This document shows, in pieces, positions 1 to 50,789 of a DNA stretch of 50,789 nucleotides; the first letter of the stretch is position 1, and the number at the start of each line of letters is the position of its first letter. This DNA is from an uncultured Oscillospiraceae bacterium (lineage in GTDB: Bacteria; Bacillota; Clostridia; Oscillospirales; Oscillospiraceae): positions 1 through 50,789 of the forward strand of contig CALWYM010000094.1 in NCBI GenBank assembly GCA_944385775.1, given 5' to 3'. The notes beneath the pieces were generated by a model. That model saw only the letters and a list, made by a program, of their open reading frames with translations. It ran no database searches and was not told the DNA's origin. Made by a program: the position numbers and the translations under genes.

Positions 1-2
1 AG

Positions 3-245
3 AATTGCTGCCTTTATGCAAACTCTGCCCTTCAGTTCAAGCTAATTTGTGACCAGTATAACTGTGATGTAGTTCTTGGAGTTCATCCCCATAGGTGTGA
101 TCTTTTTGAGAAACTTGAGCTTAGAAATACAAATCCTGATGGACCTAATCCGTTTATTGTGGGAGCTGAGGGCGTTCGCAATAATCTGCATACCAGAGCC
201 AGCGAAGCCCTGGCTGCTGCAAAAGCAATGGTAGACCAAATGTAA
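3..245 (+). CDS. 3' end of an unidentified CDS that enters from the window edge
   Basis: The frame is open for 81 codons from the edge and ends at TAA 243-245, followed by a perfect 15-bp-stem terminator. I do not recognise the C-terminal peptide (...VVLGVHPHRCDLFEKLELRNTNPDGPNPFIVGAEG...). It is absent from the ORF track because it has no start in the window. Confidence 0.45.
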   Translation, partial: NCCLYANSALQFKLICDQYNCDVVLGVHPHRCDLFEKLELRNTNPDGPNPFIVGAEGVRNNLHTRASEALAAAKAMVDQM

Positions 246-281
246 TCTCTAAAATACTCCTTCCTCTTTTTTGCGTAAAAA

Positions 282-320
282 ATATGTGAAGCAGAGAAAT
301 CTCTGCTTCACATATTTTTT
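282..320. terminator. Bidirectional rho-independent terminator
   Basis: Stem ATATGTGAAGCAGAG (282-296), loop AAAT, stem CTCTGCTTCACATAT (301-315), flanked by A-run and T-run. It lies between convergent genes, and the lysR-type stop codon (308-310) sits inside the stem. Confidence 0.8.
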
Positions 321-1216
321 CTGTTTTTGTTGGAGTAAAGAGATTTTGCTGTAGCAATAAATTTTTTTACTGAGTCGTACATAACGTCCTCTTTTCTCCA
401 TACGAGGGCTACGCTGCCTTTATCGTATTTTTTAAACTTAATTCCTACAATTTTAGGATTTTCTCTTGCTACATCTCCGGGAAGGAAACCGGCTGCAGCG
501 CCCTGCTCCACAAACCGCTCAACAGTATACATCTGAGATGTATAGTGAATTATATTTGGCACAAGCCCATTTTCTGCAAACATTCTTTTTGTACTTTTAG
601 TAGGCGAATACTTGTCATTTAACATCACAAGGGGTTCCGCTGCCATTTCCTCCAGTGTTACCTCATCTTTTTTCGCAAGTGGGTGATCCTTACTAACACA
701 AAAAAGAAAAGACTCAAAAGTTCCTAGCCTATAATAGTCGTAATCACTACTCCCATGTTCATCAAAGTATCTCCACGGTCCCGTTATAATCACATCTGCC
801 GCCCTTGAATCCAGCATGGCAAAAAGAGAATCTGTAACATCTTCCTGGGAGAAAACCTCAATTTCCGGGTAGTTAATATGAAATTGTCGTCGAATTTTGG
901 GAAATACATGGTTTCCACTGAAAGTGGAAATACCTACTCGTACAAACCTGCGTTCCATTGAAAGTTCCTTGATTATATAGTCAAGTCTTTCCATACACTG
1001 TAATATGTAGGAAAGCTCATCCCACAAAATTTTTCCCTTTTCCGTAACTACCAAACTGTTACCACGCCGCACAATAAGAGGTACACCGCACTCGCTCTCA
1101 AGCTCCCTTACAGCTTTGCTTACCGCAGGCTGGGACACATGAAGCTCTTCCGCCGCCTTTGTATAATTCCCGTATTTGCACACCGTACAATAATATTGTA
1201 TTTGGTTAAGAGTCAC
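308..1216 (-). CDS. LysR-family transcriptional regulator
   Basis: N-terminal HTH YTKAAEELHVSQPAVSKAVRELE, about 300 aa with a substrate-binding-type C-terminal domain. I place the start at the second in-frame GTG (1216), 5 nt after GAGGTGA. The ORF-track start at 1225 is the alternative. Confidence 0.85.
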   Translation of the reverse strand: MTLNQIQYYCTVCKYGNYTKAAEELHVSQPAVSKAVRELESECGVPLIVRRGNSLVVTEKGKILWDELSYILQCMERLDYIIKELSMERRFVRVGISTFSGNHVFPKIRRQFHINYPEIEVFSQEDVTDSLFAMLDSRAADVIITGPWRYFDEHGSSDYDYYRLGTFESFLFCVSKDHPLAKKDEVTLEEMAAEPLVMLNDKYSPTKSTKRMFAENGLVPNIIHYTSQMYTVERFVEQGAAAGFLPGDVARENPKIVGIKFKKYDKGSVALVWRKEDVMYDSVKKFIATAKSLYSNKNRKNM

Positions 1217-1251
1217 AGTCGTCACCTCATTAATTATAAAAATACACTAAT

Positions 1252-1280
1252 ATTATAATCCTTTTACCCACAAATGTCAA
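1252..1280 (-). promoter_or_regulatory. Consensus sigma-A promoter of the LysR gene
   Basis: The minus strand reads TTGACA (1275-1280), a 17-nt spacer, then TATAAT (1252-1257). It is about 30 nt upstream of the start. Confidence 0.6.
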
Positions 1281-1310
1281 CAAATTGACTAAATACGTAA
1301 GCTTAATTAC

Positions 1311-1347
1311 AAAAATCACGGCAGAAAATAAATTTCCGCCGTGATTT
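1311..1347 (-). terminator. Terminator downstream of spoVT
   Basis: AAATCACGGC (1313-1322) pairs with GCCGTGATTT (1338-1347), extendable with one mismatch. A T-run follows on the minus strand. Confidence 0.7.
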
Positions 1348-1362
1348 TCAATATTCTGCTAT

Positions 1363-1902
1363 TTAGCTTTCCATCTGCTTTCCTAAAAAGCCGGAAACTG
1401 TCTGGGCAAGCTTAATCTCAACTTCTCCCACAGTGCTGTCGCCGTCTGTAAAGAAAGCCACCGAGCCCATTACATCTCCCTCAGAGAGAATTGGCGCCGC
1501 CACAGTTATGGTGTACTTGTCGGTACTGTCGGAAACTGCCACCTTTTTCTCTCCCGGCTTCAGATGATAAAGCTGCCGCGCTTCCATAAGCTTTTCAAGT
1601 TCGGCGCTTACCTGCTTCATATAAAGCTCCCTTTTGGGTGCCCCGCAAACTGCAATCACCGAATCCCTGTCTGTTATAACCACAGGAAGACCTGTTGACT
1701 TTGATAATGTGTCACACATATGTCCGGCGAAGTCTGAAAGCTCGCCCATGGGCGAATACTTTTTGAAAATGACCTCTCCGTCCTTCTCTGTGAAAATCTC
1801 CAAAGGGTCGCCGTCCCTAATACGCAGCGTACGGCGTATCTCCTTCGGAATGACTACTCGCCCCAGATCGTCTATACGACGGACTATGCCTGTTGCTTTC
1901 AT
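1363..1902 (-). CDS. spoVT: Stage V sporulation protein T (AbrB/SpoVT-type regulator)
   Basis: N-terminus MKATGIVRRIDDLGRVVIPKEIRRTLRIR.GDPLEIF matches my recollection of B. subtilis SpoVT almost exactly. Length is 179 aa with a GAF-like C-terminal part. RBS AAAGGAG. Confidence 0.95.
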   Translation of the reverse strand: MKATGIVRRIDDLGRVVIPKEIRRTLRIRDGDPLEIFTEKDGEVIFKKYSPMGELSDFAGHMCDTLSKSTGLPVVITDRDSVIAVCGAPKRELYMKQVSAELEKLMEARQLYHLKPGEKKVAVSDSTDKYTITVAAPILSEGDVMGSVAFFTDGDSTVGEVEIKLAQTVSGFLGKQMES

Positions 1903-1940
1903 ATATTAAAACTCCTTTTCACAATTTGATGGCGTGGAGT

Positions 1941-1969
1941 TAGTATGTGGAAAAATCAAAATATTATAC
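1941..1969 (-). promoter_or_regulatory. Forespore sigma-G/F-type promoter candidate for spoVT
   Basis: The minus strand reads GTATA, a 17-nt spacer, then CATACTA. This fits the recalled sigma-G consensus GHATR-N17/18-CATXHTA. It is positioned about 40 nt upstream of the ATG. Confidence 0.4.
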
Positions 1970-2020
1970 GAAGCTTTTTCCTATTTATTATAACCTGATT
2001 ATTTTACTTGATTAAAAAGC

Positions 2021-2055
2021 AAAAAGCTGCGGCAGAGCCTTACTCCCTGCCGCAG
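2021..2055 (-). terminator. Terminator downstream of the HD-domain gene
   Basis: CTGCGGCAG (2027-2035) pairs with CTGCCGCAG (2047-2055). A T-rich tract follows on the minus strand. Confidence 0.65.
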
Positions 2056-2060
2056 TTTAT

Positions 2061-4001
2061 TTATTTAACCCTGTCAATAATCGCCTTTCCCAGCTTTTCG
2101 CCTACGGTTTTTAAAAACTCTCTCTCCCGGGACTGTGTATTTACCTCCGGGTCGGAAAACATAAGATAAATATAAAAGGGCGGAAAATGGCAAAGCTCAA
2201 AATCAAGCACATCTGAAATTCCGCTTACATCTGTAAGAAGTGAAAACTCATGTCCACCGGGAGTATAAAAGTACACAGGGCGACTCATATCTATGCCTGT
2301 GGAGAGAAACACTGGAGCGACTATGCTGTCCTCCAAATAAGCTCTCCCGCTGACTGCATAAACCTGCTCCCCGGCTTCCCCGACGGCTGACCTGACAAGC
2401 TCGTCAAAGCTTTCCTCCACAAATACCTTTCCGTACTCTCTCATTATATACCCGGTTACAAAGCCCTTTCTTCTGCCCTCAAAATATTCCGAAACCTGCG
2501 GAAAGCTTTTATCCAGGCTGCTCCCTATACCCTCATCGGAAAGGACATGCCGAAGACCATCGTCAATAACCTTAAAATTAATACTCCGTTTTGTAAGGGA
2601 GGAATAATATTTTTCGTTTAAAAGCAGCTCAGACAGCTGTCTTGATATAACAAGGCTTCTGTCCCGCCCGTAGAAATCACGGTAATAAATCTGTTTAAGT
2701 ACTGTCATAAGCCATGAATCGTTCCACTGAACCAAATTACCTTTAGTGCGCTCTCCACCTGTTCGCTCCCCGGCTCTCATAGGGTGCCACAATCCAGAAA
2801 TATCAAACGGAATAAGCCCCTCCGCCTCCGCCGCAGAACAATCTTCACCAGAGGAGAGATAGTCAAGTATCAGCCCGCAGACAGTGGACTGAAGCAGATA
2901 GTCCGTTTTCTGCACATGGTGATGAAAAATAATATCCTTATAAAGGTTATATCTCCTCTTGAAAAAATCTTCCACCGTTGAAATCGCCTTAATGGGAAAA
3001 CAGAAATAAAAGCCCATTTCAGGCTGTTTTTCTCTTTCCCTGATACGGTAAAGACGCATATCAGGCAAAAGCCTGTTATAGTCAATTTTCCCCACGTCAA
3101 CGCCGGAATTTACATAGTCTCTTGTTGTATAATCCAGTCTGTCAGCGTCAACGCTTGAATCCATTATCCTGTGAAGAGACGCGAAAAAACGTCTATCCTC
3201 AAACATATAAAGTACACAGTGGTATACTATTATCCCGAAAAGATTTTCAGACAGTTCCTGGTCATCGCTTCCGCTTTCAAGGGGCTTTACCGTTGAGGAA
3301 AGAACGCTTTCGGAAATCATGCTTCCCATCTGCTCATGGAGCTTTTTAACCCTTCCTGTATTATCTTTGGAAAAGAACGGGTCCATGACCTCCAGAAATT
3401 CCTTTGCCCTCGGAGTAAGCTTCTCTTCCTGACGTCGCTTTAAGTTCACCTTTTCATAAGCGTTTTTAAGGGCAAACTCCACTATATGGCTAAAGGGCGG
3501 ATGCCCTATGTCGTGAAGCAACGCCCCGGTACGAACTGTTTCCATCAGTATAAGCTGTAAAAATCTCCAGTCACCTGAAATGTTGCTGGGAATAAATGAA
3601 GCCCTCAACTCATCAATTTCAATATACCTTAAGTCACTTATTGTAAGATTTCCTCTGTCCGGAAAATATATTTCCGGCTTAAATGACGTATTTCCCCTGT
3701 TTATATCGTCAATTATTTCCTGAATTTGTTCCGTCGCCGCGGCAAAAAATTCCTCTAAATCTTTTTTTCTGCTGTTCAGCACCGAGTAATAAAAAATATC
3801 CGAAGATATTTTCATAGTACCGATTGAATGCTCGTAACGCTTTGTTCTGTTAGACGGAAAGGTAAGGTAAGAGGTGGAATTTTGATACACATCGTGGAGC
3901 CTGTTAAAGGCGGCGGTGGATATTATGCCCTTTTCGTAGGCAGTCATACGAATAAGCCCGTGGATTGAATCATTTATGCTGGTTCCCTTTGACATGACCA
4001 T
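2061..4001 (-). CDS. HD-domain phosphohydrolase, SAMHD1/EF1143-like (COG1078-type) with extra insertions
   Basis: Motifs RYEHSIGT, ALLHDIGHPPFSH and DADRLDYTTRD. The start is ambiguous between TTG 4004, ATG 4001 and ATG 3995 after AAAGGAA. Confidence 0.8.
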   Translation of the reverse strand: MVMSKGTSINDSIHGLIRMTAYEKGIISTAAFNRLHDVYQNSTSYLTFPSNRTKRYEHSIGTMKISSDIFYYSVLNSRKKDLEEFFAAATEQIQEIIDDINRGNTSFKPEIYFPDRGNLTISDLRYIEIDELRASFIPSNISGDWRFLQLILMETVRTGALLHDIGHPPFSHIVEFALKNAYEKVNLKRRQEEKLTPRAKEFLEVMDPFFSKDNTGRVKKLHEQMGSMISESVLSSTVKPLESGSDDQELSENLFGIIVYHCVLYMFEDRRFFASLHRIMDSSVDADRLDYTTRDYVNSGVDVGKIDYNRLLPDMRLYRIREREKQPEMGFYFCFPIKAISTVEDFFKRRYNLYKDIIFHHHVQKTDYLLQSTVCGLILDYLSSGEDCSAAEAEGLIPFDISGLWHPMRAGERTGGERTKGNLVQWNDSWLMTVLKQIYYRDFYGRDRSLVISRQLSELLLNEKYYSSLTKRSINFKVIDDGLRHVLSDEGIGSSLDKSFPQVSEYFEGRRKGFVTGYIMREYGKVFVEESFDELVRSAVGEAGEQVYAVSGRAYLEDSIVAPVFLSTGIDMSRPVYFYTPGGHEFSLLTDVSGISDVLDFELCHFPPFYIYLMFSDPEVNTQSREREFLKTVGEKLGKAIIDRVK

Positions 4002-4067
4002 CAATTCCTTTCATGCTTTACTGATTAAATTATACGATAACTTTCAGTCTTGTCAATGAATTTAAGG

Positions 4068-4111
4068 CAAAAATGACCCGTACCTTTAATCGGAGGTACG
4101 GGTCATTTTTT
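4068..4111 (-). terminator. Terminator downstream of the ABC exporter pair
   Basis: ATGACCCGTACC (4073-4084) pairs with GGTACGGGTCAT (4095-4106), with flanking A and T runs. Confidence 0.75.
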
Positions 4112-4125
4112 ATTTCATTATCAGC

Positions 4126-6189
4126 TTACCCGGCATGATGCTGCTGTATTTGATAAAGCTTTTTGTAAATACCGTCCTGCTCAAGAAGCTGCTGATGTGT
4201 TCCGGACTCTCTTATTTGTCCCTTATGCATAACGATAATATTATCCGCGTGCTGAATTGTGGACAGACGATGAGCGACCATAATGGTTGTACGCCCTTTC
4301 ATCAGAGTTTCCAGCGCTCCCTGAATTAAAAGCTCCGTCTCAGTATCTATATTAGCCGTAGCCTCGTCCATAACAAGAATTTTTGGATTATACGCCAGGG
4401 TTCTCGCAAAGCTGAGAAGCTGACGCTGTCCTGCCGAAAGTGTAGAACCTCTCTCAGTTACAGGCTCATCGTAGCCGTGAGGAAGATTCTTTATAAAGTG
4501 GTCCGCATTTACGGCAACGGCCGCGTCCTTAACCTGCTCATCGGTTATCTCATCGTTCATAAGCCGGATATTGCTCTTAATATCGCCGGTAAACACAAAA
4601 ACGTCCTGCTGAACCTGACCGATTGCCTTTCGTATCTGCTTTGTGCTCAGGTGACGCACATCTACACCATCAATAAGTATCTCGCCCTTTTGAATGTCAT
4701 AGTACCTGCCGATAAGGTTAAGTATTGAGCTTTTTCCCGCTCCGGTAGCGCCTACAAAGGCAACCTTTTCACCGGGATTTATGGTAAAACTCACGTCCTT
4801 CAAGACGTAGTCATTACCCTCATATGCAAACCACACGTTTTTAAACTCAATCTTTCCCTTAATGTCATCTAGTATTACAGGCTCCTTATCCTCAACAATG
4901 GTGTTCTTTTCATCAAGGATTGTAAAAATTTTCTCCGCTGAGGCAAGGGCGTTTTGAAGGGTGGAAAACTGCTCCGCCAGCTGCTGTATTGGCTGGAAGA
5001 AGGAATTTATATAGTTTACGAAAATATACATGGTTCCCAGCGTCAGAGCGCCGTCAAGTACGAACCTTCCGCTGAGATAAATTACTGACGCCAGCGCAAA
5101 GTTTGATATAACAAAAATAATGGGACGGAACACTGAAAACACAGTGATATTCTGCATTTGAGACTTATACAAGTCCTCCGTCTTTTCCTCAAACTCCTCC
5201 TGCTTTTCCTTCTCTCTGGCAAAAATCTGTATAAGCTTCATGCCTGAAATGTTCTCGGAAAGGAAGGTATTAAGCAGTGAAACCTTTGTACGAAGCATAC
5301 GGTATATTTTCCTCGATATTTTTCTGAAAACTACCGTTATGCCGAAAATCACCGGGATAAATAGAAAACATACCAGCGCAAGCCGCAGGTTTATGCTTAT
5401 CATAACCACCGCATATCCAATTATAAGTACAGTATTTCTGAACAGCTGCACAATTACGGTGGTATACATCATGTTAAGACCTTCCACATCGTTTGTAACC
5501 CTTGTGACAATACGTCCCACAGGGGTTATATCAAAAAAGCGTAAAGGCAACGTATGTATGTGTTTAAATATTTCCTGGCGGATAGTGTAAATTACAGTCT
5601 GACCTGTCAGCTGAAGCAACCACGTCTGACCAAGATTGCAGAAAAATGTCATTATCAAAACTCCGCCGTAGAGTATTGCTATCTTAACTACACCGGAGAG
5701 ATCATTTTTACGAAGCAGCTTAAGGTCCTCCGTATCCATAAGCTGACCCACATAGTCAGTTCCGGGAAGCTCAAGTACGGTATCGTCAGGTGCGCTATTT
5801 TCCACGGTACCTGACGCAATCTCCTTTATCTTGTCAAGGTCATCTTCCGAAAGATCACGGAAAAAATAGTAGCTGTCGTTATAATACACCATATAGGCAA
5901 AGGTATCAGCTGTGTCTTCCTCATATTCCTTTGTAAGGTAAAGCCCGTCATAGGACACCTGAGCCTGCTCCTGATCTACGTAGGCATATTCCCTGTCATA
6001 GCCTTCGATATAGTCATCAATGGCAGTAGCGATGAGCATAGGTCTTATAAGGTCAAGACCGGTGATTATCATAATGAGCACAAGGCACACAAAGATAATC
6101 TTGAGGTGGGGCTTCATGTAACCGAAAAGCCTTGGGAAAATATCTCCCACATAGGAGGTTTCATGGGTTTCTTCAATTATTCTTGCCAT
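4126..6189 (-). CDS. ABC exporter, fused permease/ATPase subunit (heterodimer partner 2)
   Basis: Six-TM exporter domain plus NBD with Walker A GATGAGKSS, signature LSAGQRQ and Walker B ILVMDEATA. RBS AAGGAAG. Confidence 0.92.
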   Translation of the reverse strand: MARIIEETHETSYVGDIFPRLFGYMKPHLKIIFVCLVLIMIITGLDLIRPMLIATAIDDYIEGYDREYAYVDQEQAQVSYDGLYLTKEYEEDTADTFAYMVYYNDSYYFFRDLSEDDLDKIKEIASGTVENSAPDDTVLELPGTDYVGQLMDTEDLKLLRKNDLSGVVKIAILYGGVLIMTFFCNLGQTWLLQLTGQTVIYTIRQEIFKHIHTLPLRFFDITPVGRIVTRVTNDVEGLNMMYTTVIVQLFRNTVLIIGYAVVMISINLRLALVCFLFIPVIFGITVVFRKISRKIYRMLRTKVSLLNTFLSENISGMKLIQIFAREKEKQEEFEEKTEDLYKSQMQNITVFSVFRPIIFVISNFALASVIYLSGRFVLDGALTLGTMYIFVNYINSFFQPIQQLAEQFSTLQNALASAEKIFTILDEKNTIVEDKEPVILDDIKGKIEFKNVWFAYEGNDYVLKDVSFTINPGEKVAFVGATGAGKSSILNLIGRYYDIQKGEILIDGVDVRHLSTKQIRKAIGQVQQDVFVFTGDIKSNIRLMNDEITDEQVKDAAVAVNADHFIKNLPHGYDEPVTERGSTLSAGQRQLLSFARTLAYNPKILVMDEATANIDTETELLIQGALETLMKGRTTIMVAHRLSTIQHADNIIVMHKGQIRESGTHQQLLEQDGIYKKLYQIQQHHAG

Positions 6190-6202
6190 ACTAAAAACTT
6201 CC

Positions 6203-7960
6203 TTACTCTGTCATCTGAAGCTGAGCTTCAAGCTGCTGCTTTTCAACCATCTTCTTAAATATGCCGTTACGGGCAAGAAGCTCATCATATGTACCATACT
6301 CGGCAACCTTTCCCTCGTCCAGAACCATAATATGGTCAGCGTTCTGAACGGTAGACACACGGTGGGCAATCATAATCGTGGTTTTGCCCTCCCTGATGCG
6401 CTTGAGATTTTCAAGAATGGTTTCCTCAGTATCCGTATCAACAGCGCTTAGCGCGTCGTCAAGGATAAGGACAGGACTGTCCTTTAAAATTGCCCTGGCA
6501 ATGGAGCTGCGCTGCTTCTGTCCGCCGGAAAGAGTTACTCCACGCTCGCCTACCATGGTATCATACTGCTCGGGGAAATCTACAATGTTATCATGTATAT
6601 CTGCGTTTTTACAGGCCTCTATAATCTCGTCCATAGTAGCGTCCAGCTTGCCAAAGGAAATATTCTTTGCCAGCGTATTGGAAAACAGGAAATTATCCTG
6701 GGGCACATACGCAATATTCTCTCTGAGGACCTTAAGGGGTATCTTCTTAATGTCGTGACCGTCAAAGGTTATAGACCCCTTAGTAATATCGTAGACCCTG
6801 CAAAGCAGGTTAACAAGGGTGGTTTTGCCCGCTCCAGTTCTTCCCAGAATGGCCAGCGTCTCACCCTTTTTAATCTCAACAGAAATATCATGGAGCGCAT
6901 CAGGCAACGTATCTCCATATTTGAAGCTCATATTGTCAATATTTATCTCACCGGAAAGTGTCTCAACCTTGTCAGGCTCCTTGTCATCTTTTATGTCTGG
7001 AACCTGGTCAAATACCTGATGAATTCTGTTAAGACCAGCTATGCCCTGAGATATGGATGTAATACTGTCACCCAGCGCCAGCATGGGCCATACAAGAGAA
7101 CCGATATATGAATTAAACGCAACAAACCGTCCGAGAGTAATCTCACCTATCATGGTGAAATATCCGCCGAAAATTATAGCAATAACGTAGGTCGCTCCTA
7201 CAAGGATATTAAGGGTAGGTCCAAAAACAGCATTAAGCTTAACAACGTCAAGGTTCGCCTTCTTGTTGGCGGCATTTACCTTTTGAAAGGCGTCAATCTG
7301 TTCCTTTTCCTGTACAAAGGCCTTTATAACACGCTCTCCGGAAATGCTCTCCTGCACCTGGTCAGAAAGCTTCGCAAAGGCTTTTTGCTTTTTGCTGTAC
7401 CGCTTTTCAATCTTTTCACCATAAAAATAGCCGAAAACAGCTATCACACTCATGGGAATCAATGTATAAAGGGTAAGAGTTGTGCTTACGTATGTGCTCA
7501 TTTTATAAAGAACCATTATCGTAAGCACAATAGAGTCAAAGCTTGACACAATCGAGGGACCAATGGCCTGTATCAGAGCATCCATATCGTTTGTAAAATA
7601 GCTCATAAGATCGCCGGTCTTATTCTCATTATAATACCGCTGGGAAAGTGTCTCCATCTTGGCGAACATTCTGTCTCTCAACGTGCGCTCGATCTTCCTT
7701 GATGAGCCAAATATGCAGTGTCGGTATATAAAACGTCCCAGCGCCACAACAATTCCACAGCTTACAATTTTCAAAGCATAGGTCAAAAGTCCTCCGCCGT
7801 CCAGTGTATGACCAGTTAATTCATCAATTACCTCACCGGTAAACTGTGAAATAAACAGGTTGACATAATCCACCACGGCCAGCATGGCAAGCCCAAAAAG
7901 ATAGGCAATGCTATACCTTGCCAAAAGGGGACTTAAAACTTTCGTCCTCTTCTTTTCCAT
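6203..7960 (-). CDS. ABC exporter, fused permease/ATPase subunit (heterodimer partner 1)
   Basis: Walker A GRTGAGKTT, signature LSGGQKQR, Walker B LILDDALSAVD. I place the start at ATG 7960 (MEKKRTK...), 6 nt after AGGAGG. The ORF-track TTG at 7981 is unlikely. Confidence 0.92.
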   Translation of the reverse strand: MEKKRTKVLSPLLARYSIAYLFGLAMLAVVDYVNLFISQFTGEVIDELTGHTLDGGGLLTYALKIVSCGIVVALGRFIYRHCIFGSSRKIERTLRDRMFAKMETLSQRYYNENKTGDLMSYFTNDMDALIQAIGPSIVSSFDSIVLTIMVLYKMSTYVSTTLTLYTLIPMSVIAVFGYFYGEKIEKRYSKKQKAFAKLSDQVQESISGERVIKAFVQEKEQIDAFQKVNAANKKANLDVVKLNAVFGPTLNILVGATYVIAIIFGGYFTMIGEITLGRFVAFNSYIGSLVWPMLALGDSITSISQGIAGLNRIHQVFDQVPDIKDDKEPDKVETLSGEINIDNMSFKYGDTLPDALHDISVEIKKGETLAILGRTGAGKTTLVNLLCRVYDITKGSITFDGHDIKKIPLKVLRENIAYVPQDNFLFSNTLAKNISFGKLDATMDEIIEACKNADIHDNIVDFPEQYDTMVGERGVTLSGGQKQRSSIARAILKDSPVLILDDALSAVDTDTEETILENLKRIREGKTTIMIAHRVSTVQNADHIMVLDEGKVAEYGTYDELLARNGIFKKMVEKQQLEAQLQMTE

Positions 7961-8223
7961 TTTTTCCTCCTGATTCGCCAATTTTCTACTGATTACAGTG
8001 TTTTATCCCTATTATTTTCCCGTTTACAAACGCACACTTGATTATACTCTAATAAAGAAGCAAAGTAAAGAGTACTTACTAAGAAAATATGACAAAAAAT
8101 CAATTAGATAAACATTAATATTTCACAAAATCACTGCAAATGTACTAAGCTACCATATTTTTTTACTTATTTGAATATTATCTGGCACTGTCACTGCAAG
8201 AATGCTACTTTCAACATTTCATA

Positions 8224-8252
8224 TTGTATTAGTTTTTAAACTGTGCTAGAAT
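8224..8252 (+). promoter_or_regulatory. Sigma-A promoter candidate (extended -10)
   Basis: TTGTAT (8224-8229), a 17-nt spacer ending in TGC, then TAGAAT (8247-8252). It lies about 50 nt upstream of the DUF4250 ATG. Confidence 0.4.
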
Positions 8253-8304
8253 TATCAAGCAAGGTTTTACGTTAACCTGTTTAACTTTTTGGAGGTGCAA
8301 CAAA

Positions 8305-8481
8305 ATGTCTGTTCCATCTGATCCCTTTATCCTTTTAAGCTATGTAAACACTGCTCTTCGTGACCAGTACGACTCACTGTCACATTTGACCGAAGATCTC
8401 GACATTGACAGAACCTGGCTTGAGGAGAAGCTTGGCTCTATCGGATATACTTATGACTCACAACTAAATCAGTTTAAATAA
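8305..8481 (+). CDS. DUF4250-like small protein (58 aa)
   Basis: This ORF is not in the track because it is under 60 aa. GGAGG sits 9 nt before the ATG. The product MSVPSDPFILLSYVNTALRDQYDSLSHLTEDLDIDRTWLEEKLGSIGYTYDSQLNQFK resembles the DUF4250 family as I recall it. Confidence 0.7.
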   Translation: MSVPSDPFILLSYVNTALRDQYDSLSHLTEDLDIDRTWLEEKLGSIGYTYDSQLNQFK

Positions 8482-8579
8482 TTCAAAATTTAACTGCTAT
8501 TTCCCTTAATAACTCTTGTTTTCACCTGCCTTTGTGTGATATACTCTATGTAACAATTCAGGAAAAGGAAGCAGTATAG

Positions 8580-10250
8580 ATGCAGGAAGGAAAGAAAAAA
8601 ATAATAGTTATAGGGCATAAGAATCCTGACACTGATTCTGTGTGCTCCGCCATAGCCTACTCCAACCTTAAAAATCAGATTTCCGATAATAATATATATG
8701 AGCCCTGCCGGGCAGGAGAGATTAACCAGGAAACAAGCTTTGTACTTCAAAAATTCGGCGTTCCGCTGCCCAGGCTTTGCCAGGACGTGCGCGCCCAGGT
8801 TCAGGATATTGACATACGTGAAATTGCCGGTGTAGATGGAAAGATGACAATGCGCCGTGCCTGGGAAACTATGCGCGACCAGGACATAACCTCACTTCCC
8901 ATTACCTGTGAGGACAATAAACTTGCCGGTCTTATCACCCTTCAGGATATAGCCATGGCCAATATGGATAATCTTGACGCTTCCTCTCTGAGCCGCGCAA
9001 GGACCAGCATAAAAAATCTTCTTGAAACACTAAACGGCGAGTTGGTTGTTGGCGACCCTGAAACGGTTTTTGATCACGGAAAGGTGATTATCGGCGCTGG
9101 AAGCCCAGAGGTTCTGGAGTCCGCCGTTGACAAGGGTGACATAGTTATCCTTGCAAACCGCTATGATACACAGCTGTGCGCCATTGAACTTGAGGCCAGC
9201 TGCATTATTATCTGCATGGCTCAGTCCGTGGCAAAGACCATTATAAAGCTTGCCACCCAAAATAATTGTGTCATAATCAAAACCCCTTATGACACCTATA
9301 CTACAAGTTACCTTATAAATCAGAGTGTGCCGATTGAGCACTTTATGCAAAAGAGTCTACGTACCTTTGCTCTTTCCACTCCGGTGGAGGAGGCGCGGAA
9401 GGTCATGGGACAGGTGAGATACAACTACTTCCCCGTAGTGGACGAGGACGGTCTTTACCGAGGCGTTATTTCAAAGCGTAACTTCCTCAACCTCAAGAGG
9501 AAACAGCTTATTCTTGTCGATCATAATGAACGCAGTCAGTGCGTTGACGGCTTTGAAGAAGCCGAGATCCTTGAGATTATTGACCATCACAGGATTGGAA
9601 GCACTATTGAGACGGCAAACCCTGTATATTTCAGAAACCAGCCTGTGGGATGCACCTCCACCATAATACACAGTATTTATAAGGAGCAAGGTGATGAGAT
9701 ACCACCGTCCATTGCCGGAATAATGTGCTGCGCCATACTTTCCGATACTTTGGCGTTCCGCTCCCCAACCTGCACCAAGGCAGACGAAAACGCCGCAAGG
9801 GATCTTGCCGAAATTGCCGGAGTTGACATTCACGCCCTTGCAAACGAAATGTTTGAGGCTGGCGAGAGATTGGCAGACAAAACGGCTGAGGATATTTTTA
9901 CCCAGGACTACAAGGTCTTTGTCAGCGGTGACAGCCAGTTTGGCGTAGGTCAGGGAAGCTATGTAAGCTCCGCCAGCCGTGACCAGGCAAAGGCGATTCT
10001 TCAGCCGTACCTTGCAGACGTTATGCAGCGTGAGAATATTGACATGGTATTCTATATGCTCACAAGCGTTGTGGAGCAAAGCACCGATGTGATTTATGCC
10101 GGAGAAAACGCTGAGGCAGTTCTCCGCCGTGCCTTTAATATTGAACCCGTTAATGGCGTTTTCACCCTTGAGGGTGTTGTTTCACGGAAAAAGCAGTTTA
10201 TTCCGGCTGTAATACGGGCTATAAACAGCGAAGACAGCGAGGAAATGTAA
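8580..10250 (+). CDS. ppaC: CBS-domain family II (DHH) inorganic pyrophosphatase
   Basis: DHH motifs GHKNPDTDS, LVDHNE and IIDHHRIG, with a CBS/DRTGG-type insert between them and a DHHA2-type C-terminus. Length 556 aa. Confidence 0.88.
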   Translation: MQEGKKKIIVIGHKNPDTDSVCSAIAYSNLKNQISDNNIYEPCRAGEINQETSFVLQKFGVPLPRLCQDVRAQVQDIDIREIAGVDGKMTMRRAWETMRDQDITSLPITCEDNKLAGLITLQDIAMANMDNLDASSLSRARTSIKNLLETLNGELVVGDPETVFDHGKVIIGAGSPEVLESAVDKGDIVILANRYDTQLCAIELEASCIIICMAQSVAKTIIKLATQNNCVIIKTPYDTYTTSYLINQSVPIEHFMQKSLRTFALSTPVEEARKVMGQVRYNYFPVVDEDGLYRGVISKRNFLNLKRKQLILVDHNERSQCVDGFEEAEILEIIDHHRIGSTIETANPVYFRNQPVGCTSTIIHSIYKEQGDEIPPSIAGIMCCAILSDTLAFRSPTCTKADENAARDLAEIAGVDIHALANEMFEAGERLADKTAEDIFTQDYKVFVSGDSQFGVGQGSYVSSASRDQAKAILQPYLADVMQRENIDMVFYMLTSVVEQSTDVIYAGENAEAVLRRAFNIEPVNGVFTLEGVVSRKKQFIPAVIRAINSEDSEEM

Positions 10251-10271
10251 AAACTTCGTCTTAAAATTTTT

Positions 10272-10306
10272 AAAAGGAAAGAGGTCTATTGCCTCTTTCC
10301 TTTTTC
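10272..10306 (+). terminator. Terminator after ppaC
   Basis: AGGAAAGAGG (10275-10284) pairs with CCTCTTTCCT (10292-10301), followed by TTTTT. Confidence 0.8.
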
Positions 10307-10331
10307 ATTTCCATACAGCAGTAAAGATACC

Positions 10332-10360
10332 TTGAAGGATTTATCCTGTTAGTATATAAT
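10332..10360 (+). promoter_or_regulatory. Sigma-A promoter of the two-gene cassette
   Basis: TTGAAG (10332-10337), a 17-nt spacer, then TATAAT (10355-10360). Confidence 0.55.
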
Positions 10361-10393
10361 TGGATTGTATCTTACAAAGGAGTATGTCTGCGT

Positions 10394-11956
10394 ATGAAGA
10401 TTTTTTTGTTTGGTGAACTTACGACAGAAAATATTGTTAAAATTTGTCCTGAGTGTACGGTACTGGAAAAATTATCTGTTTTCGGTTATGACGCCTGCAT
10501 AAGCGATAGGGGGCGTTCATATATAAGGAAAGGCACAGGCTCTGTCAGCGGATTTGTCATTGATGTCAGCGGAATTGACCTTTGGCATTTAGATCAGTGG
10601 AAAGGTGTACTTTTGCTTCAAAGAAATAAGCTCACAGACAAACAGGAGGAGATCTTTTCTTACTTCTCCATGTACGATACTGAAATTGAAGGAAATGGCA
10701 ACATCGCCGGTGAAACTGAAATCGACGCGTTCAGGGACAGATTTTTAAATAACAAAAGTCTAAAAATGGCTGATATTCATTTACTTATTCCCGGGCATAT
10801 CAGTATTATATCACAAAATAATGAGACAGTTTGCCTTGGCAAAATGCTTCAGGATAGCATACGCTTTGCCAGCCAAAGTGAATTCAAAAGTGATTTTTTT
10901 AAGGATTGCAAACGTTATACCCTTGGTTCTGTGGAAATTAACTATGGCGACGGCGTCTTCCAAAGCGCGGTTTTGACTCTTATGTGCCATAACGGCACCC
11001 GACTTTGCGTTATGGACATTTATATTCCAGCCATTGAGGTATCTACCCACAGGCTTTTATTTCGTTACTGCGGCGGTACTCTTAAGCTTAGGTACAAAGG
11101 TAAAGAGGTAAATATAAACGAACTGTGTAAAATGGTGGGGATAACTCAGTACGGCTGTCAGCGCAGCCTTGTGTTTTCCTATGAAAAGCTCGATGAGGAG
11201 AGACTTCTTAACCTTCTCGTAAATGAGGAAGAACCCATGGGCAAAATTATAGGCTCCTATTTTAAAAACGTTATTTCAAATAATCTGGCTCAGTATGATA
11301 CAGCTGAGGTGTACGCCACCGAGGTCACAATGCTTGAAATGACAGACAGGGTTGAAAATGACGTTACAGCACGAATTGGAACCCAGGCGCTGGAAATATT
11401 CTTTGTGGAGATGCTGCTTTTACAGGATGCCGCGGTAAGCAAAATGTATGACTGCGTACAAAAAGAGATAGCTGCCGAAAGGGAAAATCCCCTCCGCAAG
11501 GATGCGGACAAAACCATAAACGAGCTGGCGGACGATTCAGCTTATGCCATAAATTTTACGGATTATCAGCAGTTTTATTTTCCTACTGTCCGTGTATCTG
11601 CTGAAAGCGTGGCGAAAGCCTTCGGTATAGACAGCATACGGGAAAAGTATTCCCAAAACAAAGTTCTCCTTGAACAGATGATAAAGAATCACGAAGCTGA
11701 TATTGCAAAAAAGGAAAACAGTATAAAAAACAATCTGCTTGTAATTATCACTCTTCTTTCCGGAACAGAAACGATATTCGGCGCATTTAATGCAATAACA
11801 AATTCAGCCTATGAATCTGTCGCGTACTATGTATCCCTTCTTGTAATGCTCGCAGGCGTCCTTATCTATTTAGGCGCCACAGCAATTATACGCCGCAGAG
11901 CAATAAAACAGGCTAGGGCAAGATTAATGGAAAGGCGGTATGAAAATCAGATATGA
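10394..11956 (+). CDS. Uncharacterised protein: N-terminal GGCT/AIG2-like domain, large middle domain, C-terminal two-TM hairpin
   Basis: The N-terminus MKIFLFGELT...VSGFVIDVSGIDLWHLDQWKG resembles the gamma-glutamylcyclotransferase fold. Hydrophobic segments occupy about aa 446-468 and 476-499, followed by a basic tail RRRAIKQARARLMERR. Confidence 0.6.
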   Translation: MKIFLFGELTTENIVKICPECTVLEKLSVFGYDACISDRGRSYIRKGTGSVSGFVIDVSGIDLWHLDQWKGVLLLQRNKLTDKQEEIFSYFSMYDTEIEGNGNIAGETEIDAFRDRFLNNKSLKMADIHLLIPGHISIISQNNETVCLGKMLQDSIRFASQSEFKSDFFKDCKRYTLGSVEINYGDGVFQSAVLTLMCHNGTRLCVMDIYIPAIEVSTHRLLFRYCGGTLKLRYKGKEVNINELCKMVGITQYGCQRSLVFSYEKLDEERLLNLLVNEEEPMGKIIGSYFKNVISNNLAQYDTAEVYATEVTMLEMTDRVENDVTARIGTQALEIFFVEMLLLQDAAVSKMYDCVQKEIAAERENPLRKDADKTINELADDSAYAINFTDYQQFYFPTVRVSAESVAKAFGIDSIREKYSQNKVLLEQMIKNHEADIAKKENSIKNNLLVIITLLSGTETIFGAFNAITNSAYESVAYYVSLLVMLAGVLIYLGATAIIRRRAIKQARARLMERRYENQI

Positions 11957-13485
11957 GTAATACCACTATATTTAGCAATATCCATCTATACAATGATTCG
12001 GCAGTTGCGGAAAATGGAAAATTTATGGCTGTCAGCGACGGTATTGTCAACTACATAGGCAGTACAATGCCGGAAATAGACGGTCCCTTTGAACTTGTTG
12101 AGGGAGGATACGTTTCCAAGCCATTTTGCGATTACCACTATCATCTGCCGGGAAGCCAGCTGTATGACACTTTCGGTGTTAATCTGGTACGGTGCGGTTC
12201 AGTTTCTCGGTATGAGGATTATTTAATATCAGCAGGAGAAAACCTTAAAATTGTCCGGGGCTTTGGCTGGGATATAGAGTCCATGAGGCAGTTTTTTTCC
12301 CGTCCCGGGAGCAAAACTCCGCTGGAATTTTTAGACGGGATTTTCCCGGACAAGGTCGCAGTGCTTTTTTCCTTTGACTTTCACAGCTGCTGGGTAAACA
12401 GCGTGGCACTACGCGGTCTTGAGAAAGAGGGAATCAGCAGCTCATTCAAGGACAGTGAGATCCCTCACGGATCGGAATGTATATTGCATGAGGATATTGC
12501 GGATAAAATATTTGAATCGAAGCGATTTAGTTTTAGCTCTGAGGAAATAAGGCAGGCAATCCTCATTCAGCAAAAGACCTTTATTGAAAAGGGTATCACA
12601 GAGCTTAATACTCTTATGTTTATTGGTGCCGGATACAGACAGGTACTTAGCGTATTAAATGACCTTGACAAAGCCGGCGAGCTTAAAATTAAAATTAACT
12701 ATGCTTACACTGCTTACCCGAGGCAATCCATTGAAGAAATACAAGACGGCATAAAAATGAGTAAAACATTTCAGAGTAAACATTTAAAGCTTGTCTCTAC
12801 AAAGATTTATCTGGACGGTGTTATTGACAATCACTCTGCTTTTCTTCTCGCACCCTATGAGGACAAAAACGTAAGAGGAAAATGCCTGTGGTCTGAAAAC
12901 GCTCTTAATAAGGTTATACAATGCTCCCTGGAGGAAGAGCTTCCCGTTCATATCCATGCCATCGGTGACGGAGCGGTTAAAGCAGGTGCGGAGAGTCTCT
13001 CAAAATTTGACCGTGGCAATATTGGTCGCCATATCATTGCCCATCTTCAGCTTTGCAGTGAGGAAACCATGTCAATAATGGCTGAACATAATATTATTGC
13101 CTGTATGCAGCCTTTCTGGTTCTACCGTGGAGAGAAAACGATCGAAATGGATTTAACCAGGCTGGGACAGCGTTCCTTTAATGAATACCCGGTCAAGTCG
13201 CTTCTTTGTCACGGGGTAACCGTTCTCTTTTCCAGTGACTGCCCTGCAACTAATACGTTTGACCCGATAACAGGCATTTGTACGGCTGCCCGTGACGACG
13301 GAAGCGACCAGGTCATTTCAATGAGGGACGGCTATAAAGCATACTGCGCAGGGGCGTATGACGGGAAATCCGTTTCAATAAAAGAAGGCGACGTGGCTGA
13401 TTTTATTATTCTAAGCCATGACATTACTGAAAATCAAAACGCCAAAGTCACAGCAACCTATATTAACGGGGAAAGGTGCTTTTAA
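11953..13485 (+). CDS. Amidohydrolase-family metallohydrolase (Amidohydro_3/YtcJ-like)
   Basis: HxH motif (DYHYHLPG) and later HIHAIGDGAV. Length 510 aa. The start overlaps the upstream stop (ATGA). Confidence 0.75.
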   Translation: MSNTTIFSNIHLYNDSAVAENGKFMAVSDGIVNYIGSTMPEIDGPFELVEGGYVSKPFCDYHYHLPGSQLYDTFGVNLVRCGSVSRYEDYLISAGENLKIVRGFGWDIESMRQFFSRPGSKTPLEFLDGIFPDKVAVLFSFDFHSCWVNSVALRGLEKEGISSSFKDSEIPHGSECILHEDIADKIFESKRFSFSSEEIRQAILIQQKTFIEKGITELNTLMFIGAGYRQVLSVLNDLDKAGELKIKINYAYTAYPRQSIEEIQDGIKMSKTFQSKHLKLVSTKIYLDGVIDNHSAFLLAPYEDKNVRGKCLWSENALNKVIQCSLEEELPVHIHAIGDGAVKAGAESLSKFDRGNIGRHIIAHLQLCSEETMSIMAEHNIIACMQPFWFYRGEKTIEMDLTRLGQRSFNEYPVKSLLCHGVTVLFSSDCPATNTFDPITGICTAARDDGSDQVISMRDGYKAYCAGAYDGKSVSIKEGDVADFIILSHDITENQNAKVTATYINGERCF

Positions 13486-13510
13486 AAAGCACCTTTCCCT
13501 ATTTTTTAAA
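13472..13510 (+). terminator. Terminator of the cassette (the stop codon lies in the loop)
   Basis: AAAGGTGCT (13472-13480) pairs with AGCACCTTT (13488-13496), followed by CCCTATTTTTT. Confidence 0.65.
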
Positions 13511-13532
13511 TAAACTAATTTATTCTGTACCG

Positions 13533-13574
13533 CAAAAACAGCTATGCCCCGGAGGAAATCCTCCGGGGCATAGC
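13533..13574 (-). terminator. Terminator after the nitroreductase gene
   Basis: A 15-bp stem, GCTATGCCCCGGAGG (13541-13555) with CCTCCGGGGCATAGC (13560-13574). A T-run follows on the minus strand. Confidence 0.8.
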
Positions 13575-13601
13575 CAGACGCTTATTAATCCTTTTAGGCA
13601 G

Positions 13602-14177
13602 TTATCTGATATAAGTTACACTCTTTGCTTCATCATAAGTATGCGGAACCTTCTCCATGTTCTTATGACCAACAGCAATAACAACAGCGTACTCATAATT
13701 TTCCGGGAAACCTAACGCCTTTGCAAAGGTCTCCTTCTTCTCCCCTTCCATAGCAGCCTTAACAGAACCCACAATCAGGCTGCCAAGACCCATGGACTGA
13801 GCTGCCAGGGCAATATTCTCAACAGCAATTCCCGCGTCAAGCTTACCCCAGACCATATTCTTATCGCTGGAAATGAAAATCACCGTAGGAGCATTATAAT
13901 AACTGTTAATGGGGTTAGCAAAAATTGCCTTTTTCTCCTCCTCAGTTTTCTTGTCCTCGGCAAGAAGTCTGCGCTTTTCAGCTTCAATCTCACCAATAAC
14001 GGGATGATTTCCGTCTACCACGGAAAAGTGAATTTCCTGACGGTTAGCAGCAGTAGGAGCCTGAAGTCCTGCCGTGATAAGAGTCTTAATCTCCTCATCG
14101 GTGAGCTTTACGTCAGTATAAGCTCTTGTGGAGCTGCGTTTAGCAATAGCTGTCAATACTTCGTTCAAAGCAATCAT
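13602..14177 (-). CDS. Nitroreductase-family oxidoreductase
   Basis: RSSTRAY...LQAPTAANRQ motif typical of the FMN nitroreductase fold. Length 191 aa. Confidence 0.85.
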   Translation of the reverse strand: MIALNEVLTAIAKRSSTRAYTDVKLTDEEIKTLITAGLQAPTAANRQEIHFSVVDGNHPVIGEIEAEKRRLLAEDKKTEEEKKAIFANPINSYYNAPTVIFISSDKNMVWGKLDAGIAVENIALAAQSMGLGSLIVGSVKAAMEGEKKETFAKALGFPENYEYAVVIAVGHKNMEKVPHTYDEAKSVTYIR

Positions 14178-14233
14178 CCTCTCATTATTTTATGTTCTCA
14201 GTATACAATGAAGTTTTAAAATAATCAATAGTT

Positions 14234-15226
14234 TTATGCGACCTGAGTCTCATCATATTTGTCAAAATCTCTAAAGAATTTCAAAACGGTATCCTCATAA
14301 GCCCTCCTGGCAACCAGAAAGCTCATTCCATGGTCAGCCCCGGGGACTATAAGCATTCTCTTTGGACCTGAACAGGCGGCATAATTAAGGTATGTCATGG
14401 ATACCGGAACAAACCTGTCAGACGTTCCATGGATAAGCAAAACCGGAAGTCTTGTCCTTCTGAGAGAATCAATAGTGGTAACATTTTTTACATCAAGGTC
14501 AAGCTTTCGCTTTGCAATATCTCTGGCAACTGTGCCTATAACACCGTACCCCATATGCAAATTATCATTTGCCACATGACGCCAAATATCATCAGCAGAG
14601 GTGTACCCGCAGTCAGCCATTATTCCCTTTACGCAGCCCGGCAGAGCCAAATCCGATGCCATAAGCACGGTTGAAGCCCCCATTGAAATTCCCGCAAGGT
14701 AAACAGGCAGATTTTTAGTATTTCTCTCCGCAATCCAATTTGCCCATTTCACGCAGTCATAACGCTCAGTTATGCCAAATCCCATGTAATCTCCCTGGCT
14801 TCCGTTCTGACTGCGCTGCTCAACATACAAAACCGTACACCCATTATCGTACCAGAATCTGTTGCCTCCGGCAAAATCCTTGTACCAGGTAGACCTCCAT
14901 CCATGCATTGCCAGTATAATACGTTTCTCCCTCGGCGCTCTTCTAAGGTGCCCGACAAGCTCAAGACCATCATCGCTTAAAATGGTGACCTTCTCCATGG
15001 TCCCCTCCAGCTCCTTAAACTCGTCAACCAGACGGTCAACACCTGACTCTATCAGCCCACTCTCCATGTTACCGGAAAGCGCATCCTTGACTTTATCGTA
15101 AAGCGGAGGCTTTTCTCTGTTTACCGCAGTTTTAAGAAAAAACTTCGCAGCAGCGTAAGAGGCACCTGCAGCGGCTGCTACGGCTGTTCCGGCGCCAATT
15201 ATAACTTTTTTCCCTTTATTGTCCAT
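14234..15226 (-). CDS. Membrane-anchored alpha/beta hydrolase (COG1073-like)
   Basis: N-terminal Ala-rich TM segment and nucleophile elbow GISMGAS. I place the start at ATG 15226, 8 nt after AAAGGGA. The ORF-track start is 15244. Confidence 0.8.
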   Translation of the reverse strand: MDNKGKKVIIGAGTAVAAAAGASYAAAKFFLKTAVNREKPPLYDKVKDALSGNMESGLIESGVDRLVDEFKELEGTMEKVTILSDDGLELVGHLRRAPREKRIILAMHGWRSTWYKDFAGGNRFWYDNGCTVLYVEQRSQNGSQGDYMGFGITERYDCVKWANWIAERNTKNLPVYLAGISMGASTVLMASDLALPGCVKGIMADCGYTSADDIWRHVANDNLHMGYGVIGTVARDIAKRKLDLDVKNVTTIDSLRRTRLPVLLIHGTSDRFVPVSMTYLNYAACSGPKRMLIVPGADHGMSFLVARRAYEDTVLKFFRDFDKYDETQVA

Positions 15227-15298
15227 GGGTAAAATCCCTTTCATTTAAAGCTTTAGTATGATACTACCACTGAAAGCTCAACTGAAGGTAAACAAAAC

Positions 15299-15337
15299 AT
15301 AAAAAATGCCGCCACAGGAAAATTTCCCATGGCGGCA
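15299..15337 (-). terminator. Terminator closing the mdh...frd...carrier unit
   Basis: TGCCGCCA (15307-15314) pairs with TGGCGGCA (15330-15337), extendable with G-U pairs. TTTTTT follows on the minus strand. Confidence 0.75.
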
Positions 15338-15342
15338 AGCTT

Positions 15343-16572
15343 TTAAAACAATAATGCAATCATCTGAGACACCAGTACCACAATAATCAGCGCAACAGGG
15401 TAAGTAGAAGCATACGATGCTGCCACGTCCTCACTGCCGGCAACATGAATCAGCGTGCCAAGCGCAGGAGTACTTGTCATTCCTCCAGTAATGGATCCAA
15501 GGCTGTTGAAAAGAGCCAGCTTAAGCACGTGCCTACCGAAAAGGTAACCGATAATCATCGGAACACTGGTCATCAGAACGCCGTAGAAGAAGTAGATAAG
15601 CTGGAAGCTCTGAATAAAGCTCTCTCCGGCAGAGACTCCCGCTCCAATAAGGAACAACATAAGTCCCAGTTCTCTAAACTCCTTCAAGGTTATTTCCAGG
15701 GGCATTATACTTACCCGTCCTATTCGCCCAAAGTGACCGAACATCAATGCGATAAGCAGACATCCGCCTGTTGTTGTAAGGGAGAAAGTAGTGCCGGAAA
15801 GACCGGAGCCCGTCATCGGTATCTTAATGGACCCCACAAACACACCGATAACAGCAGCCAGAGCGAAAGGCATAATTCCGAAATCGTCCATTTCCAGAAG
15901 CGTTCCAGTGTACGCCTTTCTCTTTATGTCTCCCTTATCTTGAGAAATTTTTGCAATTTCTTCGGGAATATTCGCCTTAGTAAGTTTGGGCATCAGCTGG
16001 ACAAACAGAACCACACCGATAACGCCAAATATGTAGGCAATACCGTACCCTACGCTTACAATGTCCTCAAGCTCCGGTGCGACAGAAGCCTTGGAAGCAG
16101 AAAACGCAGGGGTACTTGTCATGGCTCCGCTGAAAAGTCCCACAACCATTGCCGTAAGTCTTGAGTAATCAGTCTCCCCGGTGGCTCTACCAATATATAT
16201 ACACGCCACAGCGGCAATTCCGCCAGAGATAATGATGACAAGACCCATTAAAACATAACTCTTAAAATTCTTCTTTAGGTTAGCGAAAAAGTTTGGTCCC
16301 GCTATAAAGCCTACGGAAGTAACAAAGAGTATGAGACCCATGTTTTCAATAATCTTAAGGGCATTTTTTGTGTAGCCTTCAGTGGCTGCTGCAAGGTCAT
16401 CATAAAACAAGCAGCCGTAAATTATAGCTATCAGGAAAACACCGGCTGTACCGAGACTGATTCCCCTGAAAGTAATTCTTCCCACTACATAGCCCAAAGC
16501 AGCTATTGCCATAACGCTGAACATGAGAAAGCTGACACCCGTAACGGAGATATATCCCCCAAATAAATTCAT
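15343..16572 (-). CDS. AAE-family (Asp-Al_Ex / YidE-YbjL-SucE-type) carboxylate carrier, short form
   Basis: Two repeated permease halves (...GISLGTAGVFLIAII... and ...RELGLMLFLIGAGVSAGESF...). The start is ATG 16572, with AGGAGGAAA inside the 3' end of the upstream gene. The ORF-track extension to 16656 overlaps that gene. Confidence 0.8.
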   Translation of the reverse strand: MNLFGGYISVTGVSFLMFSVMAIAALGYVVGRITFRGISLGTAGVFLIAIIYGCLFYDDLAAATEGYTKNALKIIENMGLILFVTSVGFIAGPNFFANLKKNFKSYVLMGLVIIISGGIAAVACIYIGRATGETDYSRLTAMVVGLFSGAMTSTPAFSASKASVAPELEDIVSVGYGIAYIFGVIGVVLFVQLMPKLTKANIPEEIAKISQDKGDIKRKAYTGTLLEMDDFGIMPFALAAVIGVFVGSIKIPMTGSGLSGTTFSLTTTGGCLLIALMFGHFGRIGRVSIMPLEITLKEFRELGLMLFLIGAGVSAGESFIQSFQLIYFFYGVLMTSVPMIIGYLFGRHVLKLALFNSLGSITGGMTSTPALGTLIHVAGSEDVAASYASTYPVALIIVVLVSQMIALLF

Positions 16573-16573
16573 T

Positions 16574-18172
16574 TTATTTCCTCCTGGTGTAGTCAGGCAG
16601 CAGCTTCGGTGAAACTGCCTCGGTCTCAACTCCAGCGTCGGAGAGCTCCTTCTCAAATTCCTCTATATGCTTAAGGGTAAGCTTTGAAGTAGTGACGGTT
16701 TTGCTAAGCTCAGCCGCATTTCTTCCGGCGCTTCTGCCGAATACAATAATATCCAGCAGTGAGTTGCCCATAAGACGGTTTCTGCCGTGGATTCCTCCGA
16801 CAGCTTCGCCTGCTACAAACAGGTGTGGTACATTTGTGGTGGAGCCGTCAAGATTAATATCAAGTCCACCGTTCTGATAATGCTGAGTTGGGTAAACGAG
16901 AATAGGCTCCTTACGAATATCAATTCCATACTTTCCGAACATTCTCATCATAGCAGGAATTCTCTTCTCGATAGTGCCCTCACCACCGATAATCTCAATC
17001 ATAGGCGTATCAAGCCATACAGCCTTGCCGTTACCGGTATCCACTCCGTTTCCTCTATCGCCGCACTCTCTGATAATGCTGGCAGCAGAAACGTCACGGG
17101 TCTCCAGAGGATGCATAAATACCTCACCCTTGGCATTAACAAGTCTCGCGCCAACACTTCTTACCTTCTCGGTAACAAGTGCGCCGAAAATCTGCTCGGG
17201 ATACGCAGCTCCGGTTGGGTGATACTGAATAGTATCAGGATAGAGGAGCTTTGCGCCTACACGATAACCCAAAACAAGCCCGTCAGCAGTTGCACCGTAA
17301 TGGTTGGAGGTGGGGAAGCCCTGATAGTGCATACGTCCAGCGCCTCCGGTGGCAATAATAACGACCTTTGCTCTGGCAACAAGAAGCTCCCGTGTTTCCA
17401 TATTCATAAGAACTGCGCCGGCAGCGTTACCGTTTTCGTCAAGAATAAGCTCAATAGCGGAGGTAAAGTCCACAACGGGAATCTCACGGTTTAATACCTC
17501 GTCACGGAGAGTACGCATAATCTCAGCGCCGGAATAGTCCTTTGCTGCGTGCATTCTCTTTCTGGAAGTTCCGCCGCCGTGAGTTGTAATCATGTTGCCC
17601 TGAGCGTCCTTATCAAACTCAACGCCCAGCTCGCTAAGCCACTCGATGGCGTCCGGTGCCTCTGTCACAAGCTTTGAGAGCAAATCTCTTTTTGCGGCAA
17701 AATGACCTCCACCGTATGCGTCGAGGAAGTGAATTGCAGGAGAATCGTTCGGCTTATCAGCAGCCTGGATTCCGCCCTCCGCCATCATGGTATTGGCGTC
17801 GCCGATTCTAAGCTTCGTAACAATCATTACGGAAGCACCGGCATTGTTAGCTTCAATAGCGGCAGAAGAACCTGCTCCGCCACCACCGATAATAAGCACG
17901 TCTACATCATAATCGGGGTTTTCAAGGTCAACGGAGTCAGCAGTAATTCTGCTGTGGGCCTCGAGCATCTCCGCCAATTCCTTAGGAACACTTTCGCCCT
18001 TATTAGGACCGACTCTCAGCTCCCTGAATTCCTCTCTCTTGTAGTCAGGATGATACTGTTTAAGGAGAGCGTCCTTTTCTTCAGCCGTCATTCTGCGAGG
18101 CTCCATGGCAATGTTTCTTGCTCTTGCCTCTTCAACTATCTTAATTGCTTCTTTTAAGCTTTCAGGATACAT
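16574..18172 (-). CDS. Fumarate reductase/succinate dehydrogenase-type flavoprotein (FrdA/TfrA-like, soluble)
   Basis: Motifs DVLIIGGGGAGSSAA, MAEGGIQAA, IQYHPTG, TEKVRSVGA, HYQNGG and GIHGRNRLMGNSLLD align with FrdA/SdhA FAD-binding and catalytic motifs. RBS GGGAGGG. Confidence 0.85.
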   Translation of the reverse strand: MYPESLKEAIKIVEEARARNIAMEPRRMTAEEKDALLKQYHPDYKREEFRELRVGPNKGESVPKELAEMLEAHSRITADSVDLENPDYDVDVLIIGGGGAGSSAAIEANNAGASVMIVTKLRIGDANTMMAEGGIQAADKPNDSPAIHFLDAYGGGHFAAKRDLLSKLVTEAPDAIEWLSELGVEFDKDAQGNMITTHGGGTSRKRMHAAKDYSGAEIMRTLRDEVLNREIPVVDFTSAIELILDENGNAAGAVLMNMETRELLVARAKVVIIATGGAGRMHYQGFPTSNHYGATADGLVLGYRVGAKLLYPDTIQYHPTGAAYPEQIFGALVTEKVRSVGARLVNAKGEVFMHPLETRDVSAASIIRECGDRGNGVDTGNGKAVWLDTPMIEIIGGEGTIEKRIPAMMRMFGKYGIDIRKEPILVYPTQHYQNGGLDINLDGSTTNVPHLFVAGEAVGGIHGRNRLMGNSLLDIIVFGRSAGRNAAELSKTVTTSKLTLKHIEEFEKELSDAGVETEAVSPKLLPDYTRRK

Positions 18173-18186
18173 CTGTTTGCCCTCCC

Positions 18187-18861
18187 TTACTCTTCTATGT
18201 CACGATTGTTGTAAAGCTCCTGGAGCTCCTCAACAGGCTTCTGCATAAGCGCCTCAATAAGGTCATTAAATGCGCCGTCATTGATTTCCTTAACTCTCTC
18301 CTTAAGGTGAGCACACTCAGGCTGAATATACTTTCCGTTAAGCCTGCGTGCCAGCATTGCAACCTGCGGATGGGAAATTCCAGCAGGACATCTGGAGGAA
18401 CAGATACCGCACATAATGCAGTCAAAGCTCTCATTTGCGCACTTTTCAAAATCGCCTCTCTGAGCATATGCAATGTACTGCATAACGTTAAGACCCTGAG
18501 GGCAGCTCTTTGTGCAGGCGTTGCAGCCTATGCAGGAATAAATCTCAGGATAAAGCTGCATCATAACCTGCTGAGCGGGCTTAATCTTCTCAATATCGTA
18601 TATTTCCTTCACCAGCGGGAAGAAAGGCAGAGTTGCAACATACATATTATCCTCTACCTTGGTCTGGCAGGCAAGGCATGCGTGAAGCTCTCTGTCGCCC
18701 TTTATACGGTAGATAGTAGCGCAGGCGCCGCAAAATCCGTTACGGCAACCGCAACCGCGAATAAGCTGGTATCCCGCATACTCCATGGCGGTCATTATAG
18801 TAAGATTGTCCGGAACCTGATATCTCTTTCCGAAAAGAAATACGTTTACCATATTCTCCAT
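18187..18861 (-). CDS. FrdB/SdhB-like iron-sulfur subunit (one 2Fe-2S motif plus two CxxCxxCxxxCP motifs)
   Basis: Cluster motifs CGCRNGFCGAC...C, CIGCNACTKSCP and CIMCGICSSRCP. I place the start at ATG 18861 (MENMVNV...), 6 nt after GAAGGAGA. The ORF-track start 18912 overlaps the upstream gene. Confidence 0.8.
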   Translation of the reverse strand: MENMVNVFLFGKRYQVPDNLTIMTAMEYAGYQLIRGCGCRNGFCGACATIYRIKGDRELHACLACQTKVEDNMYVATLPFFPLVKEIYDIEKIKPAQQVMMQLYPEIYSCIGCNACTKSCPQGLNVMQYIAYAQRGDFEKCANESFDCIMCGICSSRCPAGISHPQVAMLARRLNGKYIQPECAHLKERVKEINDGAFNDLIEALMQKPVEELQELYNNRDIEE

Positions 18862-18880
18862 AAATATTCTCCTTCGTTTA

Positions 18881-19714
18881 TCAATACTCGTCTGGCAGCT
18901 CATCCAGCTCATCGAAACGGAAAACAGGTCCGTCCTTGCAGACGTACTTTGTTCCCACGTTGCACCTTCCGCACTTTCCGATGCCGCACTTCATTCTCAT
19001 CTCAAGGGTGGTATAGACCTGGGTCTTATCAAAGCCCAGCTCATAAAGTGCCGCAAGGGAGAGCTTAATTGCGATAGGAGGACCACAGAGAATGGCAATT
19101 CTGTCTGTGTCAAAGCCTATCTCCGTAAGGAAAGCGGGCAAAAAGCCTACGTGACCGTCCCAGTCGGGAGTTGAGCGGTCAGTGGTAAGGTGGAGACCAA
19201 AATTATCCTCCTTTGCCCACTCATTAACCATCTCATCATAGTCCAGAGTATCTGATTTAGTTCTGGAGCCCACAACTACGTCAATTCTACCATATTTATC
19301 ACGATTAGCGCGGCAGTAGTTGATTACAGAGTGGAGAGGAGCAAGACCAACGCCACCTGCGATAAACAGAAGATTCTTCCCTACAAACTCTGTATCTACC
19401 GGGAAAGGCTTGCCATAGGGTCCGCGGATAGTCACCATCTGCCCCGGCTCCGCCTGGTGGAGCCACTCAGTTACACAGCCGCACTTTTTAATGGAGAACT
19501 CCATATATTCCTTTACCGTCGGCGAGGAGGTTATGGAAAACATAGCCTCACCCACACCGGGTATTGAAAGCATAGCGCACTGACCGGGCTTATGCTCAAA
19601 GGGCTTTTCACCGTCCGGAGTAACTACACGGAAGGTCTTAATATCAGGTGTCTCGGCACGAATTTCGGTTATAACACCAAGCTTAGGTACCAGAGGCTCA
19701 AAAATTTCACTCAT
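18881..19714 (-). CDS. FlxA-like FAD/NAD(P)H-binding 2Fe-2S oxidoreductase (AsrB / sulfhydrogenase-gamma / PyrK type)
   Basis: Ferredoxin-reductase-type fold (FIAGGVGLAPL) and C-terminal CGIGKCGRCNV. The start overlaps the upstream stop (ATGAGTGA). Confidence 0.8.
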   Translation of the reverse strand: MSEIFEPLVPKLGVITEIRAETPDIKTFRVVTPDGEKPFEHKPGQCAMLSIPGVGEAMFSITSSPTVKEYMEFSIKKCGCVTEWLHQAEPGQMVTIRGPYGKPFPVDTEFVGKNLLFIAGGVGLAPLHSVINYCRANRDKYGRIDVVVGSRTKSDTLDYDEMVNEWAKEDNFGLHLTTDRSTPDWDGHVGFLPAFLTEIGFDTDRIAILCGPPIAIKLSLAALYELGFDKTQVYTTLEMRMKCGIGKCGRCNVGTKYVCKDGPVFRFDELDELPDEY

Positions 19715-20735
19715 CGGCTTTACCTCCCAGCGTTTTCATTACCTTTACTATGTTCATATGTATCGGACAGCTCTTGAGACATCTTCCGCAGCCTACGCAG
19801 CTGAACATACCATCGTAATTTGCCGGATAGTACACAAGCTTATGCATAAAACGCTGTCTGAAACGCTCAAGCTGTGTAAGTCTGGGCTGACCGGCACTCA
19901 TCTGGGTAAACTCGGAATACATACAGCTGTCCCAGCAGCGGAAACGGATAACATCCTTACCGGTATTAAAATCCTTAATATCATAGCACTGACAGGTGGG
20001 GCATACAAAGGTGCAGGTTCCACAGCCAAGGCATGACTCGGAAAGGCTCTTCCACTCCGGTCTGTCAAAATACTCATCAGTCTTGTCTCCGCCGAAATTC
20101 TCAGCGGAAAGATTGCGAAGAGGCAGCTTCTCGGCAATTTTTTCAATTTTTGCCTTTATATCATCGGCCGCGTTATCGTCACAGCTTTCGGTAAACTCGG
20201 AAATAAGCTCCATGACCTTTTCGCCCTTTTCAGTATTGGCTTTCCAGAAAAGTTCATTTTCGCCTTTCCAAACCGTAACATCGCCGTACTCGCCGGCAGG
20301 GTCAATGCCAAATGTATGGCAGAAGCAGGTCTCAGACGGCTTTGAGCAGGCTACGGAAACAATGATTCCGTGCTTTCTTCTGGCTGCATAGTAACCGTCT
20401 CTCGGTTCGGAGAGGAATACGTTGTCAAGAACATCAAAGCTTCTCACATCACAGGGACGAACTCCGAAAACCACAAAGTCCTCATCGATTTTCGCTGTGT
20501 TCTTAAGCTCAATATTCTTACCGGAGACCTTAAACTTCATAAGGTCCTCAACCTGTGGGAAGAAGAAATCCTTAGGACTCTTAACTGTATTCAGTGCCTC
20601 GGACCACTTTTTGCCCTCCTCCCACCTGGTATAGTTTGCTCTGCCTGTGGGATCGTCTACCGGGAGGAACAGTGCCATAGACTCTGAAATCTTTGAGAAA
20701 ATGCTGTCAACGGAGGTCAGCAAACTTTTACGCAT
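19707..20735 (-). CDS. FlxB-like 4Fe-4S protein (AsrA / sulfhydrogenase-beta type)
   Basis: CLGCGTCTFVCPTCQC and CVGCGRCLKSCP. The start is ATG 20735, 9 nt after AGGGAGGGA and 1 nt after the upstream stop. Confidence 0.8.
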   Translation of the reverse strand: MRKSLLTSVDSIFSKISESMALFLPVDDPTGRANYTRWEEGKKWSEALNTVKSPKDFFFPQVEDLMKFKVSGKNIELKNTAKIDEDFVVFGVRPCDVRSFDVLDNVFLSEPRDGYYAARRKHGIIVSVACSKPSETCFCHTFGIDPAGEYGDVTVWKGENELFWKANTEKGEKVMELISEFTESCDDNAADDIKAKIEKIAEKLPLRNLSAENFGGDKTDEYFDRPEWKSLSESCLGCGTCTFVCPTCQCYDIKDFNTGKDVIRFRCWDSCMYSEFTQMSAGQPRLTQLERFRQRFMHKLVYYPANYDGMFSCVGCGRCLKSCPIHMNIVKVMKTLGGKADE

Positions 20736-20736
20736 A

Positions 20737-21732
20737 TTACATTCCCTCCCTTTCAAATACCTGACCCGGCTCAAGGTCACCTGTGGTATAGTCTACCAGC
20801 GGGGCTCTGGAGCCAACCTCCTTGCCGGCCTGATACTCGCCGTAGAAGGTATTTATATCCTTGATAAACTTACGATTAAGAAGATGAAGGGGAATATGCT
20901 GAGGACATACCCTTGAGCACTCTCCGCAGTCTGTACATCTTCCTGCGACATGGAACGCACGGATAATGTGGAACATTTGCTCCTCAAAGCTTGTAGCAGG
21001 AGCCTTATTTTCTGCGCCGGAGTTGGGGTTATTGAAAACGCACTTCTCACAGGTGCAGGCAGGGCACACATCACGGCAGGCATTGCAGCGAATACAGCGT
21101 GAAAGCTCGCCGCGCCAAAAAGCAAAGCGCTCGTCCGGTGTCATTGCCTCAAGCTCCGCTACCTTGCCAAAGCGGTTGCAATCCGGGTTCTCCTCGCCTT
21201 CCTCGCCGATAAGCTCGTCATAGCAAACATGTTTTTTGCTCTTGCAGCAAATACATCTCTCTGCCATAGCGTCCTCGTAGCTGACCGTTTTCGGCTCATC
21301 GTCATAGATAGTCTGAACCTTAAGACCGTCAGGTTCACAGCTTATGGATGAGATTCCGTCACCGGTTATGGCTCTTATCTTGGAAATATCAGCCATACCG
21401 TCACAGGATATGCCCACAACATACACCTTGCTGCGATCAATCCTGTGCTCAGTCAGAAGCTGGTTAAAGCTGTATGTGTCACAGGGCTTAAGAAAAGCAA
21501 GAATCTTGCCCTCAATCCCCAGCGTCTTCGTTACAAGATATTTTGAAAAGTTAGCTCCGCAGAAATCATTGAAAACGAAATTCTGCTCAATATCCTCCGC
21601 AGTGTAGAAAAGGGAGGGTGTGAGGTCGTAGCTGAACTCGCCCTCTCTCCAGCCCAAAACGGCTGATACTGTACCATCATTCAAAAGGGAGATGGCCTTA
21701 GAGGTGAGCATTTCACGGGTTATTCTTTGCAT
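20737..21732 (-). CDS. FlxC-like 4Fe-4S dicluster protein
   Basis: CIRCNACRDVCPACTC and CTDCGECSRVCP, with an FrhB-like N-terminal part. RBS GGAGGA. There is a 13-nt overlap with mvhD. Confidence 0.75.
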   Translation of the reverse strand: MQRITREMLTSKAISLLNDGTVSAVLGWREGEFSYDLTPSLFYTAEDIEQNFVFNDFCGANFSKYLVTKTLGIEGKILAFLKPCDTYSFNQLLTEHRIDRSKVYVVGISCDGMADISKIRAITGDGISSISCEPDGLKVQTIYDDEPKTVSYEDAMAERCICCKSKKHVCYDELIGEEGEENPDCNRFGKVAELEAMTPDERFAFWRGELSRCIRCNACRDVCPACTCEKCVFNNPNSGAENKAPATSFEEQMFHIIRAFHVAGRCTDCGECSRVCPQHIPLHLLNRKFIKDINTFYGEYQAGKEVGSRAPLVDYTTGDLEPGQVFEREGM

Positions 21733-22154
21733 CTCAGATCCTCCAGTCTCTTGTTTTCACCAAGGGCTGCCACAGCCTCAGTAAACTCGTTCATGGTCTG
21801 GGCAAACTTAGCGCCCTCAGCTGCGGAACACCACTCCACCCGGGTGCGCTCACGCTCAATTCCCAGGTAATCCAGCATGGAGAAAAGCAGTGCCATACGG
21901 CGGCGTGTGTAATAGTTGCCGGACGTATAGTGGCAGTCTCCCGGGTGGCAGCCGCAGAGAATAACGCCGTCTGCACCACGCTGGAAAGCACGGAGGACAA
22001 ACATCGGATTTACACGGCAGGAGCAGGGTACACGGATAATCTTTACATTATCAGGATAACTGAGTCGGTTATTACCGGCCAGGTCAGCTCCCGCGTAGCT
22101 GCACCAGTTGCAGCAAAATGCCACGATAAGGGGCTTATATTCGTTTACTTGCAT
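21720..22154 (-). CDS. mvhD: MvhD/FlxD-type iron-sulfur protein
   Basis: IVAFCCNWCSYAGADLAG...VPCSCRV...GCHPGDCHY is typical of the methyl-viologen-reducing hydrogenase delta subunit family. Length 144 aa. Confidence 0.9.
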   Translation of the reverse strand: MQVNEYKPLIVAFCCNWCSYAGADLAGNNRLSYPDNVKIIRVPCSCRVNPMFVLRAFQRGADGVILCGCHPGDCHYTSGNYYTRRRMALLFSMLDYLGIERERTRVEWCSAAEGAKFAQTMNEFTEAVAALGENKRLEDLRCKE

Positions 22155-24139
22155 ATTGCGTCTACCTCCGCCATAATCTGTGAAGTTGCAAAGCCCTTAA
22201 GGTCCATAGCGCCGGATGGGCAGGCAACAGTACAGGCTCCGCAGCCCTGGCAAACCGCCGGGTTGACCTGCGCCACACGTCTGACTCTGGTGGTACGGTC
22301 AGGCATACGGAATTCCTTATCAACATAGGTAATAGCGCCGTAAGGACATACCTTCTCGCAGGCTGAGCAGCCGTTACACATAAGCTCATTGCTCTCTGCA
22401 ACGCAGGGGTTACCGGTAAGCTTATCCTTGACGAGAAGACCTATAACCTTTGACGCGGCTGCGCCGGCCTGGGCTACCGTATCAGGAATATCCTTCGGTC
22501 CCTGGCAGGCTCCGGAAAGATATATACCGGCAGTTGGGCTCTCCACGGGACGGAGCTTTGGGTGAGCCTCGGTGAAGAAATCGTTAGTATCCATGCTGGC
22601 TGTAAGCATAGTTGCCAGTGAACGGGCAGACTCGTCAGGCTCAATGGCTGCTGCAAGAATGACCATATCGGCAGCAATATGAAGCTGCTTATTATCCAGA
22701 AGATCAGAGGCCTGGACCATAAGCTTATCTCCCTCGGGAGCAACCTTACCTACCATACCCTTTATGTAATGGACACCGTATTCCTCAACGGCACGGCGAT
22801 AGAACTCATCAAAGTTCTTGCCCGGTGTACGGACGTCGATGTAAAATACATAGACCTCTGTATCGGGATACTTATCACGGACCAGCATTGCGTGCTTTGC
22901 AGTATACATACAGCAAATCTTGGAACAATACTCCTTACCCTTCTCAGCACAAGCCTCGCAGCGGGAACCGACACACTGTACAAACACAAGGGTATGTGGA
23001 TGCTTTCCGTCCGACGGGCGGAGCAGTGTGCCCTGAGTAGGACCGGCGGCGTTCATAAGACGCTCAAACTCAAGGCTTGTTACAACATCCTTGGACTGGC
23101 TGTAAGCATACTCGTCAAACTTATCCATACTGATGGGATTAAAGCCCGTTGCCACAACAATGGCACCGTACTTTTCCTCAATAATCTCGTCCTGCTGATT
23201 GTAGTCGATAGCGCCCACTGTGCAGACAGTAGAACAGAGACCGCACTTTCCGGTCTTCTTCATAATACAATAGTTGGGGTCGATGGTGGCTACCTTCGGC
23301 ACTGCCTGAGCAAATGGGATATAGATTGCGGTACGGTTGTCAAGACCCAGATTAAACTCATTTGGGACTTTTTTCATCGGACACTTTTCCATACAAAGTC
23401 CGCAGCCGGTGCACACATCTTCCTTAACAAAACGGGCCTTTCTCTTTATGGTGACATCAAAGTTACCCACAAAGCCCTTAACGTCAGTTACCTCACTGTA
23501 AGAGAAAATTCTGATATTTTCATGCTGACCAACGTCAACCATTTTAGGAGTCAAAATACAGGCCGCGCAGTCCAGTGTAGGGAAGGTCTTATCAAGCTGA
23601 GCCATCTTGCCGCCAATAGTAGGCTTCTTTTCTACAATGTCAACTTTAAAGCCTGCGTCGGCAATGTCAAGGGCCGTCTGGATACCGGCTATACCTCCGC
23701 CGATAACAAGGGCTCTTTTTGTAACAGGAGTCTCGCCTGCTGTAAGAGGGGTATTAAGGTTGAGCTTTGCAATAGCGGCTCTCCCCAAAATAATAGCCTT
23801 TTCCGTACCGGCTTCCATATCCTTATGTACCCAGGAGCACTGCTCGCGGATATTGGCGATTTCCACCATGTAGGGATTGAGTCCCGCGGCAGCGGCAGTC
23901 TTACGGAAGGTGGTCTCATGCATACGGGGTGAGCAGGAGCAGACAACCACGCCGGTGAGCTTGTACTCATGGATAGCGTTTTTAATCATATCCTGACCTG
24001 CCTGAGAGCACATATACTGATAGTTGTCAGAATAAACTACTCCCGGCTCATTTTTAAGAGCCTCGGCAACTCTCTTTACGTCAACGGTGCCGGCGATGTT
24101 CGTACCGCACCAGCACACAAAAACACCTATTCTCTGCAT
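22145..24139 (-). CDS. hdrA: Heterodisulfide reductase subunit A-like flavoprotein
   Basis: MvhD-like N-terminal domain (VFVCWCGTNIAG), FAD motif ALVIGGGIAGIQTALD...TLDCAACILTPKM, and inserted plus C-terminal ferredoxin motifs (CTGCGLCMEKCP, CNGCSACEKVCP, CQGCGACTVACP). Confidence 0.92.
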   Translation of the reverse strand: MQRIGVFVCWCGTNIAGTVDVKRVAEALKNEPGVVYSDNYQYMCSQAGQDMIKNAIHEYKLTGVVVCSCSPRMHETTFRKTAAAAGLNPYMVEIANIREQCSWVHKDMEAGTEKAIILGRAAIAKLNLNTPLTAGETPVTKRALVIGGGIAGIQTALDIADAGFKVDIVEKKPTIGGKMAQLDKTFPTLDCAACILTPKMVDVGQHENIRIFSYSEVTDVKGFVGNFDVTIKRKARFVKEDVCTGCGLCMEKCPMKKVPNEFNLGLDNRTAIYIPFAQAVPKVATIDPNYCIMKKTGKCGLCSTVCTVGAIDYNQQDEIIEEKYGAIVVATGFNPISMDKFDEYAYSQSKDVVTSLEFERLMNAAGPTQGTLLRPSDGKHPHTLVFVQCVGSRCEACAEKGKEYCSKICCMYTAKHAMLVRDKYPDTEVYVFYIDVRTPGKNFDEFYRRAVEEYGVHYIKGMVGKVAPEGDKLMVQASDLLDNKQLHIAADMVILAAAIEPDESARSLATMLTASMDTNDFFTEAHPKLRPVESPTAGIYLSGACQGPKDIPDTVAQAGAAASKVIGLLVKDKLTGNPCVAESNELMCNGCSACEKVCPYGAITYVDKEFRMPDRTTRVRRVAQVNPAVCQGCGACTVACPSGAMDLKGFATSQIMAEVDAICK

Positions 24140-24154
24140 TCTTCTCTCCCCTCC

Positions 24155-24547
24155 TTACTTCGCGTATTTGCGGAACGCAGTGACTATGGCCTGCTGTGGC
24201 AAATCCTCATCAACTATGGGAGGAATATCCTCAGGCTTCAGGTGATTCTTTCCCTGCTGCCTGATAACCGCAAGCCTGACAGCCTCTACAAGCTTTGCGG
24301 GCTCGACGCCTCTTGGGCATCTGTCCACACAGGCAAAGCAGGTCAGGCACTTATAAATACTCTTGCTTTTCATAAGGGGCTCAAGCTCGCCGTTTTCCAC
24401 CATATATACAAACTGGTGAGGGTGATACTCCATCTCATCATATGCCGGGCAGGTTGCGCTGCACTTGCCGCATCTCATGCATTTTCTTGGATTAACTCCG
24501 CTCATACGGACGATCTCAGCCTGAAGGTTACTATTTTTATTATCCAT
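24155..24547 (-). CDS. hdrC: Heterodisulfide reductase subunit C-like (2x4Fe-4S)
   Basis: CMRCGKCSATCP and CLTCFACVDRCP. Length 130 aa. The ATG directly abuts the hdrB stop (TAAATG). Confidence 0.85.
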   Translation of the reverse strand: MDNKNSNLQAEIVRMSGVNPRKCMRCGKCSATCPAYDEMEYHPHQFVYMVENGELEPLMKSKSIYKCLTCFACVDRCPRGVEPAKLVEAVRLAVIRQQGKNHLKPEDIPPIVDEDLPQQAIVTAFRKYAK

Positions 24548-25333
24548 TTACGCCATCTCCTTCACGCCAAGTGCCTCGGCCATAAGCTCAGTAAAGTACA
24601 CAACCGGTACCTCTGAACCGTTTTTCACGAGGTTATATTTACAAAGCGGGCAGGCGGTAACAAGTCTGTCGACGCCGTGTCCCTTTGCACTTTCAGTAAT
24701 AATCTTGCTCTTTCTTCCGGCAAACTCCGGATCCTCTATAACAGTATATCCGCCGCAGCACTCATTTCTGTACGGATACACAACAGGAGTAGCTCCCAGC
24801 GCTCTTATCAAATCCTCAATAATCTGCGGATTTTCAGGGTCGTCCATTTTCATAACGGAATTTGGACGGAGAAGCAGGCAGCCGTAATAGGCACCAATCT
24901 TCTGCCCCTTAAGAGGGTTTACTACCTTTTCACGAACCTTATCAAAACCAACAACGTCACGGATAAGCTCAAGGTAATGATAAACCTGGGTCTCCCCTGC
25001 ATATGGCTCCTCTGGAGCCATATAATTGTTTACCTTCATTCTTACCTCTGCGTCAGTAGCCATAGTGTAATTGGTCTGCTTTATTACGTTATGACAGGCA
25101 GAGCACACGGTAACAAGCGCCTGTCCCTTGTCCTTTGCCGCCTTTAGTGCCCTTACAGAAGAAAGCTTTGTTGCGGACTCGTTTTTAGCCGTGGTAAAAG
25201 CCCCGCCGCAGCATTGCCATTCCTCTATCTCTTCCAAAGTGATACCCAGGATCTCCGCACATTTGCGTGCATATGTATCAAGGTCCTTAGCGTGGGTCTT
25301 CAGGGTACACCCTGGGAAGTAACTAACTTTCAT
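24548..25333 (-). CDS. hdrB: Heterodisulfide reductase subunit B-like (two CCG domains)
   Basis: Two complete C...CCG...CxxC motifs: PGC..QCCGG..CSAC and YGC..ECCGG..CPLC. The start is ATG 25333, 6 nt after GGGGGA. The ORF-track start is 25354. Confidence 0.9.
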   Translation of the reverse strand: MKVSYFPGCTLKTHAKDLDTYARKCAEILGITLEEIEEWQCCGGAFTTAKNESATKLSSVRALKAAKDKGQALVTVCSACHNVIKQTNYTMATDAEVRMKVNNYMAPEEPYAGETQVYHYLELIRDVVGFDKVREKVVNPLKGQKIGAYYGCLLLRPNSVMKMDDPENPQIIEDLIRALGATPVVYPYRNECCGGYTVIEDPEFAGRKSKIITESAKGHGVDRLVTACPLCKYNLVKNGSEVPVVYFTELMAEALGVKEMA

Positions 25334-25382
25334 ATTGTTCCCCCTTAATACCATGAAAAACTATACTTTAAAAACGGCTTAT

Positions 25383-25405
25383 GGGAAGCGAAAAATACGC
25401 TTCCC
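25383..25405 (-). terminator. Weak intra-operon hairpin between fumC and hdrB
   Basis: GGGAAGCG (25383-25390) pairs with CGCTTCCC (25398-25405). On the minus strand the T-run (GTTTTT) starts only 8 nt after the stem. Confidence 0.3.
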
Positions 25406-25422
25406 TGCCAGTATTTACTAAA

Positions 25423-26799
25423 TTACACCATCTCTTCAGGATGGAACACTTCGTCAAACTTTTCAGCTGTTAAGAAGCCAAGTTCAACGCAGGCCTGCTT
25501 GAGAGAGATATTATCCTTAAATGCCTTCTTTGCTGTCTTAGCGGCGTTCTCGTACCCAATATAAGGATTAAGAGCTGTTACCAGCATAAGAGAATTGTGG
25601 AGATTATTGTACATCTTTTCCTTATTTGCCCTGATTCCCACAGCGCAGTTCTTGTTAAAGGAAACAATAGCCTCGGCAAGCAGTCTGGAAGACTGAAGGA
25701 AATTATATATGCACACGGGCATAAACACGTTAAGTTCAAAATTTCCCTGGCTTGCGGCCATTCCAACTGCAACGTCGTTGCCCATAACCTGAACTGCCAC
25801 CATAGTAACAGCCTCGCACTGGGTGGGATTGACCTTACCCGGCATAATTGAAGAACCGGGCTCATTCTCAGGAATTGTTATCTCACCGAGACCCACTCTC
25901 GGACCGCTGGCAAGCCAACGGACATCGTTTGCAATCTTCATCATATCACAGGCCAGTGCCTTAATTGCACCATGGGCAAAAACAAGCTCATCCTTTGATG
26001 TAAGTGCGTGGAACTTGTTGGGAGCAGTTACAAAGGATTTACCGGTCAGCTGAGATACTTTCTGAGCTACCAGGGAGTCAAACCCCTTTGGAGCGTTAAG
26101 ACCGGTACCAACAGCTGTTCCGCCGAGGGCAAGCTCATGTAGAGGTCTCACCGCCAACCTTATAAGCTCAACATCACGCTCAAGGCTCGTTCTCCAGCCA
26201 CTTATCTCCTGGCTGAACTTAATGGGCGTTGCGTCCTGAAGATGTGTTCTGCCGCTTTTAACAATACCCTCGTGCATTTTCTCAAGATTCTTAAAAGTCT
26301 CAATAAGGGTTTCCACAGCGGGGATAAGCTTATCCTCAAGAGATATAACCGCACAGATGTGCATTGCCGTGGGGAATGTATCGTTAGAGGACTGGCTCAT
26401 GTTTATGTCGTCATTTGGGTGGAGCAGTTTCTTCCCGGCAATCTGGTTACCGCGGTTTGCAATAACCTCGTTTGCGTTCATGTTTGACTGGGTTCCAGAA
26501 CCGGTTTGCCATACAACCAGCGGGAAATGGTCATTGAGAGATCCGGAAATAACCTCATCACAGGCTGCGGAAATGGCAGCCAGCTTCTCATCGGTCATCT
26601 TCTGAGGATTAAGCTCATGGTTTGCCTGAGCCGCGGCCTTTTTCAGAATTCCGAACGCATGGGTTATTTCCCTCGGCATAGTCTCGATACCTACGCCAAT
26701 TTCAAAGTTCTCATGGCTGCGCTGAGTCTGTGCAGCCCACAGGCGGTCAGCAGGAACTTTGACCTCGCCCATGGAATCATGTTCTATGCGATATTCCAT
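25423..26799 (-). CDS. fumC: Class II fumarate hydratase
   Basis: Signature GSSIMPGKVNPTQCE, plus the typical N-terminus MEYRIEHDSMGEVKVP and QTGSGTQSNMN. Length 458 aa. Confidence 0.96.
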   Translation of the reverse strand: MEYRIEHDSMGEVKVPADRLWAAQTQRSHENFEIGVGIETMPREITHAFGILKKAAAQANHELNPQKMTDEKLAAISAACDEVISGSLNDHFPLVVWQTGSGTQSNMNANEVIANRGNQIAGKKLLHPNDDINMSQSSNDTFPTAMHICAVISLEDKLIPAVETLIETFKNLEKMHEGIVKSGRTHLQDATPIKFSQEISGWRTSLERDVELIRLAVRPLHELALGGTAVGTGLNAPKGFDSLVAQKVSQLTGKSFVTAPNKFHALTSKDELVFAHGAIKALACDMMKIANDVRWLASGPRVGLGEITIPENEPGSSIMPGKVNPTQCEAVTMVAVQVMGNDVAVGMAASQGNFELNVFMPVCIYNFLQSSRLLAEAIVSFNKNCAVGIRANKEKMYNNLHNSLMLVTALNPYIGYENAAKTAKKAFKDNISLKQACVELGFLTAEKFDEVFHPEEMV

Positions 26800-26816
26800 A
26801 TGCTTTATTCTCCTAA

Positions 26817-27731
26817 TTATTTAAGACCGGCAATCGTGCTCTTAAGTGCTTCGGCACTGGCTTTGAGCTTCTCAACTTCCTCATCAGTGAGAGGCAGCAT
26901 AAGCTTTCCGCTTATACCGTTTCTACCCACAAAATTAAGGGTTGAAAGGCACACGTCAGAAATACCGTATTCACCATTCATCATAGCGGAAACAGGAATT
27001 GCCACGCCGGCATTATTGAGAATGCTCTTGCAGATGTAAGCTGTGGTATCTGCCACCGCATAGAAAGTTGCGCCCTTTCTTGAGATAACAACGGATCCGG
27101 ACTTCTTTACAAAATCAGTAATCTCTTCCTTGTCAATATCGGGAGCAAACTGGGCAAGAGGAACGCCTGCGATGTTCGCTGTGCTCCACGGAATAAACGA
27201 CGAGTCACCATGCTCGCCAAAAACATGAGCATGAACATTCTGCTGGCTTACACCAAGGTCTGTGGAAAGACGTGCGCGAAGACGTGATGTATCAAGCAGT
27301 GTTCCGGAGCCGATAACATGGCTCTCAGGAAGACCGGAATACTTGCAGAATGTATAGGTTATAACGTCTACCGGGTTGCCGACAATAACATAAATTGCGT
27401 TGGGGGCATACTTTGTAATCTCTGGAATAATCTGATTTTTGGTAACATCAAAGTTTACCTGCGCGAGGTCAAGTCTTGTCTGACCGGGCTTACGACCGAT
27501 TCCGGAAGAAATGATTACAATGTCAGAGTCTGCTGCATCGGGATACTCACCTGCTACAACCTTGCAGTCAAAGGTGTAGGGAGTGCCCTGATAAACATCC
27601 ATTGCCTCGCCGAGAGCTTTCTCCTCATTAATGTCAATGAGAACAATCTCCGTAGCGATATGCTGGGTAACGAGAGTGTGAGCAACTGCTGCACCGACAT
27701 TACCTGCACCAATAATCGATATTTTACTCAT
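26817..27731 (-). CDS. mdh: LDH-like malate dehydrogenase (Arg at the substrate-discriminating position)
   Basis: IIGAGNVGAA, SGIGRKPGQTRLDL and FGEHGDS. The start is ATG 27731, 8 nt after GGAGGG. The ORF-track ATG at 27746 is part of that RBS. Confidence 0.8.
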   Translation of the reverse strand: MSKISIIGAGNVGAAVAHTLVTQHIATEIVLIDINEEKALGEAMDVYQGTPYTFDCKVVAGEYPDAADSDIVIISSGIGRKPGQTRLDLAQVNFDVTKNQIIPEITKYAPNAIYVIVGNPVDVITYTFCKYSGLPESHVIGSGTLLDTSRLRARLSTDLGVSQQNVHAHVFGEHGDSSFIPWSTANIAGVPLAQFAPDIDKEEITDFVKKSGSVVISRKGATFYAVADTTAYICKSILNNAGVAIPVSAMMNGEYGISDVCLSTLNFVGRNGISGKLMLPLTDEEVEKLKASAEALKSTIAGLK

Positions 27732-27915
27732 TGTGATACCCTCCATTTAATGAAATTTAGTTTGTTTTGCGACTTAATTGACTTTACCCGGCAGGTCTTC
27801 GGCTTACGCCACTATCCTACCATATGCCCGGCTCTTTGTCGATGTTAAAAAATTAGCAGGACAGGTGATGAATTACACCTCATCTTACCGCATTCTTTTC
27901 ACCAGGCTCATTATA

Positions 27916-27944
27916 ATTCTAACAACTTGTTAATTAATTGTCAA
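27916..27944 (-). promoter_or_regulatory. Near-consensus sigma-A promoter with an overlapping Rex-like inverted repeat
   Basis: The minus strand reads TTGACA (27939-27944), a 17-nt spacer, then TAGAAT (27916-27921). The plus strand at 27927-27944 reads TTGTTAATTAATTGTCAA. Confidence 0.55.
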
Positions 27945-28072
27945 TTATTTATTTGCACAAACTATACCCCATTATTTTAGGTATGCTTTGTATGCTTGTG
28001 GGTAGACGCGTTTAACTAATACATATTTTTAATCATTTTTCTAAATTAAATTTTATATCTAATTTACCAAAA

Positions 28073-28108
28073 GCAAAAAACCGCCGCAGGCACAAAAACC
28101 TGCGGCGG
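28073..28108 (-). terminator. Terminator after glgA
   Basis: CCGCCGCAGG (28081-28090) pairs with CCTGCGGCGG (28099-28108). TTTTTTGCTTTT follows on the minus strand. Confidence 0.85.
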
Positions 28109-28117
28109 CGACATTTT

Positions 28118-29584
28118 TTATTGTTTGTCTGCCGGGCAAAGTTTTTCATAAATCTCCAAATACTTTGAAGCAGCTCTGTTCCAGCTGAAGTCCTCGCTCA
28201 TAGCGTTTTCCATAAGCCTGCGCCAGCGGACAGGCTCATTATTGTACACATCGAGAGCATACTCGATAGCATGAAGCATCTCATGGGCGTTTATATTAGC
28301 AAAGCTGAAGCCTGTTCCCGCCCCTGTATATTCATTATATGGTATAACGCTGTCCTTAAGACCGCCCGTCTCTCTGACAATGGGGAGACTTCCATATCCC
28401 ATGGCTATCATCTGGGAAAGACCGCAGGGCTCAAATACGCTTGGCATAAGGAACATATCACTGCCCGCGTACAGTCTGTGGCTCAGTGCCTCGTCAAACA
28501 TTATGCAGGACCTCATTTTTTCCGGGTATTTCCACTCATAATACCTGAGCATATCCTCATACTTCTGATCGCCTGTGCCAAGCACAATAAACTGAATAGG
28601 CTTTTTCAGAATATCGTCAATCACCCGGTCTACCAAATCCATGCCTTTCTGGGCGGTAAGCCTGCCTACCATAGCCATTACAGGAATATCCGGGTCAATC
28701 TCAAGCCCCATCTCGCGCTGGATAGCCTCCTTACAGACTTCCTTACCCGTTAAATTCAGCCTGGAATATGGTTTTTCAATAAGCTTATCTGTCTCACAGT
28801 TATATACCTCAGTGTCAATACCATTCATAATACCGTAAAGCACACTGCTTCTTCTGCGGAAAATATCGTCCATATTTTCTCCAAAGAAAGGTCTCTGTAT
28901 CTCCTGAGCGTAGGTTTCGCTTACCGTGGTAAGAATGTCACTGTAACACAGCGCGCCCTTCATAAAGTTTATTGAATGATCGTCAACTCTAAGCTGATCC
29001 TCTGCATTTTTTATGCCATACAGTCCGAGAATGTCTCCCAGCACCATATCGCTCATCTGTCCCTGAAATTTAAGGTTATGAACGGTAAAAACTGTCTTGA
29101 CCTGCTCATATAGCGGATCGTCATTGTGGTAAAACTCCCGGAGGAAAACTGTTGATAGAGCGGTATGCCAGTCATTACAGTGGAGAATATCGCATTTAAA
29201 GTCTGGGAGATATTTCAGCGACTCGCATATTGCCTTGGAGAAATACGCTATCCTCTCTCCGTCATCAAAATATCCGTATGCCCTGTCCCTGCCAAAGTAA
29301 TACTCATTATCCACAAAATAATAGGTCACACCCCGATGGACAAGGGTCTCAATGCCCACATACAGATTACGCCAGCCCAGCGGAACAAAGAAGTTCGTCA
29401 CATGAGTAAGCTGCTCCTTATATTTTTCAGGCATTGTTTTGAACTTTGGTATCATGACCCTGATTTCGCAACCCGCTTTTTTCAGTGCCTGGGGCAACGA
29501 ACCTGCCACATCACCCAAACCGCCTGTCTTCATAAACGGCGCCGCCTCAAAGGCCGCAAAAAGAACATTTAATTTTCTTTTCAT
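28118..29584 (-). CDS. glgA: Glycogen synthase (ADP-glucose type)
   Basis: N-terminal FEAAPFMKTGGLGDVAGSLP motif. Length 488 aa. RBS AAGGGAGGG. Confidence 0.95.
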   Translation of the reverse strand: MKRKLNVLFAAFEAAPFMKTGGLGDVAGSLPQALKKAGCEIRVMIPKFKTMPEKYKEQLTHVTNFFVPLGWRNLYVGIETLVHRGVTYYFVDNEYYFGRDRAYGYFDDGERIAYFSKAICESLKYLPDFKCDILHCNDWHTALSTVFLREFYHNDDPLYEQVKTVFTVHNLKFQGQMSDMVLGDILGLYGIKNAEDQLRVDDHSINFMKGALCYSDILTTVSETYAQEIQRPFFGENMDDIFRRRSSVLYGIMNGIDTEVYNCETDKLIEKPYSRLNLTGKEVCKEAIQREMGLEIDPDIPVMAMVGRLTAQKGMDLVDRVIDDILKKPIQFIVLGTGDQKYEDMLRYYEWKYPEKMRSCIMFDEALSHRLYAGSDMFLMPSVFEPCGLSQMIAMGYGSLPIVRETGGLKDSVIPYNEYTGAGTGFSFANINAHEMLHAIEYALDVYNNEPVRWRRLMENAMSEDFSWNRAASKYLEIYEKLCPADKQ

Positions 29585-29683
29585 CGTTTTCCCTCCCTTT
29601 CCGACAAAGCTGACCTGTAATTTTTCTTATAAAGCCTGATTTTCCGGGGGACATACAAATCCCCCGGTAAAATAAGTACATTC

Positions 29684-30778
29684 TCAGCTGCCGAGCTTCT
29701 CCTGAACATAGGCGGAATCGGCAGTTCCCTTTATAACCGTACCTGCTGTTATAACGTTGGAGCGGTCGATTATGGCATTTTCTATAACCGCGTCCTCTTC
29801 AATAACACAAGCCTGCATTATAATGCTGTTCTTAATATGCGCGCCCTTCTTAACCATGACACCACGGAAAAGGATACTGTCCTGTACATTGCCTTCAATG
29901 ACACACCCTGCAGGAATAAGAGCATTATTTACCTTTGCACTGGCAGTGTACTTTGCCGGCGGAGCGTCCTGAATCTTTGTCCTTATCAAATCACCCATGG
30001 TAAAGAGCTCATTGAAATTTAAAGGATTAAGCAGCTCCATGCTGTACCTGAAATACTCACTTACAGTGGCGATACTGCGGACATAGCCCTCAAACTTGTA
30101 AAGACGCACGTCCATCTTGTCAAAATCCTCTTCCAGAACCTCAAAAAAGTCAAGGTAATCAATGGCCTTGTACCACTCAATAATCTTAAGCAGCAGGCTG
30201 CGGCTTATAATGAATGTATCCGCAAAAGCCTCCTGTCCTTCATTGACGCCCCTTGTAACGCCCTTGACTGTGCCGTTTTCAACCTTAATCCCGGTAAGAT
30301 TCTGGTTGTTCTCCGTAGCAACCGAGTAAGCGAGGGTAATATCCGCACCGCTTGCAATATGGCTTTCTACCATATCTGCGTAATCCACATTGCAGATAGT
30401 ATTAGCGCAGGTAATTATAATATATGGTGCCGGGGAACGGTTAAAGTAAATAACGTTCTGGCTTATATCCCTGAGAAGAAACTTGCTCTCGGCATTTTTA
30501 ATTCCGTAAATTGAACCGGGCAGGATAAAAAGTCCTCCGCTCCTGCGGTCCAGTGACCAGTCGCCGCCTGCACCCAGATGGTCAATAATGGAGCGGTATT
30601 TATAGGGCGTAATTATTCCCACAGTAGTAATGCCGGAATTTATCATATTTGAAAGGGGGAAATCTATAAGACGGTATCTGCTGCCGAAAGGAAGGGAGGC
30701 CACAGTTCTCTCCTGGGTCAGCTCACCCAGCCTTGGAGTATCATAATTTGCCGATATAAGACCAATTACTCTGTCCAT
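29684..30778 (-). CDS. glgD: Glucose-1-phosphate adenylyltransferase regulatory subunit GlgD
   Basis: LPFGSRYRLIDFPLSNMINSGI without the GlgC GGxGxRL loop. The start overlaps the glgC stop (TAATG). Confidence 0.9.
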   Translation of the reverse strand: MDRVIGLISANYDTPRLGELTQERTVASLPFGSRYRLIDFPLSNMINSGITTVGIITPYKYRSIIDHLGAGGDWSLDRRSGGLFILPGSIYGIKNAESKFLLRDISQNVIYFNRSPAPYIIITCANTICNVDYADMVESHIASGADITLAYSVATENNQNLTGIKVENGTVKGVTRGVNEGQEAFADTFIISRSLLLKIIEWYKAIDYLDFFEVLEEDFDKMDVRLYKFEGYVRSIATVSEYFRYSMELLNPLNFNELFTMGDLIRTKIQDAPPAKYTASAKVNNALIPAGCVIEGNVQDSILFRGVMVKKGAHIKNSIIMQACVIEEDAVIENAIIDRSNVITAGTVIKGTADSAYVQEKLGS

Positions 30779-31944
30779 TAATCTCCACCTCCTACTATGC
30801 TTACAAGAACATTGTCATTTCCAGGCATTACCGCTATCTCGGAATCCGGGTCCTCACAGCCGAACTCGGAATCGGCTGTAACCACAGCGTTTTCTCCGAT
30901 AATCGCCCTTACCACTCTGGCTCCCTTAAGAATCCTGGCTCCCGGCAGGATAATGGAATCTTTAACATACGCGCCCTTGCTTATATAACTGTCAACGCTG
31001 ATTATGGAATGTATGGCTGTGCCGAAAATTCTGGCTCCGTTGCCAACAATACATCTCTCGACGCTGCCAGTAGGTCCGATAATCTGCGGCGGGTGAATGT
31101 TGGAGTTTGACATCATCGGGAAATTTTCCGAATACAGGTCAAACAGCGGCTCGTCCTCTAAAAGGGCCATATCCGTCTCATAATAACTATCGATTGTACC
31201 TATATCCTTCCAGACTCCGCTGAACTCATAGCAGTACAACCTGTTTCCCTCGTCAAGAAGCTTTGGAATAATATTCTTACCGAAATCGTGCTCACTCTCC
31301 GGGTCCTCACTGTCCTCAATTAGAGCTTTTTTAAGAAGGTCCTTATTGAATATGTAAATACCCATTGAGGCCAAATTGGAATCTGGCTCCTTTGGTTTTT
31401 CAGTAAATTTACGGATTCTTCCGTCTCCGTCTGCCGTAATAATACCAAATCTTGATGCGTCCTCCCAGTCTACCCTCATAACGGAAACACTGACCTCCGC
31501 TCCCTTTTCCTTATGGTTCCGGAGCATTTTTCGGTAATCCATTCTGTAAAGCTGGTCGCCGGAGAGGATAAGCACATATTCGGAATCGTACATATCCATA
31601 AAGCTTATATTCTGATAAATAGCATCTGCGGTGCCTCTGTACCACTCAGCACCGGACTCGGTAGCATAGGGTGGAAGAATAAAGACTCCTCCGTCACTAC
31701 TGTCAAGATCCCATGCTCTTCCGGTACCTATATAGGCATTCAGGATAAGAGGCTTATACTGGGTCAAAACGCCTACCGTATCAATGTGCGAGTTGGAGCA
31801 GTTGGAGAGCGGAAAATCAATTATTCTATATTTTCCTCCAAAGGAGACAGCCGGTTTTGCAACATTTTTTGTAAGTGCCTTAAGCCTGCTGCCCTGCCCT
31901 CCAGCAAGCAGCATAGCTATGCATTCTTTCTTCTTTCTCAACAC
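30778..31944 (-). CDS. glgC: Glucose-1-phosphate adenylyltransferase
   Basis: [14 protein letters not shown] and [14 protein letters not shown]. The probable start is GTG 31944, 7 nt after AAGAGGG. The ORF-track TTG at 31962 is the upper bound. Confidence 0.93.
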
Positions 31945-32112
31945 ATTTACACCCTCTTTCAAGATTTAGAACATACGCCCCCATGTAAAGGTTGTCCCCA
32001 TACAGGAGCTTTAAAAGCGAGAGTTTCTCCACCTCTCAACGCCTCCCGGAGCTGTTTGCTCCGGGGACGATTTAAGACATTTATAAAACGGCTTTTATCC
32101 TAAAAGTCGGGA

Positions 32113-34527
32113 TTACAGATGCCATATTTCCTCTGCGTACTGCCTTATGGTCCTGTCCGAGGAGAAATATCCACTCTTGGCGGTATTGTGAAGCGCTATC
32201 TGGTTCCAGCGTGTTCTGTCGGCATAGAGCGCCTCCAGATTATGCCACGCCTGAATGTAAGAGGCAAAATCCTTGAGGACGAAGAACTCGTCATTGTTAC
32301 GCATAAGCGCATCGTAAATTCCGTTAAAGTTGCCTGACAGCTGACCGAAAGTGCCGTCCACCAGCTCATCAACCACTCTCTTTATATCGGGATTACGGTT
32401 GTACTCATCCCATGAGTAGTACTGTCCCGTGCGCTTCAATTCCTCGATTTCCTGGGCACGGAGACCGAAAATTTCAATATTTTCATCTCCCACACGCTCT
32501 GCCATTTCAACAGTAGCTCCGTCCAAAGTGCCGAGAGTAATGGCTCCGTTCATCATAAACTTCATGTTGCCTGTTCCCGACGCCTCCATGCCGGCAGTGG
32601 AAATCTGCTCGCTTATCTCGCTGGCAGGGTAAATATACTGAGCATTGGATACAGAGAAGTTAGGTACAAAAGCAACCTTTATTCTGTCTCTCACTCTGGG
32701 GTCGTTATTAACCACGTTGGCTACGCTGTTTACAAGCCTTATGGTATCTTTCGCAAACTCATATCCCTGAGCAGCCTTGCCGGAGAAGATAAAGGTCGAT
32801 GGTCTTACCGGGTAATTGGGGTCTGCAACGATATGGTTATACAGGTCCATAATCTTAAAACAGTTGAGAAGCTGCCTTTTATATGCGTGGAATCGTTTTA
32901 CCTGAACGTCAAATATCGATGAGGTATCCACCACAACTCCGCTGGTATCCTTAATATACCTTGCAAGACGATTCTTGTTTTCCTTCTTGCTATTTTCCAT
33001 CTGCTCAAGGAATGACGGGTCATTTTTATACTCAAGAAGCTTTTCAAACTCATCAGGTTCAGTCATCCACTTATCACCAATAGCTGAAGTAATGAGCTTT
33101 GTATAGCTTGGGTTTGCCTGGCACAGGAATCTACGATGAGTGATACCGTTTGTCTTATTACTGAATTTTTCAGGAGCAAGAGTATAGAAATCAGCCAGAA
33201 GATCCTGCTTTAGAATTTCAGTATGAAGGGCAGCCACACCGTTTACTGCGTGTCCCGCAATAACGGACAAATTTGCCATTCTCACCTGACCGTCCCACAA
33301 AATGGCGGTATTTTTCAGCATCTCCTGCCAGTTTCCAAAATTTCTCGGGAAAGACTCTCTGTACCTGCGGTCAATTTCCTCGATAAAATCGTAAACCCTG
33401 GGGAGAATTCTTCTGAACATATCTATTGGCCATTTTTCAAGAGCCTCCGGGAGAATTGTATGGTTAGTATAGCTTACAGTATTTACGGCAATATCCCACG
33501 CCTGGTCCCATGTAAGCCCCTCGTTATCTACCAGAACCCTCATAAGCTCCGGGGCACAGAGAGATGGGTGAGTGTCGTTAGTCTGTATTGCAACTCTGCT
33601 GGCAAACCCGCTCCAGTCGCTGCCGTAATCCTTTTTATATCCGTCAACAATATTGGCTATACCTGCGGCAACAAACATATACTCTTGCTTAAGCCGGAGA
33701 ATTTTTCCCGGATCCGCGTTATCATTTGGATAAAGGACGCTTGTAATCGCCTCCACATCGGAACGGAATTTCATGGCAGCACTGTAATCGCCACGGTTAA
33801 AGGCGTCCATATCGAATTTTTCCTCATATGGCTCTGCGCTCCACAATCTGAGGATATTTACCTGTTTTCCGCCGTAGCCAACAACAGGAACATCATAAGG
33901 AACAGCAAGAATCTTATCTGTATTGTCCCATGTAAACCAGTATTTTCCGTTTTCATAATGACGGTTTACATATCCACCGAAATTTACAACAACCGCATTC
34001 TGAGGTTTTTGTACCTCCCAGGGGTAACCGTTAGCAAGCCAGTTATCCGGGTACTCAACCTGGCAGCCATTTTCAATTTCCTGATGGAACAGACCATAGT
34101 GATACCTTATTCCGTTGCCATAGCCCGAATATCCCAGGCTTGCGAGAGAATCTATAAAGCACGCCGCAAGACGACCGAGACCGCCGTTTCCGAGTCCAGG
34201 GTCAGCCTCCTGTTGGGCAAGGGTGTCCAAACTCTCTCCCAGATCCGCCAGCCCCTCCCTTACAATATCGGTTATGCCGAAATTCATCAGATAATTTTCA
34301 AGAAGCCTGCCAAGAAGAAATTCCATGGAGAAATAGAAAACCTTCTTGTTTCCCTCTACAGCGTCTTTTCTTGAACACTCCGTCTCAATTGTACGGGCAT
34401 GAGCCGCAATGACCTTTACAAGGATTGTATAACGCTCAACTGCGTTGGAATCCTCAAAGTCACGACCAAGCTCCTGCATAAAGGTCGTGCGGTACTCCTT
34501 AATAAATTCCTCTTTGTTTGCAAACAT
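32113..34527 (-). CDS. glgP: Glycogen/maltodextrin phosphorylase
   Basis: PLP-lysine region EASGTGNMKFMMNGA and GLGNGGLGRLAACF. Length 804 aa. Confidence 0.96.
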   Translation of the reverse strand: MFANKEEFIKEYRTTFMQELGRDFEDSNAVERYTILVKVIAAHARTIETECSRKDAVEGNKKVFYFSMEFLLGRLLENYLMNFGITDIVREGLADLGESLDTLAQQEADPGLGNGGLGRLAACFIDSLASLGYSGYGNGIRYHYGLFHQEIENGCQVEYPDNWLANGYPWEVQKPQNAVVVNFGGYVNRHYENGKYWFTWDNTDKILAVPYDVPVVGYGGKQVNILRLWSAEPYEEKFDMDAFNRGDYSAAMKFRSDVEAITSVLYPNDNADPGKILRLKQEYMFVAAGIANIVDGYKKDYGSDWSGFASRVAIQTNDTHPSLCAPELMRVLVDNEGLTWDQAWDIAVNTVSYTNHTILPEALEKWPIDMFRRILPRVYDFIEEIDRRYRESFPRNFGNWQEMLKNTAILWDGQVRMANLSVIAGHAVNGVAALHTEILKQDLLADFYTLAPEKFSNKTNGITHRRFLCQANPSYTKLITSAIGDKWMTEPDEFEKLLEYKNDPSFLEQMENSKKENKNRLARYIKDTSGVVVDTSSIFDVQVKRFHAYKRQLLNCFKIMDLYNHIVADPNYPVRPSTFIFSGKAAQGYEFAKDTIRLVNSVANVVNNDPRVRDRIKVAFVPNFSVSNAQYIYPASEISEQISTAGMEASGTGNMKFMMNGAITLGTLDGATVEMAERVGDENIEIFGLRAQEIEELKRTGQYYSWDEYNRNPDIKRVVDELVDGTFGQLSGNFNGIYDALMRNNDEFFVLKDFASYIQAWHNLEALYADRTRWNQIALHNTAKSGYFSSDRTIRQYAEEIWHL

Positions 34528-34595
34528 TACTAACTCTCCTACTAATTTAAAATGTTTATATTAAGCGAGCAGTGCCAAAAGACCAAACCGGCAAA

Positions 34596-36524
34596 TCAGT
34601 TTTCCGAGGACCCGGTTTTCATCTCTTCAAGTTCTTTCCTTCCCACTCTCTTGAATATAACTCCGCCTATGGGCGGCACATTAATCGTAATGGAATTTTG
34701 CTGACCGTGATAGGGCTCAGCGTCACTTTGTATTGGGGTTTCGTTCATATGGAGTCCGCTTCCTCCGTAGAGAACGGAATCGGAATTAAATATTTCCTTA
34801 TATACTCCCTTTGCAGGCACACCTACCCTGTAATCCGTATATGTCTCCGGGCAGAAGTTAATCAGTACCACAAGCTCGTCTTTTTTCAGCTTGCCTTTAC
34901 GGATAAAACAGATTATCGACTGCTCGTTATTATTGGCGTCAAGCCACTCGTAGCCTGACCAGTCATAGCTGTGCTGCCACAGCGCCTTTTCAGACTTATA
35001 CAGCCTGTTCAGCTCCTTTATATACTGGAGGTGCTTTCTGTGAGTATCATACTCCTCTGTAAGGAACCACTGAAGTCCCTCATAATATCGCCACTCAATA
35101 AACTGAGCAAACTCGTTGCCCATAAAATTAAGCTTTCCTCCCGAGTGTGTCATCTGGTAAAGAGCCAGAAGCCGCATACCGGCAAACTGGCGCCAATAAT
35201 CCCCCGGCATTCTCCCTATAAGAGAGCATTTGCCGTGAACCACTTCGTCATGGCTCAATGCCATAATGAAGTTCTCGTTAAAAGCGTACATCATGGAGAA
35301 CGTAAGAAGGTTATGGGCTCCCTTTCGGTATGGGAAGTCCGTCTGCATATACCTCAGTGTATCGTTCATCCAGCCCATATCCCATTTATAGTTAAAGCCC
35401 AGTCCACCGTCAGACGGCGGATATGTTACGAGAGGCCATGCCGTACTCTCCTCAGCCATCAGCATAACATCTGGATATCTTTCGCCAATGAGCTGGTTTG
35501 TCTCCCTTAAAAAGTTTATACCTTCAAAATTCTCCTCAGTACCCTTTTCATTAAATTTTTTAAGTTTCGGGTCATCTATCCCAAAATTAAGGTAGAGAAT
35601 ACTTGTAACGCCGTCTACCCTTATTCCGTCCGCATGGTACATCTCAATCCAGTACATGGCGTTTGAAACAAGGAAGCTTCTGACCTCTCCCTTGCCGTGG
35701 TCAAACTTATATGTTCCCCACTGGGCATGGTCTTCCTTCTCGTAAACCTTTTGTCCCGTAAAGGCACCCAGACCGTGGGCGTCCCGGCAGAAATGTCCCG
35801 GTACCCAGTCAAGTATTATGCCCAGATTGTTTTTGTGGCACGCCTCCACAAAATGCATAAACTCTTTCGGAGAGCCGTAACGGGAGGTTGGCGCATAGTA
35901 ACCCGTACACTGATAACCCCAGGAACCGTCAAAGGGGTGTTCCATTATGGGCAGCAGCTCAAGGTGTGTGTAACCCATATCCACCGCGTAAGGTATAAGC
36001 GTCTCCTCAAGCTCCCCGTATGTATAAAAGGAGCCGTCCTCATGTCGTTTCCACGAGCCCAAATGTACCTCATATATGTTAAGAGGGCGCTCAGAATGGC
36101 GGTACCTGCGCCTTGCCGCCATCCAGCGACCATCCTTCCACGGATAGCCATAGATGTCCGCCACCCGGGAATTGGTCTCCGGCGGCTTTTCAGCATAGAA
36201 AGCACAGGGATCTGCCTTATAAATGAGCTCCCCAGTCTCCGTCTCTATAACGTATTTGTAACTGTCCCCCTCCTTAACGCCGGGGACAAAAATCTGCCAT
36301 ATATCAGTTTTTTTATCCTGTTCCATATAGGAACATTCGGTATCCCATTGGTTAAACGAACCTACAACCCTGACACTTTTTGCTCCGGGTGCCCAGACCG
36401 CGAAACGACAACCCCAGCCGCCGTCTCCCTCCATCAGGTGCGCTCCCAGTTTGTCATAATATTTAAGCCATGTACCCTCGGAAAAAAGAAATTTCTCCTC
36501 ATTGGTAAGCAGAATCTGTTCCAT
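34596..36524 (-). CDS. glgB: 1,4-alpha-glucan branching enzyme
   Basis: GH13 motifs (DWVPGHF, GIRVDGV, MAEEST, ALSHDEV). I place the start at ATG 36524 (MEQILLTNEEKFLFSEGTW...). The ORF-track start is 36578. Confidence 0.93.
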   Translation of the reverse strand: MEQILLTNEEKFLFSEGTWLKYYDKLGAHLMEGDGGWGCRFAVWAPGAKSVRVVGSFNQWDTECSYMEQDKKTDIWQIFVPGVKEGDSYKYVIETETGELIYKADPCAFYAEKPPETNSRVADIYGYPWKDGRWMAARRRYRHSERPLNIYEVHLGSWKRHEDGSFYTYGELEETLIPYAVDMGYTHLELLPIMEHPFDGSWGYQCTGYYAPTSRYGSPKEFMHFVEACHKNNLGIILDWVPGHFCRDAHGLGAFTGQKVYEKEDHAQWGTYKFDHGKGEVRSFLVSNAMYWIEMYHADGIRVDGVTSILYLNFGIDDPKLKKFNEKGTEENFEGINFLRETNQLIGERYPDVMLMAEESTAWPLVTYPPSDGGLGFNYKWDMGWMNDTLRYMQTDFPYRKGAHNLLTFSMMYAFNENFIMALSHDEVVHGKCSLIGRMPGDYWRQFAGMRLLALYQMTHSGGKLNFMGNEFAQFIEWRYYEGLQWFLTEEYDTHRKHLQYIKELNRLYKSEKALWQHSYDWSGYEWLDANNNEQSIICFIRKGKLKKDELVVLINFCPETYTDYRVGVPAKGVYKEIFNSDSVLYGGSGLHMNETPIQSDAEPYHGQQNSITINVPPIGGVIFKRVGRKELEEMKTGSSEN

Positions 36525-36634
36525 CTTTTGTCCACTTTCCTCAACTTTATTGATAAATTGATTATAACACTTCCCCATACTTTTGTCTAGCTTTTTACCC
36601 CCGTTAAAATAGACAAACTTTAGCTATAATGCAT

Positions 36635-36663
36635 AAATTCCTGCTCGAGTTGAGCAGGAATTT
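36635..36663 (-). terminator. Hairpin terminator between the membrane-protein gene and glgB
   Basis: AAATTCCTGCTC (36635-36646) pairs with GAGCAGGAATTT (36652-36663). The T-tract is modest on the minus strand. Confidence 0.55.
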
Positions 36664-36755
36664 TGACTAAAATATAAATAATTCTACCGGATTTTACATA
36701 TAATGAGGTCAGTAAAAGTTAGTGTCAAATCTTTGTAAATTAATATTTATACCAA

Positions 36756-37556
36756 TTATTCGTCACTGTTAACAAAAGTATCCGTATCCTGTTGTGCAGG
36801 TTGCTCTCTCAAAAAAGCTCTGAGATTTGTTGCCGATATGACAGCGCCCCCCGCAGAGGTAATCATTAACCATGTAGACTTAAAATCGGGCAGAGCGACC
36901 ATGAGAAAATAAACCGCCCATATCTGACTAAGCAAATTGACAAAGCCATTTGTTCTGCCAAAGGAATATCCAGCTGTACAGTAAAAGCTCACCGCAGCGA
37001 GACCAAAACCAAGGCACTGGTAACAGTATTTGCTAAGTACCGGCACCCCGGCATACTCCTTATAAATTACAGTCATAAGAAAGGCATAAAATATGGCAGG
37101 AGCAACAGACAAGAGTCTCTGCTCAATTCCCTTTCTCCCACGGCAGGCTGTAATGGCAAGGAGCATTGACCCTATACCTGCTGCAACGCCGAGAATGGCG
37201 GTGAAATTAACCGACCTTCCAAAAAGAACTGCCGTACCGTCCGTGACCATCAGGGACGCCACTGCCAGTTCAATTCCCGCGGCAGAGATTATAAACGTCT
37301 CAGTTTTTGTCAGCGGAAAGGCCTCATGGTATGTTTTCGGCTCATTCTTTTTGTAGCTTTGCCATATTTTATAGCTTGCTATAAGTGTTATAATTAAAAA
37401 AGCTGCGGTAAAAGCCGTAAGTACAGCCGTTATAACATCTCCCCGGAAAATAAGTCCCTTTTCATCGTATGAACGACTGTTTTGCAAATATTTAAGCCAT
37501 CCGCCCACCGCCCCCAGAAGCAATGCGCTGAGTGGAATTACATTTTCTTTTTTCAT
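36756..37556 (-). CDS. Hypothetical polytopic membrane protein
   Basis: About 7 hydrophobic segments and no recognisable motif. I place the start at ATG 37556 (MKKENVIPLS...). The ORF-track start is 37622. Confidence 0.6.
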   Translation of the reverse strand: MKKENVIPLSALLLGAVGGWLKYLQNSRSYDEKGLIFRGDVITAVLTAFTAAFLIITLIASYKIWQSYKKNEPKTYHEAFPLTKTETFIISAAGIELAVASLMVTDGTAVLFGRSVNFTAILGVAAGIGSMLLAITACRGRKGIEQRLLSVAPAIFYAFLMTVIYKEYAGVPVLSKYCYQCLGFGLAAVSFYCTAGYSFGRTNGFVNLLSQIWAVYFLMVALPDFKSTWLMITSAGGAVISATNLRAFLREQPAQQDTDTFVNSDE

Positions 37557-37650
37557 ATTTTTCTTCCGTTTCAAATAGAATTTATGTATAGGTATTTTAC
37601 ACCACCCGTAAGCCGGAGTCAATGCTGGCTAAAACAGAAGGAGTATTCTA

Positions 37651-38649
37651 ATGAAAAGTCAGATTATAATGGCTTTTATGGTTTGCCTAGCTTTTCTTAT
37701 CCTCATACCCATGGCAATAAGCATAAAAGACCCCATAACCCAGCCCGAGGTTTCGGATAATTCTCAAGACTATCAAAATTCCGGGGAAATGACAGACGCC
37801 GGTCTCACCATTCGTCTTTTGTCAAACGGCGAGGTGCAGAATCTTACGATGGAACAGTACCTTGTAGGCGCCGTAGGAGCCGAAATGCCCGCTGCCTTTG
37901 AACTGGAAGCTCTGAAAGCACAGGCCGTGGCGCTACGTACATATGTCATATACAAGCAGTCTTTTGAAAAGGACCGTCACAGTAACGCTGATATATGCTC
38001 AGACTCCTCCTGCTGTGCCGCCTGGAACAGTGAAGATACCCTCAGGGAAAAATGGGGCGATGATTATGACACGTACTATTCCAAGATACTCCAGGCGGTA
38101 AACGAAACTGACGGTTTATATCTGACGTACGGCGGTGAGCCGGCACTGGCGGTTTTCCACTCCTCATCTTCCGGAGCAACTGAGGACAGCAGTCAGGTTT
38201 GGGGTACGGCAATGCCTTACCTTATAAGCGTCAAGACGCCGGAAAACGAGGAAAATGTTCCCGGCTTTGTGTCCTCCGTCACCATGACAGAAAATGAGTT
38301 TATGGAGGTATTTAAAGAATCCTATCCGGAGGCTGACTTCTCCGCCGGGCTTCCAGACAGTATTGAGGGAATGATTTATGACCTTTCAGGAAGGCTTTCA
38401 AAAATCACTATCGGAGGAATTGAAATTTCCGGTACCACATTGCGCTCCATGTATAATCTGAGAAGCGCGACAATAACCATATCCTTCAGCGGTAACGATA
38501 TAGTCCTTACCACCTCTGGTTACGGTCATGGCGTGGGCATGAGCCAGTACGGAGCCAATGTAATGGCAAAAAGCGGCTCATCTTTCAGTGATATTCTTGC
38601 CCAGTACTACCCAGGTACAGTCCTTACGAAAGCCGAAATTCAGGATTAG
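37651..38649 (+). CDS. spoIID: Stage II sporulation protein D (lytic transglycosylase)
   Basis: SpoIID/LytB-domain motifs AVALRTY, FHSSSSGATEDS and GYGHGVGMSQYGA. It has a signal/anchor segment. RBS GAAGGAG. Confidence 0.92.
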   Translation: MKSQIIMAFMVCLAFLILIPMAISIKDPITQPEVSDNSQDYQNSGEMTDAGLTIRLLSNGEVQNLTMEQYLVGAVGAEMPAAFELEALKAQAVALRTYVIYKQSFEKDRHSNADICSDSSCCAAWNSEDTLREKWGDDYDTYYSKILQAVNETDGLYLTYGGEPALAVFHSSSSGATEDSSQVWGTAMPYLISVKTPENEENVPGFVSSVTMTENEFMEVFKESYPEADFSAGLPDSIEGMIYDLSGRLSKITIGGIEISGTTLRSMYNLRSATITISFSGNDIVLTTSGYGHGVGMSQYGANVMAKSGSSFSDILAQYYPGTVLTKAEIQD

Positions 38650-38665
38650 ACTTGATTTAAAAAAT

Positions 38666-38702
38666 AAAAAGCCTATCTTTTTAAGATAGGCTTTTTATTT
38701 TT
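38666..38702. terminator. Bidirectional terminator
   Basis: GCCTATCT (38671-38678) pairs with AGATAGGC (38684-38691), flanked by an A-run and a T-run. It lies between convergent genes. Confidence 0.8.
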
Positions 38703-40047
38703 ATCTTTTATTGTAGGTATCCATATCAAGCTTGCCCTCCATCTTGGAAACGGCAATGGCGGCAACGGAGTCGCCCACGCAGTTAAGACTTGTAACCAGC
38801 ATCTCAATAGGACGGTTTATGGCAAGTATCAAAGAATATGCCACAAGAGCGGCTTCACCCGTAAAACCAACTCCGGAGAGGATAGTGAAAAGTATTACAG
38901 CGCCCGCTCCTGGAGCCGCCGGAGTTCCGGCACTGGCAATAAGCGCAAGGACCATAATAAGAACAAGCTGGAAAATACTTACGTCATATCCGCCGCAGCC
39001 GGCAATAAAAAGCGTCGCGACGACCTGCATAATGGCTGTTCCGTCCATATTAATAGTCATTCCAAGGGGCAGAACAAAGGACGCGACCTGTTTGTCAACT
39101 CCCATTTCGTTGATTGTAGTATCTATGTTAAGGGGAAGCGTGGCCGCGCTGGAGGAGGTTGAAAAGCCGAATACCACTACCTTAAATATCTTTCTCATAA
39201 ACATGGCAGGGTTAAGCTTTGTAAGAACCATAAGTAGAACCGGGTACCCTACTATCAAATATACAAGCAGCAGCACTACGCAAACAACCACATAGGCTAT
39301 CGCCGGCTTTATATATGTAATTCCATAGGTTGCAAAAGTTCTTGAAAGCAGAAGGAAGATAGCAACAGGTCCAAACTTTCTCACCACAAAATTAAGGAAT
39401 ATAACAATTATGTCGTTAATTTCCTTGCAGAATTTATAAATTGAAACCTCGCCCTGGGTTCTTATAGCGTTAATGCCGAGCCCGGTAACAACGGCGAGGA
39501 AAACAACGGACAAAACGCTGTTATTGACGCTGAAAACCGCGCCTATGTTGGAAGGGACAATATCCAGAATAACACGGAGAGGATTTGAGCTTGTGCTGCC
39601 TGCAGCGCCCTCAATGCCCTCAATAACCGTATTAAAGAGACCGGCGTCATAGCAGATAAGACCAACCACAGCCGCAAGGATAAGTGCCAGCACGCTGGAA
39701 AGCAGGAAAACAAGAAGCGTTTTAACTGAAATTCTTCCCAAAGTGGAAGCTTCCTTGATTTCACTTATTGCCAAAACAATAGAGCAAAATACCATGGGAA
39801 CGATAATGACCTGAAGCGCTCTTATAAACAGCTGCCCGCCTATATAAAACAGTCCCAGGGCATTCTCCCCTCCGGCAGCCGTTATATCCTGAAACAGATA
39901 CCTGTTAATAGTCTGCCACGTTTGACTGTCTTCTCCAATGGATTCGCGAAACAGCATCAGCAGAATTCCCACAGCAATTCCCGCTATCATGGCAACGAGC
40001 ATTCGGACTGCCAGCTTGCTTGACTGGCTCATTTCCGTCTTCTTCAT
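38701..40047 (-). CDS. Dicarboxylate/amino acid:cation symporter (DAACS family)
   Basis: GFSTSSSAATLP signature and 448 aa of polytopic sequence. RBS AAAGGAG. Confidence 0.88.
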   Translation of the reverse strand: MKKTEMSQSSKLAVRMLVAMIAGIAVGILLMLFRESIGEDSQTWQTINRYLFQDITAAGGENALGLFYIGGQLFIRALQVIIVPMVFCSIVLAISEIKEASTLGRISVKTLLVFLLSSVLALILAAVVGLICYDAGLFNTVIEGIEGAAGSTSSNPLRVILDIVPSNIGAVFSVNNSVLSVVFLAVVTGLGINAIRTQGEVSIYKFCKEINDIIVIFLNFVVRKFGPVAIFLLLSRTFATYGITYIKPAIAYVVVCVVLLLVYLIVGYPVLLMVLTKLNPAMFMRKIFKVVVFGFSTSSSAATLPLNIDTTINEMGVDKQVASFVLPLGMTINMDGTAIMQVVATLFIAGCGGYDVSIFQLVLIMVLALIASAGTPAAPGAGAVILFTILSGVGFTGEAALVAYSLILAINRPIEMLVTSLNCVGDSVAAIAVSKMEGKLDMDTYNKR

Positions 40048-40099
40048 TAATTTCTTCTCCTTTTTGCCTTATTATCCGGGATATATCCGTAAAATGCCC

Positions 40100-40136
40100 A
40101 TAAAAGAACGGCACAGGAGTCCTGCCTGTGCCGTTC
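40100..40136 (-). terminator. Terminator after the COG0523 gene pair
   Basis: GAACGGCACAGG (40106-40117) pairs with CCTGTGCCGTTC (40125-40136). TTTTAT follows on the minus strand. Confidence 0.7.
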
Positions 40137-40261
40137 CCATCGGAAGTACCCTAGCTATATTAAGGTCATGCTTTCAAAAAAGCAACACTTTTTTTAATTT
40201 TCGCCAAACTTTTTAGTTTTTGACCATTACTCCCTATAATCAGAGCGAATTTTTAATGACT

Positions 40262-41230
40262 TTAATAGAAGGTGGCGACCTCCTGTTCGGGAGCAGTCGC
40301 CTCCGTAACAACAGTTGCCGTCAGCACCGGACCCACACCTCCGTAAATTAAATGGAACTGCTTATGGATTTTAGCCGTCACCGTAACCCAGCTGTCCTTA
40401 GGCATTTTTGAGACCTTGCTCTTATCCCAGTTACATACAAGACCTGCAAACTGAATATCCTCAACGCAGCAGGTCATCACGTGACGCCCAACAACAAATC
40501 CACCGGGGAGTGTCGCCCTTTTAAGGGCGCGTCCAAGAAATCTCACAGTCTTCCCCTCATACTTGTCCATGTCCTCAGAGAGGTCACGATACCAAACAGC
40601 ATAATCCGAAACACCTATATCTATAATAGGCGCCTCTATATCAAAGGGAAGCGGATCCTCAATATCGTCATACCGCACCTCGCCTGAGGGCGATTCATAT
40701 ATTATATCCGCCCTGCGGGTAGCTGCGCGCACAAGCTTGTGATATTCCATTTGGTCCATATCTGGCGAAAAACGGTTGAAAACCGCAAGCTCACAGCTTT
40801 GCAGCTTATCAAATGTAAGCTGTCGCATATTGGCGTTGTAATTCATTATGGTCCTGGCATCAGCAAAGAAAAATTCCTGATAGATAAGCCAGCCCTCCGG
40901 CATAGCACTGTACAGCCTGTCAAGAAGCCACATTCCGTTATACTCTATCATAACCTTTGTAGCTCCCGTCTCCTTTATATACCGGGACAGGTTTTCTTCC
41001 GTCAGCTCTTCTTCGCTGTCAATAGTCCGGCACTCCACATTGGGAAATGAGAATTTTGACGGATCGTACTCAACCTCACCCTCCTCGCATAAAATGAGAA
41101 GAGTTCTCTCGCCATCATTAAACCTTTCATCCTCCAGAGTCTCCTGAATAAAAGTGGTTTTGCCGCTCTCTAAAAATCCGGTAAACAGAAATACCGGAAT
41201 TTCCTTAGGGGCAGAATTTCCCTTAGCCAA
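40262..41230 (-). CDS. CobW-N-like P-loop protein lacking the CxCC motif, with a Cys-Cys-containing C-terminal domain
   Basis: Walker A GFLESGKTT and LLILCEEGEVEYD (equivalent to the COG0523 IENEFGE strand). The C-terminal part carries MTCCVEDIQF. The start is TTG, 10 nt after AAGGAG, with an 8-nt overlap with the upstream gene. Confidence 0.7.
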   Translation of the reverse strand: MAKGNSAPKEIPVFLFTGFLESGKTTFIQETLEDERFNDGERTLLILCEEGEVEYDPSKFSFPNVECRTIDSEEELTEENLSRYIKETGATKVMIEYNGMWLLDRLYSAMPEGWLIYQEFFFADARTIMNYNANMRQLTFDKLQSCELAVFNRFSPDMDQMEYHKLVRAATRRADIIYESPSGEVRYDDIEDPLPFDIEAPIIDIGVSDYAVWYRDLSEDMDKYEGKTVRFLGRALKRATLPGGFVVGRHVMTCCVEDIQFAGLVCNWDKSKVSKMPKDSWVTVTAKIHKQFHLIYGGVGPVLTATVVTEATAPEQEVATFY

Positions 41231-42314
41231 CCTTAAACAACTCCTTAAGCTCCTTTTCCTTTATCTTTGAGCCGATTACGCAAACCCTGCCAGTAACATC
41301 AGCAGGTCCTCTCCTTACATCTACCTCGCCGGGAGTATAGTCAAAATGTATCCACTCCCCGTCATCAGAGGCCGGTACTATTCCCTTTGAACGAAGCACC
41401 ATTCCGTAAACCTCCTCATTCTCAAGGGAAGAAAGAATGTCCTTTATCTCCTCCTCGGAGTATTTTCTGCCGCCCTCAGCTCCCCAGCTTTCAAAAATCT
41501 CGTCGGCATCGTGATCTCCGTCATGATGGTGATGGTGGTGATGATGGTGGTGCTCATGGTCATGGTCATGCTCGTGGTCATGGTCATCCTCGTGCTCATG
41601 CTCATGCTCATGCTCATGCTCATGCTCGTGCTCATGCTCGTGCTCATGCTCATGCTCGTGCTCATCCTCGTCCTCAAATACCATGTTCCTGATAAGTTCC
41701 TCAATAGAGGCTTTAAGGGAGCTTCTGCCCTCCACTGCCTCAAGTATAGTCTTACCGGAAAGCTCATCCCATGGTGTAGTAATTATAACAGCCTGAGGAT
41801 TTTTCTCTCTTATAAGCTCCACAGTCTCATTAAGCTTCCCCTCGCTGATAGCGCCTGTTCTGGAAAGGATAATGCAGGCAGCGTGTTCCACCTGGTTATT
41901 AAAGAACTCTCCGAAGTTCTTCATATACATTTTTGCCTTTGAGGCGTCTACGACTGTGGTAAAGCCGTTAAGCTTGACGTCATCGCTTTCCACGCCCTGA
42001 ACAGCCTTAATTACATCAGAGAGCTTTCCGACGCCTGAGGGTTCAATAAGTATTCTGTCCGGGTGAAAGCGGTCTATAACCTGAAGCAGCGCGTCGTGGA
42101 AATCGCCTACCAGCGAGCAGCATATGCAGCCGGAGCTCATTTCCGTTATCTCAATGCCTGCGTCCTTGAGGAATCCGCCGTCAACGGCAATCTCTCCGAA
42201 CTCATTTTCAATGAGCACAAGCTTTTCACCGTTGTAGCCGTCGCCTATCAGCTTCTTGATAAGCGTTGTTTTCCCTGCTCCTAAAAAGCCTGAGAAAATA
42301 TCAATTTTTGTCAT
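41223..42314 (-). CDS. COG0523 (CobW/YeiR/ZigA-type) G3E GTPase metallochaperone with a His-rich insert
   Basis: Walker A GFLGAGKTT, ENEFGE and metal motif GCICCS. The insert is EDEDE(HE)12DDHDHEHDHDHE(H)10DGDHD, followed by a CobW_C-like end. Confidence 0.88.
   Translation of the reverse strand: MTKIDIFSGFLGAGKTTLIKKLIGDGYNGEKLVLIENEFGEIAVDGGFLKDAGIEITEMSSGCICCSLVGDFHDALLQVIDRFHPDRILIEPSGVGKLSDVIKAVQGVESDDVKLNGFTTVVDASKAKMYMKNFGEFFNNQVEHAACIILSRTGAISEGKLNETVELIREKNPQAVIITTPWDELSGKTILEAVEGRSSLKASIEELIRNMVFEDEDEHEHEHEHEHEHEHEHEHEHEHEHEDDHDHEHDHDHEHHHHHHHHHHDGDHDADEIFESWGAEGGRKYSEEEIKDILSSLENEEVYGMVLRSKGIVPASDDGEWIHFDYTPGEVDVRRGPADVTGRVCVIGSKIKEKELKELFKVG
41589..41660 (-). repeat. Tandem hexanucleotide repeat, 12 x CTC[A/G]TG (coding (His-Glu)12)
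   Basis: Counted codon by codon on the plus strand: 12 consecutive CTCATG/CTCGTG units. An adjacent run of 10 His codons lies at 41523-41552. Confidence 0.95.
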
Positions 42315-42451
42315 TTATATCGAATCTCCTTTAGATATGGTTTCCAATAATGGTTAAATGCCTTTAAACCGGATAATATTATATACCTGCTTTTCAAAAA
42401 ATGCAACTTTATAAAAATACGGGAAAAGTAATCTCCGGGAAATTTATCTTC

Positions 42452-42478
42452 ACATTACAGTTCAGAGCGCATAGACTA
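42452..42478 (+). promoter_or_regulatory. Mother-cell sigma-K/E-type promoter candidate
   Basis: AC (42452-42453), a 16-nt spacer, then CATAGACTA (42470-42478). This fits the recalled sigma-K consensus AC-N16/17-CATANNNTA. It lies about 60 nt upstream of the GTG start. Confidence 0.25.
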
Positions 42479-42536
42479 TTAATGAAGCCGGAAATCAGCA
42501 TAGAGATATGATAACCCAATTTAAGGAGGAATAAAA

Positions 42537-43361
42537 GTGCCAGAAAGAGTATCACCCGGTCCGGTAGGCTCAAACGCCTGCGTTAAGGAGGCAGTTTGCA
42601 TACATACAGAAAAAATCTTCGACTCCTGCAAGGACAAAGACTGTCTGGAAGATCTTCGAGTTTTCCTCACATCAAGCTCTCAAACGGCTGTGGACAGCGC
42701 GCTGAGCATCAGGGCCAGGTCTGCCGACCTGCTTTACGTTGCCACCCAGGTAGAGCCGGTAAAATTTAACCGCGGCTTTTACACTGTGGATATGCGTTTC
42801 TTCTACAGGATAAGAGGCGAAGTCAGCACCCTTTCAAACCCGTCTGTACCCATATCGGGTCTGGCAGTATTTGATAAGCGGGTAATGCTGTACGGAAGTG
42901 AGGGTAACGCCAAGGTATTCCGCTCAGGAGGCGGTCTTGCTTCCCTTACAAGCGCAACATTAGCCAGCGCCAACCTTCCCACCGCAATAGTGGAAGCTGT
43001 CGACCCCATTATCCTGGACATTAAGATAGCAGAGCCCTGCTCCGCTCCATGCTGTGAGTGTGACGTCGCTGAAGTGCCGGAATCAATTTCCGCGCTGTTT
43101 GATTCGCCCCTTGCCATGGATCTTTCATCCCGGAGAGTATATGTAACCCTGGGACAGTTCTCCATTGTAAGGCTGGAGCGCGACTGCCAGCTTCTTATTC
43201 CGGTCTACGACTACTGCGTGCCGGATAAGGAATGTGTCGGCGCATCAAGCGATGACCCATGCACCCTTTTCTCAAGGATAGATTTTCCCGTGGAGGAATT
43301 TTTCCCACCGGACTCTGTTTCAGCCCTGGACGGCTACAGAGAGACCGTTGGAAACAGCTGA
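42537..43361 (+). CDS. Hypothetical Cys-containing protein (possible spore-associated)
   Basis: Strong RBS AAGGAGGA 8 nt before GTG. The N-terminus is ...ACVKEAVCIHTEKIFDSCKDKDCLEDLRV.... I could not assign a family. Confidence 0.6.
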   Translation: MPERVSPGPVGSNACVKEAVCIHTEKIFDSCKDKDCLEDLRVFLTSSSQTAVDSALSIRARSADLLYVATQVEPVKFNRGFYTVDMRFFYRIRGEVSTLSNPSVPISGLAVFDKRVMLYGSEGNAKVFRSGGGLASLTSATLASANLPTAIVEAVDPIILDIKIAEPCSAPCCECDVAEVPESISALFDSPLAMDLSSRRVYVTLGQFSIVRLERDCQLLIPVYDYCVPDKECVGASSDDPCTLFSRIDFPVEEFFPPDSVSALDGYRETVGNS

Positions 43362-43378
43362 TTTCCACAAAGCAAATT

Positions 43379-43418
43379 CCCCGTATGAGACATTTTATCT
43401 CATACGGGGTCATTTTTT
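43379..43418. terminator. Bidirectional terminator
   Basis: CCCCGTATGAGA (43379-43390) pairs with TCTCATACGGGG (43398-43409), followed by TCATTTTTT. Confidence 0.85.
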
Positions 43419-43419
43419 A

Positions 43420-44595
43420 TTACGAGAAGTTTACTTTTCCGCTGCTTTTTGAAATAATTCCAATATAGGTCTTTCCTCTTCCGAAGGAAACCTCACTTCC
43501 GTCCTCCATAGTGTAGACAAACTGGGAGCTTGCGCTGTCTCTGCTCCAGGTAATGGGCACGTACTTTCCGTCTCGGACAAAATATCCCTCACCGCTTCCG
43601 GTAAGCGTAATACTAAGCCGTCCTGCCGAATCCACCGTCTTAACAGATGTTTTTATGATAACTATATTCCTTACACTCACTGCGGAGCCGTCAGAGCTGT
43701 CCGTCATGGTACTTCCATACTGATTAAGGGTATAAAGCCCTGTCTCGGCATCATAGTACATGGCTGTATTTTTCCCAGAAGAGAAGGTGACCACAATATT
43801 TTCACCGGTCTCTCCGCTGCTCATCTTCTCATCTGTAAACACCATGTTGCAGGAATAATCCTCATCATGGGTTGTACGGAATTTATTTTTTGATACATAA
43901 TCTTCCACAAGAGATGTATCCAGCATAAGGCTGTGTTCAAGACCCATATTCTTCTCGCGCCACTTGTCCCTGTAAAACGTCTCTCCGGAACCGTTGACAC
44001 CGTCGATATGGGCAATGCCGCTGGATTTTATTCTGCCGTAGGCGTCATCGCTTCCTCCCGCATGAATATATATGGCGTCATGTCCCAGCGCCAGGTCAAC
44101 AAAATAAGGTCTCGCGCTTCGCACACTGCCAAGCACATCGGCGGCAGTCAAGTCCTGAAGCACCACCATAAACCTTGTAATTCCTCCCTCTGCCAGCGTT
44201 TCATATATAATATCGGCTTTTCCGATACCCTCCTGGGGAGTTGCCACCTTAAGGTTATTTAACATAACGGCATATGGCCTGTTACCTGAAATATCTTCTC
44301 TGACAGCAAGCCCTGTCAGAGGGTTTATCGGTCCGTTATAATCCTCGGGTTCCTGGTTAGTTTCAGTTTCCCCGTCCTTGTCAAGCTTTTTTCCGGACTG
44401 AGGCTCATATTCCTGATCCCTCACTGTCTTTACAATGGACAGCCCCTTACCCTCGCTTTTTACACCAATACCTGACAGTGTTTTTGTGAGGATAATTCCC
44501 GCCGTTATAGCTATAATAACCGCGGCTGCTATAACGGATATGAGAATGATTTTCTTTTTGCCTGTATCAGTTTTTTTTACGTGTTTTCCAGACAT
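43420..44595 (-). CDS. DUF3048 (YerB-like) membrane-anchored/lipoprotein-like protein
   Basis: N-terminal TM segment, then PYAVMLNN...GIGKADIIYETLAEGGITRFMVVL, which is typical of DUF3048 as I recall it. Confidence 0.75.
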   Translation of the reverse strand: MSGKHVKKTDTGKKKIILISVIAAAVIIAITAGIILTKTLSGIGVKSEGKGLSIVKTVRDQEYEPQSGKKLDKDGETETNQEPEDYNGPINPLTGLAVREDISGNRPYAVMLNNLKVATPQEGIGKADIIYETLAEGGITRFMVVLQDLTAADVLGSVRSARPYFVDLALGHDAIYIHAGGSDDAYGRIKSSGIAHIDGVNGSGETFYRDKWREKNMGLEHSLMLDTSLVEDYVSKNKFRTTHDEDYSCNMVFTDEKMSSGETGENIVVTFSSGKNTAMYYDAETGLYTLNQYGSTMTDSSDGSAVSVRNIVIIKTSVKTVDSAGRLSITLTGSGEGYFVRDGKYVPITWSRDSASSQFVYTMEDGSEVSFGRGKTYIGIISKSSGKVNFS

Positions 44596-44767
44596 TGTAA
44601 CTCTCTCCTTAGAGTAATTTGCACCTGCTTATTTTATATGTATTAATGAAATTTGTCAAACCAAATAGTACTTTGTCACTATTTTTTACTTTTTATCAGA
44701 AAAGCTTGTTAAAACAGCATTTTGGGATTATAATATCATAAGAACTAAGGTGCGGAGGTAGTAACAA

Positions 44768-45298
44768 ATGGAGCAGCGTCTGGGATTTATCAGAGACAGC
44801 ATGGATTTAAAGGTCCTTATCTTATACATACTGAGAAAAATACCAAAGCCCATTAATTACGACGCTCTGCTTGACGTAACGCTTCACTGTGACCAGGGCA
44901 TAGGCTATTTTGAACTGTCTCAGTGCATTGCGGAGCTTGTCTCCACAGAACATATCGCCTTTTCCGACGGGCTTTACAGCATAACAGAAAAGGGAATCGC
45001 CAACGGTGAGGTTACTCAATCCGGGCTTCCATATTCAGTTCGGCTCCGTGCTGACAAGGCGGCGGAGGAGCTTTCCAAGTATATGGAAAGGGACTCCATG
45101 ATTGTTACCGAGCATGAACTTCGTCAAAACGGAGGCTTTACAGTAAAGCTATCCATGTCTGACGGCATTGGAAAGGTCATATCTATGGAGCTTTTGATTG
45201 GCGACGATAAGCAGGCTAAGCTTATGGAAAAAAACTTTCGCAAAAATGCCGAAGATGTTTACAGTAAGCTTGTGAATATACTTCTTGAAGAAGAATAA
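44768..45298 (+). CDS. DUF4364-like winged-helix protein
   Basis: N-terminal MDLKVLILYILRKIPKPINYDALLDV resembles DUF4364. Length 176 aa. RBS GGAGGT. Confidence 0.6.
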   Translation: MEQRLGFIRDSMDLKVLILYILRKIPKPINYDALLDVTLHCDQGIGYFELSQCIAELVSTEHIAFSDGLYSITEKGIANGEVTQSGLPYSVRLRADKAAEELSKYMERDSMIVTEHELRQNGGFTVKLSMSDGIGKVISMELLIGDDKQAKLMEKNFRKNAEDVYSKLVNILLEEE

Positions 45299-45303
45299 AT
45301 AAA

Positions 45304-45329
45304 CCCCCTGACGCAAATACGTCAGGGGG
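45304..45329. terminator. Hairpin terminator between convergent genes
   Basis: CCCCCTGACG (45304-45313) pairs with CGTCAGGGGG (45320-45329). The flanking T/A tracts are short. Confidence 0.65.
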
Positions 45330-45342
45330 TTCAGTTTATAAA

Positions 45343-46419
45343 TTACTCAATCACAGTCCACTTTTTATCTACCTTATTGAGAACCTCACAGCCGTCGGCA
45401 GTGACAAGCACAAGATCCTCGACTCTCACGCCGAACTCGCCTGTGAGATACACTCCCGGCTCAATGGAAAAACACATTCCCTCTTTAACCGGTACGTCAA
45501 ATGCACTGGAAACATCTCCGTACTCATGGACTCCCATACCGATAAAGTGACCAAGCCTGTGGGTAAAGTACTGTCCGTATCCAAAAGAGGAGATGTAATC
45601 TCTGGCAGCGGCGTCAATATCGCAGAGCTTAACGCCGGGCTTAATAATGCTCTCGGCTTTTTCATTTGCCTTACGGACAATATCGTGAATAGACGCATAC
45701 TTTTCATCGGCTCTCTTATAGAAGAAGGTCCTTGTCATATCGCTGCAATAGTCCTCCTTCTTTCCGCCGATGTCAACAACTATGCAGTCTCCCTCGGAAA
45801 TCACCGTATCGTCAGGCATATGGTGAGGATCTGCGGCATTGGCTCCGAAAGAAACTATTGGGCTGAAGGACACGCCCTGGCAGCCCTCCTCAATATAGCG
45901 TCTTTTTATAAAGTCTGCCACCTCTCTTTCGGTAACTCCCTCCCTTATAGCTTCCGGTACAGAGAGCATAACTTTATCGTTTATCTCTGAATTCATGCGC
46001 ATAAGCTGCCGCTCATTCTGGTCCTTAACGGCACGGACCCAGTCAACGCACTGGGAAGCCAGCGGCGTTTTCACCCCGGAAAGCTTCTCCTGAAGCGGGA
46101 TAAGAAATCTTGCGGTCATAACCTTGTCAATTCCCAAATCCCGGGTCGTATCAATAACTCCGCAAATAACCTCCGCTATGTTATCCGTATCAGTATGCCA
46201 TATAACCGGAATACCAGCGTCAGGCTCCGGGAAAAGCTTATTGGCAATAAATCTGTGGTCGCCGGAGGCTGTAATGTAAAGAGCGAACAGCCTCTCCCCA
46301 GAGTGCTGCATAACTCCGGTAAGGTAGTATATGCTTCCCGGATCGCAAACCAGCATCTGGGTAAGCCCTTCCTCCGCCATGGCCTTTATAACTCTCTCAA
46401 TCCTGTCTGTTTTCATCAT
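45343..46419 (-). CDS. M24-family Xaa-Pro peptidase
   Basis: HRLGHFIGMGVHE, DIGG and EPG metal-ligand pattern, with a creatinase-like N-terminal domain. Length 358 aa. Confidence 0.88.
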   Translation of the reverse strand: MMKTDRIERVIKAMAEEGLTQMLVCDPGSIYYLTGVMQHSGERLFALYITASGDHRFIANKLFPEPDAGIPVIWHTDTDNIAEVICGVIDTTRDLGIDKVMTARFLIPLQEKLSGVKTPLASQCVDWVRAVKDQNERQLMRMNSEINDKVMLSVPEAIREGVTEREVADFIKRRYIEEGCQGVSFSPIVSFGANAADPHHMPDDTVISEGDCIVVDIGGKKEDYCSDMTRTFFYKRADEKYASIHDIVRKANEKAESIIKPGVKLCDIDAAARDYISSFGYGQYFTHRLGHFIGMGVHEYGDVSSAFDVPVKEGMCFSIEPGVYLTGEFGVRVEDLVLVTADGCEVLNKVDKKWTVIE

Positions 46420-46448
46420 ATGCCCTCCTTATCTCTTTATAAATAACT

Positions 46449-47732
46449 TTAAATATCACTTTCGGAAATCTCCTGCACCGCTTCTCTTACGCTCTGTGAC
46501 AGGTAAAGGGAACCAAGGGCACAGACGACGCCGTTATCCCCAGCAAGCTCTATTCCGCGTCGAACGCCGGCAGATACTGTTTCAGCGTCCTCCGCCTCTC
46601 CGCCCATACTCTCTATAAGCTCCTTCAGCGCCTTTGGCGTCATGGCTCTGGGATAGTCAATAGGTATGGTCACAAATCTTTTTGCCATGGGAATAAGCTG
46701 CCTCAGCACAGACTCCACGTCCTTATCTGCCATTATATCCATTACAAAAACGATTTTCTCCTGCCCGAAATATCTTTTAAGACTCTCCACAGCTCCGGAA
46801 ATCGCCGGTGGATTATGTGCTCCGTCAAGGATAAACACCGGTTTGTCCCTGAGTTTTTCAAACCGCCCCTTCCACTTCGTTTCCCGAAATCCATCGTAAA
46901 TATCCTCTTTCGTTATATTAAATCCACGCTCTGCGAGTTTACCGCACACAGCCGCCGCCAATGCGCAGTTATAGGGCTGGTACACTCCTGCAAGGGGTGT
47001 ATAAAGCCCTCTGTACTCCCCAAAGTCAAAAACCGCGCCGTCAATATCCATAGAGGTTATCTTTACATCATCACCTGATATTATCTGAAGCTCCGCTCCC
47101 ACAGCGCGGCAGCGATTTTCTATTTCCCTCGTAACTTCCTCGCCGCTGTTAAAACATACAGCGCTTGAGCCCCTCTTTATTATCCCCGATTTTGTTCTTG
47201 CGATCTCTCCCAAAGTGGAACCCAGCTGCTTTGTGTGGTCAAGTCCCACCGCGGTAATTACGGAAACCTCCGGCGGGTCAATAACGTTTGTATAATCCTT
47301 TTCCCCGCCCATTCCAACCTCAATAACCGCCACATCACAGCCGCATTTCGCAAAATACATAAAACCGAGTACCGTTACAATCTCAAACTCCTTCGGCTTT
47401 ATCCCCTGAGCCTCAATATAATCACAAAGCTCCGTAGTAAGCTCCGCAAGATCATCGTCCGGTATATCCTCGCCGTTAACACGTATCCGCTCATTAAACC
47501 TCGTAATATAGGGCGACGTAAACATACCCGTCCTGTACCCCGCCTTACGTAAAACAGACTCTATATACGCGCTGGTAGAACCCTTTCCGTTGGTGCCTGT
47601 AATATGTACCGCCTTAAAGCTCCTGTCCGGAGCGCCAAGGTCATCAAGCATTTTTCTTGTATCTGAAAGGGGTCTTTTGGGACCAAGCCATCTTGTGCTG
47701 TGGATAAAATCCAGCGCCTGCCGGTAATCCAT
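46449..47732 (-). CDS. folC: Folylpolyglutamate synthase / dihydrofolate synthase
   Basis: HITGTNGKGST P-loop and Mur-ligase architecture. Length 427 aa. It is 29 nt upstream of the peptidase gene, so co-transcription is likely. Confidence 0.92.
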   Translation of the reverse strand: MDYRQALDFIHSTRWLGPKRPLSDTRKMLDDLGAPDRSFKAVHITGTNGKGSTSAYIESVLRKAGYRTGMFTSPYITRFNERIRVNGEDIPDDDLAELTTELCDYIEAQGIKPKEFEIVTVLGFMYFAKCGCDVAVIEVGMGGEKDYTNVIDPPEVSVITAVGLDHTKQLGSTLGEIARTKSGIIKRGSSAVCFNSGEEVTREIENRCRAVGAELQIISGDDVKITSMDIDGAVFDFGEYRGLYTPLAGVYQPYNCALAAAVCGKLAERGFNITKEDIYDGFRETKWKGRFEKLRDKPVFILDGAHNPPAISGAVESLKRYFGQEKIVFVMDIMADKDVESVLRQLIPMAKRFVTIPIDYPRAMTPKALKELIESMGGEAEDAETVSAGVRRGIELAGDNGVVCALGSLYLSQSVREAVQEISESDI

Positions 47733-47804
47733 CTGCTCCTCAGCTCCTTTGTCTATGTTTATCAGATTATATCATTTTAGGCAGCCGCTGTCCAGTACGG
47801 TCCA

Positions 47805-47846
47805 AAAGCAAAAAGTCCCGAAGGACGGTCGTGTCCTTCGGGACTT
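47805..47846 (-). terminator. Terminator after the BAAT-like hydrolase gene
   Basis: AAGTCCCGAAGGAC (47813-47826) pairs with GTCCTTCGGGACTT (47833-47846). TTTGCTTTT follows on the minus strand. Confidence 0.8.
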
Positions 47847-47851
47847 ATGTA

Positions 47852-48733
47852 TTATGCTTGTTTTTTATCACTACCCCATGTTTCGGTAAACCATTTCACA
47901 GCCTCCTCAAAGGCTTCCTCCTTAGCTGCCTCGCACTCCTCGGGATAGTCCTTTTCTATCTTGAAATACTTTTCGGCACCGGCGTCAATCGGTATAAGCA
48001 GATGGCTGCCGAAACGATAGTTGCAGTGCTTTGTGGGATAGGCAAAGTTGCACTTTTTCAGATACTCCATAAGACGAATACAGGCCTCCTTGCTGGGCCA
48101 GATACTGTCATAGTCCGCTGAAATAAACAGTATGGGTCCCTTTATCCTCTGGACCTGGATAAGCGCCTCTCCGTGAGGGAAATCCAGCGCCTCGTCATAC
48201 ATAAACCTTGTATCAAACTGATTCTCCTGAAGACAATGGTTAAGGAAAAACATAAAGCTCATTTTAAGAGGAACATAGGGCAGCGGCTTTCCCTTATAAC
48301 TCCAGCTTGAAACGCCCTGGAGCATACTGTGTGACGCGATTCCTTCAAAGATATGAGAGATGGGGGAAATGGCAACAACACAGGTAATGTCAGGAATAAA
48401 AGACGCCGCAACAAGGGCATACTCAGCGCTCTTTCCGACGCCACAAATGCCGACCCGCTTATACCCCAGTTTTTTAAGATAGTCAACAGCGTACTGGACA
48501 GTTTCCACAGGAATCTCCCTTACAGCCTTGGGAAGTCCCTTTTCACCGCAATAGGCAATAGAAAGCGCATCCACGCCGCTGCGTCCGAAAGCGACAGCAA
48601 ACCTGCGACTCATTTCATAGTCACCATCACTGCCTACCATGACTATAACAGCCTTATCTAGCTCACGGTCATCAACCTGATACAAATCTCCGAAAACTTT
48701 TGTCTTTTCAAAATCAGCGTGAATTATTTTCAT
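47852..48733 (-). CDS. BAAT/acyl-CoA-thioesterase C-terminal-domain-like alpha/beta hydrolase
   Basis: VGICGVGKSAEYALVAASFI aligns with the recalled ACOT/BAAT nucleophile region. The C-terminal GSHLL aligns with the catalytic His. RBS AGGGGGG. Confidence 0.6.
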   Translation of the reverse strand: MKIIHADFEKTKVFGDLYQVDDRELDKAVIVMVGSDGDYEMSRRFAVAFGRSGVDALSIAYCGEKGLPKAVREIPVETVQYAVDYLKKLGYKRVGICGVGKSAEYALVAASFIPDITCVVAISPISHIFEGIASHSMLQGVSSWSYKGKPLPYVPLKMSFMFFLNHCLQENQFDTRFMYDEALDFPHGEALIQVQRIKGPILFISADYDSIWPSKEACIRLMEYLKKCNFAYPTKHCNYRFGSHLLIPIDAGAEKYFKIEKDYPEECEAAKEEAFEEAVKWFTETWGSDKKQA

Positions 48734-49209
48734 TCTAGAACCCCCCTAATATTATCTGCCATAGCATGATATAAATATTTTTTGAAAATCAATTTAATTA
48801 CAGGTAATTTTCTCAAGCCCTGACCTACAATCCTACACATCTACAATATAGAATACCACATTTTTACGCAATTTCAATAGGCTTTTTCCATTTTGACCAA
48901 CTTTCTTTTTCCCATTTTATACGTTAAACCATCAAATTTCGTATAATTGAAACTGCGCCTGACAGGTCATTCATAAATTCAAGACATATCAATATCGCAC
49001 TATTGAACTAAATTATTAAATTGTACTATTCTTTTCTTTAAAAAAACATTTAATTTGATTTATTATAATACATTTTTTTAATTTACACAAGCAGTGATTT
49101 TGCATAAATATTTTTTTATAATTTCAGATTTCTTATTTATTTATACTGTAACGTTTCACAAATATATATTGGTACAGTTACTTTTTTATCCAATTTATAT
49201 AGCAGAGAA

Positions 49210-49238
49210 ATCCCGGCAGCATAAAATACTGCCGGGAT
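49210..49238 (-). terminator. Hairpin after the SCIFF maturase gene
   Basis: ATCCCGGCAG (49210-49219) pairs with CTGCCGGGAT (49229-49238). The T-tract is weak on the minus strand. Confidence 0.5.
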
Positions 49239-49253
49239 ATTTTCCCTATCTGA

Positions 49254-50639
49254 TTATTCTTCATCGTTTGGCATATTTCTGGCAACCTGCATCATAATGG
49301 CGCACTCCATACGCTTTTTAAAAAGCTTGCAGCCGTACTCATAGGTTCCCCTGATAGAGCCGGTAGCATGGTAGGCGTTGGCAGCGCAGCCGCCGGAGCA
49401 ATAAAGTCTTGCCCAGCAGTCGTCACATTCAGGTCTGGCGTAGACGTTACAAAGCTTAAACTCATCACGAAGCTCATTATTTGTAACGCCGTCCCACACG
49501 TTACCCATAAGGTACTTTTCATCGCCTACAAACTGGTGGCATGGATAAAGATCTCCCCAGGGCGTAACGGCAAGATACTCCGTTCCGGAACCGCAGCCCG
49601 ATATGCGCTTATATATACATGGACCGTGTACAAGGTCAATCATATAATGATAGAAGGTAATGGGCTTGCCCTCCTTCTCACGGCGGAGCATATCCTTGGC
49701 GAGAATTTCATACTGCTCATAGAGCTTCGGCAAATCCTCCTCAGTAAGGGCATAGGGGTCGTCGGGAGAACATACCACAGGCTCCATGGAAAGCTCAGTA
49801 AAGCCCAGGTCAGCCAGGTGGAAAAGGTCGTTTGTAAAGTCCACGTTATTGTGGGTATATGTACCTCTCACATAGTAGCTCTTGTCACCGCGAGCCTTGG
49901 CAAACTTCTGGAAACGGGGAATAATCCTGTCGTAGCTTCCGTTTCCCGCGTAATCCTTACGTAGAGAATCGTGAATCTCCTTGCGACCGTCAATGCTCAT
50001 TACAACATTGCTCATCTCTTTGTTTGAGAATTCAATAACCTCGTCGTCCACAAGCATTCCGTTAGTTGTAAGGGTAAATCGGAAGTTTTTGCCCTTTTCC
50101 TTTTCAATGCTTCTGGCATATGCCACAAGCTGCTTTACAACGTCCCAGTTCATAAGTGGCTCTCCGCCGAAAAAGTCTACCTCAAGATTATGCCTCTTTC
50201 CGGAATTGGCAACAAGAAAATCTATTGCCTGCTTTCCAACTTCAAAGCTCATCAGGGCACGCTCACCGTTATACTTTCCCTGACTTGCAAAACAGTACTG
50301 GCAGTTAAGATTGCAGGTATGAGCAACATGAAGGCACAGGGCCTTTATCTCGTTGGAACGCTTTTTAAAATCAAAGGCCATACCCTCATAAATATCATCG
50401 GTAAAGAGCTTCTTCTGATTTTTGAGCTCCGTCACATCATCAATACACTGGCGTATATCCTCCTCTGTGACGTCCTCTCTGTCGCCGTATTTTTCCAACA
50501 TTGCCTTTACAATCTCGTCGGCTCCGTGATTTTCGTACATGGCTATAATATCGTATGCCACATCGTCCACCGCGTGAACCGAACCGGAATACACGTCCAA
50601 AACTATGTTATATCCGTTTAATTTATACTGATGTATCAT
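49254..50639 (-). CDS. Radical SAM/SPASM thioether-forming SCIFF peptide maturase
   Basis: CNLNCQYC radical-SAM motif and C-terminal SPASM cysteines (CGSG..., CDDCWARLYCSGGC). It lies directly downstream of a SCIFF-type precursor. Confidence 0.9.
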   Translation of the reverse strand: MIHQYKLNGYNIVLDVYSGSVHAVDDVAYDIIAMYENHGADEIVKAMLEKYGDREDVTEEDIRQCIDDVTELKNQKKLFTDDIYEGMAFDFKKRSNEIKALCLHVAHTCNLNCQYCFASQGKYNGERALMSFEVGKQAIDFLVANSGKRHNLEVDFFGGEPLMNWDVVKQLVAYARSIEKEKGKNFRFTLTTNGMLVDDEVIEFSNKEMSNVVMSIDGRKEIHDSLRKDYAGNGSYDRIIPRFQKFAKARGDKSYYVRGTYTHNNVDFTNDLFHLADLGFTELSMEPVVCSPDDPYALTEEDLPKLYEQYEILAKDMLRREKEGKPITFYHYMIDLVHGPCIYKRISGCGSGTEYLAVTPWGDLYPCHQFVGDEKYLMGNVWDGVTNNELRDEFKLCNVYARPECDDCWARLYCSGGCAANAYHATGSIRGTYEYGCKLFKKRMECAIMMQVARNMPNDEE

Positions 50640-50671
50640 ATAAACAATTCCTTCAAGTTAAGTATCATAGG

Positions 50672-50704
50672 AAAAAAATACCGCCTGCGCCTGACGCAAG
50701 CGGT
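50672..50704 (-). terminator. Hairpin with T-run between the SCIFF precursor and the maturase (probable attenuating terminator)
   Basis: ACCGCCTGCG (50680-50689) pairs with CGCAAGCGGT (50695-50704), with one G-U pair. A-run and T-run lie on either side. Confidence 0.6.
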
Positions 50705-50722
50705 GTTTTTTAAAGGACAAAA

Positions 50723-50789
50723 TTACTCCTCGTCCTTATGCTCGCACATCTGGTTTGCAACTCCGCAGGAGGTCTTGCAGGCAGACTGG
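50723..50789 (-). CDS. SCIFF (six-cysteines-in-forty-five) ranthipeptide precursor, 3' part (5' end lies outside the window)
   Basis: The reverse-strand translation ...QSACKTSCGVANQMCEHKDEE* matches the conserved SCIFF C-terminal core (C.SAC.TSC.V.NQ.C). The stop codon is at 50723-50725. Confidence 0.85.
   Translation of the reverse strand, partial: QSACKTSCGVANQMCEHKDEE

Follow-up and report, generated by a model that had tools for sequence, protein, structure and literature searches.

Gene organization of the locus

Within the window, i.e. the whole stretch of 50,789 nucleotides analysed, the ORF listing and the Pfam/NCBIfam scans delineate twelve co-directional genes on the minus strand, to which all gene coordinates given below refer. 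In order of transcription these are mdh, fumC, hdrBCA, mvhD/flxD, flxCBA, a frdB-like gene, a frdA-like gene and the gene of an AAE carrier; the domain scans confirmed the subunit assignments of all twelve made in a previous sequence-only reading. Their location between a promoter and a terminator, likewise claimed there, was borne out by the ORF listing and a motif search. The sigma-70-type promoter (TTGACA-17-TAGAAT with a TG extension, 27916–27944, minus strand) is an 11/12 match; it attains the joint best promoter-like score in the region 14000–29500 and is the sole 11/12 match with a TG extension found there. The unit is closed by an intrinsic terminator (15307–15337, minus strand), whose 14-bp stem includes 8 GC pairs and is followed by the T-run TTTTTTAT as tail, and the upstream glgA by its own strong terminator (28109–28080).

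The junction spacings, computed from start codons preceded by Shine-Dalgarno sequences, exactly matched those listed in the earlier reading. At the upstream end the spacing is looser, with +17 nt for mdh/fumC and +68 to +89 nt for fumC/hdrB, and the latter segment could accommodate an internal transcription start or stop. Further downstream, hdrB and hdrC abut in the motif TAAATG (0 nt), followed by hdrC/hdrA (+15), hdrA/mvhD (−10, a 10-nt overlap), mvhD/flxC (−13, a 13-nt overlap), flxC/flxB (+1), flxB/flxA (ATGAGTGA, −8), flxA/frdB (+19), frdB/frdA (+14) and frdA/carrier (+1). The tight junctions from hdrB to the carrier gene are compatible with translational coupling, and we infer that all twelve genes constitute one transcription unit.

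Properties of the encoded subunits

Mdh (26817–27731; ATG at 27731 preceded by the Shine-Dalgarno sequence GGAGGG), composed of Ldh_1_N and Ldh_1_C domains, belongs to the LDH-like family and is an NAD-dependent malate dehydrogenase. Its score exceeds both the LDH and the MDH cut-offs of NCBIfam, and the specificity position corresponding to Gln102 of LDH is occupied by an arginine (GIGRKPGQTR) which is kept in 46/46 orthologues. FumC (25423–26799; Lyase_1 and FumaraseC_C domains) is a class II fumarate hydratase with 715 bits against TIGR00979 fumC_II (cut-off 664.75).

The HdrB-like protein (24548–25333; ATG at 25333 with a Shine-Dalgarno sequence) contains PF02754 twice, and both CCG motifs are complete (CCGG...CxxC), predicting non-cubane [4Fe-4S] sites; the NCBIfam scores are similar for HdrB (135 bits) and SdhE (130 bits). 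The HdrC-like protein (24155–24547; Fer4_17/Fer4_8, 59 bits against TIGR03290 HdrC) is of the 2x[4Fe-4S] type. HdrA (22145–24139), the FAD subunit, matches the NCBIfam HdrA2 model over residues 3–663 with 800 bits and comprises a Pyr_redox_2 domain as well as an inserted (235–308) and a C-terminal (584–645) Fer4 ferredoxin domain; it is presumed to be the site of flavin-based bifurcation. The [2Fe-2S] connector subunit MvhD/FlxD (21720–22154; PF02662 FlpD, 188 bits) is followed by two iron-sulfur subunits, the FlxC-like protein (20737–21732) with a Fer4 dicluster at 209–280 and the FlxB-like protein (19707–20735; Shine-Dalgarno sequence before the ATG at 20735) of the sulfhydrogenase beta/AsrA type (PF17179 Fer4_22, 106 bits; ShyB/HydB/AsrA family matches). 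The domains FAD_binding_6, NAD_binding_1 and DHODB_Fe-S_bind mark the FlxA-like protein (18881–19714) as a flavoprotein that binds NAD(P)H; it carries a C-terminal [2Fe-2S] cluster, has HydG/AsrB-type family matches and would be the entry point of NADH. To our knowledge, FlxABCD-HdrABC is established by genetics and physiology, not by demonstrated in-vitro bifurcation.

The FrdB-like subunit (18187–18861) combines an N-terminal [2Fe-2S] domain (Fer2/Fer2_4/Fer2_3) with a Fer4 dicluster, whose two CxxCxxCxxxCP motifs predict 2x[4Fe-4S]; neither a 3Fe-4S motif nor a CCG domain was detected by the domain scan and the inspection of sequence motifs, and the match to SdhB is weak (E 5e-6). The FrdA-like flavoprotein (16574–18172) possesses FAD_binding_2 (91–472) as its sole domain, preceded by a conserved N-terminal extension of 88 residues and without a Succ_DH_flav_C domain. 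A natural FrdB-FrdA fusion protein (P0122) was also found. The NCBIfam models rank in the order TfrA (339 bits, cut-off 718), SdhA/FrdA (284) and NadB (262), all curated cut-offs of the Sdh/Frd/Tfr/NadB models being missed. The catalytic residues H318-P-T (HPT318–320), R338, H431 and R466 are invariant throughout the family. Since Asn127 replaces the histidine that covalently links FAD in SdhA, the FAD is predicted to be bound non-covalently, as would be expected for an enzyme operating in the reductase direction. The AF2 model (pLDDT 90.9) has E. coli FrdA (1kf6_A) as top fold match. An identity as L-aspartate oxidase is disfavoured, because Glu121 of NadB, verified on the reference NadB sequence, is replaced by His198 and NadB scores lower than TfrA. 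The complete active site, the absent Glu121 and the closest fold thus uphold the earlier assignment of the pair as a fumarate reductase. That this reductase would be anchor-less also proved correct, as the Pfam scans revealed no membrane anchor encoded in the unit.

The last gene (15343–16572) codes for a carrier of the Asp-Al_Ex family (PF06826 twice, 200 bits) with a TIGR01625 duplication domain above the cut-off and without central TrkA-C domains. It is located downstream of frdA in 52/80 related loci, and its product is presumed to be a succinate exporter.

Conservation and genomic context

The order mdh-fumC-hdrBCA-mvhD-flxCBA-frdBA is intact in all sufficiently long loci among 80 related species-level genomes, whereas the flanking genes differ. 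The synteny between hdr/flx and frdAB, which the earlier reading had put up for checking, is therefore conserved in every informative locus, and the arrangement goes beyond chance. In other gene orders, distant relatives of frdBA are again linked to hdrABC-mvhD. This is the case in Bathyarchaeia (frdBA-hdrCBA-mvhDGA) and an Asgard archaeon (hdrA-mvhDGA-hycI-hdrCB-frdBA), where the Mvh hydrogenase is included, as well as in a further lineage of Bacillota (hdrACB, a giant GltD/HdrA-like protein, mvhD and, with a Fer4 protein, frdBA). These Hdr-Frd links can be regarded as independent recurrences. HdrA of the operon is 48–52% identical to the archaeal HdrA proteins whose genes adjoin frdBA.

Distant frdBA relatives adjoin fumarase or TCA-cycle genes in four lineages. 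Examples are malic enzyme and fumarase alpha and beta followed by frdBA in a Bathyarchaeota genome, frdAB together with aconitase, IDH and 2-oxoacid:ferredoxin oxidoreductase in Thermodesulfobacteriota, and a cytochrome-b protein, frdBA and genes of the succinyl-CoA-synthetase/ATP-citrate-lyase type with a fumarase nearby in Chloroflexota. As a WOR-3 relative adjoins ETF and acyl-CoA dehydrogenase and some family members stand alone, the FrdAB module is not always linked to Hdr and its substrate is not proven throughout the family.

Proposed mechanism

Based on these data we propose, with a probability of roughly 60%, that FlxABCD, HdrABC and FrdAB form a multi-subunit NADH:fumarate oxidoreductase in a quinone-independent, cytoplasmic branch leading from oxaloacetate to exported succinate. 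The sequence supports the conversion of oxaloacetate to malate by the Arg102-type Mdh, the dehydration of malate to fumarate by FumC, the function of the FrdB-like subunit as a wire of [2Fe-2S] and 2x[4Fe-4S] and that of the FrdA-like protein, with its full fumarate/succinate active site, as fumarate-reducing catalytic subunit. Electrons from NADH would enter at FlxA and pass via FlxB, FlxC and MvhD/FlxD to the flavin of HdrA, where bifurcation may occur. The high-potential electron would then travel through HdrC, HdrB and FrdB to the FAD of FrdA and fumarate (+33 mV; redox potentials from PMC5861303), and the low-potential electron through the ferredoxin domains of HdrA to ferredoxin, the net reaction presumably being 2 NADH + fumarate + 2 Fd(ox) → 2 NAD+ + succinate + 2 Fd(red). 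Succinate might leave the cell through the AAE carrier. Genes for ferredoxin, Rnf or hydrogenase are absent from the window; reduced ferredoxin might be reoxidized by a hydrogenase or Rnf encoded elsewhere in the genome, which would recover part of the roughly −68 kJ/mol from NADH:fumarate reduction. This operon of a gut member of the Clostridia thus probably serves a quinone-free succinate fermentation that also yields reduced ferredoxin. The sequence-only reading of a ferredoxin-coupled, NADH-linked fumarate reductase is supported as far as sequence reaches, with ferredoxin bifurcation as its inferred part; all computational checks that it had named as able to refute it were run, and none did so.

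Electrons probably move from Hdr to Frd directly, from protein to protein and without a free thiol/disulfide couple, because a single CCG protein is encoded and FrdB, HdrC and HdrB align consecutively on the single-chain TfrB of methanogens (NCBIfam model positions 19–148, 126–220 and 376–477, respectively). This alignment and the natural FrdB-FrdA fusion count as Rosetta-stone evidence for the proposed oxidoreductase.

Alternative interpretations

The operon might instead encode a non-bifurcating soluble NADH:fumarate reductase, in which Flx and Hdr do no more than carry electrons from NADH to FrdAB, without reduction of ferredoxin and with dissipation of the free energy. Hydrogenobacter thermophilus provides a precedent, a characterised NADH-dependent enzyme of five subunits that is described as a non-bifurcating soluble fumarate reductase (Miura 2008, as reported in PMC13147460), and the sequence gives no proof that the ferredoxin sites are used. 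However, a full-length HdrA with both ferredoxin domains plus MvhD is how bifurcating Hdr complexes are built, a simple wire made of seven additional subunits would be costly, and in archaea the Hdr-Frd supermodule comes together with the Mvh hydrogenase, the classic bifurcating partner. In Pseudoclostridium thermosuccinogenes, moreover, H2 suppresses succinate formation (PMC7282089), which fits ferredoxin coupling. We consider the non-bifurcating enzyme unlikely.

Still less likely appears a thiol relay, the counterpart of methanogen TfrAB plus Hdr, in which Flx-Hdr acts as a (bifurcating) disulfide reductase on a thiol cofactor or carrier encoded elsewhere and FrdAB, perhaps with HdrB, reoxidizes the thiol with fumarate. 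As both CCG motifs are intact, HdrB may have a thiol/disulfide role; TfrA is the best family match of the FrdA-like protein, and published Endoriftia models leave room for an intermediary resembling DsrC (PMC11636981). However, such a relay requires two CCG sites, one for disulfide reduction and one for thiol oxidation, and the unit encodes one, the FrdB-like subunit lacking any. A DsrC-like C-terminal Cys motif is absent from every ORF in the window and no space is left within the unit for a further gene, in accordance with the earlier statement that it encodes neither dsrC nor another thiol carrier. We know of no CoM/CoB synthesis in Clostridia, Bathyarchaeia or Asgard archaea. The same has been remarked for related archaea (PMC9723716).

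It is quite improbable that two separate enzymes are merely co-transcribed, with Flx-Hdr using another acceptor and FrdAB being fed by ferredoxin or another donor outside any complex. FrdAB-like pairs without Hdr exist in several lineages, so the module can serve other partners; this reading is countered by the strictly conserved gene order and tight junctions across the Flx-to-Frd boundary, the hdr-frd adjacency in three further lineages with different gene orders, and the lack of a donor-binding subunit of FrdAB itself. Very improbable is an FrdAB-like pair acting as L-aspartate oxidase or on another enoate or dicarboxylate, for which the sub-cut-off scores, the unusual termini of the FrdA-like protein and the WOR-3 relative might speak, but against which stand the four invariant dicarboxylate-binding/catalytic residues, the missing NadB Glu121, fumarate reductases as top fold matches, mdh and fumC in the same unit and the fumarase/TCA-cycle genes beside frdBA in distant lineages.

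Relation to previous work

Neither the operon nor the hypothesis is new. The same "succinate operon" and a ferredoxin-coupled fumarate reductase were already published for P. thermosuccinogenes in 2019/2020 (PMC7282089, which cites the 2019 preprint), and a similar model was put forward for tubeworm symbionts in 2019 and 2024 (PMC6315080, PMC11636981; reviewed in PMC13147460). The literature searched contained no biochemical proof for this or any homologous complex; within it, the earlier statement that no such enzyme is known to have been characterised holds, and the operon belongs to a described but biochemically uncharacterised kind. The genes of the homologous P. thermosuccinogenes operon shift their expression jointly in RNA-seq (PMC7282089). 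At the present locus, a Rex-box-like palindrome TTGACAATTAATTAACAA (27927–27944) overlaps the promoter with a Rex-like score of 12/14, a level expected by chance about once per window; sites with at least 12/14 lie upstream of mdh in 11/44 related loci.

Organization of the gene cluster

The twelve genes of the unit all lie on the minus strand, as the sequence-only reading had stated, and ORF listing combined with Pfam and NCBIfam searches assigns them to mdh (26817-27731), fumC (25423-26799), hdrB (24548-25333), hdrC (24155-24547), hdrA (22145-24139), mvhD/flxD (21720-22154), flxC (20737-21732), flxB (19707-20735), flxA (18881-19714), the FrdB-like FeS protein (18187-18861), the FrdA-like flavoprotein (16574-18172) and an AAE-family carrier (15343-16572). 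When start codons are picked by the preceding Shine-Dalgarno sequence, the junctions from hdrB to the carrier amount, in order, to 0, +15, -10, -13, +1, -8, +19, +14 and +1 nt, which reproduces exactly the spacings read earlier. Of the promoter-like matches across the 15.5 kb scanned, the promoter at 27944-27916 (11/12, TG-extended) shares the top score, and no other 11/12 match has the TG extension. A terminator with a 14-bp stem is found at 15337-15307, and a second strong, bidirectional terminator (28109-28080) ends the upstream glycogen-synthase gene (glgA). On the basis of this arrangement we infer that the twelve genes are transcribed as a single unit; the gap of 68-89 nt between fumC and hdrB is the only spot at which an internal transcription signal could lie. 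Two overlapping 10/12 promoter-like sites inside hdrA (23616-23670, coding strand) are probably chance matches, since the region holds 30 promoter-like sites against 21 expected. A comparison of the whole window with all Rfam families gave no match, and the 178-nt leader of mdh folds with no unusual stability (z = -1.3), thus providing no evidence for a riboswitch or attenuator. The earlier statement that the unit encodes no thiol carrier also stands: there is no room for an extra gene, and a DsrC-like C-terminal Cys motif is absent from every ORF in the window.

Electron-transfer subunits

Seven contiguous genes encode the full FlxABCD-HdrABC domain set (Pfam, NCBIfam). FlxA contains FAD, NAD and [2Fe-2S] domains, the FeS proteins FlxB and FlxC belong to the sulfhydrogenase-beta/AsrA type, FlxD is MvhD-like, HdrA is of full length with inserted and C-terminal ferredoxin domains, and HdrB has two intact CCG motifs (PF02754 in two stretches; CCGG...CxxC twice), the set being completed by HdrC. 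These assignments support a predicted NAD(P)H-binding FlxA and a complete HdrA. All seven subunit types of the Desulfovibrio vulgaris FlxABCD-HdrABC system are thereby present with the expected domains. Ramos et al. are said to have presumed, in 2015, that the DsrC disulfide is the acceptor of the D. vulgaris system, whereas the window unit is devoid of a DsrC-like gene and co-encodes a fumarate reductase. The structurally characterised, bifurcating MvhAGD-HdrABC complex of methanogens has the HdrABC-MvhD core in common with the window unit; its donor is H2 and its acceptor the CoM-S-S-CoB heterodisulfide, while in the window unit NADH-linked FlxABC is the donor module and fumarate, reached through the FrdA-like/FrdB-like pair (FrdAB), the likely acceptor.

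In the FrdB-like subunit (224 aa) a [2Fe-2S] ferredoxin domain at the N-terminus is followed by two CxxCxxCxxxCP motifs, from which two [4Fe-4S] clusters are predicted in place of the 4Fe-4S plus 3Fe-4S pair; the motif for the third cluster differs in this respect from that of classical SdhABCD/FrdABCD. The FrdB-like subunit resembles SdhB only weakly (E 5e-6; TIGR00384 35.9 versus a cut-off of 88), and its dicluster part is most like that of RnfC. A natural fusion of 727 aa in the representative library (P0122), in which an FrdB-like part of ca. 220 aa precedes an N-extended FrdA-like part, argues that FrdB and FrdA work together. The reductase had been described as anchor-less, in agreement with the Pfam and NCBIfam assignments, which reveal no membrane anchor subunit among the twelve genes and leave the AAE carrier as the sole membrane protein.

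The thiol:fumarate reductase TfrAB of Methanothermobacter is likewise anchor-less and non-quinone, and TfrA is the best family match of the FrdA-like protein. In the Methanothermobacter enzyme (Heim et al. 1998), TfrB is reportedly a single polypeptide with its own CCG domains, and the enzyme uses CoM-SH and CoB-SH. In contrast, Pfam and NCBIfam detect only Fer2 and Fer4 domains in the FrdB-like subunit and no CCG domain, which resides on the separate HdrB. On the NCBIfam TfrB model the FrdB-like subunit matches positions 19-148, HdrC positions 126-220 and HdrB positions 376-477, so that the methanogen TfrB has the appearance of all three joined in one chain. Two routes from Hdr to the fumarate reductase have to be weighed, a thiol relay and a direct protein-to-protein electron transfer. 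The latter appears more likely, because two CCG sites would be required for a relay and HdrB is the only protein with one, and because the FrdB-like subunit, HdrC and HdrB map together onto the TfrB model. The intact CCG clusters of HdrB might act in line, as part of the electron path, or at a side site.

Identity of the flavoprotein

The FrdA-like protein comprises 532 residues, with the FAD_binding_2 match confined to residues 91-472 (Pfam). The chain ends ca. 40 residues past the FAD domain, and Pfam finds no Succ_DH_flav_C domain (PF02910) in it. Among NCBIfam models TfrA ranks first (339 bits), followed by SdhA/FrdA (284) and NadB (262), all of them under the curated cut-offs; the TfrA model NF004900 has a cut-off of 718 and is matched over positions 6-426 of 546 only; the window protein is devoid of ca. 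120 C-terminal residues of the model and carries an 88-residue N-terminal extension. Alignment to solved SdhA/FrdA structures indicates that H318-P319-T320, the proton donor R338 and the substrate-binding residues H431 and R466 are kept, and two family alignments extending down to 39% identity show no variation in these catalytic residues. Asn127 aligns with the FAD-linking His of M. smegmatis SdhA. These residues support a predicted fumarate-type active site with non-covalently bound FAD. AlphaFold predicts the structure, N-terminal extension included, with confidence (pLDDT 90.9, pTM 0.91), and the best PDB fold match of the model is FrdA of the E. coli quinol:fumarate reductase (1kf6; E 4e-35, TM 0.70). 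Compared to this classical FrdABCD enzyme the catalytic residues are identical, but the covalent FAD His and the C-terminal flavoprotein domain of the SdhABCD/FrdABCD type are lacking. The N-terminal extension (residues 1-88, listed as window 16574-16837) has no counterpart in structural alignments to SdhA, FrdA or NadB, and its residues L36, H41, P42, G55, N57 and G59 are conserved; it may stand in for the missing C-terminal domain or dock FrdB or Hdr.

The sequence-only reading had named L-aspartate oxidase and APS reductase as enzymes that the flavoprotein and FeS pair might best match instead. L-Aspartate oxidase (NadB) comes third in the family scores; it is ruled out by a score (TIGR00551) of 262 versus a cut-off of 452.75, by the NadB-specific Glu121 aligning with His198 of the FrdA-like protein (the E. 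coli NadB reference sequence used being 539/540 identical to 1chu), by rank 38 of NadB in the fold search and by gene context. APS reductase finds no support, with no AprA-type model among the best 25 of 44 NCBIfam matches.

Predicted enzymes of substrate supply and presumed product export

The product of the first gene passes both the LDH (TIGR01771, NF000824) and the MDH cut-offs of NCBIfam. MDH and LDH are separated by the residue at the LDH Gln102 position, Arg in the former and Gln in the latter. In the window protein an Arg is found there (GIGRKPGQTR), conserved in 46/46 orthologues, and an LDH identity is rejected for this reason. As the gene passes the LDH cut-offs, annotation pipelines would probably call it LDH, and such naming is likely a systematic misannotation. 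FumC is a clear class II fumarase (715 bits versus a cut-off of 665, NCBIfam). The carrier contains two Asp-Al_Ex permease repeats (PF06826 in two stretches, 200 bits; TIGR01625 138.8 versus a cut-off of 71.95) without the central TrkA-C domains of YidE/AspT. The two repeats place it in the aspartate:alanine exchanger (AAE) family, and its role in succinate export is presumed. The predicted activities support a pathway from oxaloacetate via malate and fumarate to succinate and its export.

Conservation in related Clostridia

In a scan of one genome per species for relatives of the FrdA-like protein, at least 584 stretches of species-representative genomes encode one. The best 80 of these loci, 78-84% identical to the window protein, all belong to gut, rumen or caecum Clostridia MAGs (Acutalibacteraceae, Oscillospiraceae, Congzhengia, Ructibacterium and others). 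A tblastn comparison with the twelve proteins revealed the complete order mdh-fumC-hdrBCA-mvhD-flxCBA-frdBA in every best-80 locus whose contig extends far enough, so that the synteny of hdr/flx with frdAB, for which a survey had been proposed, is kept in all such loci. The carrier is located 3' of frdA in 52/80 loci, while the genes that border the window cluster (alpha/beta hydrolase, nitroreductase, glgA) are practically absent from the 80 loci. A preserved order with different flanks implies that the cluster is maintained as a unit.

Distant relatives and the link between Hdr and FrdAB

The N-extended FrdA family extends to WOR-3, Chloroflexota, Thermodesulfobacteriota, Armatimonadota, Bacillota, Bathyarchaeia, Asgard archaea and Halobacteria MAGs, and the gene contexts of ten distant relatives were analysed. 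The nearest 50%-identity cluster outside the clade of the window protein is archaeal (library protein P0121; loci L087, L088 and L082; Bathyarchaeota, Asgard and Halobacteria MAGs; 55-60% identity). The identities between window and archaeal counterparts amount to 57-60% for FrdA, 49-56% for FrdB, 48-52% for HdrA, ca. 42% for HdrB and 57-59% for MvhD, which suggests that the whole Hdr-Frd block might have moved by inter-domain transfer.

Several contexts bear on the substrate. A complete Bathyarchaeota genome has malic enzyme and fumarase alpha and beta followed by frdBA; in Thermodesulfobacteriota, frdAB stands with aconitase, IDH and 2-oxoacid:ferredoxin oxidoreductase; in Chloroflexota, a cytochrome-b/Fer4 protein, frdBA and succinyl-CoA-synthetase/ATP-citrate-lyase-type genes occur with a fumarase nearby; and in an Eubacteriales MAG an hdrC-CCG pair lies upstream of IDH, frdBA and aconitase. 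Other contexts bear on the coupling. MvhAGD-HdrABC genes adjoin the archaeal relatives of the FrdAB pair, in the order frdBA-hdrCBA-mvhD-mvhG-mvhA-hycI in Bathyarchaeia and hdrA-mvhD-mvhG-mvhA-hycI-hdrC-hdrB-frdB-frdA in an Asgard archaeon (L088), and another Bacillota MAG (L090) has hdrA-hdrC-hdrB, a 1474-residue GltD/HdrA-like protein, mvhD, a Fer4 protein and frdBA. The Asgard hdrA (2617-4539 of that locus) is uncalled as a gene yet present, with 52% identity to the window HdrA. It contains a single in-frame TGA at 4141, aligned with a Leu of the window protein, which could reflect selenocysteine recoding, a pseudogene or a sequencing error. The 1474-residue protein of L090 (3300-7724), located between hdrACB and mvhD-Fer4-frdBA, combines GltD-like NAD(P)H-binding with HdrA-like FAD/FeS domains and may serve the Hdr-Frd core as a third type of donor module. 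As counter-examples, the FrdAB-like pair stands alone at two loci, and in WOR-3 (L081, 7889-12715) its neighbours are an ETF-alpha-like gene, a small Fer4 protein and an acyl-CoA dehydrogenase, a context not obviously involving fumarate. The recurring contexts indicate that FrdAB is, as judged from gene neighbourhoods, a portable fumarate/succinate module repeatedly joined to an HdrABC-MvhD core whose donor varies between Flx (NADH), Mvh (H2) and the GltD-like protein (NAD(P)H).

Proposed mechanism and energetics

In the proposed reaction, electrons of NADH would enter via FlxABC and MvhD and be bifurcated at the HdrA flavin. The high-potential branch would run through HdrC/HdrB, FrdB and FrdA to fumarate, and the low-potential branch would reduce ferredoxin. 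With ferredoxin taken at about -450 mV, the reaction 2 NADH + fumarate + 2 Fd(ox) -> succinate + 2 Fd(red) is calculated to proceed with ca. -43 kJ/mol, and a reverse, confurcating succinate oxidation is not feasible. The potentials of fumarate (+33 mV) and NADH (-320 mV) are literature values (PMC5861303).

Taken together, HdrABC-MvhD and the N-extended, anchor-less FrdAB might form a cross-domain supermodule with exchangeable donors, which performs a thiol-independent flavin-based bifurcation to fumarate and allows a quinone-free "fumarate respiration" via ferredoxin and Rnf or hydrogenase; we give this reading somewhat less than an even chance (ca. 0.45). Electrons of NADH would enter by FlxABC in hundreds of Clostridia species of gut and rumen, those of H2 by MvhAG in Bathyarchaeia and Asgard archaea, and those of NAD(P)H by the GltD/HdrA-like protein of a further Bacillota lineage. 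Hdr-type bifurcation would thereby reach a non-disulfide acceptor, and this Hdr would be the first with a physiological acceptor other than a disulfide. The H2-linked variants would tie the system to archaeal energy metabolism, in Bathyarchaeia and in Asgard archaea.

When NADH reduces fumarate, ca. 60-68 kJ/mol are set free, which classical organisms conserve through quinones with the help of a membrane-bound enzyme. Many Clostridia probably have no quinones, and succinate is a major gut and rumen metabolite and a host signal. A soluble bifurcating fumarate reductase would explain how Clostridia produce succinate without wasting this energy, which would be kept as reduced ferredoxin for H2 production or Rnf-driven ion pumping. 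If the enzyme works as proposed, it would be quantitatively relevant in gut ecosystems.

Relation to published systems

The interpretation of the sequence-only reading is supported as far as sequence goes, but the concept is not new. A 2019 preprint by Koendjbiharie and van Kranenburg is said to have treated the succinate operon of Pseudoclostridium (Hungateiclostridium) thermosuccinogenes. This "succinate operon" consists of a fumarate hydratase (RS03365), seven Flx-Hdr genes (RS03360-30), two fumarate-reductase genes (RS03325-20) and a putative succinate transporter (RS03315), which are up ca. 4-fold under CO2 limitation, although not significantly for every subunit (PMC7282089, 2020); coupling of the fumarate reductase to ferredoxin reduction is an assumption used in that work. 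Judged by these locus-tag ranges, the two operons agree in gene number and gene order; they also agree in the proposed role of an Flx-Hdr-coupled fumarate reductase, and the function is likewise a proposed one in P. thermosuccinogenes. The window cluster differs by an mdh in front and by its host from an uncultured mesophilic gut/rumen Clostridia lineage.

In tubeworm symbionts, tfrAB and korABCD are interleaved with flxABCD-hdrABC as a proposed electron-shuttling complex (PMC6315080, 2019), whose co-expression was shown (PMC11636981, 2024); a 2026 survey still regards this as a suggestion (PMC13147460). The symbionts and Thioflavicoccus share with the window the AB-type fumarate reductase clustered with Flx-Hdr and the proposed reaction from NADH to fumarate and ferredoxin. 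They represent an autotrophic gammaproteobacterial context with an rTCA cycle and OGOR in the cluster, whereas the window cluster is set in a fermentative context: it has mdh, fumC and a presumed exporter but no OGOR. Hydrogenobacter thermophilus has a fumarate reductase of five subunits, FrdA and FrdB homologues among them (Miura et al. 2008, as summarized in PMC13147460), which like the proposed window system is soluble, NADH-driven and multi-subunit; its reported activity is a plain reduction of fumarate by NADH, not coupled to ferredoxin, and its genes are scattered. Archaeal genome papers annotate the FrdAB relatives as TfrAB and treat Hdr-Mvh separately.

No paper in the literature searched uses the phrase "electron-bifurcating fumarate reductase" or reports a characterised enzyme of Flx-Hdr-FrdAB composition; within this scope the earlier statement to that effect holds. 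As the concept has already been published, the window unit is a further member of a described, biochemically uncharacterised kind, to which it adds an abundant uncultured gut Clostridia lineage and mdh. The hypothesis has been in print since 2019, and the value of the present analysis lies in comparative evidence and the choice of experimental systems rather than in a new concept. Added here are the strict operon conservation across the related species genomes examined, active-site and fold evidence for the FrdA-like protein, the predicted Rosetta-stone mapping onto TfrB and the finding that the Hdr-FrdAB supermodule recurs with other donors, linked to H2 in archaea and to NAD(P)H in another Bacillota lineage.

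Candidate regulatory site and genomic surroundings

The 18-bp palindrome TTGACAATTAATTAACAA (27927-27944) overlaps the -35 box and resembles an operator of Rex, a repressor sensing NADH/NAD+, in 12/14 positions of TTGTKAANNNNTTMACAA, a match expected about once per window by chance. Rex-like sites of at least 12/14 within 400 nt upstream of mdh occur in 11/44 related loci against 2/204 random coding segments, an enrichment that is suggestive of Rex control and is uncorrected for the AT-rich composition of intergenic regions.

Directly upstream of the cluster, a glycogen operon (28118-36578) with glgB, a glucan phosphorylase gene, glgC, glgD and glgA lies on the same strand. A DctA/GltP-type dicarboxylate/amino-acid:cation symporter of the DAACS family (38701-40047), 11 kb from the cluster, possibly imports a C4-dicarboxylate or aspartate. 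The window has a GC content of 45% and contains spoVT (1363-1902), spoIID (37651-38649) and the gene of a SCIFF radical-SAM maturase (49254-50639), which point to a spore-forming member of the Clostridia as its source.
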